Positions 1 to 64,000 of a stretch of DNA of 64,000 bases are shown in pieces (the first letter of the stretch is position 1; every line of letters starts with the position of its first letter). The position numbers were made by a program, and so were the translations under genes. The notes under the pieces were generated by a model. It saw only the letters and a program-made list of their open reading frames with translations, ran no database searches and was not told where the DNA came from. Origin of the DNA: Haliotis rubra (Eukaryota); assembly GCF_003918875.1 (NCBI RefSeq), contig NW_025767479.1, forward strand, positions 1,302,001 to 1,366,000, given 5' to 3'.

Positions 1-99
1 AATGAGAGGTTGACATTGGATCACATGGAACCGTCATTCTTTTAAAAATCTATAGGTTATATTTTTACTTTTAACAAGAGACAATTTTAATAGTACATT

Positions 100-380
100 A
101 ATGGTGACTGCATTACATTATGGTATATAAGTCACATGTCACTGTAATGTTACATAGTGGTTACATATCTCTGGTGTGATGTTAACGGTTACACTGTAAC
201 GGTCACTCACGCGATGTTAAAAACACCACTGATGTAATGTTACGTAATGATTACTCGTCACTAATCTTGTTACATACTAGTTGCACGTCTGTGATGTGAT
301 ATTACATGGTGGTTACAAGTTACTTGTGTGACATTACATGATGGTTACACGTCACAGTGTTGTTACAAAATGGTTACACT
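100..380. repeat. Degenerate ~31-bp tandem repeat (GGTTACAC...TGTAATGTTACA)
   Basis: Recurrent gttaca motif with regular spacing. Confidence 0.6.
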
Positions 381-384
381 TTAC

Positions 385-474
385 CGATGTGAATCTGTGG
401 AGGAGGAGCAGACTGTGTTGACGTTTAGTGACTCCGTTCTGATGCAGATACAGACGGAACTCCTTCAGGTGAAT
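385..474 (-). other. Putative internal exon of an unidentified gene running off the left edge
   Basis: TTCTTCTTGTAG| 90 nt, open only in phase 0 (IHLKEFRLYLHQNGVTKRQHSLLLLHRFTS) |GTAAAG; possible non-coding first exon ending GAG|GTAAGT at 4914, with TTATATAA at 5176-5183. Confidence 0.4.
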
Positions 475-1274
475 CTACAAGAAGAATATAGAAGACTTTC
501 ATAACACTGGCGACTTAGATGGTGTGTGATGTCTTCCGTTTCAATCGCACTCATCATCAGCTGTATAGTAGCGGCGGTCTGTAAATAATCGAGTCTGGAC
601 CAGACAATCCAGTGATCAACATCATGAGCACTGATCTACACAATTGGGATGCGATGACATGTCCAAGTCAGCGAGTCTGACCACCCGATCCCGTTATTCG
701 CCTCTTATGACATGGGTTGTCAAACACGGATCTTCATGGGTCTCTCACTTTACAAGCGTGAGTTTCTGGAGACCAGTCTTGAGTTCATTAGATTGTGTGG
801 GTTATACTCCCTTGTATGAAAACATCAAAAATGATGATTCAATGACTCATGATACTGATAATGACTCTCAAGGTCAACTATCAAAGCATAAGTAAGTATT
901 GAACTCTTTCATCTCAATTTATCGTTTAAAACGATGCCATGTTGTGTTATTGGCAGCATTTGTCGTCGTTTTTCTCGAATAATGGATAACTCGATGTCGA
1001 TATACAGTAGGTGGTCCTGGCCAGGCCATTGTAGGTGTGCGACTGCCCTCCATGTATATATATGTCGCTGTAAATACAACACAGACCTGCAATATGGCGG
1101 TTTTCCAGTCTGGTGTGTAAACACTGTAAGCGTAGACGTCTGTGTCCATGGTTGTTACCGTTGCCGTCACGACGGGTAGGGAAAACTAAATCTGTTGGAA
1201 ATAACCTCGAATTATTAACTGTTGAGACATTTTGTTACCGCCCCTTAGAGCAGTAATTCAGTCATTTCAATAGC

Positions 1275-1293
1275 TACAACAACAACAACAACA

Positions 1294-1346
<53 letters not shown>

Positions 1347-1360
1347 GACTACTACTACTA
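1275..1360. repeat. (CAA)n(CTA)n microsatellite
   Basis: Directly visible. Confidence 0.95.
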
Positions 1361-1984
1361 TTATATGAGTAGTCGGACTCGTAACGCATGTCTAATATAC
1401 TCTTAAAAAAGTAGGGGAACTTCATTTTTAATTTACGATTGAAACAATTGAGAGAGATATCGGAGCCAATCAATGTTGATATGATAATGATGAATGTTTT
1501 GAGAGTGCAGCACCACTTGCACTTCCTTATGACCATAGCTGTTTGTACAGTAATCGCTCTTGAAATATGATTGGTGTATGACCTGATATTTGCATGTGTA
1601 CGATTTTTTTTTTTTAAAAACAAACCCAAAAAACTATAAAAAAAACAAACAACCGGCTAGGAACAAACACTAAGAACTGTATGATGTAAGATGATTGTCA
1701 AAATTAATGGTCCATATTGATTTATCGACCTTCTTGGAAACTGTCAAAATCAAGAATGACACCCCATGCACGTGTATGGGGCTACTGCGTTGTGCACGTT
1801 CATCCCATGCGTTGTGTTCAGGGATGGTGATAAAGGCAAATGGTGGTGCGTTCATAAGATGTCTGTCTTTGAAAAGTTTGTTAACGCTTATACTTCCTAT
1901 CCAATTGATAGTTCAGATATCTCTACTTTTTTAAAGAGTATATATTACCAATTCGTTACGTCCATGGATCCATGTCTGTTCGGA

Positions 1985-2152
1985 ATCGGTGAGGTAGCCT
2001 TATAGTTAGAGCGTTCGCTCCTCAAGCTGAAGACCCGGATTCGATTACCCACCTGCATGGGTACAATGTGCCCATTTCTGTTGTCCCCGCAGTCATATTG
2101 CTAGAATATTACTAACAGAGGCGTAAAACTAAATCATTCACTCACTCACTCA
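1985..2152 (+). mobile_element. SINE family A (tRNA-Asp-derived, (ACTC)n tail), degenerate copy
   Basis: A-box/B-box head and GGCGTAAAACTAAA-(TCAC)n tail. Confidence 0.8.
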
Positions 2153-3491
2153 ATGTCCGGTCGGTTTTGACCTTTCTCGGAAGTATTCTATCTATCTATC
2201 TATTTATCTATCACTGCGGTTTGTAAATATGTCTGGATCTGACAATCCAGTGACTGACATCATGAGCATATATCCACGCAATTCGGATACGATGAGATAC
2301 AGCCACCAAGAAAGCGAGCCTTACCACCCGATCCACCTGACCCGAGTGTTGCCTCTCCAGGTAATTTCTACCCGGGATCTTCACGGGTCAAAGCTGTTAC
2401 CACCAAACACTTCTCTGCGTGAAGAGAAGGTATCGTTAGATGAACTCTCAGCAACCTTTGACCGCCATGGAGTCAACCCATAAACACTGGAACTCACATC
2501 GGAGTTTTATCTGTTTTGTAAGTTTCATTGTGATGCCACACTCGTACATTCAATAACCAAATCATTAACATATCAGTATAAATGACATTATGTTGTATAG
2601 ATCAGCTATGTAGGTTACTCTGAACATTATTATCAATTTTAACAAATTCAAAATACATATATGTTGATGCTTGGCATGAATCATAATCAAATATCGGGCA
2701 GCAGCTGGCAAATGCAGCGGACTCCTGTGTTTCCAGTGTAAACATCACTGTGCAGTGTATTTAACGGGAAAACTAGAGACCTGTCTGAATGCATAGACTT
2801 TACAGTTGCGCTAACACAACATGTACTTCTAAACCAGTAGACTCACAGTCCAAAGTCTATAATAAAGGTTACCCTAACCTTTGACTTGACTATCAAAACA
2901 AAAATATGATACGTATACAAGGTTTGTCGTCTTTAATATTTTGTAGTGCTTAATTTTGCGCTTGTATTTATTTCCTTATTGTCGGTTTGTGTGTGTGCGT
3001 GTGCACGTGGTTGTTTTATTGTTTTATTATTTTGTTGTTGTTGTTTTTGGATGGAGGAGAGGGGCTGTTTATAAATGGTTACTTTTCGTGAGGAAACATT
3101 TTATGGCGAAAGAAGGTTGCTTGAATATACGTCTATTGTCATTTTTCAGTCCGCTTTGTTTATCAGCAATAATTCCTGAAATTATAAAATATTCTTTGTC
3201 ACAATAATGATAAAATATATTTTCATTTGGGGCATCTCCACATTACATAGTTCGTGATACGGATCCAAAGCTTTATCACAGCACTACATCCGCGCGCTAC
3301 AGTCAGTACCCGTACTTCTTCAGGGCTGGGCAAGGATGATGCTAAAGTTATACCGTTTGCCAGATACATAGTACTGAAGGAACGCAGTAACGTCCAACCT
3401 CGGAGTTATACATCCCCCACGTGTATTCAGGGTTGGAACCGGACTTAGTACTTGTGTAAGGGACAACATATGGGGATCGTTTCGTCAAAAT

Positions 3492-3643
3492 CACAGGGGC
3501 GTGTCACGCTTGGAAACAGCGTTAGAAAGACATGTAGGTATATAGACCCTACCCTAGTACTATCCTTGTATATAGTACTAGGGTAGGGTCTATATACCTA
3601 TATGTCTTTCTAACGCTGTTTCTAAGCGTGACACGCCCCTGTG
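3492..3643. mobile_element. Palindromic MITE, P-superfamily-like
   Basis: ~70-bp near-perfect inverted arms starting CACAGGGG; 8-bp TSD GTCAAAAT at 3484-3491 and 3644-3651. Confidence 0.85.
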
Positions 3644-3774
3644 GTCAAAATGTCATCCATCATGATATCAACCACTGATTTTGCTGGTCCAGATTCGATA
3701 ATATAGCGGCAACCGTGTTGAAATAGCGCTGCCGAATCCGCAAAACATACAGTCACCGTTGTATATTTTGATTG

Positions 3775-3988
3775 TTTGTTGCTTAACGCCACGCAGCAAT
3801 ATTCCAGCTATATTGCGGCGGTCCGTAAATAATCGAGTCTGGACCAGACAATACAGTGGTCAACACCATGACCATCGATCTACACAAATGGGACGTGAGT
3901 CAACAAGCCCGACCACCCGATCCCGTTAGTACCCCTTTACGACAAGTATGGGTTGCTGAAGCCCAATTCTAACCCGATCTTCACGGGT
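3775..3988 (-). mobile_element. SINE family B copy
   Basis: Matches CCCGTGAAGATC...GCTGGAATATTGCT family; other copies at ~545-741, 2210-2388, 7074-7303, 20940-21187, 24253-24370, 24766-24952, 36715-36857 (-) and 18954-19174, 42163-42409, 54804-54985, 55353-55594, 56785-57049, 57367-57585, 61755-62077 (+). Confidence 0.85.
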
Positions 3989-6900
3989 ACACCATCGTCG
4001 TTCAACACTTAGACGTGTCAAGTTAACCCTAGTGGTTTCGTATGGAGTGAGTCAGCGCAAACCGATCACAAGGACTTGGTTAGTTTTGTTCACGTGAAGT
4101 AGTTTAATTCAAGTCTACCCTTGTCGTCTTACTCTGGTGAGAAATATCCAAGACATAGACTTTCAAAGGTCTGGTTTTAGTATTGTTATGGCATGTATTA
4201 TTAGTATACCTGTTGTCTGGATATCGAGTTACTTGTTTTCATTTAAACAAATCAATAAAAACGTGTCTGTAACATTTTGTTGCTCCAATTCACTGGTGTA
4301 CCGACATTGTTGAAATGACGGCGTGTCCAGGTAGAACACCTGTCGCAGAGATACGTAAACCTATGTGCATGTTTCTTGTTCATAATTGATCGAACTGTTA
4401 ACTGAAGGAAAATAATAGATAACAAAATATCAGTACACAATTTGTGTGTGCGTGCGTGCGTCTGCGTTGTGTGGTGGGTGTAATCGGGATATCAGAAATA
4501 TGATAGACATGTTTTTCTGAATGCTATATGTGGTCTTCGTTGGCAAAACTACTAGAACTACATTCAAAGTACATCCAAATTATTCAAATACAAATCGTGA
4601 ACATAGGCTTCGCGACAATATTGTTTGGGAGAATCCACGTCTATAGATATAAATTCCGTGATTCCAGCGATCGTATTACCACGCCATTTCACTGGAACTA
4701 TCCATATAATATCGGATAGATATCATATAAAATGATGGATTCATAGTGAAATCAACCTTATTAAACTGTGAGGTATATTTTAAATTGTTTGGAGTGAGCG
4801 TCGTTTCAGCAATTTTCTACAATATAGCACCGGTGGAACCAGAAATGGGTTTAACACCTTGTACTCGTGGGAATCGAACCCGAGGCCCATAAATTAAAAT
4901 ATATGGTACTTACCTCAAGGGTATGAAGGCTGACTTCTAAAAGTGCGTCTCAATTCAACTGTTCTTTAATGAAAATTCACATATCACTCCTCATCATGTG
5001 ACTTGTTGAAGTGTCCTTTCCGACCCACAAATAGAACACAGGATCGAATTCCGAGTATTTCAGTTTCCGAGGGAATCCCAGCTCCGTCATCAGCTGGATA
5101 GCCCACATCGCAGCGCAGCCACATTGATCATCACAACACAAACAGGTTATTGTGTATACATGTCTACATTCTTGGTTATATAAGCCTTTTTACATACCGA
5201 GTGTTCCATATAATCACTGAGATATTTGTTAGTGTGAGATCATGCATTCAATAGGCTGACAGAAGGGCCGAGGCTGTAGTGTTTATGTTATAAACAAGGC
5301 TATGGTTCGGTTGACTGAGGCCAATGTAACACACTGATGGTTAAGGCAGTTATTGTGTAGATTCATCATCAAATAGCCCACATGATTACGTGTAGCTAGG
5401 ACTATGTGACCTGTCAAACATACTCACATGACGGGTAGAGTCACGGGACCGGGTGCAAAAAGTTACCCGTGACGTATACCGGGTAGAGCTATTTTTAGAC
5501 ATTTTGTTGTCATACACAGGAAGTGTTGGGGAAATTTCTCGACAAATCATTTCGCGGATATTAAAAGTTGATTCAAGCAGTTAATCATGATAAACACGTA
5601 GTTCGGGGAACCATTAAATAACGATCACAAGACTGATTATGTGTTAGCAATTCTGTTTATTCTTGATTTTCTGTTAATTTAGTGTCGCAGACGTAATGTA
5701 TACAGGATATAAGAAATCTCTATTCCTCAAATTATGCATGCGCGTTGATACTATGTATCTCAGGTTCTTTATTCCTTTATTCATACAGAACTATCACAGA
5801 ATTAATCTCACCTGAATATCACAGATATAGTATAATATATAGCGTTTCAAATTCAATCTCCATGCCTGAAAAATATACCACGACGTTATTGTACAGTTCA
5901 TTGTGAGAAGAAAACTATTTTCGCGGAGTTGAAAATGTTTGTTGCAGTTTGAATTTTCACAAATTATGCGCTTTTGAAAATAATGTCGTCTCTACTTGAT
6001 CCGATATTCACTCATCAATAATATTCCAGTTATATGATGTGTGTCTGTGTATAAACGCGTCTGGACCAGACACTCCAGTGATGGATGTTTGGAGAATCTC
6101 ATACAAGTGTCTTTCGAGATGAAGTAGTTGAATAGACAAAGGGTCATTTTACTTTTAGTCCATTGGTGCATCAAACATCTATGACTCTGACCTGACAACC
6201 TATAATATATGACCGTCCCTTAAAGAATTTCTATTTCCAAGTAATCTTTCGATGTGGATATCTAGTTTTCAGTGTTTAAGGATTGCCGTTCCATTCGTAT
6301 GCTAAATTTAAACGTGTTACATCGACTAAATACAAAGGGAGTAATTTGGTTTTGCCTGTGTTCGGCTTGTTCGCCCTATTAGTAAATCTGAAGGGATCAT
6401 TATCGGCACAGCTACTACAGTATTCTCATTTTGGGTGGGGTACATTTTTGTATACAGGGTACATTAAGGTACATATCTGAAATCAGCGTTCGAAATACCT
6501 TCCTGTCCGACCACCCGGTACGGGTTATTTTAAACACGGACTGACAGATTCTCAAATTCACCTGCCCGACGGTCGGGGGGTTAAAATGTAGACATGTATA
6601 TGAATATATTACGTGGGCAGGTAAATTTTGGTCAGGGCTGGCAAGTTTTACATCTAACCAGCCCTGTGCTCTGGCTGAAATTTCTGGGAGATTCATACCC
6701 TAATATCTGTAGTACCCGTGCTTACAACGACCCTTTCAACCACAGTATTACATGACATTGGCGTCAAGCAAACATTGTCGATAAGTGTCTAGAAAAGTGA
6801 TCGTGTATGTTATAATAATGCTGACTGAGGTTCAACGTAAAACCGTACATAAGGCGCCTTGACACATTTACATACAACATTTGTACGTATGACTCAAGGC

Positions 6901-7429
6901 ATGTTACGGTTATAATGCAGGGGAGATTCATGAGGATGGTCACGTACGATTGAGTTTATAGAGACAGAATGAGTCGGGTTTTACACCGCTTTCAATATTA
7001 TTTCATTTGTGAGATGTAGTTTGTTAACGGACATCTCTTTGTTGAAACAAGCCAACACAGGCATCGTCCTAACGAGTGAGGGAGTTGTTTTACGCCGCAC
7101 TCAGCAATATTCCAGCTTTATGGCGGCGGTCTGTAGATAATCAAGTCTGGACAACACAGTCCAGTGATAAACAGCATTAGCATCGATCTACTCAATTGGG
7201 ATACGACATGTGTAAACCATATCAGCCTGACAACCCGATCCCGTTAGTCGCCTCTTACAAGCATGGGCTACTGAAGATAAATTCTAACCCGGATGTTCAC
7301 GGGTTGGTAGTTACAAACCAAGAATCATAGGAATCCAGGAACCACAATCATTGGATAGTTTCCACCTCAACCAAGTGGACAGCCACCCTGCTTCTTGAAG
7401 GACCACATGGTGCTTATTTATTCATACAA

Positions 7430-7900
7430 CATATTTAAGAGGTCATTACATGACAGTTACCCGGGGCTACCATATCAGCCCGAGGGCTGTATTGTAGTCG
7501 AGGGCTGATATGACTGGCGGAAGTGAAACTGTCATATTTAAAACTTTTATCATAAACCACATCCTGATGTCACTTGTGTTTTCATTACTTACAACTTCGT
7601 CATTCTCTGATGATTCTGTCGGGAGGAGCAGCCAAAACATCGTCGCCAAGATTAGAACTTATACTTCCACCATTGCTTGATCGGACAGCAACTCGAGCAG
7701 ACGACGCAAGGGACGTAGCTCTAAAATAAACTAGGCTCCGTCTATTGAAGTTTCGAGCGTTTGCGTGTACTCATTACGTACCAGTTTAGAAGCCGGACAA
7801 TACGGCTGATATGGAATTTTGGCCCTAGGGCTGACAATGCAGATATGCATTTTCGGCCTGGGTGGTCAATATGACATATGCCGACAGCCAGTATTACATG
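7430..7900. mobile_element. Non-autonomous DNA element (Crypton-like, tentative)
   Basis: Short internal inverted motifs catatcagccc/gggctgatatg, repeated near both ends; similar style at 39740-40510. Confidence 0.35.
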
Positions 7901-8203
7901 TGCAAAATGGTCAATGACAAGGAAAGACAACCCAATACTTTCATTCATTTATTTACATCACAAGTCATGTCAATATTGGTCCCTTTTAGCATTTTGGTTT
8001 GCCAGGAATATGGTCTAAGACTTACAACTGGTGCAGCAGGCAATATCAGAAACTTCTCAGTTGTAATCTTCCACATACGCACGCTCTATTTCTGTAAAGC
8101 CTTTCAGTCACTATATGTCTGAAATAGTGCTGATGCACTGCACTTACTTAGCAACCACCTTGTCCAAGTTATGGAATGAATTTCTAGAAAACCACACATG
8201 CTC

Positions 8204-8350
8204 AAGGGCGGATGCAGCCTTTTGAGAAAGGGTTGGGGTGGGGGTACATACTTCAATTCCACCCACGTTTCAATGGTCATTGAACAAACTTTCAGGACAA
8301 AAGGGGGGGGGGAGGTACACCCCTGCACACACCCTCTGCATCCGCCTATG
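8204..8350. mobile_element. Small MITE (GGCGGATGCAG...CTGCATCCGCC); related copy at 49064-49303
   Basis: Terminal inverted repeats; the two copies share interior sequence in opposite orientation. Confidence 0.65.
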
Positions 8351-9075
8351 AATGCATGTCTTTTGGTGGTGTGGTGGGGATATACCACTTTCAAGAACAA
8401 GAACAGTATCTTCAGAATTCATATTGTTTCTAATTTTGCTGCCTGATTTATCTATTTTCATTTCTCATATGTCTATCTCAGCTGTATACAACATAGGACA
8501 AAGAACTGGTGATCGAGACTACCACAGACATTTTACATACATATTTTGTACATATCATGACAGATATCATCTTGGTTGTTTTCATCAACCCTTTCTCTAT
8601 ATACATTATAGTACATTTTTACAAGAGGCCTTTGTACAGAGAACATATGGACGATCCTCAATACTCTATGAGCATCAAGCTTGATCAAAATGGTGACTGA
8701 TTTTAAGTATGAGTGAGTATGGTTTTATGCAGCTTTTAGCAATATTCGGGCAATATCACAGCTGATGACACCAGAAATTGGCTTCACCCATTGTATGGAA
8801 CTGAACCATGTCTTCGGCATGATGAGTGAACGTTATGAGGCTACTCCACTGCCCCTCACGGTATGAAGAAAGTGTGGCTGTCATCATCACTGTGAATGAA
8901 GGTGGTCCAGGAGACTCTCAGCCTGTAGCCACACCAGCATCCCCATCTGAGTGAGAGACTGTCCTAGGGAAGTCTCCATTCCGAGAGGTCACAGAGCATG
9001 AAGTAGTTGCTCACCAAGGCTGAACCTTGGTACTGATGAGGTTTGTTTATTGGTCTGGAAAAATCAGTTGTTCTT

Positions 9076-9089
9076 CTATTTACACTGAC
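9076..9089 (-). CDS. NELFCD: NELFCD terminal coding exon (SQCK*)
   Basis: Strong acceptor TTGTTTTCAG|, phase 1 gives S-Q-C-K-TAG; candidate AATAAA (minus strand) at 7948-7953. Confidence 0.75.
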
Positions 9090-12000
9090 CTGAAAACAAA
9101 ACAAATTTAATTCATATGAAGATATATTTTGAGTGATAAGTCTAGGTGTCAGTGTACTGAGTGGGGGTGGGTATTGCAGAGAATTTTCATATTGCGATAT
9201 ATTGCGATGCGAAAGCTTATATTGCGATATGTATTGCAATATATTGCAAGAAGGTTTTTTTAACAATAAACTACTTATGATCAAGTTAATGCTTTATTTA
9301 TAAAGCAAAAACACAACAAAATCACTATGCTTCATTAAGCTTTAATAAAAACTTTTAATCATGACAAAATAAGAATATAGATAATATTTAAATGTAATTT
9401 TCATCACGATCATTCCCACCACCATTACCACAATTGCCACAATCATCAAGGTTTCCGAGTGTTACGAAGTTTTCCGAATACAAGTCAAAATACCGGTTTT
9501 CTATCAGCGTATCCCAATACATATTGTTTTCAGGTCTGAACTGGTTAATACCGGTAAACCGGTTATATTGCGCAGCCCTAGTACTGAGTGAGGAGAGCCC
9601 AAAGTGATCAGAACCATCTTAGGGGCAAATATAGGGCTTGAGAACAATCAGCATAGCTAGGTTTGCACTTTTGCAGCTCAATCAGATGATAATTTCAGTA
9701 CTATATCAGGAGGGTGATTTGGGGATGATCTGAGCCAAGTTATGGTGACTTACTGAGGAACTCTGAGACAGGGTCTTGACCGTCTTCTGACCGGAGGATG
9801 CCTGTGATGGTCTTGTTTTCAATGAGTGGGAGGAAAAGCTGGACAAACTCGGGTGTGTAGGGTGGGGCAATCACGTCCAGCACCTGCAGGTCAGGCAGTA
9901 TGAAACATTAATAGTTACAACATATATCATAATGTTCTACATGTCATAATGCAAAGTATTGGGGCGTCAGCAGTGAATTCCCCAGTACTCATGTTTGTGT
10001 CGGTTTTGGCAAAACTAGAGCCGGTTATTAATGACCCAAGTACATGCAAAGTTAATCTCTAATACACATACATGTATAGTCCATTTGACTTCATTTTAGA
10101 CCAATGAATTGCTCACTAACACAAAATCCAATGTGTTATTCAGCCAGGTGTGCTAGTTGTATGTGTGAAATTGAAATTTCACTGCACATGCTTGTTGATT
10201 ACCTGGCTGTTCTACTAGCAAGTTGTCCTCCCTCGTAAGAAATAGCGAACAGTGACAACAAAATAATGATCGTTTGTTAAACAACTTTTTATTTCGGATG
10301 TCCAAAATTAGGACACAAATCATCAGAGTTGGTGTGTCGATTTCATGTGACTGTGCAAAGTTTGATTTTGTAGCATTTATTAGATTTTGTGTTAGTAAGC
10401 AATTCATCGGTCTAAAATGAAGTCAAACGGACTATACTTTGTTAGTCCCACAATCTATACTGCCAATGATTGAGAGTGCATGACACATGATAACATTGGT
10501 ATTATTTCTTTCCCGACAGTTCTGTCAGTCACCCATTCACATAGAAGCTTAATATAACAGGCAAATTCACATAAGCCTGCTGTAATAGATTTCAAGTGAT
10601 AATTCCATTTCTTACACACAAAAACACGGAGCAAGTTTTGGGCTGAATCACATAAGATAATTACATTTTCAAAAAGGTTTAATTATCTGGTACTTGTGCA
10701 TGAATCGCGTGTCTGATGAGGGAAATGTACTTACTGACCCACGATGACAAAGTGTCAGATAAGTGATCTATCTCTATGACAAAGTGTCTGATGACAGACA
10801 CATGTTTTACCTACCTCTGTGACAAAATGTCTGATGAGTGAGATGTCTGTGTCCCCCTTCTCCAGACACTTCCTGATGTAGACGACTACAGGGAGGACGA
10901 AGCCTCGACTCAACAGATGCACCAACCGGTCCAGCACTGTCTTTTTCAACTCCAGCTGCAGCATATAAACGCAGTTACACACACAGCTGTATGCTGTAGG
11001 GCATAATACAGAACATGTACAAACCCTCAACACTTAAGCCAGTTCCCAGTTGAAAGTGAAACCTGTCTGTTAATTACTATCGGGAATGTCTACGTATTTG
11101 AACACTTCATGATGACCAATTTGACAATATGTAACTCAGCATATTTCACCAGGAATATATTGTCTGATCAAAGTACTCAGGAATCCAGGTCCAGTTAGAT
11201 AAGTTAATTGCTTCTTCTAACAAGCATAATGTTTATGATGTTGGATGAAAATTCAGGAATGAAATCTTACAAAGCTTAATGGACTTCAGAATCTTTGAAT
11301 ATTAATTTGAAAGGCATTCAGAAAGCCCTCACCCGAACCAACACATCCAGTTCCTCGAATGAAGATTCAAACACGCGAACAAGGAGATCTAAGGCTTTCT
11401 GATGTAAAAGGACATGGTTGGTGACAATCTGGAACAACAAAAGTGGCACACATCAGTGTAAAAGCACAATAAATGGTCTCTTGGATCTGGAAAATTTCCA
11501 ATCAGTACTATCAATGTTAATTCTGATCAGCTAGTTACATTGCAAAGAGTAATGGTTCACCTCATCCACCATGACTAGATGCAGAGGTGTGTGATCTGTG
11601 TTGAGCTTGAAGTAGCTGGCATCCGACACTGTGTAGTCCACCCACTTCAACACTCCCATTGACACTACAGGGAATCTGCAACATACCACACCATAAACTT
11701 AAAAAGTCAAACACTAAAACAGTCAAATGTGAGGGAATGTATTCTTGGAAACATTGTTCCAAATTGTTGATAATTTTACCAGATTTATCGTTTTAAAGGT
11801 TTAGGACACTATGGATGATGTAAAAATATATCTCGGCTTTTCTATTCTATTTAAATTTGAGTGAGTGAGTGAGTGGGTGGTCAGGGCCGTAGTTAACTTT
11901 TATTAATAAGGGGGCACCATCCACGTTAAAACAGTGTTATATCAATAGTTTGATGCACAAAAATTAATCTGTAAAAAGATTCTAGGGGGGCAGCTGCCCC

Positions 12001-15000
12001 CCTGGGCTCCCTACAGCCCTGGTGGGTGGGTTTAGTTTCATGACGCTTTTGGCAATATTTCATCAATATCACGACATGGCACACCAGAAATGGACCTCAC
12101 ACACAGTATTACTCCCACTCACCTGAGACAGGTGAAGAGGGTAGATATGTCTGCTATCAGTTCAGAGGCTCCCTTGTTCTCGGCACACAGGGCTTGCGTC
12201 TTCTCCAGAGCCTGGACTGTTGGCTTCAGCTCATCCCTGTTGATTGTTTTCCTGCCTCCCTGATGAAGATGGGGAAGACTTTGTGTAATAATAACAATCT
12301 TCATACCATCAACAGTACTGCACAGGTAGTGTACACAAGGTTCCACCATCATCCATGAGTGACCATGGCCACTCTGTGGAGTCTCTATGTGGCTGTGATA
12401 TACATTGTGTAACAATGTTCCAAGTATAAATTGTACATGTGATATTCAGTGAGGGGCAGGGGAATGTTCCAAGTATAATACATTGAACTTGTAATATTCA
12501 CTGAGGTTCAGTGTTGTGCTATAGTTATGGGGCGGCCACATCTTAAGGATATGCACGTAGTTGACCGCAGTCGGTGATGAAGGTAGCAGACCCATATCGG
12601 ACCTTAGTAAACGTAGTTACACGTATTTAAGCGTAGTTCAACGTACATCACCATAGTTATGACCGTACTTTGAACTTCAGCAAACACATGATTTGGCTTT
12701 GGTTAGACCAAAAAATCTTCAACATGTTCATAATATCTCTACAGTTTTCTTGAATGCCAAGACCGTACTGTTACCTTGGTTTGAACGTGGCTGACCCTAG
12801 TTCTCCCTAGTAGATTGTAATTGACCCAACTGCACCGCTGTGTTGACCGTAGTACACCATGGTAACATGGCACTACAATCAAACTACATTAATCACTACG
12901 GTCCAGTAGAACAACAATCAATGTAAGTTGTGACCGCGCCTTTTAAGTGAGTGAGTGGATGTTGCTTTAAGCCACATCAGCAATATTGCAGCTATTCACG
13001 GGTCCTATATTTAGAATTGTGCTATAATTAGACAAAGCTCTGGAATGTACGTCAATCCTATAGGGCTGTTCAGTGACTCAGAACTTTATAGAAAGACCTG
13101 GAATCTTTGTCTCAGGTATATAAGGGCAGTAACTCTTGCCTCTCATCTTACATTACATCTCAAGTTACAAAAAGACCAACATTCATGTTAAGATCATCTT
13201 CACCTCTGATATCTGGGCCATTGTTGCAGCGAGGTGGATATAACCATCATTGTCTTTATTACCATAATCACTGCTCTTGTTATCATACTGCCTCAGAATT
13301 TGAACTGCCACTCCATTTTGTATTGCCTTTGTAGTGATTTGTATGAACTTGTAAACTTAGTAAATGTTAGAATACAATTGTTAATTATATCAGATCGCTT
13401 TGTTGTTTGTCGGTTTCACACCAAGTTCTCTTATGGACTGATTCCCTGTTAACTTTCAGTTTCAACTTAGAAATCACCATGTAGCACTATTTTGAGCACA
13501 TCAAGATACGTCCTAGAGAAGCAAGTGAATCCTCAGAGCAGTGAGATTCCTGCACAATTAACATTTCCAGCCCAACATATGTAAGTGCCTTATAGCCATC
13601 TGCTCTACATTTTACTGGACAACACATTGCCTTGTTTGTTATTGTAATAATGGGATGAGAGGATGAGGGTGTTACCTTCTTGTGAGTATCGATGACGCTA
13701 GCTGCGTATGCCAGGAGGTGGATGTACTTGTGTTTGTGGTCAGGGTTCACTCTTGTACCAGGCTTAAACAATGTGTCAATAAGCAGATCTGAAATTGTCA
13801 CAAAGTAACACTGTCATTCATCATGCACTATGACCATGAAAGTGAAACTTTCACAAAAAACATTGTCCTAGTGCTATGGTTCACTATGTTGTTGAAGACA
13901 GAACAAACATCAGCCTTTGTCTGAAACTACATGAAGTTAATATCAACTTAGTGGGTTACTCAATGTTGCAGTCAGCAGCCATTTACAGCAACCTGGGAAT
14001 AAATCAGTTACATGTGTTTCCATGTCATTTGTTAGGCGGACCAAGTAGTTGTACTTATGATTCCAATAACTTTAAAAAGTAGAAAACCCTATGGTGGACT
14101 ACATTTGAAGGCTTGTGTTGCAATATGGAGCTGTGACATGCAGTAATTTCCTGCTACCTCAGTCATGTTTGAGGAGGACGAACTACTCACCTAGAAAAGC
14201 AGGGACTCGGATGAGTTCAACTGGTGGAGAGTCATGTTCGGAATACATCCTGAATAACTGCAACGATGAAAAAGGAAAGATGCAGATTATAAAGGTGCAG
14301 TTAGGAGTGTTTGAAAATGATTTTATAACACATACTGAATATTAGGTGTTTACAGATTTATTGGTGAGAAACTTTATCCACAAACAATGTCATATTTCAT
14401 CATTTTGTTCTACATTTTACGCTGCAGCCAACAGGATCCCATGCACATCATCCAGCAAATAACTAATACTAGTAACAGAATGAGCAAAATCTTGCACTGT
14501 TTTGATGAGTAATCACCCAAATCACAGAGCCTGATTATCAGATCCTTAGTTGCCCATTATGGCAACCATTAAAATGCCGAGGAAACTATTCAGTGGTGCA
14601 AATAAAGGTAAGGTATGTGCTTGTTACCACGGAGATGTCTGCTGGGTTCAGTGCCTGCCTGGACAACATGGAAGACAGAGCTTGGCAGGCTCGGGGGTAG
14701 GTGGCGGCGCCACTCAGGGCCATCGTGATGGGTGTCACATCAAGACCTCTACAACATCAAGCAAGACTCAGAACTCTGAACTGACATTTGAGGAAGGGAA
14801 GTAACTCTTCTAATGCCCTGTTTTCTCCATCTTATATAATTTTATACATCATGTTATAAGCCCACAATCATCTTAATGAATCTCTTGTAACCAGTAATGT
14901 AAAGTAATTGCAAACATAGCATAACAATGATCAAGTTGCTGCAAACATACTTCTCACTGGCACACTTCTGGAGCTCCTGGCACAGTCGCCGGATGTTGGA

Positions 15001-18000
15001 GCCGCCCTTGAGTTCCTGAGACAAGATGTGCATCAGCACCTGACTGTACAGGTATGTGTGCTCTCCATGACACACCATTTTCTGAAAAATTAACCAAAGA
15101 TGTACCTATTATTCCAAAGTGACCTTGTATAAAACTCAATTATGACCTTTGATTTTGAAAGCTAATTGGATGACATCAGAAAGGAGGCAAATAACTGCAC
15201 AAAAGCAAGTCATCCTCAAACATTGTCAGTTGGTCGTTTGTAATGAAGTGTTACAATACATTTTATATGTAAACTAAGAGTATACTTCAAATGTTAAAGT
15301 GATGATAGGGTACCCTAGTGGTTAAAGCGTTCACTTGTCCCACTGATGATCAGGGTTTGATTCCCATTTTTGGTGTTCCCTGCCATGATATTGCTGGAAT
15401 ATTGCTAAAAGTGGCATAAAACTAAACCCACAAACTCAAAGACAACGTTCTTAAAACAGAATGTTTAAATTGTTTCAATTTTCAAGCATTCTTTACTCAA
15501 CCGACCTTGGACTGACTGACTGACTGACTGAGTTTAGTTTTACGCCGCTTTTAGCAATATTCCAGCAATATCACGTCGGGGGACACCAGAAATGGGCTTA
15601 ACACATTGTGCCCATGTGGGGAATCAAACCTGGATCCTCGGCGTGACGAGCCAACGCTTTAACCACTAGGCTACCCCACCGGCCCAACCGACCTTGGAAA
15701 ATATACCTGTCATGCTAACACACAGTACTAATGCATGCATAAACACACTATCTGAATACAGAGATGGCCAAACCTTCACAACAAACACATATACTCTCAT
15801 GTTAAAGTGAGTTGTTACGAAGTAACCGATATATAGCTGGAATATTGCTGAGTGCGGCGTAAAACTAAACTCACTCACTACTAAGTAGCCATGGCAACAT
15901 CTTGACTATCTTACTGTGAACTCTGGCAGATTCTTCTCCAAGCCATCCTCCCCAGCCTCGACAAAGCTGGATATAGATGTTCTCAACACTCTCGAGAACA
16001 CCTCAATTTGATGGCATGCTGTTGACACACTGGTTATCTCCCCTTGGAAACCAGCATCAGATATCAACTGAAAGAGACATGACTTAACAAATAAAATCTA
16101 CATTCGACAAAAATGGCCAACAGGCTAAATATAATTGAGAAAAAGAGGAAAATGTAAAAACTCATGGACATTCACTTATACTCCAAAATGTAGCAACACT
16201 AAATTAAAAAGTAATTGAGTAAAATGCATCAAATGGACATTTTAGAGGTTTCAGGTATTATTCCACTAAAGAACATCATCTTTGATCTTAGGCTGATTTC
16301 CTTGACAGATCTAGAACATACACCATACAAACATAGAGTAAAACTTTCATCTTGAGCCATAGACATGGTCATAGTGAGCTTTATAACTCATCTCAGTTAT
16401 AATTATATTTCTGGCAGTGTCAGAAGCCTAAAACAATAACGTCTTGTAAGCTTTATAAGGAAAATATCAGTTTTCAGCCATTTAAATATTTTCTTATCAA
16501 TTTTCTGTTTTCTTTGAACATATAATCTGACATGGTCAATGAGCCAAAAAGGGACATAACTCTTATTTAGTGTGCTGGCACTGTTACTGGAGGGCAAGAT
16601 GAAACAATCTCTATAATTAAAGAAAAACAAGATTTCAGAAGACAAAATATTGAAATCAAATGCCAGTATGAGATTTTCATGTCTGAAGTAGACGTATGAA
16701 AGCATGTCATCAAAATAAACTTCCAACAAACAAGATTTGACAACATGTCTGCTGATATCCTGTGACTGAATGACCTGCCTTGATCGTGAAGTTGAGCATG
16801 AGGCAGTCTGGGTATTCTTCAGCAAGCTTGTAGAACAAGGATCGCCATGTCGGGTATTCTATCATCTCGGCCAGCCAAGATGGGGTCTAGAGGAACACAG
16901 ACATGAATAGGAAACAACACAGTTCATCTAACATGTCAACAGCTGTAGGGTTACTTTAATGGGGGTAAAAATGATAGCTCTCAACTTTTGAGAAAGCTGA
17001 CTAAATGAAAACTGTAAGGTTTGGGAGCTTTAAGCATTGTTAAGTACCACAAAGTGATGACTTAACAAGGATAACATATTTCATGTACACAATTTCTATA
17101 CAACCTCTGAATGTCAAACCTACGACATTCTAAAATAGATTTCTAAAATTAACAAGAACATAAAATGACAATAAAATGAAACAAAAACATGATAATATAC
17201 CTCCTTCAGATTTTATAAAGTCTCATCCAAAGTTTGTTAATCTGACACATGGCAACAGCTGTAGTACTCACCTCACCCTCTTGGGTGAAAATGGAATCTG
17301 CCTTCTTTGGATCAAAGTGTTTGATAATCATCAGCTTCAGATGACTTTCTACCAATTCTTGAACTTCATTTATGCCAACACCTGCAATTGTGGTATCAGA
17401 GATATTACAAAGGTGACAGTACAGCAGGGATGCAAATATCAGTTTGTCTAAGACGTACGTGTTAAAGCTATCCAAGAGTTAGCAAAATCTCAGTGTTTAT
17501 AGTCGGGTTTCCATGTATGTTACCATGATTCAGGCCAAGTCATGTTTCGTCCTTGTATAATACTAATATCAGCTACAACATCCAAATAGGCTACTTATAC
17601 TATTTTGAACAAGATACCTATTTTTCCAAAGCTGCCTGTTAGGGCACTTAGTTTGAAATCCTAGATAAATTCCTAGTTTTACAACCAAGCAACAGTTTTG
17701 AACGTAAACAGCATTGATTCATGTGGTCCGATGAGCACTGCATCTATACCCAGCAATTTTAGACCATGATAGAACAACCACTATCGTCTCCTGTCCGATG
17801 TATGGTCAGTTTTAGAAAATTATCCTGATAACAGCATCTTCTTTCATCATGATAATTCCACAGTCATCAGCAGAGGAATTTATCAGGGCTAACCGCTTCA
17901 CTTAGTACCGCAGAGCGCACCCATCTCGCAAACAAGACACGGTAGGCCATCTCACGTACACGTTACGTCTCTGACTGGTCATACAATGAAAGTGTAAAAT

Positions 18001-19994
18001 ATTAGATATATTGTAGGCCTTCAACCTCTTTTTGCTGACACAATGTGCCTAGGCGTCAGAATTTTATCGTAAAACAGCACCTCAATGGGGATTTCAGTTA
18101 GAAGAGGTCCCCTGCAACCAATGCTTGTCATAAGTATAACTCAACAGATCCAGTATCAGGCTTAGTGACTTGGTTAATGGTGTGGCATTGTACTCCAGTC
18201 CCGTTGGATGTTGATCATGATATCAATCACTGTATTTTGGTCCTAACTCAATTAATGCAGGATGCTATCACTCTGCTGAATGCAGCATTTAACATGTTTA
18301 AAGGAAATAATTTGTCTCATGTTAAAAGTGACAGCACCACTTTCACAAAGGACTGACCTGCTTGTATAAGCCAGTCTGCCAAAACATTGACAGTCTGAGC
18401 TATTGCTAAGTAGTTGTCTGACAACAGTTCCACAACCCTCTCTGGAGAACCACCTGCTTGCAAAAATCTGTCAACAAGAATTTTTAAATCATCTTGACAA
18501 TGTGCATCCTGTGTATATGTAATGTCGATATTTCCACATCTGAGCACAAATTCAAAAGCAGCATGCAGTTGATACAAAAAGAAAGAATGATAAACCTGCA
18601 AAACATTAATCAGGAAACAGACATTGGGAAAATGTCAATACAGCTTTTAAGCCAAGTTGTTTACAATGCTATGGAGAATCTTTATTGTCTCTTTATCCTT
18701 TTAAGTTAGACATTCAGAGTATTTAGCCACATGCAGTAACTTAATGATTTGCCAAATTCCACCAATGGGCCACACAACTGGAAATGTGGTCCTACAACAA
18801 TATATCCTTTTGAAGCATTGTTTAATAGATTGTTTTGACTTTATCTTTAAAGACATATTGAATTGTCCCTTAAAGAGAGCTGTCGGCATCTTGCATACAT
18901 TTTAAAATTAGACCTTTATTAGAACTTCCAGGTCTGTGTTTCAACTTGTACACGACCCAGGTTAGAATCAATATTTAGTAACCCATGCTTGGTGTAAAAG
19001 GCGACTAACAGGTTCTAATGGGACTTGGTTGACACATGTACCTAAATTGCGTAGTCAATGCTCATGCTGTTGATCACTGGATTGTTTGGTCAGAGACTTG
19101 ATTATTTACAGACCGCCGCCATATAGCTGGAATATTGCTGAGTGTGGCTTAAAACTAAACTCACTCACTCACTTAACTTGTACACATACCTTTTGAGCAC
19201 TGTGAAAATATTGGGCTCCATAATGTAGTCCTTGCTACTAAAAGATTCAAGACAATCTTTCTTTGTGGCTTGTCTCTCTTCCTCGTCATCCTCCATGAAG
19301 GGATCCATCTCAGGTGACTACAGGACAAATAATGTGTGAATGCTAACCACAAGAAATAATAATTTGTATTAAATTGTAACAGAATGTATGCATTTAGGGA
19401 ACACATGTAATAATTGGATATCTGTGATGATCAAAATATAACTTCAGGTGAAAATTGTTGCTGAAGTCACTCGGAGATTGGTATCTACATGATCTGTAGA
19501 ATACTGTTGATACATGATATTCAATACATGAGTATTTATTGAACACCTCTGTTATTTAGTTCACTTCATTGATGTATCATTTTATCATTTCGACTTATAC
19601 ATTTTCTTACGTGACCCCTTACTCACAGAAAAGCATAAAACAAGCATGATCATCATGACATACCGACTAAAACAAAGTGAACGCAAATAAATAATGATGA
19701 TTATGAAGAAAAATAATTATGATAGACATGATGAAAATCCTTCATAAGCATAATCATGATAACAAGTCAAACAGTCTGTAGTCATGGGGTGCCGCTGATA
19801 AGTGAGACTGGACGCAGGATTCAAGGAAGAGTAAATTTTCAGTCGTGTTGCAACAAGGATCAATCATACAGCCGGCACGTTTCATTTTATTCATTATTTG
19901 TGTTTAGACGAGATAAAGAAAATTCATTTATCAACAATACCCCAACATCGTCCTCTGACATTCCCTCGACATGGTCCTCTTCGTAATCAGACAT
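9076..19994 (-). CDS. NELFCD: Negative elongation factor C/D (TH1-like), 16 coding exons, 575 aa
   Basis: Exons 19941-19994, 19190-19317, 18358-18467, 17272-17381, 16779-16886, 15915-16067, 14951-15081, 14628-14748, 14191-14257, 13676-13788, 12123-12259, 11561-11675, 11333-11428, 10815-10955, 9754-9883, 9076-9089 join in phase (1728 nt). Motifs recognised from NELF-C/D: [76 protein letters not shown]. Confidence 0.96.
9162..9580. mobile_element. hAT-like MITE
   Basis: Terminus CAGCCCTA; 8-bp TSD GTACTGAG at 9154-9161 and 9581-9588. Confidence 0.8.
9754..9883 (-). CDS. NELFCD: NELFCD exon 15
   Basis: [43 protein letters not shown] |GTAAGT. Confidence 0.95.
10077..10434. mobile_element. MITE with ~55-bp TIRs, flanked by TA
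   Basis: TAGTCCATTTGACTTCATTTTAGACC... / ...GGTCTAAAATGAAGTCAAACGGACTA. Confidence 0.8.
10815..10955 (-). CDS. NELFCD: NELFCD exon 14
   Basis: [47 protein letters not shown]. Confidence 0.95.
11333..11428 (-). CDS. NELFCD: NELFCD exon 13
   Basis: [32 protein letters not shown]. Confidence 0.93.
11561..11675 (-). CDS. NELFCD: NELFCD exon 12
   Basis: [38 protein letters not shown]. Confidence 0.94.
12123..12259 (-). CDS. NELFCD: NELFCD exon 11
   Basis: [45 protein letters not shown]. Confidence 0.94.
12529..12940. mobile_element. MITE, PIF/Harbinger-like (tentative)
   Basis: Imperfect TIR GGGGCGGCCACATCTTA / TAAGTTGTGACCGCGCC; many short internal gtagtt repeats. Confidence 0.55.
13676..13788 (-). 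CDS. NELFCD: NELFCD exon 10
   Basis: [38 protein letters not shown]. Confidence 0.95.
14191..14257 (-). CDS. NELFCD: NELFCD exon 9
   Basis: [22 protein letters not shown] |GTGAGT. Confidence 0.93.
14628..14748 (-). CDS. NELFCD: NELFCD exon 8
   Basis: [40 protein letters not shown]. Confidence 0.95.
14951..15081 (-). CDS. NELFCD: NELFCD exon 7
   Basis: [43 protein letters not shown]. Confidence 0.95.
15512..15685 (-). mobile_element. SINE family A, full length
   Basis: TSD CAACCGACCTTGGA on both sides. Confidence 0.88.
15915..16067 (-). CDS. NELFCD: NELFCD exon 6
   Basis: [31 protein letters not shown]...NLPEFT |GTAAGA. Confidence 0.95.
16779..16886 (-). CDS. NELFCD: NELFCD exon 5 (GC donor)
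   Basis: [36 protein letters not shown] then AAG|GCAGGT. Confidence 0.92.
17272..17381 (-). CDS. NELFCD: NELFCD exon 4
   Basis: [37 protein letters not shown] |GTGAGT. Confidence 0.95.
18358..18467 (-). CDS. NELFCD: NELFCD exon 3
   Basis: [40 protein letters not shown] bounded. Confidence 0.95.
19190..19317 (-). CDS. NELFCD: NELFCD exon 2
   Basis: TAG| SPEMDPF...[14 protein letters not shown] |GTATGT. Confidence 0.92.
19941..19994 (-). CDS. NELFCD: NELFCD exon 1 ([18 protein letters not shown])
   Basis: ATG at 19994, acidic N-terminus, donor GGG|GTATTG, phase 0 fits exon 2. Confidence 0.8.
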
Positions 19995-20434
19995 CTTTTA
20001 GTGGAATGAGATGCGCTTAACTCATACAGTAGCGTTTGAAATCCTGCAGGGAGTAATTTTTTAAGAATACGCGGCCATGACAGATTGAGAAACTTCTAAA
20101 TTTTGGATTTACCCGGATACAACATAAAATCCGAATCGGCATCTGAAGCGGACATGGAGATATTTACACCTATCAAAATCAGGTTTCGTAGTACATATGC
20201 ATGAATAAAACATGCAGATGCTGGAAAATTAATAAAAGCGTACATATGAGAATAGATGTTTGCTTTTTGAAAGGTCATCCATGCTTTAGATCCAACCCAA
20301 GACCTCAACCAAATACGCCCAGCTTATTTCCGAGCTTCCCGAAGACCCCAAACGAATAAGCGTATCCTAGCCGACATGTGGGACAGCCAGCGATAGCATC
20401 AACACTGAGATGTAAATAAAGAACGTCAAAGATC
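19995..20434. promoter_or_regulatory. Putative bidirectional promoter shared by NELFCD and TANGO6
   Basis: 440 bp between divergent start codons; no recognisable repeat; more CpG than the flanking introns; several CGGAA/TTCCG (ETS-like) cores. Confidence 0.7.
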
Positions 20435-20522
20435 ATGTCATCCTCCTCAAATCAAAGCCCAAAGCTCATTTTAGAGGCTCTTCGTATTTTGACAACCCCG
20501 GAAAGACAAAGTCATACAGATT
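20435..20522 (+). CDS. TANGO6: TANGO6 exon 1
   Basis: MSSSSNQSPKLILEALRILTTPERQSHTD, donor T|GTAAGT, phase 1 fits exon 2. Confidence 0.8.
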
Positions 20523-23500
20523 GTAAGTACAAAACCTGAGAGACGTAATCACTGGGCCTAACTGAAAATATGATTATTGTAGACTGCGTGTTACAATATG
20601 AAGTTTGTTTATTTGAGTTGTGTATTGATCGAATGGAAAGACAAGGTTACAAAATTCGTTTTCTTTATAGTAATTGATAACTTGTCATGTATCTTTGTTG
20701 ACGTGAGTTAAAATTGTTAAAGGGCTTGAGCAGGTTATGAAATGAATACGTTTTTATATTTTTGCTACCATTTTCAATTAAGAGGAAAATATATCAAATG
20801 GTAAACTGGTTATTTTGGGGTATTAACAGCAATGACTAAATGTTATTGACTCCTACTGGCAGCCAGTTATATGTCATCTCCCCTCAAAATAATCAACGGT
20901 ATCATGGGAGATTAGGTTTTCGGACATCATACGGTTTTGGTTGGTTGGTTGTTTATTGCTGCACTCAGCAATATTCCGGCTATATGGCGGTGGTCTGTAA
21001 ATAATCGAGTCTCGACTAGACAATCCAGTGATCAACAGCATGAGCATCGATCTATGCAATTTGGATAAGATGACATTTGTCAACCAAGTCAGCAAGCCTT
21101 AGACCACCCAATCTCATTTGTTGCCCTTTACGACAAGCATCAGTGGTAAAGGGCTGTAGACATATTCTAATTTATGTCTTCACGGGTTCATACGTTTTTG
21201 GATGGCAGTGCATACTTGGGCTATAACAAAGAATGTTGTGTCACACAGACATCGTAAATTCTTGAATCATGGCTTGTGTTTAGAATAAAGTTATCTGTCA
21301 TAAGTGAAGTGATTTATAGTCATTCATGTGATTAGAAAGGCACCAACAAATGTTATATGTCTAAAACTCTTAGTTCGAAGATATGTGATTGAAATGTGCA
21401 TGTTGAAGGGAATGATTGTTCTAAACAATAGAAGTATCTTTTTCAGCTGCTTCATCTGATGGAGAAAGCCAATTTGACCACCTGCTCCGAACTAAACTCC
21501 AGTCAATCAACGGAAGTCTGCAATCTGACACATTCTCCAACCTGCCATGTTTGTCGGTCCTACAGACTCAGACAACTGTGTCAGACACCGACAAGTCAGA
21601 TGTCCGATGGAAGTACACGTCTGTGTGTCTTCATTTACTGCTTCTGCTGCAGAAACATCTGATTCAGGCTTCCAGAGATTTCCAGGAGGAGATGAAGAAG
21701 AACCCCCCTTCCATGAAGACGCCACACCAAGTTCCTCCACTTTCTCCTGATGTCCTCAGTATTGAACAGGAGAAGACAGTCTTGACCACTCTGCAGTTCA
21801 CTGTTTGTCTTGGAATTTGCCCAAATGTTGATAAAGGTGTTGGAATTCCTGTAGAGAGGAGATCTGGATTTGGGAAGCTTCTCACTGGCAGTAAATTAAA
21901 GGAAGTATCGCGAGAAGAACGTTATGCTAGGCTAGGATTGTGTGGACGGATTTTTTCAGCCTGTCTGAATGTTCCGTCTCTATCAGCTTTAATTCTTTCA
22001 CGGCATCTCTGTGATTTTTTAGCCATTCTTCTCCAGTTGAACCACTGCCCAGGGATAGATGGTGGTCAAACGAGTAATGTAAATCCTGCTTCAGGTTCCA
22101 AAAATCAGACTGTTGAAGGGAATCTGAAGGACAATACTATCAGTTGTCCACCAAACAGGACTGTGGGTGAATTAGGAGATTTAGCAGATTCAAGTACACA
22201 CATCAACCCAAAGGTTTTCAACTCTCAGGATCCCCATCCATGCTCTGTAGATTCATCATTAGTGACAGGAGACACAGCTGAGGTAAATAAAAACAATGTT
22301 CAGGTTCAAATGATAAGTCAAATACTGTGGCTGGTAGCTGTCAGGAAACTGTACATCAGGAGGATGAATATCTCAGTATGTTAATGGGTGAGTTGAGTGT
22401 TGTGGAGACAGAGCAGGAGTTTGCTGAGGCCGCTCTACAGAAGCTGATGACGAGGATCAGTCCTGCGATGCTCGTGAGAGACTTGATGATGCTGCAAGGG
22501 GCAGCCAAACCCAAGACAGGTGGAAAGGTAAGTATAAGTAAAACAGGTACAGGTGTCAAAGTCGTCATGGTGTTCATCGATAAGAATTGCAATAGTTGTG
22601 AGCCAATATGATATTTATCTCTTTACTTACTTTGCATTATTGCCTAGGATCACGATGGGCTTGCACCACACCATGCAGTCAGCTGATTTGCTGTGATATC
22701 GCTGAAATACTCTTCACGACTCACCCAAGCTCTCATCCATTCATTGATGAATATTAAGCATCTCCACCATTCTACAACAAGGAGAACTAATTGTAGAATG
22801 CCTTTAGTATTGTGTAATTTTAATTTGGTTTAACATGTAATTTTTTGTGACAGTCTAAAGATAAGGGTAAGCAGCTGCCTGTGTCTCCCCCGTGGCTGAG
22901 ACAAGTGTGTGGTCGACTGATGACGGACATCTTGATGCGTCCCAAGGGTCTTCTGCATGTGCTGCAGGGTATGCTTCCCCCAGGACCAGGTGAGACGTTA
23001 CAGACTCTAGTATTATTTTCCAGTTCAACTTGAAGTGTTAAAAGACAGTTGATCTCCTAACCTATTATTAGGTTGTTGGGGGGATATAGAAATGAGTTCC
23101 GTCCATCCATGTGTCCGTCACACTTTGTCCGAAGCATATCTCCTAAACTATTCATGATAGCTTAACCAAACTCCGTACACATGTCAACCATGAACCCTAG
23201 ATATGCCTTTTGGGGGTTAGACCCAGATATGAATTTTATTTTTTGCTGTTTCCATGGAAACATGACTTAGGCTGTGACTATGAGGATGTCATCTTGTCCG
23301 AGCAGATCTTCCAAACTATACGTGCTAGCTTCATCAAACTTGGTACATATGTCAAGCATGATCCATAGATGTGCCATTTGATGGTTAGACCCAGATATTA
23401 ATTTTATTTTTGCTGTTTCCATGGAAACATCACTTAGGCTGTGACTATGAGGATGTCATCTTGTTGCATTTCCATGGCAACAAGATCAGATCTTAAAAAC

Positions 23501-26500
23501 TTTCAATACTCCCCTTCCACTTAGCTATATACACTCCAAAACATTTGACATAATCATAACTAGTAGACATATTCATAAAGAGTATTTTGCTGTTGCGGGG
23601 GATATTGATGACCTTGTCTACTTGTTGGTATTTGTGTCACTTTGTATACTACTGGTATAAATAATGACAATTTCCAAGTAAAACTTGATTATGAAAATGT
23701 CTACATCTGCATGTAAAAGGTTCCACTATTAGACTGAACTAAAATAGTTAAAGCGCTCTTCATTTTTGACTCTAAACATGTGCTTTATTACATGTGTACA
23801 TATTTTGTATATGCTGTTTCTGTATACTTTTATATAATAAATACATACTTATTTCATTTAATATTGTGTTGTTATGTTAGGCCCCTGTAAAATTGTGTTG
23901 GGCAGAGTTCCTGTGGGTAAAGTTCCTATGGGCAGAGTTCCTGTGGGGAAAGGTCTGTACACCAAAAGGTCGTGTTAAGTGCTTTTTCAGCAGTCTGAAA
24001 CTTGATTACTGTTTCCATGCAGCACCATCAGGAGCAAGAGTGGCAGATTCCGTGGACTGGCAGAGAAGTCAGGCCATCGCCATGGTGATAGCACACTGCC
24101 CCATGCAGACAGCCTCAGTGGAAGAATACTACAAACACATCTCTCCCCAGGTGATTACATGACGGTGGTCTGTTGTTGTAACAATCTCATTAAAATTATC
24201 TTCCACACCAGTAGGATATCTCTGCTTGATGATCTGAAAAATGCTTCAAAGGAGTGAGTGAGTAAGTTGAGTTTTACGCTGCACTCAGCAATATTCCAGC
24301 CATATGGCGGCGATCTGTAAATAATCAAATCTGGACTATCCAGTGATGAACAGCATGAGCATGAGCATCGATCGGCGTAAAACTCACTCACTCCTATAAA
24401 AGATTTGTCGGATCATCAATAGGAGGTTATATCTGATAGATATTCAAATCAGCCTTTAGCATCATCAAGGCTTCTCAGTATGAGTGCAGCATTCAGAGCA
24501 GCATGTTATATTTTGGATGTCAACAATGCACGGAAATGTGCAGTTCTGAATGGAAATAATAAAGGAAGCTTTTTTAAAGGAAGCAGTTTTGGTGATTTTG
24601 TATGCACCACTGATCTCCTAGTCGCATCAAAAGAATACTTGTACATGTATTTTTATTCATTGTCTTTTTTTTAAATTGAAATGTCTGAATCTTGAATCTA
24701 TTGATGGAATTGTCAGATCTGCACACAGGGAGGTATCATGTTTGAGTAAATAATACAATTGTGTTAGTGAGTGAGTGAGTTTAGTTTTACGCCACACTCA
24801 GCAATATTCCAGCTATATGGCGGTGGTCTGTAAATAATCAAGTTTGGAACAGATAATCCAGTGATCAACATCATGAGCATCGATCTATGCAATTGGGATA
24901 CGATGACATATGTCAATCAAGTCATCGAACCTGACCACCCGATTCCATTAGTCTGTAATTGTTTATTGTCTTTTACAATAGCCATGAAGATCCGGGTGAG
25001 AATTGGTCTTTAGCAACTCATGCGTGTCGTCAGTGGCGACCATAAATACTGTGGAGTTTGGTGTTAAACAACAACCAACCAACCAATCAATTTTTTACAA
25101 CATATGTTAACTCGATTTTTCTCCAATATTATTGGAAGCTTTGCAGAGGGGATTCACAGACTTAAAGAACCACTAAACTTTGTTTTTTGTTACTCTTTTA
25201 ACCATTACATATGAAAGATTTGTGGTTAGTCTTATGCGGAACACCAAATTTATTCTTTAAAAACTTGTGGTTAATTAATACCGAGCGATTAAAAGTGGCC
25301 AAAAAGTCGCCTGCTTCCCTCTCGCCCGCCAACGAAACCACAGACAGGTTACGTAACTCTGTCGCCAGAGCACTGCAGTGGCGTCATATGAGGAACGATT
25401 TTCAGTTAGTTGTATAGAAAGTGTGTAGCACGCTCATCATTTTGATGATTTCGACATGAAGCATGACATGCCGAATTGTTGCTTTGTCCTCAATTGCTCC
25501 TAGGGGTCGGGTGATGGTGTCACCATGCACAGATTTCCACAGGACCCCGCAGTTCGTGCTAAATGGGTTATGTTTGTGAGTGCGGTTGGCGGCGTTGTGG
25601 GAAGCCTGAAGCGATATCTTACTTGTGTTCAGATCGGCTCACGAAGTTAAAGAATCAAAACTACTTACTAGTTAAAGTAAAATATGTATATGATTGATGA
25701 CCATAAAGATTTTCCATAACACAACTTGTAACATAACGATTTCTTCCTCGGAAGTGAGGTTGTGGTCGAAGTAACAATAATATTGTAAGTAGTATTATAT
25801 TGACACCCACCTCGCTGCCAGGAGAGAAATTGTTATGTTATACGGCTATGTCATGCAAAATCCTATTGGCCATCAATAAAATACATATTTTACTACCAGT
25901 AGAAAGTAGTTTTGATTTTGTAACTTTCGGTGAAAACAAACCTAAATAGCATTTATCCACAGACTGGCGGATGTTCCGACAGAGCGCCCGCCATTTTGAA
26001 AATCGTAAAGTCTGTTAGAATTAATGAGATTATAGTTTGTTTTCATCAAGTTAGAAAATCAAAACTACTTTCTACTCGTAGTTAAATATGTATTGGAATC
26101 ATAACCAAAAGGATTTTGCATGACACAACTTATAACATAGCGATTTCTTCCACGGAGGCGAGGTGGGGGTCGAAGTCACAATACTCTTGCGATAAATTTC
26201 TTGCTACATTCACATGGTTAATGTCCACTCACCAGTATGTAGATACTAGTCAGTCAATGTCGTCTTTATATTTGGTCTTATAATCCTAATTAGTTTATTA
26301 TCACACTTGTATGCATTTTGAAACTAAATAAAAAGCAGACGATCTGCTGATACTTATAGTGAATTTATAACAGAACTGTAATATCTAGACATTTTATAGT
26401 TTGCCAATGTGAATCATAATTGGCAGCACACACACCCTAGTGCATGTTGTCTGTCTCATTACACTTCACGGTGAAAACAATGATTCTGTTGAATGCTACG

Positions 26501-29500
26501 ACAAATGAATAAAAACAAAATGCAAATATTAAAATTAAAACAGATTAAAGTTATAGGAACAATATCAGGCCATTACCTTGTTTGAGGAATGTATCCATCA
26601 ATATCCACAAAACTGTTCAAAATGATGTGTCTTTTAACAGTTTAATATACGAAAAAGTGATAAATCTTTTCAGGTATTGGTGTATAGTCTCATTGGTCAC
26701 CCAAGATAGCACACCTGGCAACTAATTGCATAATGTCCGCCTTTCATTAAAACAGTAATTTAGTTAGCCAATAATGGGCAATCAATCAATGTATTGCCGG
26801 TTAATCCTTTGAAAGAAGGGCGTTATTTTTACGCTTGACACCGACACGACAGAGTGTATTCAGTATAGATTAGTAAATCTACATACATAAACACTACCTT
26901 TTGACAATCCGCTGTGTAAGATAAAAGTAATTAATCAATCAGCGTGTTATCGGTTAATCCTTTGATCGATGTTTATAATGTTGAATATTTACTCCAGACA
27001 CAAGAAATGCCAAATGGGAACCTTTGTCGGGTAATCTAAGTGTGTTACCACTAATTATACCTGTTATAAATTCATTAACTGACCATCAAGTGAATGATGA
27101 CAAATAACATGTGTAGGTTTATACCACCTAACACGGGTTACAACAAGGGAGTATTAATTGCTGTATTGCATGTGAAAACTTATGGGCCGACACTGTTTGA
27201 GAATACAAACAGATTTTTACATGACATGATTAAATATCGAGGTAAAAAACACAGAAATGGGATCAATTTGGATCAGTCATTATACAAATAGGGCCCTACT
27301 GACACCAATCAATTGTGACAGAAGCGTCTATGAAAACAAGTTGTAACTTCGGAAACTAGGCAAAGCAGGAGACAAAATTAAATGCCAGTAGATTGTGAGA
27401 ACATATAGCTTTCATTTTTCCACAACAATTGTCACGATTTCAGGTTTATACAAGCCTGTAAACAAGATAATTTACCCCTAAAATGTAGATGAATTCTGCA
27501 TCGGCCCTCAAAGCTATTCCTCATATGGCGTCACAGAGTTAAGCTACCGGCTCTGATTGGTTGAAATTTAGATTCGCGGGTGAGAATTGTGCACTGTTGT
27601 CAAAAAGGTCGATTTAAGTCAATTAAAGGTCGAAATGAGTAGTTTTAATGACAGGGTTTCATTTATAACGATGCCAGTTAGTGATTTATGTATTTTTAAC
27701 CCCTAGGGTTTATGTGACCTTTAATATCAAATCATGCTGTCATGAAACAAGTCAAAGATAGAGTATTATGTCAATGAAGAAGAGAAATTATACCAATTAA
27801 TCAACAGGTGGCAAATTACTTACATACTTTAAATTATGGCGCTACTTCATTGTAACCTTGGGGCGGTGGGGTAACCTAGTGGTTAAAGCGTTCGCTCGTC
27901 ACACCGAAGACCCGGGTTCGATTCCCCACATGGGCAAAATGTGTGAAGCCCATTTCTGGTGTCCCCCGCCATAATTTTGCTGGAATATTGCTAAAAGCGG
28001 CGTAAAATCAAACTCACTCACTCATTCACTCATTGCAACCTCAGTGTGTGATGTCATATATTAGCACTGTGTGAAATGTCACTACAGGGTAGGATATATG
28101 GCCCCAGCACATATTTATCAGTATCTTGGAACAAATTGTTCAGAAACCTACATAAATTATATTTAAGGTAAATGAAATTAACTTTACATTCATGCAACAC
28201 TGTTTCGCTATGTTTACATGTAGATTTTTAAAATACCAGTATTGGGTAAGGTTATCTGTTTTGAATACAGAATAGTTGACACCATTAACACTATTTATGT
28301 TTAGTCTCTATGGTTTCATATGCACAACTTACTTACAGAACAAAATGGGTGCTAACACTTCATTTTGGTGATGAAATAAATTCATTTGTTAAATGTTTTA
28401 TGAGTTTTGATAACACTGGATAAAATATAACACCAACCTTCGTAACTAGAAATGGAAGTTAACAGTATTGTCCATATGAATACTGCCTCATCAAAACTTT
28501 TAGAGTTTGTGCTCCATATTAATATAACTATATTCCAGTGTTTACACTTTCAGATAAGAGGCCTGCTTCATCACAGTGATCCTAAGGTTACTCAGAGGTT
28601 TCTGAGGGTGATCGTGACCCTCATTAAGGAGATGACCAGTCAGTATCCATCACTGGGACAACAGCACCTGCTGGACCCCCTGGTGTCTCCGCTACAGCAG
28701 TGTGTGGACAGTCATGGTGAGTGAGTGAGTGAGTGTAGTTTTATGCAGCTTTTAGCAATATTCCAGCAACATCACGATGGGGGACACCAGAAATGGGTTT
28801 CACACATTGTACCCATGTGGGGAATCGAAATCCGGGTCTTCGACGTGACGAGCGAACATGGTGAGGAAGGTGTCACAGGTGCAATTGATTGATGCAGATG
28901 TCTGTTCCTGATCTTTCTTTGTAGAATTACTTTGACTAAGTCGCTTGTCATGAGAGGATAGTGTTTAATGTGCCTGTTTATTGTTATTCTTAAGGTACAT
29001 CAGTGACTTCCAAGATACAGGTGGTAGCATGTGGCAAGACTTTGACCCGATGTATAGAAGATATCTACAAGGTAGGGATCTCTAAACAGTCATCCAGGTT
29101 GGTAAGAACAGGATTCAATTAATGTCAGATTTGCCTACCTTCAGCTTGACTAAATATGTAGATGGAATCGCAGGTTAACTCTGATTTGTCCTCACTGTGC
29201 CCATGTTTACTAAAGTGGTAAACATCTATAACAGGATTACATACTAGATCAGGATATATAATGATAGCACTATTTTCCATGTGGCACCAAACTCCTCACT
29301 GTACTGTGTTGCAGGTGTATGTGATCAGCACGGAGGCCAGGGACTGTCTCTGGCCAGTCCTCCGTCGCTATGTGGCAGTTCTCTTCCAGCTGTACTTCAG
29401 CAGCAAGGAGGGCGTGTCACACCTCAGGTGGGTACGTAAGGGATGCAGGCCATGTGGAAACATTCAGTTGGTCTGTGATTTGTCTTATCAAAAAAAATCT

Positions 29501-32500
29501 TCCCATCCTTGGATCAGTCAACAGTCAATAAAGCAGGTCCAGCAAGTCACTGAACATGTGATTTAAGTTCTTTTAATATGTAATCAGGTTGGATGTGATC
29601 TTGATCATGTAGATCTAGTATGGTCATATTGCCATCTATTGGTTTGTCCATTAACTTACTGTTATGTTACTGTATTGTTGCTGTAATTATGCTGTAATGT
29701 TGCTAAAATGTTACTGTAATGTTACTGTAATGTTCCAGTAATGTTGCTGTGATGTTGCTGAAATGTTCCAGTAATGTTGCTGTGATGTTGCTGTAGTGTT
29801 GCTGTGATGTTACTGTAATGTTACTGTAATGTTGCTGTGATGTTGCTGTAATGTTACTGTAATGTTGCTGTGATGTTACTGTAATGTTGCTGTGGTGTTA
29901 CTGTAATGTTGCTGTGGTGTTACTGTAATGTTGCTGTGATGTTACTGTAATGTTGCTGTAATGTTACTGTAATGTTACTGTTGTGCTGTAATGTTACTGT
30001 AATGTTGCTGTAATGTTACTGTAATGTTGCTGTAATGTTGCTGTAATGTTGCTGTAATGTTACTGTAATGTTGCTGTAATGTTGCTGTAATGTTACTGTA
30101 ATGTTGCTGTAATGTTACTGTAATGTTGCTGTAGATGTTGCTGTAATGTTACTGTAATGTTGCTGTGTAGTGTTTGCTGTAATGTTGCTGTAATGCTGTA
30201 ATGTTGCTGTAATGTTGCTGTAATGTTGCTGTAATGTTACTTCAATGTTGCTGTTATGTTGCTGTAATGTTGCTGTAATGTTGCTATAATGTTACTGTAA
30301 TGTTACTGTAATGTTGCTGAAATGTTACTGTACTGTAGTGTTGCTGTGATGTTGCTGTGATGTTACTGTAATGTTGCTGTAATAATGTTGCTGTAATGTT
30401 ACTGATTTTTGCTGTAGTGTTGCTGTGATGTTACTGTAATGTTACTGTAAATGTTGCTGTGATGTTGATGTAATGTTGATGTGATGTTACTGTGATGTTG
30501 CTGTAATGTTGCTGTGATGTTGCTGTAATGTTGCTGTAATGTTGCTGTGATGTTACTGTAATGTTGCTGTGATGTTACTGTAATGTTGCTGTGATGTTGC
30601 TGTAATGTTACTGTAATGTTGCTGTAATGTTGCTGTAATGTTGCTGTAGTGTTGCTGTAATGTTACTGTAATGTTGCTGTGATGTTTGTTGCTGTAATGT
30701 TACTGTAATGTTGCTGTGATGTTACTGTATGTTACTGTTGCTGTGATGTTACTGTAATGTTGCTGTGATGTTGCTGTGATGTTACTGTAATGTTGCTGTG
30801 ATGTTGCTGTAATGTTACTGTAATGTTGCTGTGATGTTGCTGTAATGTTGCTGTGATGTTGCTGTAATGTTACTGTAATGTTGCTGTGATGTTGCTGCAA
30901 TGTTGCTGTAATGTTGCTGTGATGTTACTGTAATGTTGCTGTGATGTTGCTGTAATGTTGCTGTGATGTTACTGTAATGCTGCTGTAATGTGACTGTAAT
31001 GTTGCTGTGATGTTGCTGTAATGTTGTAATGTTACTGTAATGTTACTGTAATGTTGATGTGATGTGACTGTAATGTTGATGTGATGTTGCTGTAATGTTG
31101 ATGTGATGTTGCTGTGATGTTACTGTAATGTTGATGTGATGTTACTGTAATGTTGATGTGATGTTACTGTAATGTTGCTGTATGTTGATGTGATGTTACT
31201 GTAATGTTGCTGTGATGTTGCTGTAATGTTGATGTGATGTTGCTGTAATGTTGCTGTGATGTTGCTGTGATGTTACTGTAATGTTGCTGTGATGTTGCTG
31301 TAATGTTACTGTAATGTTGCTGTGATGTTGCTGTAATGTTGATGTGATGTTACTGTAATGTTGATGTGATGTTACTGTAATGTTGATGTGATGTTACTGT
31401 AATGTTACTGTGATGTTGCTGTAATGTTGCTGTGATGTTGCTGTAATGTTGCTGTGATGTTGCTGTAATGTTACTGTAATGTTGCTGTAATGTTGCTGTA
31501 ATGTTGCTGTAATGTTGCTGTAATGTTGTACTGTAATGTTGCTGTAATGTTGCTGTAATGTTGCTGTAATGTTACTGTATGTTGCTGTAATGTTACTGTA
31601 TGTTATGTTGCTGTAATGTTACTGTATGTTGCTGTGATGTTGCTGTAATGTTGCTGTATGTTGCTGTAATGTTACTGTAATGTTACTGTATGTTGCTGTA
31701 ATGTTGCTGGCATCAGTGTAACAATAGTCCATCCTTTCTCTCAGGTCATCCTGTGAAGACATACTCATCACCTTCCTCAAGCAGGCTGAACCAGATGTTT
31801 CCCTGGACATTCTGTGGCTGCTGGCTACTGGTGTCCATGGTAACAGTGTGAAGGACATATCACGGTGTCCCACTCAGTTGATGTTCCAGCCAGGAGACAG
31901 TGGTGGGCTGCGTGCTGTACTGGCCCCCTCCGACAGGTGAGGTGGAGGATCAGCTAAACCCCTCCTGTTGGTTTGTGCAGTTTCTGACAGGTGTGACCAA
32001 AAACATGTACAATTCTGCACCATCTCCTGTAGTCCACCATTTGTTGTTATTCACATCTGAAAACCACAAAAGTGTTTGGTGTCATCCAACTGCATCCAAT
32101 GAAAATTAGGTTCTTCCTGGTTAGGCTTATTCAAAATTACACAAAAGATACCAACATTCAGTCACACAACCTCCGAGGGACTGAGAATATTGTTACATTA
32201 TGTTTAGTTTGTTAATTGTGAAACCATTTTGGATGTCCCCACTTTTCATCTATGTATCATAGTTTACAAAATTACATTAGATATAAGTGACACTATTTGG
32301 CATGCGCTATCGCCAAAGGCTCGCATAATACAATTTTTATTCCTAATATATGATATTAATGATACAGAAACACACTCGGTTAATAATCTCTATGTAACGA
32401 ATAATACTGAGCCTAGGTTTACTTTGACTGTGTTGTATGTATGCAGTTTAACATTTACTGTGTTGTAACAGTGTAAAGGAAGACAGGATTTATTGGTCCA

Positions 32501-35500
32501 TGTGTTGAATGAATGCAGTGTTTACTTGTGTTTTGACAGTTGTGAGGAAGACGGCATCTGTGTGGAGACTCGGGTGCGCTGCCTGGTGGAGCTGGTGAAG
32601 CACCTACAGGACAGCAGTGTCACAGGGGACTTCTTTATCAAGCTGCTCCAGGTATACGAGTCACACTACACTTGCTCATCAACAATGTACAATTCATTCT
32701 TGAAGCTTTGGCATCAAAACACCATGCCAAGATTTATGTGTGTATGTCTGCATTGGTAAGGGCTTTGTGTCTACAAATTGCAAGCATTGACCAGTAGGTT
32801 GCTACTTGTAGGATATATACTCTTGGAAACAAAAAAGGGAACACATGAAAGTACAAGTGTTCCTGTATTCTTGTACTTGCATGTGTTCCCTAATGAGAAT
32901 ATTATTTATTAAAGACTACATCAGTATGTATTTTCATATATTTAAGTCATAGGTAAATAGTTGTCATGTTAATTACAGTAAAAAATGCAAAGATGCCCCT
33001 TTGGTATAGTGTTAGTTAGTTGTCATCCTCCTCTTCAGGTTTCTATCTTTAGAATGTGACTTTCAATCACATCCATTGTTTGTTCAGTGAGAACAGTATT
33101 ACAATGTATTGGTAAATGAGGTATGACAAAATGATCACCATACTTTGTGGTGTATGGTAGTTATGAATGGTATGTGTTTTTGTTCATAGGAGCTAACGAT
33201 GATGGTGTCATCTCAGACTGGTGATGGAGAATCAATTTCTGTCTCCTGCCCCGAGCCAGAGAAGGAGCTGCTAATGCTGGAGCTTCAAGATACACAGGAA
33301 GTGGAACTCTTCAACAGGAGGCTGATTGTGCTGAACCTTCTGGCCTCTATGTGTGAAGAGCTGGGGCCGTCCTGTCTTAACAAAACACAACACATTCTGG
33401 CATTTGTCAGAGTAAGTAGTTGTGTAGCTTATCTATTTACTTACTTTTAAGGTGTACATCTCTGATCTCTGCATGAACTTCATGTTGTCACTTCATTTGA
33501 AGAAACAAAACTGCAAAAGACACAAGAAAATATGGTGACATGCAGGTGATGTTCAAAGTCATGTTAGCTTCGTGGTTAAAAGAGTTGCTCAGTCACGCCG
33601 AACACCGGGTTCGATTCCCAACATGGGTACAATGTGTGAAGCCCATTCCTGGTTTCCCCTGCCACAATATTGCTGGAATATTGTTAAAAGCGTATAAAAG
33701 CACTCACTCAAAGTCATGTCCTTCAAATGGTAAAGCAGTCATTATAATTAACATTCCATATTGTTTTGATGTGTTACCTCTGAAGCAATTATTTGGAAGA
33801 TATAACATTTCTGTTCTGAAATTTGAGGTAGTCAATCTGTAGGTTAGATACCTCATATTATTCTTCTTCTTTGGGGGCAGGGGACTGATTGCTTCAGATG
33901 TATGAATCAGTTGAAATATGTCTAAGTCTATGAATGACAGGTCTTCAGTGTCATGGTAGGATGAACCAATATTCTTTCCCTTACCCCCGAATTTAGATAT
34001 AATATCATGCTTGCAGGTCACCGAAGACCTGGGTTCTATTCCCCACTTGGGCACAATGTGTGAAGCCCATTTCTGGTGTACCCCGCCGTGATGTTGCTGG
34101 AATATTGCTAAAAGCGGCGTAAAACCAAACTCACTCAGTCATTCTTGCAGGTAACTCTGGAGTGAGGTGTGTGGAGTTTAGATATAACATGTATGGTTAC
34201 AGGCGACTATGGTACGAGGTGTGTGGAGTTTAGATGTGACATGTGTGGTTACAGGCGACTCTGGAGCGAGGTGTAGAGGTGTGTGGAGTTTAGATGTGAC
34301 ATGTATGGTTACAGGCGACTATGGAACAAGGTGTGGAGGTGTGTGGAGTTTAGATGTGACATGTATGGTTACAGGCTTACTCTGGAGCGAGGTGTAGAGG
34401 TGTGTGGAGTATAGATGTGGGCGTGTGGTTACAGGCGACTCTGGAGCCGAGGTGTGTAGAGGTGTGTGGAGTTTAGATGTGACATGTATGGTTACAGGCT
34501 TACTATGGAGCCGAGGTGTAGAGGTGTGTGGAGTTTAGATGTGACATGTATGGTTACAGGCAACTCTGGAGCCGAGGTGTGGAGGTGTGTGGAGTTTAGG
34601 ATGTGACATGTATGGTTACAGGCGACTCTGGAGCCGAGGTGTGGAGGTGTGTGGAGTTTAGATGTGACATGTATGGTTACAGGCGACTCTGGAACGAGGT
34701 GTGGAGGTGTGTGGAGTTTAGATGTGACATGTGTGGTTACAGGCTGACTCTGGAGCCGAGGTGTAGAGGTGTGTGGAGTTTAGATGTGACATGTGTGGTT
34801 ACAGGCTGACTCTGGAGCCGAGGTGTGGAGGTGTGTGGAGTTTAGATGTGACATGTATGGTTACAGGCGACTCTGGAGCGAGGTGTAGAGGTGTGTGTGG
34901 AGTTTAGATGTGACATGTGTGGTTACAGGCTGACTCTGGAGCGAGGTGTAGAGGTGTGTGGAGTTTAGATGTGACATGTGTGGTTACAGGCTGACTCTGA
35001 GCCGAGGTGTGGAGGTGTGTGGAGTTTAGATGTGACATGTATGGTTACAGGCGACTCTGGAGCGAGGTGTGTGGAGGTGTGTGGAGTTTAGATGTGACAT
35101 GTATGGTTACAGGCGACTCTGGAGCGAGGTGTAGAGGTGTGTGGAGTTTAGATGTGACATGTATGGTTACAGGCGACTCTGGAGCGAGGTGTAGAGGTGT
35201 GTGGAGTTTAGATGTGACATGTATGGTTACAGGCGACTCTGGAGCGAGGTGTAGAGGTGTGTGGAGTTTAGATGTGACATGTATGGTTACAGGCGACTCT
35301 GGAGCGAGGTGTAGAGGTGTGTGGAGTTTAGATGTGACATGTATGGTTACAGGCGACTCTGGAGCGAGGTGTAGAGGTGTGTGGAGTTTAGATGTGACAT
35401 GTGGTTACAGGCGACTCTGGAGCGAGGTGTAGAGGTGTGTGGAGTTTAGATGTGACATGTATGGTTACAGGCGACTCTGGAGCGAGGTGTAGAGGTGTGT

Positions 35501-38500
35501 GGAGTTTAGATGTGACATGTGTGGTTACAGGCGACTCTGGAGCGAGGTGTAGAGGTGTGTGGAGTTTAGATGTGACATGTGGTGTGGGGGACTCTGGAGC
35601 GAGTGTGGAGTTTAGATGTGACATGTGTGGTTACAGGCGACTCTGGAGCGAGGTGTAGAGGTGTGTCGGGCTACCATGGAGGAGCTGACTGGACTGTTTG
35701 AGTCGGAGACACTGAGTATGGCCATGGGATTGCTGACGGCAGTCATGGGAGGAGCTGTACAGGTGAGCCATGATGTCATTTTATGTAGCATTTATTCAGA
35801 GTATTTTAACATTTTCCTTCCATTGTTGGTACGGGTCTCTCTCAGTTCATCTCAAATCTAAAATAGACGGAATTGTTAACACTGCAAGTAAAATCACTGG
35901 AGTCAGATTTGAATGTTTATCATCAATATATGAGCGGCAAATTGTGAATCAAGCTGTCAAACTCATATCTGACCGTACTCAATACTTAAATTCGGAATAC
36001 ATCCTCCTCCAAAGTTCCAATTGTGAAAACTAAGAGAGCCCGTACATCCTTTATTCTAAGTACCATATCTCTCTTAAACAAATGTGAAGATACCTAAATC
36101 AAAGAATTTATGTAAATATGTTTGGTATCTCTCTAATGTGTCAGTAGCTCTGCTGATATAAAACAAATTCCAGAAAAGGCATTAAAGTATTATTCTATTC
36201 TATTCTATTCTATTCTATTCACATGACTTGCATCATGTGGTATATTTTTTACAAATCTCCACTCCAACTACAGTATCTAATATATGTGAGGCTTGAAGTT
36301 TGATACAAAGACTAGAACAATGTTGTGGTGTCCCTGACTCTGAGATGTTTGACTGATAACTGTTCCAGCGTTGAATTGACCTGATGCATGAAACTCACAT
36401 TTGTCAATTTTGCAACAGGTTGAAGAAGCTGATAGACAGATGATGCAGGAGTTGTTGCCCCTGCTTGATGGAATCAGACAGGAACATGCATCAGATGAAG
36501 TTAGAGAAATGGCAGATGATATTCGCATTGCCATAGCAACCAGAGGTGCCGTATGGTCAGAGCTGATGAAGAGCAAACAAGATTTAAAGAAGCAAACACC
36601 ACAGGTTAGAGAATATTCACTGTGTCACAGAATGCATTGTAGATTTACAGTATCCGAAAGGCTCACTGGTCAACATTGGGGATTCTGGATTAGAACTGGT
36701 CAACCTATGCTTGTTTTGTTTTGTTGTTTAATGCTACATTTGACAATATTCCAGCTATATGGCAGCGGTCTGTAAATAATTGAGTCTGGACCAGATAATC
36801 CAGTGATGAACAGCATGAGCATCGATCTATGTACATGGGATACAATGACCCGATCCCCGAAGCAGGGGATATAGTATTAGGCTCCGTACGTACGTACGAA
36901 TTGGAATATCTTAAGAACCATTGACTGGATTCTTTTCATACTTGGTACCTAGGTTCAACACAGTATAAGAAAGGTACCCTTTGTCAGGTTTGGTGACCTT
37001 GACCTTCATTTCAAGGTCACCAGGGGACTTAACATTTTACCCTTGTCAGCGAGATATCCCAAGAACCGTTCACTGGATTTTCTTCATATTTGACACCAAG
37101 CTTCATATAGGGAAGGTGCAGGGCCCAGTCGAGTTTGGTGACCTTCACATAATTTTCAAGGTCACAGCGACACTTTGAAGATTTCAGCATGTTAAGATTG
37201 TCAGCAAGATATCTCAAGAAGGGTTCACTGGATTTTCTTCATAGATTTTCAAGACTTCTCTTGAATGTTTTTTGATAAGCAATTTCTCTATTACTATTTT
37301 TTGCATATTTCATACACCATGGCATTCATGTCAAGGTCAAAGTGAGTCTTGAAAATATTTGTGTGTTTGAACAGCTACAGAGCAGAGCAAAATATCAAGA
37401 GAGGTTGACTGGTCATGTTTTTGTTGACATTTAACTTCATCTTTCATTACTCTTTAAGTTTGATTTGACAATATGCGGTGGGGATTATGTCACCTTAGTG
37501 ACAACTGCTTGTTCATTGATTAAATTTGATTTTCTATTGTCTAATAATTACTGGAATTTTGTGTTTGTAAAACTCTGTTGTCACTTTAAAGGTCTGTGTC
37601 ATGCAGTCAAATTTGTTCAACATATACCATACATGTCTGCATGTGTTTATTTAGGCAAAAGACAAAGGGACAGACAAGAAAAAGGCCACTGACCGTAAGA
37701 CTAAGAAACCATTGATAGAAGTTATCTCAGAAACATTGAATGAAACTTCACATGATGTCAACAGCTGTCAAGCTGAAATGATCAAAAACGAGGATGAGGT
37801 GCAAGCAGGTAACACAGGTTTAGCTGTTCCACATGAAAGACCAACTCCAGCCTCCCTCGAATCTTCTGGGCACCAACCTGTGTCTTCCCCGAAAGAAGGC
37901 AGTCCTTTCCCAGGAGAAAGAGAAGGCTCGGTTCAAGCCAGCAGAAAAGGAGGCTCTCCTCGTACAGGTGCAGAGGCAGACTCGCCTCACCCAAGTGGAG
38001 AACTAGAACAAGCCTTCAAGGAGCTATGTGACCCCGAGATCCCTGTCCGAGGTCATGGCTTGCTGCGTCTGACTCACCTCATTCAAAACAAGGATCCTTC
38101 AGTCTTGTCTCGACTGGAGACCTTGGTCAAGATATTTGAGGAGAATCTGCAACATCAAGATTCCTATCTGTACCTGGCTTCGGTCAACGGACTTGCAGCC
38201 CTCACTGACCGATTCCCTGATGTGGTGGTGCCAAGACTTGCCCAGGAGTTTGCAGAGACAGGTCCGCAGAAGTCAGCAGAACTGAGGATGAAACTTGGAG
38301 AAAGTTTAGTGAAGGCAGCAAGGAATTTAGGTATGTTTCATATAAAGTGCATTTAGATAGCTGCCTTGTAATAACTATGAGATGCCCAGTTTCGGTACAG
38401 TTACAGAATACCGGATACCTACCAGCCACGTGCACTTCTATTATAGGGAAGCACGAGCTGTAAAATTGTAAAAAATAAGGGTGCATGAAAATAAAAAATT

Positions 38501-41500
38501 AACCATAAAAATCGGATTACTTGGGACGACTTCCGGCCAGTAAAACTAACCAACGATTTTGAAATGAAAGGTAAGTTATCACAAATAAAAATATATCCGT
38601 ATTTGAAAAATGGGACACATGGAATTCTGGGAGTTGGAGCGATTCCGCATAATCCTAACCCTAACCTTATTCGTTAAACTACCCTTAAAGAAGATAGTAA
38701 CGTGTATCCAAGGGTTAAAAAAGTAAGTACGCTAAGAAAGCGAAGTTCTATAGTTTTCAAAGATGGCGGAAGGTATCCGGCAATCTGTAATCTTACCCCA
38801 GTTTCTTATGTGACCAAATTCACTTGTGTTACATGTAGTCCTGTAATGATTCACTCAGGTATTTGGGGTGGTGGGGTAGCCTAGAGGTTCGATCAAACCT
38901 GGGTTCGAATCCCCACATGGGTACAATGTGTGAAGCCCATTTCTGGTGTCTCTGCCATGATATTATATTTTGCTAAAAGCAGCGTAAAACTAAACTCACT
39001 CACTCACTCCTTGTCTTCATCTGCTAGTAAACTATGGTTACAAGATATTAGCCAACTGACAGTCTTCTTGTGTCTGTCAAGGTACGTCAAAAGCAGGTGT
39101 GAGGACACAATAATTTTGTGTTTGTAATCTGAACACCAAAAGTAACATCATGTGAATTCTGCATTCACAAGTTCACTCACTAACTCACGTATTCAGTAAA
39201 TTCAAGCAGTATTCCTGCATGAATTCAATTCATCCTTCATGATCACTATATGACGACTAATCTCTGTGTTAGGACCAAGATCCTTTATAATACTCAGATA
39301 CATGCAGCACTTTGATCATTGGTAGGACTCTGATTCATGTTTGGATTTAGATCAATGTCTGGACTCTGACTTCAATGTGTGATAGGTCTCAGATCCAGGG
39401 TAAGACTGAGATTCATGGATGCCATACTGTTAATACAAAACCAATTCTGTCCTGAAACAGGAGACATGATCCCCAAGTATCGCGAACTGCTGCTAGCTGC
39501 CGTCTTGTCAGGAGCTCGGAGTGATGATGCCATGGTCCGTGCCAGCAGTTTGTCCAATCTGGCCGAGATGTGCAAGCTGTTGAGGTTCTCCCTTGGAAAT
39601 GTGCTTCATGAGGTGTGTACCAGTGGAACATTTTCTTGGGGGACATTTGAAGGTGTTTTGAGTTGCTGAGAGGTGTTTGCCATATTTTGTTCATAAAAAG
39701 ATACATAATACAATTGTATGAGATAGAATAAGTACTGGTATTTAATGTTAAATTCATAGAGAATACTACACGAGGTCTCATTACATACGAATGATACGAA
39801 ACGAGTGTCCTTCCTATGGTATCTGACTGACCAATGGCGAGGTCAGATAACATAGGAAGATCACGAATTCAGATCATTCGTATGTAATGAGACCAGTAAT
39901 ATTTTATTTATTACCCCGTCTTACATGCATTAAATTGACAAAATAGCGTATTTTTGTTATTTTTGGTTTCAAACCGAAACCGGTTTCATAAAGAGGTTCG
40001 CGGAAGAGTTTTGTATTGTAGTACAATATTTGCATGGCGTCACACTGTAATGATGTCACTGCCATGGTAACCGGCGCCACGATGCATGTCAGTTGTCATC
40101 GCCTTCGTACAGCCTCCTACAGTAAACTACTCCGTTGCACCCGTTTCTTGGTTTGCAGTTGCTTCATTAGGCTAACATCACTGGTGGAAACATTGCGTTT
40201 ATGTTTTTAGACAGATATAATGTCTCAGTTCGACTCACAATTAAACAGCGACGCGGCAGCGTTCGCAATGTTTACTTTCCCACAATGCATTTAAGTTATA
40301 GAATGAATGAATTCACGTGTTCGTTATGAATGAAAAAATAGTTAAGTGAGACTGTGACCTAATAGAGGTCATGGGTTATCCAATCAAATCGTTAGAATCT
40401 CAGGTCAAGTCGTTACGACACAGGTCAACGCGATACGACACTCGTGTGACGTACGAGATTAGTATGCAACTACCCATACGTTGACCACGTGGGTAATAAA
40501 ATGTAATATTAACCCAACTGTTTGCTGTACATATTGGATGCAAAAATGTGTTGTAAAGAATATACAAATTTGTCTCCTTTCAGTAAAACAAAATTATGTG
40601 TCTGAAATCACTAACCACTAAAATTAATACTCTGGAATACATGTGTAATATTATATGGTTGGTACTTGATGGTTACACAGCCCTGTACCTGACACATGTT
40701 TTTATACATGTCAACCATGGAGGCATGAACACTTTATTAATACAATTCCACTACTCCCTAGGTGTTTGAGTGCTGCTCCAGCATTGTGAAGACTGACCCT
40801 GACCCAGAGGCCAGGAAGGCGGCCATCTTGACAATCACCCAGCTATTGCAAGGGTTGGGAGCTGATGCACCCAAGGTGAGTTGGCAGCAGACATATGAAC
40901 TCTTTGATGTCAACTTTTGTAGTGTGAGAAACTTGTGAATGCAGAATTAACATGAGGCAATATTGGTGTTCTGATTACAACCACAAAATGATTGTGTCCT
41001 CACACCTGCTTTTGACCCACATTGACAGACACAAGAAGTACTGGCAGTTGGCTAGTATCTTAACCATAGTTTACTAGCAGATGAAGGCAAGGAGGAGTAT
41101 GGTTTTACGCCGCTTTTAGCAATATTCCAGTAATATCACACGGGGAAAACAAGAAATGGGCTTCACACATTGTACCCATGTGGAGAATTGAACCAGCACC
41201 TTTGGTTTGACGAGCAAACGCTTTTACCTTTAGGCTACCCCACCGCCCCTGGAGGCGAGTGGGTCATGGTTTTGTCTTTCAGAATGGCAACGGACCGCCT
41301 CCGTGGTGTAGTGGTTAGAGCATCCACCCGGAGAGCGGAAGGTCACAGGTTCAATCCCCGACCCCGTCCTACCAAAAGACGTTAAAATATGGTACTTGTT
41401 GGTCCCTGCCTGGCGCTCGGCATTACTGGGTACAACAAGGACTGGTCGGCTCGGAGTCAGTATAATGTGTCTGAGTGGGGTATTCATGCTTCACTGCGTC

Positions 41501-42628
41501 ATGGTTTCTCAGTGGGCTAGCACTATAAAACCAGCTTAAGTCTGGGCTAGTACAAGCAGCCACACATACACATACACATGCATGCACGTCGTCATATGAG
41601 CGAAATATTCTCAAGCACGACGTTAAACCCAATTTCACCTCACCTCACCTCAGAATGGCAACGCCATTCTCACCCTGCATGGGTCATCAGTGTTCATCTA
41701 CAGCAGCACAATATAATTAGAATGCCAGGGACGGCAATGAGCAAGGTTGATAGTACTTGTCTCGGAAATGTCCCGGGTCCTCGGTGTGACAAGCGAACAC
41801 TTTAACCACTAGGCTACCCCACCGCCCCCATTGAAGGCAAGGAGTGTTCGGGACTAATGTGATCATTGTCTTCTGACTTCCATCTTATTGGGTATTTTAT
41901 AATGCTTGTGTTAATGTTCCAGAAATAACCACTAATTTCTTATGACTACACAATGCCATTTGAAATGTGGTGAAATGTAAAAGTGGGATTACACTTTCTC
42001 AGTAAAGGACAGAGTGGGCTGACTATGTGTGATGGTGATTAGGTGCCTGACTCAACCCGGACTCAACCCAACATAAGTACTAAAATCTGTACTTTACTGA
42101 GAAAGTTTAATCCCAAATATAACATACGTTTCATTTCCTATGGTTTGACACTACTGTTGAGACCTGTGAAGATCCGGGTTAAAATATTGGCCTTCAGTAA
42201 CCCATGCTTGTCGTAAGAGACGACTAACGGGATTGGGTGGTCAGGCTCGTTGACATGGTTGACACATGTCATCTGTTTCCAATTGCGCAGATCGATGCTC
42301 ATGCTGTTGATCACTGGATTGTCTGGTCCAGACTCGATTATATACAGACTGCCGCCACATAGCTGGAATATTGCTGAGTGCGGCGTAAAACTAAACTCAC
42401 TCACTCACTACTGCTGATGATTCTGTGTCTGTCTGTCCACAGTTTCTGGGGTCTCTGCTGCGAGACCTGTACCGTCTCCTGAAGCTGGTTCACGTCTCCG
42501 ATGAGGATGACATGGTGCGCACTCACACCCTGCTGGCTCTCAACGAGCTGGATGTCATCATGAGGGGAGCGCTCTTTCCTCAACAGAAACTGGAGAAGAA
42601 GATCACGATCTTGCACCCAGACTCTTGA
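20435..42628 (+). CDS. TANGO6: Transport and Golgi organization protein 6 homolog (Rtp1/TMCO7 family), 16 coding exons, ~1250 aa
   Basis: Exons 20435-20522, 21447-22527 (frame break near 22290), 22854-22989, 24023-24150, 28554-28716, 28995-29071, 29315-29427, 31745-31936, 32540-32651, 33190-33411, 35637-35762, 36419-36604, 37655-38330, 39461-39612, 40762-40875, 42443-42628. Family motifs: LQFTVCLGICP..GVGIPVERRS, PPWLRQVCG.LM..ILMRP.G, DPEIPVRGHGL, DSYLYLASVNGL (RTP1_C1-like), RASSLSNLAEMC, LRDLYRLLK. Confidence 0.93.
21447..22527 (+). CDS. TANGO6: TANGO6 exon 2 (contains a frame break at ~22283-22384)
   Basis: TTTTTCAG| acceptor; ORFs 21551-22384 and 22327-22611 are in different frames and both look TANGO6-like; donor AAG|GTAAGT. 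Confidence 0.85.
22854..22989 (+). CDS. TANGO6: TANGO6 exon 3
   Basis: SKDKGKQLPVSPPWLRQVCGRLMTDILMRPKGLLHVLQGMLPPGP. Confidence 0.92.
23050..23626 (+). mobile_element. Helentron-associated (HINE/DINE-like) element with two ~167-bp internal repeats
   Basis: TCCGTCC microsatellite head, tandem core repeats, 3' end GCGGGGGATAT...CTTGTT. Confidence 0.65.
24023..24150 (+). CDS. TANGO6: TANGO6 exon 4
   Basis: ...DWQRSQAIAMVIAHCPMQTASVEEYYKHISPQ. Confidence 0.92.
25166..27720 (+). mobile_element. Kolobok-like DNA transposon derivative
   Basis: TTAA|AG...CT|TTAA ends with imperfect TIR; internal THAP remnant; internal direct and inverted ~130-bp repeats. Confidence 0.72.
25468..25640 (+). pseudogene. 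THAP zinc-finger remnant of a transposase
   Basis: MPNCCFVLNCS*...MHRFPQDPAVRAKWVMFV...YLCSD with a stop and a frameshift. Confidence 0.8.
27860..28030 (+). mobile_element. SINE family A, full length
   Basis: tRNA-Asp(GTC)-like head; imperfect TSD TCATTGYAACCT. Confidence 0.9.
28554..28716 (+). CDS. TANGO6: TANGO6 exon 5
   Basis: IRGLLHHSDPKVTQRFLRVIV...LLDPLVSPLQQCVDSH; donor overlaps a SINE tail. Confidence 0.9.
28717..28856 (-). mobile_element. SINE family A, 5'-truncated, inserted in TANGO6 exon 5 donor
   Basis: TSD CATGGTGAG at 28713-28721 and 28857-28865. Confidence 0.88.
28995..29071 (+). CDS. TANGO6: TANGO6 exon 6
   Basis: GTSVTSKIQVVACGKTLTRCIEDIYK. Confidence 0.88.
29315..29427 (+). 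CDS. TANGO6: TANGO6 exon 7
   Basis: VYVISTEARDCLWPVLRRYVAVLFQLYFSSKEGVSHL. Confidence 0.9.
29655..31708. repeat. 11-bp minisatellite (TGTTGCTGTAA / TGTTACTGTAA), ~2 kb
   Basis: Directly visible; fills most of TANGO6 intron 7. Confidence 0.97.
31745..31936 (+). CDS. TANGO6: TANGO6 exon 8
   Basis: SSCEDILITFLKQAEP...LMFQPGDSGGLRAVLAPSD, phase 2-2. Confidence 0.9.
32540..32651 (+). CDS. TANGO6: TANGO6 exon 9
   Basis: CEEDGICVETRVRCLVELVKHLQDSSVTGDFFIKLLQ. Confidence 0.9.
33190..33411 (+). CDS. TANGO6: TANGO6 exon 10
   Basis: ELTMMVSS...RLIVLNLLASMCEELGPSCLNKTQHILAFVR |GTAAGT. Confidence 0.9.
34148..35666 (+). repeat. 60-bp minisatellite (~25 units) derived from the TANGO6 intron 10/exon 11 junction
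   Basis: Unit GGAGTTTAGATGTGACATGTRTGGTTACAG|GCGACTCTGGAGCGAGGTGTAGAGGTGTGT. Confidence 0.96.
35637..35762 (+). CDS. TANGO6: TANGO6 exon 11
   Basis: ATLERGVEVCRATMEELTGLFESETLSMAMGLLTAVMGGAVQ; first 30 nt equal half of the upstream 60-bp repeat unit. Confidence 0.9.
35779..36220 (+). mobile_element. LINE 3' fragment (Rex1/Babar-like)
   Basis: FYVAFIQSILTFSFHCWYGSL...IVNTASKITG resembles the post-RT region; ATTAAA then (ATTCT)n tail. Confidence 0.7.
36419..36604 (+). CDS. TANGO6: TANGO6 exon 12
   Basis: VEEADRQMMQELLPLL...EMADDIRIAIATRGAVWSE. Confidence 0.92.
36855..37514 (+). mobile_element. Helentron-associated (HINE-like) element
   Basis: CTCCGTACGTACG head, TGACCTT-containing core repeats, 3' hairpin TGTCAC...GTGACA then CTTGTT. 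Confidence 0.65.
37655..38330 (+). CDS. TANGO6: TANGO6 exon 13
   Basis: Contains ORF 37712: KPLIEVI, DPEIPVRGHGL, DSYLYLASVNGL, RMKLGESL. Confidence 0.94.
38394..38797. mobile_element. Merlin-like MITE
   Basis: TIR GGTACAGTTACAGAATACCGGATACC / GGTATCCGGCAATCTGTAATCTTACC; 8-bp TSD CCAGTTTC at 38386-38393 and 38798-38805. Confidence 0.8.
39461..39612 (+). CDS. TANGO6: TANGO6 exon 14
   Basis: DMIPKYRELLLAAVLSGARSDDAMVRASSLSNLAEMCKLLRFSLGNVLHE. Confidence 0.94.
40762..40875 (+). CDS. TANGO6: TANGO6 exon 15
   Basis: VFECCSSIVKTDPDPEARKAAILTITQLLQGLGADAPK. Confidence 0.93.
41095..41831 (-). mobile_element. Composite (dimeric) family-A SINE with a nested SINE
   Basis: 13-bp TSD TGAAGGCAAGGAG at 41082-41094 and 41832-41844; tRNA head + spacer + complete SINE A. 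Confidence 0.75.
41293..41649 (+). mobile_element. SINE family C (tRNA head, probably Meta-SINE type, (TCACC)n tail)
   Basis: A/B boxes; 14-bp TSD TCAGAATGGCAACG at 41279-41292 and 41650-41663. Confidence 0.85.
42443..42628 (+). CDS. TANGO6: TANGO6 exon 16 (terminal)
   Basis: FLGSLLRDLYRLLK...LFPQQKLEKKITILHPDS*; AATAAA at 42871-42876. Confidence 0.93.
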   Translation, partial: FLGSLLRDLYRLLKLVHVSDEDDMVRTHTLLALNELDVIMRGALFPQQKLEKKITILHPDS

Positions 42629-43359
42629 CACAGGGAACCAGGACGTGGTGCTCAACTGGCATTTGTGCCAGTTTAACATGAGTGAAGTTGAACATGAACA
42701 TTCCATCCAGTTGGACCTGTCAACCTTGCACCGTGTTGGTGCTTTGAACCAGACTTTGATTTGAGTGACTGTTCAGTTTGGCAACAGTTTGGCATTAAAT
42801 ACCAAGCAAACAAACCAACAACAGCATTTAGGTCTGGATATGTCTATCCCTCATGCAGTAACATATTGTAAATAAAGAATGATTCTATAATATGTGTATA
42901 TTTATTATTTGTCCAGGCCTGGTTTAACTTCTTTGAGTGGCATTTTTAGAAGTTGGAGAGTCAGATAAAGACAACCTGTATGGATAAACTTCTTTATTCA
43001 AAGAAGCTGTTCATTCATAAAGTTTGTCCTTATCTGGGTTTTTGTCACTATTTTCAGAGAAGCATGGCTGAAAGTTTGCACATATACCAGTAGATAAACT
43101 TACAATTTTGCTTAGTTTGAAGAAGTGCCTGTTATAAACAGATATTTACAATTTAAAAAAATGTTTTATGAGAGATATTTTTTAATCTGAACTCAACATT
43201 TCAGTCTTGCCTCTCAAATTAACCATAAAGATATGTTTGATAACTTGTCTCAGTTTGAAATAGAACATAAAGCAGTTTATCTAACAAAACCCACCTTTAG
43301 GACACAAATATTGTGTCGAGTAAAGGATTTATTTTATTCATTTTGGGTGACATGATAGT

Positions 43360-43486
43360 TTATTCTGGCACATATCCAGCAGGGTAGTTGATCTTGACAT
43401 TGGCGGGACAGTTGGGGGTGGGGCAGCACTTCCCGGGGGCGGGGTTGTCCAAGTGGCAGCTTGGCAGCAGGTTCCAGCTCACACAT
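43360..43486 (-). CDS. ShKT-VWC gene exon 9 (VWC 2, C-half, stop)
   Basis: CVSWNLLPSCHLDNPAPGKCCPTPNCPANVKINYPAGYVPE*; AATAAA at 43328-43338. Confidence 0.9.
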
Positions 43487-46400
43487 CTGGGGAGGATAAT
43501 GTTTTACTTTAGATTGGTTTTGTCATTAAGTTAAATTATTGTACCAAGGGTATTGCTTGATTAATTTGATTAAGATTTGATTAATATCATATGAGTATGC
43601 GAAAATCATAGGTGTTCAGGATCTCATTAATATGCAGGATCTTATTAGCATGCTAAGGTCATAGATGTTCAGGATCTCATTAATATGCAAAGGTCATAGA
43701 TGTTCAGGATCTCATTAATATGCAAAGGTCATAGATGTTCAGGATCTCATTAATATGCAAAGGTCATAGATGTTCAGGATCTCATTAATATGCAAAGGTC
43801 ATAGATGTTCAGGGATCTCATTAGCATGCGAAGGTCATAGATGTTCAGGATCTTAAGGTCATAGATGTTCAGGATCTTATTAATATGCAAAGGTCATAGA
43901 TGTTCATGTTCAGGATCTCATTAATATGCAAAAGGTCATAGGATCTCATTAATATGCAATGCAAAGGTCATAGATGTTCAGATCATGTTAGATGTCATTA
44001 ATATGCAAAAGGTCATAGATGTTCAGGGATCTCATTAATATGCAAAAGGTCATAGATGTTCAGGATCTCATTAATATGCAAAGGTCATAGATGTTCAGGA
44101 TCTCATTAATATGCAAAGGTCATAGATGTTTGTTGCAAAGGTCATAGATGTTATGCGAAGGTCATAGATGTTCAGGATCTCATTAATATGCAAAGGTCAT
44201 AGATGTTCAGGATCTCATTAATATGCAAAGGTCATAGATGTTCAGGATCTCATTAATATGCAAAGGTCATAGATGTTCAGGATCTCATTAATATGCAAAG
44301 GTCATAGATGTTCAGGATCTCTGTAATGGATGACTCCGAGAATTGTTGCTGTGTATTTACCTGGAATTGCACTCGTAGTGTCCTGTCTTTCCATCTGTGC
44401 AGGTGCAGCGATAGTCACAGCCGTCGACCCAAGTCTGACCCTGTTGGTAGGACTGGCCCTTGTACACACACACATCTGAAAATGTTGAGACATTTATAGC
44501 TAATGTAGCAGGGCGTAGAGTCACCCCACAGATGATATCCTCACCTTGTCAACCTGCTGATTGGTTTAACCTCTTTTTCTCATGTGGACATGGTGTCCGA
44601 CTTCTGATCAGAAGGTCCGTGGTTCGAATCCCAGCACGGGACTTGGAAATTTTATGGCCGCTACACTAACAAGAATATAGAGAGGATATTGATAGAATTC
44701 AAAATAATTAAATACAACTAGTTTTATTCTTTTCATCTTAAATTTTAGCACTGAACACCCAACGTGAACAGGCTTTACAACAATTAGGCAGATCTGTTAG
44801 GCAACACCCACCCATATTTCAAACATAAATACTGTTTTAAAGTCTCAAACTGAACACACTAGCACCTAGTTGTCTCTCAATTCCAAGCTGAAAAAAACAT
44901 TGGCAATTTATCCAACAGTCAATATATGATTACTGCCTTATTCAGAGATATATGTGATAAAAAACACTTTTTATAAATGAAAGATAAACTGTGAATGGAA
45001 ACTGAGTAAAAGAATCTATTAATTCTAAATCTGAATTCTATCAACAAGAATCAATGAAATCACAAGTATTGACCATCCAGTTGCATGGGATTGTACAAAT
45101 GAGAAAAGTGAAAATTGTTATAAAATGTTCTGTCCTAACATTACAAGGCGGATGTTGTGCCAATGGTGACAGGAGTGAAGGGTATAACGACGATTCAGAC
45201 TCAGGAAGTGTACTTACTGTTAAGGTTGGGGCAGTTGGGTTTAGCACAACACTCGCCTGGCTGCTTCATCATCTGGCATCCAGCTGGAAGATTCTTGTAG
45301 GTGGCGCACCTGGAGCAGATACGTGGGACATATCAAGGGGAGCTTCAGTGAAGCTTCTTTAATACGGACTCTCGCTTTCCTGAAGGGGACGCTTCATATT
45401 GTATCGTTCAAGTACAGTGAAGCATCTTTAATATGGACTCTCGCTTTCCTGAATTGGAGACTTCATATTGTATGGCTCAAGAGCAGTGAAGCTTCTTTAA
45501 TAAGTACTATCGCTTTCGTAAAGGGGAGGATTCAAATTGCATGTACAAGTACAGTGAAGTTTTTTTTAATTTGGACTCTCAATTTTCTGAAGGGGATGCT
45601 TCAAATTGCATGTTCAAGTCCCGTGAAACTTATTAATGCGGACCCAGCTCTCCTGATGATGATGTTATGAAGATCTACATATTTACAGGAACATTACTCT
45701 GTCGTAAGCATCAACATTTTGTATTCGGAGGGTCACATTACTTTCTACCGAAAGGAGACTCAGGAATAATTCCATATGTTTACTTTGTTCAAAATGTTTT
45801 GAAATGGATGTTTGCTGTTAGAATTCTTTAATTATGCCGTTCTCTAGAACAGTGTTAAATGTCTGTAAACACTGATATCCCTGTTTCATTGACCATCATG
45901 ATTAACCTGAACTTGGCCAGGCGCTGCATAAGGAGTGGAACATACTCTCACTAATCCTATTGGGAGACTCTTCTTTAATTATGCCATTCTCTAGAACAGT
46001 GTTAAATGTCTGTAAACACTGATATCCCTGTTTCATTGACCATCATGATTAACTTGAACTTGGCCAGGCGCTGCATGAGGAGTGGAACATACTCTCACTA
46101 ATCCTCTTGGGAGACTCCTCTGCAGTGTTATTCCACCTGTGATCTGTTGTACTTCAATGCATCCATAGTATAATGACGTGCAGTATATGATTCCTGGGAC
46201 TGGGTACTCCACTAATAAGCGACTGTGGTTACAGTGTCTGATGTGGTTCATTGTATGGAAACCACGTCCAACGTTGCTGTTTCTGTTTCTTTCAGGAGAG
46301 CCAGTTGATGACAACTCAGTTAAACAACTCACAGGTTCATATGCACAAGGATTATGTCAGTATTAAGTACATTGATGGGTTAAGGGACTCCCTCCATCCA

Positions 46401-49078
46401 TTTAGTTCACATGAGCGTACGACAGTAATTTAAGAGTACTATATAACATTACGCCAGTATTGATACTTACACAGACTGACAGAGGTATTTTCCAATCTGA
46501 GCACTGACACAGGTACAGTTTTTGTCACAGCCATCTGCCCAGGAGTCGCCTTCGTTGTATGTTTTGCCTTTGAAGACGCACACCTTGGCTGTTGAAAGTA
46601 AGAGAAGATGCACATAGTGCATGGTGTTGCTTATTGAATGTACGGTAATAACTATATATACTTTTCAAACAGTAGGTGATCATTACGTATACGTGATGAT
46701 ACGTGGTCTTAAAAAAACGATAGGCGTTAGACGACAAATATACATATTATATGCAAGAACGTTCATTTCTGTAAAACTTAACACCAACACAAGTCCTATA
46801 GTTTTCACATGCTGCGGGAAGGAGCGTCACGCACATGCGCACGGTGACATTCCTGGTTAGTCTCTGTGGGTGATTATTTCTGAAAATCAAGATACAGTCG
46901 AGTTGTCTCGATATTCATGGGACCAAGAAAAAATATCGACTTATCCTAACTTCGAGACATCCGACCTGGGCATATCATCACATATCTTATAGTTGTGATT
47001 TACTAGATTGCATTCATTGTTCGTGAATGAACTGTCGACATCGCGCGGCTATGCGTTGGGCGTTGAAAGACACTAGCTGAGATCAGTGTGCCCTGGCCAG
47101 TACACCTTATGTTTCACAGTCTGTGATTAGCACACCATGGAACTGGCTCCAAGAAACCCAATATGTTGCGGATTGATACCCATTAGGGCGGCCCAGATCA
47201 ACAAGAGTAGAGAATTGACCTGAAACCAGGCTCCATGAGATCAACCGATTTACCACTGGATCGGTTATGGTGTCCAGTAGTGGTGGGAATTGGTTAAAAT
47301 CTCATAACTGATGATTGGTTTATGACAACCGACCAATCATCGAAATAATTGGTTAGCGTCATTTATAAAATTTTCCTGGTTATGTTTCTTAATGCACAAA
47401 ACATAAAGAAAAAATATGTAGTTCTTTCTGGGTTTTTTTTGGCAAATTTCACATCTTTACAGGATGACTGATACCTTATGAACATAAATTTCCCGGACTC
47501 TTTAAGATAATTTCACTCATGGCTTGGAATGAGCTAGTAGTGCTAATGCAATGTAACAGACAAAACCAACCTTGTGAAAAATATTGTTAATGCAAACAAG
47601 TGTTCCAAAATTGTTTGTGTTCGATTATGAGAAAACATGATCGATTTCTTGGTCGTTTACTCATTGCAACCAATCTTCGATTATTTCAATTAATCGGACC
47701 ACCACTAGTGTCCAGTGACATCACTATGTCAGCGCGAACAGAGCCCCCATATTGTGACGGATCACTGGACAGTACTATGGGGACAACTTACTAACCATTA
47801 TTGTCCCGTTTGATATGTGAGTAAGATGGGTGTTATGCTGCATTTAGCAATATTCCAGCAATATCACGGCGGAGGGCACAAGAAATGGGCTTCACACATA
47901 GAGCCCATCTGGGGAATCGAACCAGGGCCTTCGGCGTGACGAGCGAACGCTCTTACCAATAGGCTACCCCACCGCCCCTTGAGTGGGTCGAGGTTTTGTC
48001 TTTCAGAACAGCCACGCCTGTGCTCACCATGCTCAGACTGTCAGTGCTCACCTCAAGCAACAAACTAATTAGAATGCCAGGGACGGCTATGAGCTAAGTC
48101 GAAAGTACTTGTCTCTGAAATGATAGTGAAACGTGGACGCCATAGATAACACATGTTGGCGGAACTTGGCCAGGCGCTATAAGAGGAGTGTTACAGACTC
48201 CCACAACCCAATGGGGAGAGTCCTTCGCAGTGTGCCTCGTCCGGTGAACGCATGTTTGAGAAATCATGGCGATATTACGCATTACTGACCCAAAAAAGTC
48301 AACTTAGAATTTTCTCATTTTACCCATATCCTTTTAAGTTCGTGGGCGGACTTAAAATCTACTGCCATATTTTACTAAAGCTTGTCATGTGTTCCGAATT
48401 CTTTCATTACTATCATATTATATATCTATTACTAAAACTCATATTTCTCACAGGGGCGGTGGAGTGGCCCAGTGGTTAAAGCGTTCGCTCGTCACGCCGA
48501 AGATCGATTCCCCACATGGGTACAATGTGTGAAGGCGTAAACCTAACTCACTCACTCATGTTTCTTATATTACTGGGAGTTCTAAGTTATTATATTTGAA
48601 GGGTATACATGTTATATATTAAACTCATTGTAGTAATGGGTTCCAAACTGTTGTCTTAACGTACGTTTTTATACTAATATTACTATAATTATATTTTTGG
48701 TAACAAGAGTGAAATGTCTTGATGGAGCGTGATATGTATGTTGATATGTTACAGGAGAAGAATAAAGAGATTCCATAAAATGCTGACTACTTACTTGTTC
48801 CTGTGATTGCACCATTTGCCGCTGAAAAGAAATAATAAAAGTGTTATAATTGAATACGCATGCTCATCAGAACGCCATTGATCTACCTTCCAAAACCTAT
48901 TCAGACACTATTTCCCATAATATGTGAACATGTAATTAAGTTCGAGAGCCTAATGTTGTCACTTTGGTTGTAAAATTATATTTATGGGGTTAAATTTACA
49001 TTTTGGAGTATATATCTCTTTTCCAATCATTCTATATTTCTTCTTAAAATGTTTTGTGGTCTACATAGGCGGATCCAG

Positions 49079-49133
<55 letters not shown>

Positions 49134-52100
49134 CGTGCGTGTGCGTGCGCGCGCGTGCAGAGGTGCGCACTCCCCCGCCCCCTTTTTGGTCCTGTAAGTA
49201 TATTAAATGACTCTTGAAACTCCCGTGAAAACGAAGTGGCATTCCCCCCTTTCTCAAAAGTGTGCACCCCCCTCCCCTTCTCAAAAGGCTGAATCAGCCC
49301 CTGGTCTTCTCGTTTCTTGGCTTACTTTCACGTATTTTCCATTATATTCTAATTATTTCAATCTTTTTTTCAACTTTCGATTTCTTATTGATATTTTTTC
49401 AAAATTTCTGCTATAGTGTCCCGTTTTTAAGATGCTGCATAATTGAAATAACGAGAAAATTATGTATGTAAAGAGGGAAAATGAGAAAATTTAAAGAAAT
49501 AAAAAGTGGCATCATTAGGCTTCCGTACGAAAGAATTTTTGGCGCACGGTGATCACGTCATGGCGGTTTTTGATTACAGTGGACAGACTGAGGAAGCTCG
49601 CGTGATAGATAAGAAGAATATATCCAAAAACGGTGGCAGTCAAGGTTGGAATTTGTCCCTAGCGACCTATGGCCGTTGTGAGAGGCGACATAGGCGGTCA
49701 GGCTCGCTGACAATAAGTGTGTGCCATCGTACCCCGAAAACAGGAGTCTTTGTCGTAACAGCAATCACTGATATGTATGAGACTCGATTTTACGAGGCTG
49801 AAGTCATGTATCTGTAATATGTTTGTGTAAAACAACAAACAAATAACGTACGGCATAAACCGCAGAAGTTTGCACAATTGTCCTTTGCCCATTGGGAATA
49901 CTGGCCACCACAGGCTGCCTTCCCGTAATCCGGACAGTTGTTGAGCTTGTCAGCACAGCTCCCGCCAAGAGCGCTGGTAGTTTCTGGAAGTGGAAGTTAC
50001 ATGACGTTAGAGTGTCGATTGTAAGCCATTAATATGAATATTATCATAACAAACACACATGTGATACCATCCATATCAAGCGTATTATATACACACAGAA
50101 CTCAGTTAAGCATCCACTGACATATCTCACGATTGAATGAGCCCCGATCTTAACCCTTTGGAGCATATCTGGGACATGACTGGTCGTCGTGTGCAACATA
50201 GGGATCCTCCTGGACAGAACCTGGCCCAATTGGAAGCCGTTTTACACGCGGAACAGACTGTCCCATCAGAGGATCAGAAGGCTGACAGGGGGTATGAGGA
50301 GGAGGGTGCTGGCTGTCATATAGTCACATTGAGTTTACACTCGGTATTGACCTTGAACCGTGTAAGAAACGAAAAATGACATTTTGAATGTTCATATTCA
50401 CCAATAAATTCAACATTAAACATTCCAGGGCCATAGCTGTAGAGACATGGTTTCGTATGAAAATCAGTAGGTTTTTTTAAATTAGCAATTATCATAACAA
50501 AATCTAACATGGACTCCAATCATTTTGTCGTTTTTTTATGAGTCAAAGGATCATACGGGTCAGAAAAACTCATGTTTGTCCATAGTTTTATGTAGGTGCT
50601 GAAAACATATCATTGCAAAAATAGAGGGGTGCTTAATTGGGGCTGCTGTTTATCGTTACTTCTCAAACCCTCCACAGGGGTAATAGTTTCCGTAAACATT
50701 TAACATGTAACTGACTTTTGTTTGATTTCTTGTTTTCCGTTTTATGCTGTTTGCATGGAAACACACTTTAATTCGGAAGCGGATTCTTTTCTACATATGA
50801 ATGGTTCGTGTTGTGTCACATATTATTATCATTAAGTCTCAATATCCATCGTTATTGTTTATCAGTATGGTTATGATAAGCTTCACTGATTGAGTTAACT
50901 CGTCATGCCAAAGATCCGGGTTTGATTCCCGATATGAGAACCACGTGTGAGATCAGTTTACTGGTGTCCTCGGTTACTAGAATATTGCAGAACGTGGCCT
51001 AAAGACCAATCAGCCAACAATCGGCGTTACTGATGCTACCATATGTATTGTCTTTGATTTATTGTAATACTTACGGCAAAGGTTACAGGTTTTTTGACAG
51101 TTAATCTGGGCGAACTCAACATAGGTAGAACACAGGTCACTTCCAAGGTCGGCACAATTTGGCAGCTTGTCCACACATTGTTGTGAAGAGGTACTGGTCT
51201 GTGGGCTTCCTCCTGCAGACATGTAACAGGAAGTGCCAGTGATTGGTATAAAGAACTAACCAGAGGAGCTCTTTATCATCAATGTCCTCAGAATTAGCTG
51301 TGATTATATAGATTGACTGTTATTAATGACGTTGCTTTGCACAATTGGTTTCCAGATCCAGTTTCTCACTGTGTAACCATAATGTTCACCGCTTGCCAGA
51401 CACAACGGAATCTCTATTCTCAAATGCAACACTGATCCTTATAAAACATAATCTGAATTTGCATCATACTTTTATTTCTAACCTTCAAAAACCGCATCTT
51501 TAGCTGTAGCGGATATCATTACAACCTAAATCTCCACAGAACACAATGAGTATTTGGTAAGCGCTTTTGTAATAATCTCAATATATGTATATACATCTGA
51601 TATATATCTGAAAGCATGAGTCACGGGGACATCCGGGTCAATCGTCGGGTCTAGCCATTGCCTACCGCTGGCATATAAGGGTCACCTAAGAAACGGTAGC
51701 CAACGGCAATACCCTTTTCTTGTAGGTGACCGGGGAAGTGGTAGTGGAACACACAGTGGCGTTGTATATGTTACAGTAAATATGTACAACCAGTAAAATG
51801 TATATTTACTGATTCCGTCAGAGATTATGTATATTTACTGATATTTTCTGGGAATATACATATTTACTGAAATCTACATTGATTCATTTTACCTTTGCTG
51901 ACATCAAGATCTAAGAAGATAGGACATATAAACAACGATTTGTTTGCTATATATATACTTACCACAGTAGGAGCGGTAGGGTAGCCTGGTGGTTAAAGCG
52001 TTCGATCGTCACGCTGAAGACCCGGGTTCGATTCCCCACATGGGTACAATGTGTGAAGCCCATTTCTGGTATCCCCCGCCGTGATATTGCTGGAATATTG

Positions 52101-53856
52101 CTAAAAGCGGCGTAAAACCAACCTCACTCACTCACTCACTTACCACAGTATCCACAGCAGTTAGCCTGTGCCCACTGCGTGTATGATGAACAAACGTCTT
52201 TCCCATAGCTCGCACAGTTCTGGAGTTTGTCTGTACATGCCTGGCGCTTCACGATCAAGCCTGATGCACAAATAATAATTATCATAATGATGATAATAAT
52301 GACGATTATGATAATGAAGACGGTGGTGTTTTAAAATCCATTTATGCAGCCCGGATCGAGTCACAAAATGAATGTTTATGACACAACACTGTTCTTACCC
52401 GTTCTTTAAGATAGTGTGAACTCAAATTTCATTCTGAGCTTACTGGCGAGTAAACTACCCAAATTGCCTAAAGATTCGCTAAGGGGTTTACAGTCATTTA
52501 CCATCTCATTCTACCGGGTACCCATTCACAGCTGAGTGAACAAAAGAATATTTCGCTTGAGGAGATAACACATGTAAGCTGTAGAAGGACCCATCTGACA
52601 ATTCTCAACAAACCGAATTGCTTTGTAGCATTGTCACTCACCCCGTGTCGCCACACATTCTCACAAGGCTATGTACAAACCAAACGAAATCAATAATCCT
52701 TCCACGGATTTTACTGTGAAGACACGAAAGGTATACCTTTTCAGTAAACTCAACCAAAGTGTTTTATAAAACCCAGATTGTATTCAGGGATAATTGGAAG
52801 GCTGGGATACTAAAGGTCAATGGAACAGTTTAGTGTGACCTTTAGTGGATCCTGACTCTCATCACTAACGTAGCCACTTCCAGGCGAAAAATAAATTTAC
52901 ATTTTCTTTTTAAATTTCTTTCGACTTAACCGTATAGCCTAGTGGTTAAAGAGCTCGCCCGTCACGCCGAAGTTCGAGTTCGATTCCCCTAATGGGTACA
53001 ATATACCAAGGCCATTTCTGCTGTAGCCGTGCTGGAATGTTGCTAAAAGCGGCGTAAAAAAGTATTCACTCACTTTTGATACTACACTTGTCGATAAGAG
53101 ACGAGGTTCGATTTTTTCCTTCGTTTATCGGTTGATATATATGCTACTTAAAGTGTGATGTTTTCTGTAAATGATGTTTAAGATGTGTTTGAGTGTAGAA
53201 AATACCAATAACCATTTGGAAGTGACAATGCCAAGCCAGATACCAATCATTGCAGTGCGAGATAAAGCGTGTCTTGTATCCATTAACCGTGATTAAAATA
53301 GACACCAGTAAAAAGTTTAACATGAGAAGCAAACAGATTCACTTGACATGACATTCAGTCTCATGCATAGTTCGTCTGGAAATAGGTTGTCAACTGGTAG
53401 CAGTTAAACATTTCGAAAGACGAGAACGACAATTATTTCAAGAGACTACTCGCCAAGAATCAAAATCCTAAATAGACATTAATTCTTTATAAAATGAATG
53501 AATAATTTAGGATTTCATCCCTGAGAAAAATGTAAATAATATCAACGAGTCTGCTCAACATGAGACAAAAACAGTAAGTAGCGCTACCAAGATCAGCTGA
53601 TCCTGGTATGCTTAAGGGACGCAATTCTGATCAGCTTCCGCATTTTAAACGACGTGCACGCTTTGCCCCAAATGTAATTTTAATGAAATTAATTATTTTT
53701 TTCTTAAATAATAAAACGTATCCTTGGTTTCAAATTCAATAGAACGCTGACAAATATCCATTGAAAACACTAAAGTTAGTAAGAATGGTTAAAGTTCGTT
53801 ATGTACTTACCCGATACGGAGGCTAGTAAAGACAGAAATATAACAAGTTTCGTCAT
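43360..53856 (-). CDS. Secreted cysteine-rich protein: signal peptide + 3 ShKT domains + 2 VWC-like domains, 9 exons, 303 aa
   Basis: Exons 53811-53856, 52144-52260, 51075-51212, 49852-49983, 48795-48821, 46471-46588, 45218-45309, 44361-44475, 43360-43486 join in phase (912 nt), all GT-AG. ShKT pattern CxDKLxNC...C...NCxxxCxxC; VWC-like CxxKGxxY..G..W.DGC..C.C...CC..PNC. Confidence 0.88.
43600..44321. repeat. 35-bp minisatellite (ATAGATGTTCAGGATCTCATTAATATGCAAAGGTC), ~20 units
   Basis: Directly visible in the last intron of the ShKT-VWC gene. Confidence 0.95.
44361..44475 (-). CDS. ShKT-VWC gene exon 8 (VWC 2, N-half)
   Basis: VCVYKGQSYQQGQTWVDGCDYRCTCTDGKTGHYECNS. Confidence 0.9.
45218..45309 (-). 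CDS. ShKT-VWC gene exon 7 (VWC 1, C-half)
   Basis: CATYKNLPAGCQMMKQPGECCAKPNCPNLN. Confidence 0.9.
45340..45655. repeat. Degenerate ~69-bp tandem repeat
   Basis: AGTGAAGCTTCTTTAAT..GGACTCTCGCTTTCCTGAA recurs 4-5 times. Confidence 0.75.
45823..46130 (+). repeat. ~148-bp tandem duplication containing a Tc1 transposase C-terminal remnant
   Basis: Two near-identical copies; ELGQALH(K/E)EWNIL-like translation; related remnant at 48130-48290. Confidence 0.65.
46471..46588 (-). CDS. ShKT-VWC gene exon 6 (VWC 1, N-half)
   Basis: KVCVFKGKTYNEGDSWADGCDKNCTCVSAQIGKYLCQS. Confidence 0.9.
47278..47707. mobile_element. hAT-like MITE
   Basis: TIR TAGTGGTG/CACCACTA; 8-bp TSD GTGTCCAG at 47270-47277 and 47708-47715. 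Confidence 0.8.
47818..48115 (-). mobile_element. SINE family A with the same upstream spacer as the 41095-41831 composite
   Basis: 47980-48115 is homologous to 41257-41292 plus 41664-41763. Confidence 0.75.
48795..48821 (-). CDS. ShKT-VWC gene exon 5 (27-nt linker microexon)
   Basis: TTCTTTTCAG| PANGAITGT |GTAAGT, phase 1-1. Confidence 0.7.
49081..49158. repeat. (GT)n/(GC)n microsatellite inside a MITE
   Basis: Directly visible. Confidence 0.95.
49852..49983 (-). CDS. ShKT-VWC gene exon 4 (ShKT 3)
   Basis: CADKLNNCPDYGKAACGGQYSQWAKDNCANFCGLC, phase 1-1. Confidence 0.92.
50137..50350 (+). pseudogene. Tc1-like transposase C-terminal remnant
   Basis: SPDLNPLEHIWD motif. Confidence 0.8.
51075..51212 (-). 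CDS. ShKT-VWC gene exon 3 (ShKT 2)
   Basis: CVDKLPNCADLGSDLCSTYVEFAQINCQKTCNLC, phase 1-1. Confidence 0.92.
51970..52137 (+). mobile_element. SINE family A, full length, inserted in the ShKT exon 2 donor
   Basis: 13-bp TSD ACTTACCACAGTA at 51957-51969 and 52138-52150. Confidence 0.92.
52144..52260 (-). CDS. ShKT-VWC gene exon 2 (ShKT 1, atypical)
   Basis: LIVKRQACTDKLQNCASYGKDVCSSYTQWAQANCCGYC, phase 1-1. Confidence 0.88.
53811..53856 (-). CDS. ShKT-VWC gene exon 1 (signal peptide MTKLVIFLSLLASVS)
   Basis: ACCATG start, hydrophobic leader, G|GTAAGT donor. Confidence 0.85.
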
Positions 53857-53913
53857 GGTTAATTGTAAGAGATGACTTGAGTGTTGCAGTGGATGAGGGG
53901 TGTCCGCGTTGGG

Positions 53914-53920
53914 TTATATA
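53914..53920 (-). promoter_or_regulatory. TATA box of ShKT-VWC gene
   Basis: TATATAA about 60 nt upstream of the ATG. Confidence 0.7.
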
Positions 53921-54452
53921 GCGATGCTCCACCTACCACAGTGATGATAAAGAGATTAGTTACAGATCCTGACAAGTCACCCCCGCCCATTTTGTATGTT
54001 CACCCCCATTGTTTGCCCGGAACTACCCCCACAAGCTGTGATTCACTCACTGATAATCACCCCCAGAAGCTGTTTGCAACAACGTCATTAGAGAAATGGA
54101 AAACTGACAAGTCCTGGAAGAAAAACAGGGTAGATTAGAAAGAGATTAACTACCCGTGGCGGTCCACCTTGTCTAATAGATGAGTATACTCCAAGTCATC
54201 ATGTTTATTTCGGATCCCAGTTTCGGTTAAAAAATGAACCGAAAACAAAATTCCTTCTAATTTTAAACTTTCCTGGTCTGTTACGTGATGTCTCCTTGTG
54301 AGAAGAAAAATGAGTTAGTCGGAATAAGCCAATTTCCACATGATTGAGTATGGCTTTACGCCGCTTTTAGCAATATTCCAGCAATATCACGGCGGGGGAC
54401 ACCAGAAATGGGCCGCCATGACTTTACTGCATCGCTATGTTCCTTCAGACTT

Positions 54453-54624
54453 GGGTCGGTGGGGTAGTCTAGTGGTTAAAGTGTTCAGTCGTCACACCGA
54501 AGACCGGGGTTCGATTCCCCACGTGGGTACAATGTGTGAAGCCCATTCCTGGTGTCCCCCGCCGTGATATCGCTGGAACATTGCTAAACCGGCGTAAATC
54601 CATACTCACTCACTCACTCACTCA
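54453..54624 (+). mobile_element. SINE family A, full length
   Basis: tRNA-like head and (ACTC)n tail; other copies at ~8710-8855, 15303-15437, 33565-33710, 34018-34140, 38865-39008, 48453-48558, 52935-53073, 56676-56765. Confidence 0.88.
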
Positions 54625-56093
54625 CAGTGAGTGTCATTGGTTTAATTTCCTCCACAATCACATTTCTCTGATTTGAGTGAATAATGTGAGTTTGGTTTAT
54701 CGGAGTTAACGGTGCTACATTTAAGTAACATTCTTGTGCACCAGCTTCTTCTGTGGGGAAAAGTCATAAGCGATGCAGGCCTTAAGTCTTACCACTTTGG
54801 TTACCCGTGAAGATCCGGGTTAGTACCATGCTTGTCGTAAGATCCCGTGGTCTGACTTTGTTGACGCATGTCATCGTGTTATCGTGCTCGATGCTTATGA
54901 TGTCGATCTTTGGGTTGTCTGGTGTGGAAATATACAGACATTCGCCATATTGCCTGAAGATTGCTGTGTGGTTCGTTAAATAGCAATCAAAGTTTGGTGA
55001 ATACGCTCGAATCTGTGACTATTGGTACCTTGCACTTAAATGATTAAACTCCCCACTGTTTTAAAGAGTTAGTAGCCATTTTTAGATGTGCTGCCATCAA
55101 TGTTTAATGAATGTTATTATTTTAATCATTGACGACAAATAATTAGTAGTTAGAAATCTTGAATTGTAGCAAAGGAAAACTTAACTAACAATTGGGTTTC
55201 AATTTTTGAAAATTACATAATTGAAATCTACAAGACGTGATATTTTCACAGTCAGACATGTGTCTGTTATATGTTCCGAGAGTATCAAGAAAAAACAAAC
55301 ACAGCTGTTCATAGTTCATGGAAATATCACTAGTAACACATTGTATCAGACATGTGAAGATCCGGGTCAGAATTGATCTTCAGCAACCCATGCTTGTCGT
55401 AAAAGGCGACTAACGGGATCGGGTGGTCAGGCTCGCTGACTTGGTTGACACATGTCATCGTATCCCAGTTGCTTAGATCGATGCCCATGCTGTTGATCAC
55501 TGGATTGTCTTGTCCAGACTCGATTATTTACAGACTGCCTCAATATAGCTGGAATATTGCTGAGTGCGGCGTAAAACTACACTCACCCACTCACTATATT
55601 TTCAAAGAGTATCAAGAAAGAAAAGAACCTATGTTCTTAGTTCAGTTATAGCTTATTGTATAAGATTCCAATGTTGGGTAGGATTTGGTTTCGGTCACAA
55701 TGAGTGGTTTAGCACAATGTCTGGTGTATTGGGGTAAGCAAAAGACTCGGGTGATATTTTTATTCTATTAACAATAGAATACCATATATTTTTCCAATAT
55801 AATTTTTCATTAAGTTGAGTTGAGTTGGGCTTTACGTCACATCGGCATTATTCCAGCAATATAGTGACGAGAACCAGTCTGCATTCATAAACATCTTATT
55901 ATTTTTATAAAAGTCCCTATACATCAGTACAAGCTGCACATATGGAAACAATTACGAATATATTTTATCATTACATTACATTTTTATAAACATAATGGAT
56001 ATTGCAGCTGGTTGCGACAGTGTGACCATTTAAATCAGAGGTCCATTACGTCATCGCCTGACATGCCTATCTATCGTGCTGCGCTCATGTTGG

Positions 56094-56100
56094 TATAAAT
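56094..56100 (+). promoter_or_regulatory. TATA box of the second VWC gene
   Basis: TATAAAT about 50 nt upstream of ATG 56147; CRE-like TTACGTCA at 56046-56053. Confidence 0.65.
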
Positions 56101-56146
56101 CAGGAGCCGAAGACGGAATCTAGGTAGATTACAAAGTAGTTCTAGC

Positions 56147-59100
56147 ATGGCGTTAGGTATAATCGCCGTGCTGTCGTGCTGCCTCGCCGTGTCTCTCGGC
56201 GCCGATGTTGTCAGGCAGATCACAGGTTAGTTAGGTGACGTCACCTACACGTTAACTTACGCCTTGGGGAAAATTGCTGTTTGCGAGTGTCGCATATACT
56301 GTACAATTAAATGTGTATCTGACAAGGCTTGCTATCTCTTGTTAGTCATTGTAAAGCTATGAGGAGTTGACGATATTAATTGTCACTTAATTTCAGGAAC
56401 GTTCTATCTTCAGGAGTATTTTAACAAGATAATGGGTTTTTAAATCGATTTTTAACACTGATGAATTCATTTTGAATTGATTAATTAACGAGTTGTTCCG
56501 AACTTAATGATTGTAAATTCACCTCTAATTAAGGTAAGGCCTCCGGGCCATTAATGTTACCTGATTATATGAAGTACATGTGAGTTCATACCTGTTCCAC
56601 CAACATACACAGTGTATTGTATCTAAATAACGGTAGTTTGTACACGAGAGCAATGACCGTTCTTAAACCCACAATGGTGGGGTGGGGTAGCCTAGTGGTT
56701 AAGGCGTTCGCTCGCCACGTCGAAGAGCCGGGTTCAATTCCCCACATGAGCGTAAAACTCACTCACTTAATCACTCACTTACTACCCGTGAAGATCCGGG
56801 ATAGAATAGGTCTTCAGCAACCCATGCTTGCCCTAAAAGGCGACTATGCTTGTAGTAAGAGGCGACTAACGGGATCGGGTGGTCAGGCCTGCTGGCTTAG
56901 TTGACACATGTCATCGGTTCCCAATTGCGCAGATGGATGCTCATACTGTTGATCACTGGATTGTCTGGTCCAGACTCGATTATTTACAGACCGCCGCCAT
57001 ATAGCTGAAATATTGCTGAGTGCGGCGTAAAACTAAACCCACTGACTCACAATGAATCTAAACTGAAGTACAAAAGAAAGTACACAGTCATTGTACATAT
57101 TTTAAAAAGGGTTTTGATTGTGAATGCAAGTCACAAACAGTGTGTACATGTTGTCAAAACACCACAGATAGCGAACCCACTTGAATACCTTGGTGCGTCT
57201 TAACTTTTAATCATAGTTAAAATATCCTGCAGACTGAACATGATACTTTGTGTTCTTCTTTAATGTGTGATAGATTATTTATTTACAGTATGTACATTTG
57301 CGTAAATTAATAAAGGCCGTTATGTTTCGAGAATATTTTCAAATACATGATATACACTTCATTGGACCCGTGAAGTTCTGGGTTAGAATTGATCTTCAGT
57401 AGCCCATGCTTGTCGTAAAAGGCGTATATCGGTATCGGGTGGTCAAGCTCGCTGACTTGGTTGACACATGTCATCGTATCCCAATTGCATAGATCGATGC
57501 TCATGATCACTTGAGTGTCTGGTCCAGACTCCATTATTTACAGAGCGCCACCATGTACGGCGTAAAGTTAAACTCACTCACTCACTACACTTCATTGGAA
57601 TCTTACACCTTACCTGAGAGAACATAGGTAGCAATGTAATGGTACTCTCGAAAACACGTAGACCAGCCTAATAACCACCGTGGTTTATATCCCGTTGTTC
57701 CATTCAAACATTCAACTTACCACAGACATGTCTAGTGTACAATTGACATTCGTACTTCAAACTCAAGTATCTTACATTCCTTGTTTACACCCAAGTACAT
57801 GTATCTAGTTTACATCTTACATTCCCACATGTCATTGTATCTCAATTGCGTAGATCGATGCTCAGCCATATAGCTAGAATATTGCTGAGTGCGGCGTAAA
57901 CCTAAACTCACTCACTCACTATCTACTTGAATGTTTCAGTCTGCACCTACAAGGGCAAGACTTACCAACAGGGGCAAAAATGGACTGAGGGCTGCGAGCA
58001 AAGCTGCGAGTGTGTCGACGCTTCCAGGGGATTCTACAAATGCAAAGCACTGTGAGGGTCTGGCAGCAGCTGGAACAATATCTGATTATTGGAACTGGCA
58101 GCTGGAACAATATCTGATTATTGGAACTGGCAGCTGGAACAATATCTGATTATTGGAACTGGCAGCTGGAACAATATCTGATTATTGGAACTGGCAGCTG
58201 GAACAATATCTGATTATTGGAACTGGCAGCTGGAACAATATCTGATTATTGGAACTGGCAGCTGGAACAATATCTGATTATTGGAACTGGCAGCTGGAAC
58301 AATATCTGATTATTGGAACTGGCAGCTGGAACAATATCTGATTATTGGAACTGGCAGCTGGAACAATATCTGATTATTGGAACTGGCAGCTGGAACAATA
58401 TCTGATTATTGGAACTGGCAGCTGGAACAATATCTGATTATTGGAACTGGCAGCTGGAACAATATCTGATTATTGGAACTGGCAGCTGGAACAATATCTG
58501 ATTATTGGAACTTGTCTGTTCAGTTAACTGAATATAGATTCGGATATAACAATTCCTAATCCAAATTCCAGTGGTAAAAGTGGTAATTGATCTTATAGAT
58601 CCTCTGATGTCTAGCATTACTCCCGCTGAGGTCAATTCGGGTATGTGAACATTATTCTCATTTCCAAGTGACAATCGACGTTTCTGTTCCTCCTCGATTA
58701 TCGGCGTAAGGTACAGCATTCGCCAAGCAGAGTTGCGTGCCTTGGGTACACCAGAAGCCTATGTTCCAGATTCACGTTTCTAGGGTTATCAGCACCAAAC
58801 CCGTGCACGTGGGGTTCACAAATATGGTAAACATGGAAGACGTGCAACACTTCTTAGTCTCACCCCAAATTTACAAGCTAAGCTGGCAATCCCCGATAAA
58901 GCGGAGTGTAAATCCCTCCTTCAAGCCAGCAGGTCCACTGACCTCTAGTCAGGAGTGACACAGTGATCCCCGAAGGATAGGTTTAAACAATTATCTTATC
59001 TGCACCACTGCTGTGACAATAAAGGTGTCCTTGCTATATCTGTATGTATCTATGTATTTTAGCTCAGTGTGAGAAGAAATCCCGATAAACAGACGCCCGT

Positions 59101-61571
59101 GTGAGTTAACGGGATGTGACTCTATTTCTTCCCCCAACCACGTTAACGCATTTAACTTTTAAAACTTAAAATTGAGATAAGGTATTTGAATTTGATTTAA
59201 ATAGGTAGACTTAAACATGAATTTCAGTACGGCTTGGTTTTTAAAATATTTTTCTTGAACGCATTTTGAACACGATACCTGCATCATACAGAGGTTAAGA
59301 CCTCGTAATTCCGTACATGTGTATGTTAAATCTATCAGAATATGTTTGTAAAAATAAAATATGTATATCATAATTAATATCTTCGTATGAAAGAAAGATG
59401 CTTTGATAATATCAGGTCTATGAATGGTTTCATAGTAGGTTAAGAATAGGAATATATACTTAATGAGATTCAATTTTCTCGACGTAGACATTATTTTGAA
59501 CATGAAATACACGTAAATGTGATATTTGTTTGTTCAACCAATATCATCTTATCTTTAGCTTTTATAAACATATAAACTACCGGGCAAAAGAAAACAACCC
59601 CCAAAACGCTGGTATAGGTTTGAACTCAAGCAGAAAGCATTCGCCAAAACGCAACATGGTCCCGATAACAACGCAGCTGTCGGAAAACTTGTACGAATCG
59701 TGCATTTTTCAAAACGTGGAAAACCAGGCGCGTAGCAAGCCAATTTTTCGTGTAAGTCCGATAGATTGCAAAGCTTTATATTTAGATAGTATTGAGGGCT
59801 TGCCTAACCTTTTTAGGAAGAATCATGTGTAAGCCAGGGCTTTTTTTATAATGGTTGCTACGCCCCTGAAAACATATATGTTGGATGTTGCACAGAGCAA
59901 GCATGCAGTAACAAAAACAACAACACGAATATGCCAAGACGAACTGTTCGTCGGTGGCAGCGACGTGACGGGGAGAGAAGGCTCTTTACATATGAAAGTC
60001 GGTTCAGCCTGTTTGGCAGAGTTCGAGTTTTTCATAGTGGACAGCGACTGGCGCCAAACTGGCGTTCAAGAAGTTCATCCGTAGAGGGCGTCATGGCGTG
60101 GGACGGCATTTGTGGCCAGACAACAACAAGACTGGTTCTCATCCGAGTAAATCTGAATGCCTAGCGATACAGGGATGAAGTGTTCAGACTTTTTGTGGGG
60201 CCCTTTTATTCGACAACAGCCAAGAGGAGTCATGTTGGAGCACAACAACGCAAGGCCTCACCGCCAGAATTGTTCGAGAATACCTGCACAACGTTAACGT
60301 CAACGTAATACATTGGCCAGCGTTCTCCAGACATGACCCCCATTGAGCATCTCTGGGATCATCTTGACCGTCAGCTGAGACAGCGTGTACCACCTTGAGC
60401 AATCTGACGGGAACTTGAACAGACTCTCTTGGACTTATGCAACAGGATTCTTGCTGACGTCATCTGCCGACTGAAGACGTCAATGAGGAGACGTGTGTTG
60501 GCGTGCATGGATGCCCAGGGTGGTCACACTCGCTATTGATGACACGTCTATCTCATTATGTGAATCTGTATGCACTATTTGAATGAACTCTGATTTGTGT
60601 AATTTCTACTTTTGACCCCTTGACGCTTCCTTAATGAATTAGGGCAAATGCCAGACCACCATTACAATGAATTTTGAGTCAAATTATTAGAAAATGATTT
60701 CTCTTTGTAACATAATTATCACAAATCTAACATACATCTCCGTTTTTATTTTATGGTCAAGTGAAGTCGGTGAGAATTTTCTTTTGCCTGACAGTTAAGC
60801 ATTCTTGGAGAAAAGTAGCATATGCAGATATGGGTATTATCTTTCGTTGGAAGAATTAATTTTCCAAACAGCGTCTAACTGATCTTTTACCTATTTAACA
60901 TATCCGAAATATTTTACTGATATGTACATGTATACATATGGCTGAGATTGTTGGAATATTCGGTGTCATTGTTTCCTTGACATCATCATCCAGTTGTCAA
61001 GTCTTCCTTCTATGTCCATTAATATTTCAGCAGCTCTAGCCTATATTTCAAAACTAATGATTTACAATCGGCCATAACCTTTTTACGAAGATTTCAAAGA
61101 ACGCCAAATGATGCTTGCTGTGAGATTGTTTGGTCAGGTTACAGCAATCAAGGCCTTAGTCAAGCTTCAATAGGTTTATGGTAGACATATGAAGGACATT
61201 TACAAATTTGACTCATCACCGACAAAAATAAAGTTTGATGCAAATGCCTATTTTGTCTTACAATACATGTTCCCGTGTTCAATTGAACAATTGGTTTGCC
61301 TTTGCGAGTGTTTTTGACGATGGGGCAGGATACGCTCATTATTGTGAAAAATGGTAGTATTATAACTTATAGAGATTCATAAACACATAAATTTGTCGTA
61401 ATTGTACAAAGGATTTGATTATTAATGTTGCTTTAACTGACAGATGCCAAGTTTATAACAATCTGCCTCCGAACTGCCCCCTGACGAAAGCTCCTGGGGA
61501 ATGCTGCGGCAAGCCATCTTGTCACTTCACCGGTACTGGCGGCGTATCGACAGGCTCCGGACAGGGACAAA
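56147..61571 (+). CDS. Secreted VWC-like cysteine-rich repeat protein, 5' part (continues beyond window)
   Basis: Exons 56147-56225 (signal peptide MALGIIAVLSCCLAVSLGADVVRQIT), 57940-58051 (CTYKGKTYQQGQKWTEGCEQSCECVDASRGFYKCKA), 61444-61571 (CQVYNNLPPNCPLTKAPGECCGKPSCHFTGTGGVSTGSGQGQ) join in phase; no stop reached. Confidence 0.85.
57367..57585 (+). mobile_element. SINE family B with TSD
   Basis: TSD TACACTTCATTGGA on both sides. Confidence 0.85.
58064..58511. repeat. 32-bp perfect minisatellite (~14 units)
   Basis: TGGCAGCTGGAACAATATCTGATTATTGGAAC, no spacers. Confidence 0.97.
58520..59058 (+). mobile_element. Degraded LINE 3' end
   Basis: EDVQHFLV (C-terminal zinc-knuckle-like region), AATAAA, then (TATC/TATG) tail. 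Confidence 0.5.
60030..60539 (+). pseudogene. Tc1-like DDE transposase remnant
   Basis: VMAWDGI, NLNA*RYRDEV, HNNARPH, WPA.SPDM.PIEHLWD, GGHTRY* with frameshifts. Confidence 0.88.
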
Positions 61572-61776
61572 GTAGGTTTTCTGGAGTTTACGCCGTTGTT
61601 GATTTGAGTCTTCCATTTAGATGTTGACTCTCGGACTCTCCTGACACATGCACAGCCGCCGAGGTAGTGGCGTTTGATATTTCTGATCTGGAGGATTTAT
61701 CTACACACTAAGGAAACTAAACTATACATCAGCCTCTGAACTTCTTTGAAAGGACCCGTGAAGGTCAGGGTTAGAA

Positions 61777-61845
61777 CATCCTCGATAATCTCCAGGGTAT
61801 ACGTTACGATCACTGTCCACTATATAGTGGAGATTATCGAGGATC
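61777..61845. mobile_element. 69-bp Mutator-like micro-MITE nested in a SINE B head
   Basis: 17-bp TIR ATCCTCGATAATCTCCA; 9-bp TSD GGGTTAGAA at 61768-61776 and 61846-61854. Confidence 0.78.
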
Positions 61846-62583
61846 GGGTTAGAATTGATCTTCAGTAACCCATGCTTGTCGTAAGAGGCTACTAACGGGA
61901 TCGGGTGGCCAGGCTCACTGACTTGGTTGACGCATGTCATCGGTTCCCAATTGCGTAGATCGATACTCATGCTGTTGATCACTGGATTGTCTGGTCCAGA
62001 CTTGATTATTTACAGAGCGCCGCCATATAGCTGGAATATTGCTCAGTGTGGCGTAAAACTAAACTCACTCACTCACTCTTTGCAAAGGTCTACAGTGAAT
62101 AATATTAACTGCGCCTCACCCGTTCTGAAGAACCTAACAGTTACACACCACGTTAGATATTCTACAACCAGTTTGTTGGGGCGTTTTGGTAGGTAGTTGA
62201 GGTAATGATGATGACAATGTGAACGAGGTCATCACGCTGCGGACAAGGTCGCAGCCCGCGGGACGTGAGACAGGAAATCATGACTGTCTCTATGTCAAGT
62301 CGCAATCACATGTCTGCGTTAACTGACAATTAGATCAGTTTTCTGTGTGTTAGATTTGTATGGAAGCGTATTAGTGCCAAAACCTAAAGATATTCCTCGT
62401 CAACGCAGAGGATATTAACTCCTACGCGTATGATAACATAATGTAAGGAGAGGAAAGTATAATCTTCTATTGAATCATCGACTTTGGCAACAACATTTTC
62501 TGGGGGAATCGACAACAGTTCCGGAACAGTTTCATGTAATATCTGGCTTAATTCATTTTGAGAAATTTATTTGTCCTTTTCAG

Positions 62584-62640
62584 CTGCCTTGACATGCCCG
62601 AATTTTATCGATGATAGTTATATAATTATATATGATTACA
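62584..62640 (+). CDS. Possible exon 4 of the second VWC gene
   Basis: TTGTCCTTTTCAG| ALTCPNFIDDSYIIIYDY |GTAAGT; phase 1-1 compatible; no domain recognised. Confidence 0.4.
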
Positions 62641-62674
62641 GTAAGTTATGCAAATACGGAAAAAGGTCAAATTA

Positions 62675-64000
62675 CATCTACGTAGATGTAAGTTTGATCT
62701 ACGTAGATGTAAGTATGATCTACGTGGATGTAAGTATGATCTACGTAGATGTAAGTATGATCTACGTGGATGTAAGTATGATCTACGTGGATGTAAGTAT
62801 GATCTACGTGGATGTAAGTATGATCTACGTGGGTGTAAGTATGATCTACGTAGATGTATGTATGATCTACGTAGATGTAAGTATGATCTACGTGGGTGTA
62901 AGTGTGATATACGTAGATGTATGATCTACGTGGATGTAAGTATGATCTACGTAGATGTAAGTACGATCTAAGTAGATATAAGAATGATCTACGTGGATGT
63001 AAGTGTGATCTAAGTAGATGTAAGTATGATCTACGTGGATGTAAGTATGATCTAAGTAGATGTAAGTATGATCTACGTAGATGTAAGTGTGATCTAAGTA
63101 GATGTAAGTATGACCTAAGTAGATGTGTGTATGATCCACGTGGATGTAAGTATGATCTACGTTGGATGTAAGCATGATCTACGTAGGTGTATGTATGATC
63201 TACGTAGATGTATGTATGATCTACGTAGATGTAAAGTGTGATCTACGTTGGATGTAAGCATGATCTACGTAGATGTAAGCATGATCTACGTTGGTGTAAG
63301 TGTGATCTACGTTGGTGTAACTGTGAGCTACGTGGATGTAAGTGTGATCTACGTAGATGTAAGTATGATCTACGTGGATGTAAGTATGATCTATGTAGAT
63401 GTAAGTATGATCTACGTGGGTGTAAGTGTGATATACGTAGATGTAAGTATGATCTACGTGGATGTAAGTATGATCTACGTAGATGTAAGTATGATCTAAG
63501 TAGATGTAAGTATGATCTACGTGGATGTAAGTATGATCTAAGTAGATGTAAGTATGATCTACGTAGATGTAAGTGTGATCTAAGTAGATGTAAGTATGAC
63601 CTAAGTAGATGTGTGTATGATCCACGTGGATGTAAGTATGATCTACGTTGGATGTAAGCATGATCTACGTAGGTGTATGTATGATCTACGTAGATGTATG
63701 TATGATCTACGTAGATGTAAAGTGTGATCTACGTTGGATGTAAGCATGATCTACGTAGATGTAAGCATGATCTACGTTGGTGTAAGTGTGATCTACGTTG
63801 GTGTAACTGTGAGCTACGTGGATGTAAGTGTGATCTACGTAGATGTAAGTATGATCTACGTGGATGTAAGTATGATCTATGTAGATGTAAGTATGATCTA
63901 CGTGGGTGTAAGTGTGATATACGTAGATGTAAGTATGATCTACGTGGATGTAAGTATGATCTACGTAGATGTAAGTATGATCTAAGTAGATGTAAGTATG
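62675..64000. repeat. 21-bp satellite (ATCTACGTAGATGTAAGTATG) with a 486-bp higher-order repeat
   Basis: Identical ORFs at 63248 and 63734 (offset 486); array runs off the window. Confidence 0.96.

What the first reader, a model, noticed from the sequence alone, without database searches (positions are those of the whole stretch)
28713..28865. Second case: a SINE tail now supplies the TANGO6 exon 5 donor
Seen: exon 5 ends CATG|GTGAGTGAGTGAGTGAGT, which is the antisense (TCAC)n tail of a 5'-truncated family-A SINE. The same 9-mer CATGGTGAG follows the SINE (28857-28865) as CATG|GTGAGG, the displaced ancestral donor. The new donor is closer to consensus, and the tail offers further GTGAGT donors at +4, +8 and +12 (+12 is in frame but includes a TGA stop). 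This is an independent event in another gene within the same 64 kb, so it supports the targeting hypothesis.
Basis: partly seen in the sequence, partly recalled or inferred. Interest (0 to 1): 0.78.

Follow-up and report, generated by a model that had tools for sequence, protein, structure and literature searches.

The report
SINE inserted on TANGO6 splice donor
In the blacklip abalone, an old mobile-element copy landed five bases into an intron of the TANGO6 gene and its GTGA-repeat tail rebuilt the splice signal; I saw three such hits, which hints that the tail steers this element to splice donors.

Summary
The window is Haliotis rubra. Exon 5 of TANGO6 (28554-28716) is followed by four tandem GTGAGT. 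These are the antisense tail of a 5'-truncated tRNA-derived SINE (28722-28856), which is flanked by an exact 9-base duplication, CATGGTGAG.

H. asinina carries the same SINE at the same junction with five shared derived substitutions, so the insertion is old and fixed. The RefSeq models of all three species and one spliced contig put the exon end at 28716.

Under target-primed reverse transcription the exon-proximal GTGAG is probably the original DNA that primed on the tail. The SINE then certainly supplies only intron position +6 onward (G to T, a slightly better donor).

"Targeting" holds only in a weak form. Eight of ten duplications start with 3-5 bases that continue the tail repeat, and GTGAGT is that repeat in antisense. 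I found a third hit by chance: an H. asinina SINE on the TANGO6 exon 15 donor. An earlier follow-up of this scan examined the first case, in this same window (s1-333080).

No genome-wide test or raw junction count was possible.

The parts
28554..28716 (+). TANGO6 exon 5 (163 nt, ends in phase 1 with ...CAT G)
   Evidence: Pfam ARM_TANGO6 E 5e-12. Exact spliced mapping of XP_046550543.1. A 163-nt exon 5 is also present in H. rufescens and H. asinina. Contig X8 record 31 lies on 28551-28715 only.
28713..28721 (.). Exon-proximal copy of the target-site duplication CATGGTGAG. It holds the donor that is used, at 28716|28717.
   Evidence: exact 9-mer at both element ends.
28717..28734 (+). Four tandem GTGAGT, which are the antisense (ACTC)n SINE tail overlapping the duplication. 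Starts at 28717 (used), 28721, 28725 and 28729.
   Evidence: Rough donor scores are 8.6 bits for the first and 3.4 bits for the tail-internal ones.
28722..28856 (-). Unambiguous SINE sequence: the rest of the tail plus the body. It covers consensus positions 31-170. The A box is lost and the B box is kept with a one-base change.
   Evidence: 92.2% identity to consensus. Contig X1 record 8 bridges its 5' end.
28857..28865 (.). Second copy of the duplication, CATGGTGAG.
28861..28866 (+). Spare copy of the old donor, GTGAGG, followed by the original intron sequence.
   Evidence: Colinear with the H. rufescens empty site at L001 6710-6731. This part has been lost in H. asinina.
28995..29071 (+). 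TANGO6 exon 6 (77 nt), the acceptor partner.
   Evidence: The X8 depth of 1.58 in bin 29003-29191 equals 4.2 x 71/189, which fits the same contig.

Best explanation
A 5'-truncated copy of an abalone tRNA-derived SINE with an (ACTC)n tail was inserted antisense into the first bases of TANGO6 intron 5. The mechanism was ordinary target-primed reverse transcription.

The gene's + strand was nicked after ...CATGGTGAG. Its 3' end GTGAG paired with the CUCAC of the SINE RNA tail and primed the cDNA. A staggered second nick then gave the 9-base duplication.

The exon border and the donor GT therefore stayed where they were. Three things changed. Intron position +6 went from G to T, making GTGAGT. Three further GTGAGT follow in tandem. 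A spare copy of the old donor, GTGAGG, now lies 144 nt downstream.

The insertion happened in the common ancestor of H. rubra and H. asinina, after the H. rufescens lineage split off. It is fixed and tolerated because the tail, read in antisense, is itself the donor consensus. Splicing still uses 28716|28717.

Donors are hit repeatedly because GTGAGT and GTAAGT are long matches to the tail repeat. That is a sequence coincidence, not recognition of splice sites.

Shown: the element, the duplication, the empty site, the orthologous filled site, the junction used, and the microhomology pattern. Inferred: the nick position, the annealing step, and neutrality.
For: - Sequence and duplication.
- Family, consensus and truncation.
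- Empty site in H. rufescens with GTGAGG and a matching downstream flank.
- The same SINE at the same junction in H. asinina. It has the same tail length and five shared derived substitutions against the consensus.
- All three RefSeq proteins read DSH/DSQ|GTS across the junction.
- One contig of a run guessed to be RNA covers exactly exon 5. Depth arithmetic places the same contig on exon 6.
- Eight of ten duplications of tail-bearing copies begin with 3-5 bases that continue the tail register (TCA four times, CTCAC, ACT, CACT, TGA).
- A third donor hit, H. asinina exon 15, has the empty site in both other species.
Against: - Sequence alone cannot tell whether GTGAG at 28717-28721 is target or tail.
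- Most duplications show only 3 bases of microhomology. Among about 2,600 TGA sites in the window, donors are roughly 1% or less (my estimate), so three donor hits are more than a 3-base rule predicts.
- The RNA evidence is one low-depth contig (4.2) from a coded run of 'organism B' that differs by 4 letters in 165. Its join to exon 6 is inferred from depth, not listed as a joint.
- The partner LINE was not identified.
Confidence: 0.75

Rival explanations
1. Chance plus survival. Insertion has no preference for donors beyond the general 3-base overlap. This copy landed on the donor by luck and persisted only because its tail rebuilds GTGAGT.
For: The index case and the case at 51957-52150 were both picked by eye, so they are post hoc. 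Leaving the index case out, 1 of about 14 other TANGO6 insertions in three species lies on a donor. That gives P of about 0.05-0.1 under uniform insertion (my estimate). Antisense tails with intact GTGAGT also sit harmlessly inside intron 4, at 24252-24312 and 24763-24826.
Against: Survival can only remove insertions. It cannot enrich donor hits relative to neutral intronic copies. Three independent hits share the same architecture (exon, duplication, (GTGA)n, antisense SINE, duplication, intron) and all three are in the antisense orientation.
Confidence: 0.25
2. Dedicated donor targeting. The retrotransposition machinery recognises 5' splice sites as such, for example through transcription, bound U1 or chromatin, and not merely a short match to its tail.
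For: Three donor hits were found in about 100 kb examined. This exceeds a rough expectation of about 0.3 per 15 events, even if any 5-base tail match is an equal target (and my estimate).
Against: Most copies lie far from any donor, and half of the copies inside TANGO6 are in sense orientation. The duplications differ in everything but their first 3-5 bases. No known APE-type LINE recognises splice sites (my knowledge).
Confidence: 0.07
3. The duplication is only CATG, the nick fell at the exon border, the GT now used is SINE cDNA, and the true ancestral GT was pushed 144 nt downstream.
For: The sequence allows it. GTGAG at 28717-28721 is in register with the tail.
Against: A 4-base duplication would be the shortest seen. 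The others are 7-14 bases. Priming without any overlap is the exception in this family, seen in 2 of 10 copies. The resulting DNA is identical either way, so the difference has no functional meaning.
Confidence: 0.15
4. Assembly artefact or a chance repeat.
For: None found. Short-read contigs do break inside the SINE.
Against: The independent H. asinina assembly holds the same exon-to-tail junction. Contig X1 record 8 bridges the SINE 5' end and the second duplication copy, and record 7 runs 28 nt into the tail.
Confidence: 0.01

Closest known systems
Tail-to-target microhomology in target-primed reverse transcription of CR1/L2/RTE-type LINEs and their SINEs (Ichiyanagi and Okada 2008, as cited in PMC6007223; Nishiyama and Ohshima 2018)
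   Same: The element has a simple-repeat 3' tail. The start of the duplication overlaps the tail by a few bases. The duplications vary in sequence, and 5' truncation occurs.
   Different: Here the repeat unit read in antisense is GTGAGT, the U1-binding donor consensus. The overlap rule therefore picks out splice donors, and the insertion repairs what it interrupts. The partner LINE and its clade were not identified.
Mollusc tRNA-derived SINEs with terminal tandem repeats (Matetovici et al. 2016, PMC4758252)
   Same: The host is Haliotis. The element has a tRNA-type head with A and B boxes, a body, a tail shared between families, and terminal short tandem repeats.
   Different: The passages of that paper that I read name (CACCT)n for Haliotis MESC SINEs and (CACT)n for Bathymodiolus. 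I did not establish whether this (ACTC)n family is one of theirs, and those passages hold nothing on splice sites.
Transposable-element-derived splice sites, such as Alu exonization (my knowledge: Sorek 2002/2004, Lev-Maor 2003)
   Same: Antisense SINE sequence reads as a splice signal.
   Different: Alu creates new, mostly alternative exons inside introns. Here a constitutive donor of an existing exon is kept, and no new exon or intron arises.
Introner elements, whose target duplication recreates splice sites (my knowledge: Huff et al. 2016)
   Same: A target-site duplication carries splice-site bases, so the insertion is splicing-neutral.
   Different: Introners are DNA transposons that create a new intron in an exon. 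Here a retroposon lands in an intron that already existed (H. rufescens empty site).

Membership tests
tRNA-derived SINE mobilised by a LINE (family A of this genome) | Many dispersed, diverged copies | tested here: met
   31 to 33 hits in 64 kb, and further copies in the H. rufescens and H. asinina loci.
tRNA-derived SINE mobilised by a LINE (family A of this genome) | Internal pol III A and B boxes in the head | tested here: met
   The consensus holds TAGCCTAGTGG and GGTTCGATTCC. ARAGORN calls no tRNA in the consensus. This copy lacks the A box because of its truncation.
tRNA-derived SINE mobilised by a LINE (family A of this genome) | Target-site duplication and a 3' simple-repeat tail | tested here: met
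   A 9-base duplication and an (ACTC)4-5 tail.
tRNA-derived SINE mobilised by a LINE (family A of this genome) | 3' region shared with a partner LINE | not tested
   Shown only that a second family shares the last ~60 nt and the tail. No LINE was identified.
Transposable-element-derived 5' splice site (exaptation) | The GT used in transcripts lies in element-derived sequence | tested here: inconclusive
   The GT lies in the overlap of duplication and tail. Only +6 onward is certainly SINE.
Transposable-element-derived 5' splice site (exaptation) | Transcripts use that site | tested here: met
   RefSeq models of H. rubra and H. asinina and one spliced contig. No raw junction counts were available.
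Site-specific non-LTR retrotransposon (R2, TRAS or Tx1 kind) | Nearly all copies sit in one defined target sequence | tested here: not met
   The ten duplications share only their first 3-5 bases.
Introner-like element | The insertion creates a new intron | tested here: not met
   The intron exists without the SINE in H. rufescens.

The most novel reading that the evidence does not exclude
In abalones, the (ACTC)n-tailed SINE/LINE system integrates preferentially, in antisense, into GTGAGT/GTAAGT 5' splice sites, because the nicked donor strand anneals to the tail. Each such insertion rebuilds a consensus donor. Splice donors would then be genome-wide hot spots, and the elements would push intron starts towards GTGAGT and leave spare donors behind.
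Probability: 0.3. Interest if true: 0.7.

Novelty: new variant of a known kind. Interest (0 to 1): 0.5.

Why it matters
Insertions within six bases of a donor normally break splicing. Here the element's own tail is the donor consensus in antisense, so a hit on a donor is harmless and even slightly improves it.

If the bias is real genome-wide, it would be a simple chemical reason for a retroposon to favour exon/intron borders. It would also be a source of tandem and spare donors that could feed alternative splicing or nonsense-mediated decay. Together with the reported excess of sense-oriented copies in genes, it would give two opposite outcomes of the same tail: purged inside introns, tolerated on donors.

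For annotation, it warns that four GTGAGT in a row after an exon are a SINE tail and not a splice-site oddity.

Tried and rejected
- The search for homologous proteins with the 54-aa exon peptide found nothing, because of the length filter and word index. The HMMER library search found the RefSeq protein instead.
- H. asinina isoform X2 is not on record as a gene product. Isoform X1 was.
- Read laying at 92% likeness was swamped by repeat contigs, with more than 2,000 joints. The joint table does not list the exon 5 to exon 6 junction. All four runs are contigs, so junctions at 28716, 28720, 28724, 28728 and 28860 could not be counted.
- Whether 'organism B' DNA (X3) carries the SINE is unresolved. 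Its contig fits up to 28723 and then has 30 unplaced letters.
- ARAGORN finds no tRNA in the SINE consensus.
- In H. asinina the SINE 5' part and the second duplication copy could not be found. About 1.3 kb of other sequence stands there.
- Two literature searches found no earlier description of SINE tails rebuilding donors.
- I considered and dropped a larger annotated sample of Haliotis loci, because exon maps for neighbouring genes could not be obtained with these tools.
- Orientation bias: inside TANGO6 I count 5 sense and 4 antisense tail-bearing copies, so there is no bias in this window.

Full report
**What is there**

The window has no N runs. It reads ...GACAGTCATG at 28707-28716, followed by four GTGAGT (starts at 28717, 28721, 28725 and 28729), then GTGTAG and about 120 nt more. 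At 28857-28865 the 9-mer CATGGTGAG appears again, followed by GAAGGTGTCACAGG.

The stretch between the two 9-mers gives 31 BLAST hits across the window. From eight long copies I built a 170-nt consensus. It has a tRNA-type head with A box TAGCCTAGTGG and B box GGTTCGATTCC, and an (ACTC)n tail. ARAGORN does not call it a tRNA.

The copy at 28717-28857 lies on the minus strand. It matches consensus positions 31-170 at 92.2% identity, so it lacks the first 30 nt and the A box. A second family shares only the last ~60 nt and the tail.

**The gene**

Translating 28554-28715 hits Pfam ARM_TANGO6 at E 5e-12, above the curated cut-off. An HMMER search of the representative library returns one protein that is 100% identical over the exon. 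It is XP_046550543.1, the TANGO6 homolog of Haliotis rubra.

All 908 residues map exactly onto the + strand of the window, in 16 exons from 22384 to 42625. The window is therefore H. rubra. The model's exon 28554-28716 is joined to 28995-29071 and reads ...VDSH|GTSV....

The full-length models of H. rufescens (1254 aa) and H. asinina (1260 aa) have two further 5' exons.

**Orthologous loci**

H. rufescens (locus L001) has no SINE here. Exon 5 ends ...GACAGTCAAG and the intron starts GTGAGGGAGGTGTCACAG. This is colinear with the window's second duplication copy and its right flank (CATG GTGAGGAAGGTGTCACAG). It is a clean empty site with a single copy of the 9-mer, and the ancestral intron start is GTGAGG.

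H. asinina (L002) carries the SINE at the same junction, CATG|GTGAGTGAGTTAGTGAGTGTAG.... Against the family consensus, the two species share five derived substitutions: GTGTAG for GTTTGG, and ACATCACGATGG for ATATCACGGCGG. This is one insertion inherited by both species, not two.

In H. asinina the SINE 5' part and the second duplication copy are gone. About 1.3 kb of unrelated sequence stands in their place. There the exon-proximal donor is the only copy left, and the RefSeq model uses it.

The insertion therefore predates the rubra-asinina split and postdates their separation from the rufescens lineage. Protein identities fit this order: 88% against 84%.

**Transcripts**

Only assembled contigs of public runs were available, so junction reads could not be counted.

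In run X8 (guessed RNA, coded organism B), a 255-nt contig of depth 4.2 lies on 28551-28715 and nowhere in the flanking intron. The bin depths fit exon-only cover by that contig:
- 1.64 for 28436-28624 equals 4.2 x 74/189.
- 1.58 for 29003-29191 equals 4.2 x 71/189.

The join to exon 6 itself is not listed among the joints shown. I infer it from this arithmetic.

Contig X1 record 8 bridges the SINE 5' end and the second duplication copy. Record 7 runs from the exon 28 nt into the tail.

On a rough matrix from 34 other TANGO6 donors of the three species, the scores are:
- Donor now used, ATG|GTGAGT: 8.6 bits.
- Old donor, ATG|GTGAGG: 7.3 bits.
- Tail-internal TGA|GTGAGT: 3.4 bits.

Any use of a later donor reads CAT GGT GAG TGA and meets a stop.

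**Mechanism**

In SINE sense orientation the junctions read ...CCTTC CTCACCATG [SINE] ...(ACTC)n-AC CATG ACTG.... The duplication is CTCACCATG, and its first five bases continue the tail.

In the standard model of target-primed reverse transcription, the strand complementary to the element is nicked and its 3' end primes on the RNA tail. The model's source (Luan et al. [quoted passage not shown]

Here the nicked strand is the gene's + strand, cut after CATGGTGAG. On that reading the exon-proximal GTGAG is the original DNA, and the cDNA begins at 28722. The border did not move. The SINE changed +6 (G to T) and everything after it, and the 'displaced ancestral donor' is the fill-in copy.

The alternative is a 4-base duplication with a SINE-derived GT. 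It gives the same sequence, but it would be the shortest duplication and one of the few without overlap.

**Is there targeting?**

For ten tail-bearing copies with a clear duplication, eight begin with 3-5 bases that continue the tail register. In sense orientation the starts are TCA (four copies), CTCAC, ACT, CACT, TGA, TCC and ATA. By chance each would do so about 1 time in 64. A tail-to-target overlap is therefore real in this family.

GTGAGT is the tail repeat in antisense, and GTAAGT differs from it by one base. Donors thus offer 4-6 bases of overlap and should be favoured in antisense orientation.

Three independent hits have the same architecture:
- This one.
- The copy at 51970-52139 on a minus-strand gene, with duplication ACTTACCACAGTA. 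It was already followed up by this scan as s1-333080.
- A copy I met without looking for it. In H. asinina a near full-length SINE sits on the TANGO6 exon 15 donor (GAAG|GTCAGTTTAGTGACTG...). It has a 7-base duplication, AAGGTCA. H. rubra and H. rufescens have the empty site CAAG|GTGAGT.

About 15 independent insertions lie in TANGO6 across the three species. Two of them on donors gives P of about 0.002-0.006 under uniform insertion. Without the index case, P is about 0.05-0.1 (my estimates).

The unmasked window holds 113 GTGAG sites and 42 GTGAGT sites on both strands. Only a handful of these are donors, so a pure 5-base rule roughly predicts 0.3-2 donor hits per 15 events.

The data therefore fit a microhomology bias. 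They do not require recognition of splice sites, and they cannot exclude chance. Survival alone cannot create an excess, because it can only remove insertions.

**Comparison and novelty**

The element and its integration are ordinary: a mollusc tRNA-derived SINE with a tandem-repeat tail (PMC4758252) and overlap-primed reverse transcription.

What is unusual is that the tail repeat equals the donor consensus in antisense. A hit on a donor therefore repairs itself, and it has happened at least three times in about 100 kb examined. Two literature searches found no description of this.

I file it as a new variant of a known kind, of moderate interest. It needs a genome-wide test.

**Notes from other windows**

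Other windows of this genome carry notes of a further donor hit (s1-325411) and of an excess of sense-oriented copies in genes (s1-347438, s1-320491, s1-352202, s1-335142). I did not test those. Inside TANGO6 I count 5 sense and 4 antisense copies.

Noticed in passing
L002 15480-15670 (H. asinina TANGO6 exon 15 donor); empty sites at window 40873-40885 and L001 about 18990-19000: A third donor hit. A near full-length family-A SINE lies antisense on the exon 15 donor, which reads GAAG|GTCAGTTTAGTG.... It has a 7-base duplication, AAGGTCA. H. rubra and H. rufescens read CAAG|GTGAGT without it. Both duplication copies carry C at intron +3.
   Followed up: partly
L001 6677-7340 (H. rufescens): About eight tandem units of roughly 84-92 bp. 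Each holds the last ~37 nt of exon 5, the donor GTGAGG and ~45 nt of intron, so the same exon border that took a SINE in the other lineage is amplified here.
   Followed up: no
window 34216-35666: A 60-bp unit repeated 24 times, next to a sense SINE (34021-34144, duplication TCAT(T/G)CTTGCAGGT). The RefSeq model places a 24-nt exon (34255-34278) inside the array, which looks doubtful.
   Followed up: no
window 33565-33710 and L002 11801-11953: A sense-oriented SINE in another TANGO6 intron, with the same duplication TCAAAGTCATGT in H. rubra and H. asinina. This is a second shared, old insertion.
   Followed up: partly
window 24252-24312 and 24763-24826: Two antisense copies of the second family lie in intron 4. 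Each offers two intact GTGAGT on the gene strand, so antisense tails are not always purged from introns.
   Followed up: no
window 29659-31709: An 11-bp unit (CTGTAATGTTG) repeated about 185 times inside a TANGO6 intron, with a strong GC and AT skew.
   Followed up: no
window 25034-27868: About 2.8 kb with very high contig depth in all four runs laid. It is a high-copy repeat just upstream of the SINE at 27860-28029. It was not identified and might be a LINE.
   Followed up: no
L002 5818-7180: In H. asinina, about 1.3 kb of unrelated sequence replaces the SINE 5' part, the second duplication copy and the start of the old intron.
   Followed up: no

What the first reader, a model, noticed from the sequence alone, without database searches (positions are those of the whole stretch)
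51957..52150. SINE inserted exactly on a 5' splice site; the target-site duplication regenerates the donor
Seen: a full-length tRNA-Asp SINE (51970-52137) is flanked by ACTTACCACAGTA on both sides. On the gene strand this reads TACTGTG|GTAAGT, the last 7 nt of ShKT exon 2 plus its donor. The exon is intact, and a second, orphan donor lies 181 nt into the intron. The (ACTC)n tail runs straight into the ACTTAC of the target. Inference: the reverse complement of the donor consensus GTRAGT (ACTYAC) matches the SINE tail, so tail/target microhomology during target-primed reverse transcription would steer these SINEs to splice donors, where the insertion repairs itself. That would be a safe-harbour targeting mechanism; I do not know of it being described.
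Basis: partly seen in the sequence, partly recalled or inferred. Interest (0 to 1): 0.82.

Follow-up and report, generated by a model that had tools for sequence, protein, structure and literature searches.

The report
SINE inserted on a splice donor
An abalone SINE landed exactly on the exon/intron border of a small cysteine-rich-domain exon, and its 13-base target duplication keeps the splice donor intact. A sister species shows the empty site, but that these SINEs aim at donors is only weakly supported.

Summary
The window is Haliotis rubra. A full-length, (ACTC)n-tailed, tRNA-promoter-type SINE (51970-52137, +) is flanked by a perfect 13-nt duplication, ACTTACCACAGTA. On the minus strand this reads TACTGTG|GTAAGT, the end of an intact ShKT-type exon plus its donor.

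The H. rufescens ortholog has the same exon, no SINE and one copy of the 13-mer, so this is a real insertion on a pre-existing donor. A second case in the window, on a TANGO6 exon (TSD ATGGTGAG), is also empty in H. rufescens. The scan had already noted that second case here, and one similar case on other DNA of this genome.

SINE junctions overlap the tail more than chance allows, which fits the known pairing of tail and nicked target. Non-donor copies suggest about a 2-fold preference per matched base. That predicts only a 2-3-fold enrichment at donors, about 0.6% of genic insertions.

Eleven of 13 copies with clean duplications lie elsewhere. Two hits in one window is nominally unusual (P about 0.005-0.03), but not after 800 windows were read. 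No RNA data were available. The antisense tail also adds strong decoy donors 4, 8 and 12 nt downstream. A dedicated safe-harbour mechanism is not shown.

The parts
51957..51969 (-). Intron-side copy of the target-site duplication. On the gene strand it reads TACTGTG|GTAAGT, the orphan exon end plus donor (GT at 51963-51962).
   Evidence: It is followed by intron sequence that aligns with the H. rufescens intron start.
51970..52137 (+). Full-length family-A SINE, antisense to the ShKT gene. A box 51982-51992, B box 52025-52035, 3' module shared with family B from about 52076, (ACTC)n tail 52126-52137.
   Evidence: Both junctions are present in contigs of two samples of the same species, and the 3' junction in a species about 5% diverged. 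Absent in H. rufescens.
52138..52150 (-). Exon-side copy of the duplication: the last 7 nt of the exon (52150-52144) plus the donor GTAAGT (52143-52138).
52144..52260 (-). ShKT-type exon of 117 nt, phase 1-1, six cysteines. Acceptor ...tgcatcag|G, donor G|GTAAGT.
   Evidence: Pfam ShK E=0.15, below the cut-off. Intact in H. rufescens with 11/117 differences (5 synonymous and 5 non-synonymous codons) and all Cys kept.
52122..52137 (-). The tail read on the gene strand gives GTGAGT-type decoy donors 4, 8 and 12 nt, and a GTGAGG one 16 nt, downstream of the real donor. Using any of them would shift the frame or read into TGA.
   Evidence: Read from the sequence. Whether they are used was not tested, because no RNA run was found.
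51075..51212 (-). Next ShKT exon (138 nt, phase 1-1). It ends TGC C|GTAAGT, the same architecture as the exon above.
   Evidence: Pfam ShK E=3.5e-7.
49853..49983 (-). Third ShKT exon. It ends TGC C|GTACGT and is the first real exon of the 209-aa H. rubra model.
   Evidence: (ShK E=2.9e-5).
28554..28716 (+). TANGO6 exon (second case). It ends GTCATG|GTGAGT.
   Evidence: Pfam ARM_TANGO6 E=5e-12. 100% match to XP_046550543.1. Exact exon map. The exon junction is collinear with H. rufescens TANGO6.
28722..28857 (-). 5'-truncated family-A SINE, antisense to TANGO6. Its duplication ATGGTGAG lies at 28714-28721 and 28858-28865, and its tail supplies donor position +6 onward.
   Evidence: The H. rufescens site is empty: GTCAAG|GTGAGGGAGGTGTCACAG.

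Best explanation
This is an ordinary insertion by target-primed reverse transcription (TPRT) of an abundant abalone SINE that happened on a 5' splice site and was tolerated.

Inferred steps:
1. The partner LINE's endonuclease nicked the gene's sense strand just after GTAAGT, in an AT-rich context.
2. The freed 3' end ...GGTAAGT paired with the SINE RNA's (ACUC)n tail. Three terminal pairs form, then an A-C mismatch, then two more pairs.
3. That end primed cDNA synthesis.
4. The second nick fell 13 nt away, inside the exon.

Shown result: a 13-bp duplication that carries the exon's last 7 nt plus GTAAGT. The exon-side copy keeps donor positions -7 to +6 unchanged, and the antisense tail continues as (GAGT)n.

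The reverse complement of the tail is the 5' splice-site consensus. A modest pairing-driven preference for tail-like targets, about 2-fold per matched base, therefore makes donors slightly favoured landing sites. Insertions there survive because the donor is regenerated.

This is a by-product of sequence coincidence plus tolerance, not a dedicated targeting system.
For: - The duplication is perfect and the element is full length.
- The orthologous site in H. rufescens is empty, with one copy of the 13-mer, and the exon is conserved.
- A second independent insertion has the same geometry on a TANGO6 donor and is also empty in H. rufescens.
- Tail-consistent prefixes of the duplications in 13 copies have mean length 2.7, against 0.67 with no pairing (P about 1e-6).
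- Among 11 non-donor copies, 5 have a prefix of 3 or more against 1.7 expected for random sites (P=0.02). The maximum-likelihood weight is 2.1 per base.
- The model then gives 0.6-0.8% of genic insertions at donors, against 0.28% at random.
- The literature establishes that 3' microsatellite-like tails correlate with the first bases of the duplication, and that LINE RNA pairs with the nicked target (PMC6007223).
Against: - The sample is 13 copies from about 100 kb, and several prefix lengths are uncertain by 1-2 bases because of mutations.
- Conditional on the fitted preference, only about 0.16 donor hits are expected among those 13 copies, yet 2 are seen. Either the bias is stronger at donors, survivorship adds to it, or the window is a lucky one out of 800 read.
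- No RNA evidence shows that the ShKT donor still works. The H. rubra model on record omits this exon.
- The partner LINE was not identified.
Confidence: 0.55

Rival explanations
1. Pure chance plus tolerance. SINE integration is blind to tail homology when choosing a site. Pairing only sets the register in which reverse transcription starts. Two of about 30 insertions in this exon-dense window fell on donors by luck and persisted because the duplication and tail restore the donor.
For: - With random sites and best-register pairing, the mean overlap expected is already 1.5.
- The expected number of donor hits per window is 0.04-0.1, so about 1-4 of the 800 windows read in this genome should show two.
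- Genome-wide loose ends behind the tail are merely AT-rich, with no ACTYAC signal (table 7).
Against: - Non-donor copies still show an excess of overlaps of 3 or more (P=0.02; likelihood ratio 6.3 for a weight above 1).
- In both donor cases the duplication starts at the position of maximal tail match, +6 and +5.
Confidence: 0.3
2. Survivorship. Antisense copies elsewhere in introns plant strong GTGAGT decoy donors and are purged. Antisense copies sitting on a real donor are neutral and so are over-represented among the copies that remain.
For: - The antisense tail reads as repeated GTGAGT.
- Earlier unchecked notes report orientation bias of these SINEs inside other genes (s1-335142, s1-317988; s1-352202).
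Against: - Inside TANGO6, antisense copies with intact GAGT tails persist in intron 3 (24252-24362 and 24766-24953).
- Orientation is about even there, 5 antisense and 5-6 sense.
- Survivorship alone cannot raise a base rate of about 0.05% to 2 in 30.
Confidence: 0.1
3. A dedicated safe-harbour strategy. The SINE/LINE system has evolved its (ACTC)n tail so that it is directed to splice donors.
For: Only the coincidence of the tail complement with GTRAGT, and the two cases.
Against: - Eleven of 13 clean insertions are elsewhere, including tail-like non-donor sites such as ACTCAT at 48558 and CACTACT at 42409.
- Family B copies in H. rufescens carry (CAAA)n-like tails instead, so the tail is labile.
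- The tail creates out-of-frame decoy donors.
Confidence: 0.05

Closest known systems
Tail/target microhomology in TPRT of LINE-dependent SINEs with microsatellite-like tails (RTE-related retroposons, Nishiyama and Ohshima 2018, PMC6007223; also L1, CR1 and L2 3'-junction overlaps cited there)
   Same: The 3' repeat of the RNA overlaps the first bases of the duplication. Pairing with the nicked strand is proposed to help cleavage-site choice or the start of reverse transcription.
   Different: Here the repeat is (ACTC)n, whose complement is the 5' splice-site consensus, so a natural class of matching targets is functional donors. Overlaps reach 3-5 nt, against the 1-2 nt reported for animal RTE-related elements.
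Microsatellite-targeting non-LTR elements (Waldo, Mino, Kibi, Koshi, Dong; reviewed in PMC3812793)
   Same: The target resembles the element's own 3' repeat.
   Different: Those elements insert almost only into their microsatellite, and endonuclease specificity is thought to be responsible. Here most copies are at unrelated AT-rich sites.
Introner elements (PMC9860276, PMC12130899; that they use the target duplication for a splice site is from my own knowledge)
   Same: The target-site duplication contributes a splice signal, so the insertion is spliced out.
   Different: Introners create new introns in exons. This SINE entered an existing intron boundary and creates no intron.
SINE exonisation and splice-site donation by antisense Alu (from my own knowledge, not checked here)
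   Same: The antisense strand of a SINE carries splice-signal-like sequence.
   Different: Alu's antisense poly-T gives acceptor tracts. Here the antisense tail gives donors, and in the TANGO6 case it changes position +6 of an existing donor (GTGAGG to GTGAGT).

Membership tests
tRNA-derived, LINE-dependent SINE | Internal Pol III A and B boxes at tRNA-like spacing | tested here: met
   A box TAGCCTGGTGG at 51982-51992 and B box GGTTCGATTCC at 52025-52035. T-arm match GGGUUCGAUUCCC.
tRNA-derived, LINE-dependent SINE | Recognisable tRNA cloverleaf and identity (claimed to be Asp) | tested here: inconclusive
   ARAGORN found no tRNA in the window. Rfam gave no tRNA match at E up to 10. A GTC triplet sits in a possible anticodon loop, but with C rather than U before it.
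tRNA-derived, LINE-dependent SINE | Many dispersed copies, target-site duplications, 3' repeat tail | tested here: met
   33 blast hits in 64 kb. Summed contig depth on the element is far above that of its flanks in four runs. Clean duplications in 13 copies. (ACTC)n tails.
tRNA-derived, LINE-dependent SINE | 3' end shared with a partner LINE | not tested
   Only a second SINE family (B) sharing the last 60 nt or so was found. No LINE ORF lies in the window.
ShK/ShKT domain exon | Six-cysteine pattern and a Pfam PF01549 match | tested here: inconclusive
   Six Cys are present as C-x6-C-x7-C-x10-CC-x2-C. Pfam gives 13.1 bits, below the 20.9 cut-off. The two neighbouring exons pass at 31.1 and 25 bits.
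Target-specific non-LTR retrotransposition | Nearly all copies inserted in one target sequence | tested here: not met
   Eleven of 13 clean duplications are at unrelated sites.
TPRT with tail/target pairing | Overlap of tail and duplication beyond chance | tested here: met
   Mean overlap is 2.7 against 0.67 expected. P(7 or more of 13 copies with overlap of at least 3) = 1e-6 under no pairing.
Introner-like intron gain | The insertion creates a new intron | tested here: not met
   The intron and donor pre-exist in H. rufescens.

The most novel reading that the evidence does not exclude
The (ACTC)n-tailed SINE/LINE system of abalone has a real, genome-wide integration preference for 5' splice sites in antisense orientation. 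The cause would be that nicked sense-strand ends ...GTRAGT-3' prime efficiently on the tail. Donors would then act as self-repairing landing pads, and the insertions would renew donor consensus and seed 4-nt-spaced alternative donors.
Probability: 0.2. Interest if true: 0.7.

Novelty: new variant of a known kind. Interest (0 to 1): 0.45.

Why it matters
If the bias is real at genome scale, it would be a simple, testable example of a retroposon's tail sequence dictating where in genes it lands and whether the host tolerates it. It would link TPRT microhomology to splice-site turnover, to the orientation bias of SINEs in introns, and to the birth of tandem alternative donors.

As it stands, it is a cleanly documented pair of insertions on splice donors, each with an empty orthologous site. 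That makes it useful as a worked example and as a precise hypothesis for a genome-wide test.

Tried and rejected
- tRNA identity: ARAGORN and Rfam gave no tRNA call for the SINE head.
- RNA evidence: two run searches found no RNA run. The one read-laying run returned only DNA contigs that break at the repeat. It shows the SINE junctions in the same species and the 3' junction in a relative about 5% diverged, but gives no empty allele and no splice junctions.
- More genomic loci, to enlarge the sample: a word search with a SINE-derived ORF found nothing, and the H. asinina TANGO6 protein is not on record for a locus look-up. The test is therefore limited to the window plus the H. rufescens locus L002.
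- Old SINE near the next donor: the fragment at 50900-51013 ends about 60 nt from the exon-3 donor and is shared with H. rufescens, so it is not a third case.
- Copy at 48453-48557: it has a 5-nt tail overlap (ACTCAT) and lies antisense within the annotated range of the ShK/VWC gene model, but its target ATGAGT is not a donor.
- Literature: searches found no description of SINE insertion preference for splice donors. This covers only the open-access library.
Full report
**What is there.**
The window is Haliotis rubra. Locus L001, from assembly GCA_003918875.1, is identical to window 12384-52628.

At 51970-52137 (+) lies a 168-nt element. It has an A box, a perfect B box, a 3' module and an (ACTC)n tail. 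It is full length relative to other copies and belongs to a very abundant family:
- Family A gives 33 blast hits in the window.
- A second family, B, shares the last 60 nt or so and gives 38 more.
- Summed contig depth on the element is far above that of its flanks in four public runs.

The element is bracketed by a perfect 13-nt direct repeat, ACTTACCACAGTA, at 51957-51969 and 52138-52150.

**The exon.**
On the minus strand the right-hand repeat copy is TACTGTG|GTAAGT. This is the end of a 117-nt phase 1-1 exon (52260-52144) that encodes a six-cysteine ShKT-like domain.

- Pfam scores this exon below threshold (13.1 bits).
- Two more exons downstream (51212-51075 and 49983-49853) pass the ShK threshold. 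They share its architecture and end one base after the last Cys codon at a GTAAGT or GTACGT donor.
- The H. rubra gene model on record has 209 aa. It starts at a 7-nt ATGGATG exon and omits the two upstream ShKT exons.
- The H. rufescens model has 302 aa, matches ShK and spans them.
- Between the two species the exon differs at 11 of 117 positions. The frame is intact, all cysteines are kept, and 5 synonymous and 5 non-synonymous codons differ.

I take the exon as real but unconfirmed at the RNA level in H. rubra.

**Empty site.**
In H. rufescens the exon ends TTCTGTG|GTGAGT and runs straight into ATACAGATAGC. This aligns with what follows the orphan repeat copy in H. rubra (GTAAGT, then ATATATATAGC). 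There is no SINE and only one copy of the 13-mer.

So the SINE inserted on a pre-existing donor in the H. rubra lineage.

Contigs from public runs show both junctions in two samples of the same species. They show the 3' junction in a relative about 5% diverged. The insertion is therefore not recent, and no polymorphism was seen.

**Second case.**
A 5'-truncated family-A copy (28722-28857, -) lies antisense on the donor of a TANGO6 exon (28554-28716). Its duplication ATGGTGAG lies at 28714-28721 and 28858-28865.

- The exon matches Pfam ARM_TANGO6 and is 100% identical to XP_046550543.1.
- An exact spliced reconstruction places the annotated donor at 28716|28717.
- H. rufescens has GTCAAG|GTGAGGGAGGTGTCACAG with no SINE.
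- The protein junction is collinear between the two species.
- The tail changed donor position +6 from G to T.

The scan had already noted this case on this window. One similar case on another piece of the genome was also noted but is unchecked.

**How the junction formed.**
In TPRT the nicked strand's 3' end primes on the RNA's 3' end. With the SINE antisense to the gene, the primer is the gene's sense strand ending ...GTAAGT (ShKT) or ...GTGAG (TANGO6). That end can pair with (ACUC)n. This is inference from anatomy and from established knowledge (PMC6007223).

I measured the tail-consistent prefix of the duplication in 13 copies with clean duplications. Four of them, the two donor cases among them, were checked against empty H. 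rufescens sites.

- The mean prefix is 2.7 nt, against 0.67 expected with no pairing (P about 1e-6).
- If sites are random but reverse transcription starts in the best register, 1.5 is already expected.
- Among 11 non-donor copies, 5 have prefixes of 3 or more, against 1.7 expected (P=0.02).
- The maximum-likelihood weight is 2.1 per matched base.

**Does that steer SINEs to donors?**
I used the exact TANGO6 exon map with the SINEs masked. The share of insertions whose duplication would start at donor +2 to +8 in antisense is 0.28% for random placement. It is 0.6-0.8% for weights of 2-2.4.

- That is roughly 0.1-0.25 donor hits expected in this window, against 2 seen. The nominal P is about 0.005-0.03.
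- About 800 windows of this genome have been read, so several windows with two hits are expected.
- Conditional on their prefix lengths, I estimate by hand from the site counts that about 0.16 donor hits are expected among the 13 copies. This leaves a mild unexplained excess.
- Eleven of 13 insertions are at unrelated, mostly AT-rich sites. Genome-wide loose ends behind the tail are simply AT-rich (table 7).

The data fit a modest pairing bias plus tolerance. They do not show a dedicated mechanism.

**Is it harmless?**
Donor positions -7 to +6 are unchanged. However, the antisense tail adds GTGAGT donors 4, 8 and 12 nt downstream. Using any of them would shift the frame or read into TGA (sequence).

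No RNA run was available to test this. The RefSeq TANGO6 model uses the authentic donor. Antisense copies with intact tails also persist deeper in TANGO6 introns, and orientation there is about even. Purging of decoy donors is therefore not strict here.

**Verdict.**
The mechanism proposed for the junction is plausible and rests on known TPRT biology. Enrichment at donors is at most modest on present evidence and needs the genome-wide test.

Noticed in passing
L002:15687-16389: In H. rufescens an 88-nt x 8.2 tandem array starts 28 nt inside the TANGO6 exon and re-copies the exon end plus the GTGAGG donor. H. rubra has no array at this donor. It resembles the splice-donor minisatellites noted elsewhere in this genome (s1-341740).
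   Followed up: partly
window 34216-35666: A 60-nt x 24 tandem array lies in a TANGO6 intron. The RefSeq model places a 24-nt exon (34255-34278) inside it, which looks doubtful.
   Followed up: partly
window 20435-42628: H. rubra TANGO6 is annotated as two genes (341 aa with TANGO6_N, plus 908 aa). H. rufescens and H. asinina have single proteins of 1254 and 1259 aa. This is probably an annotation split.
   Followed up: no
window 50068-50074 and 51075-52260: The 209-aa ShK/VWC gene model starts with a 7-nt ATGGATG exon and omits two intact, conserved upstream ShKT exons. The H. rufescens model (302 aa) is long enough to include them.
   Followed up: partly
L002 copies at 4254-4440, 6759-7007, 11723-11919, 29495-29669: Family B copies in H. 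rufescens end in (CAAA)n/(AACA)n-like tails, whereas H. rubra copies end in (ACTC)n. The tail repeat has changed between lineages or subfamilies.
   Followed up: no
window 24766-25043: A family B copy whose 5' part (24982-25043, +) is inverted next to the 3' part (24766-24953, -). This is the pattern expected from twin priming.
   Followed up: no
window 42163-42409: A full-length family B SINE in sense orientation sits 34 nt upstream of the acceptor of the last TANGO6 exon. The site is empty in H. rufescens, with duplication CACTACTGYTGA.
   Followed up: partly
window 38897-39009, 41100-41249, 47817-47978: Three family-A copies share flanking sequence with one another. The 5' flanks of 41249 and 47978 match, and so do the 3' flanks of 39009 and 41100. 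They appear to be part of a larger duplicated unit rather than separate insertions.
   Followed up: no
13 SINE junctions in the window and L002: Duplications often begin TCA or TCC, and the base before the duplication is A or T in 12 of 13 copies. This hints at a nick preference W|TCA, but the sample is too small to judge.
   Followed up: no
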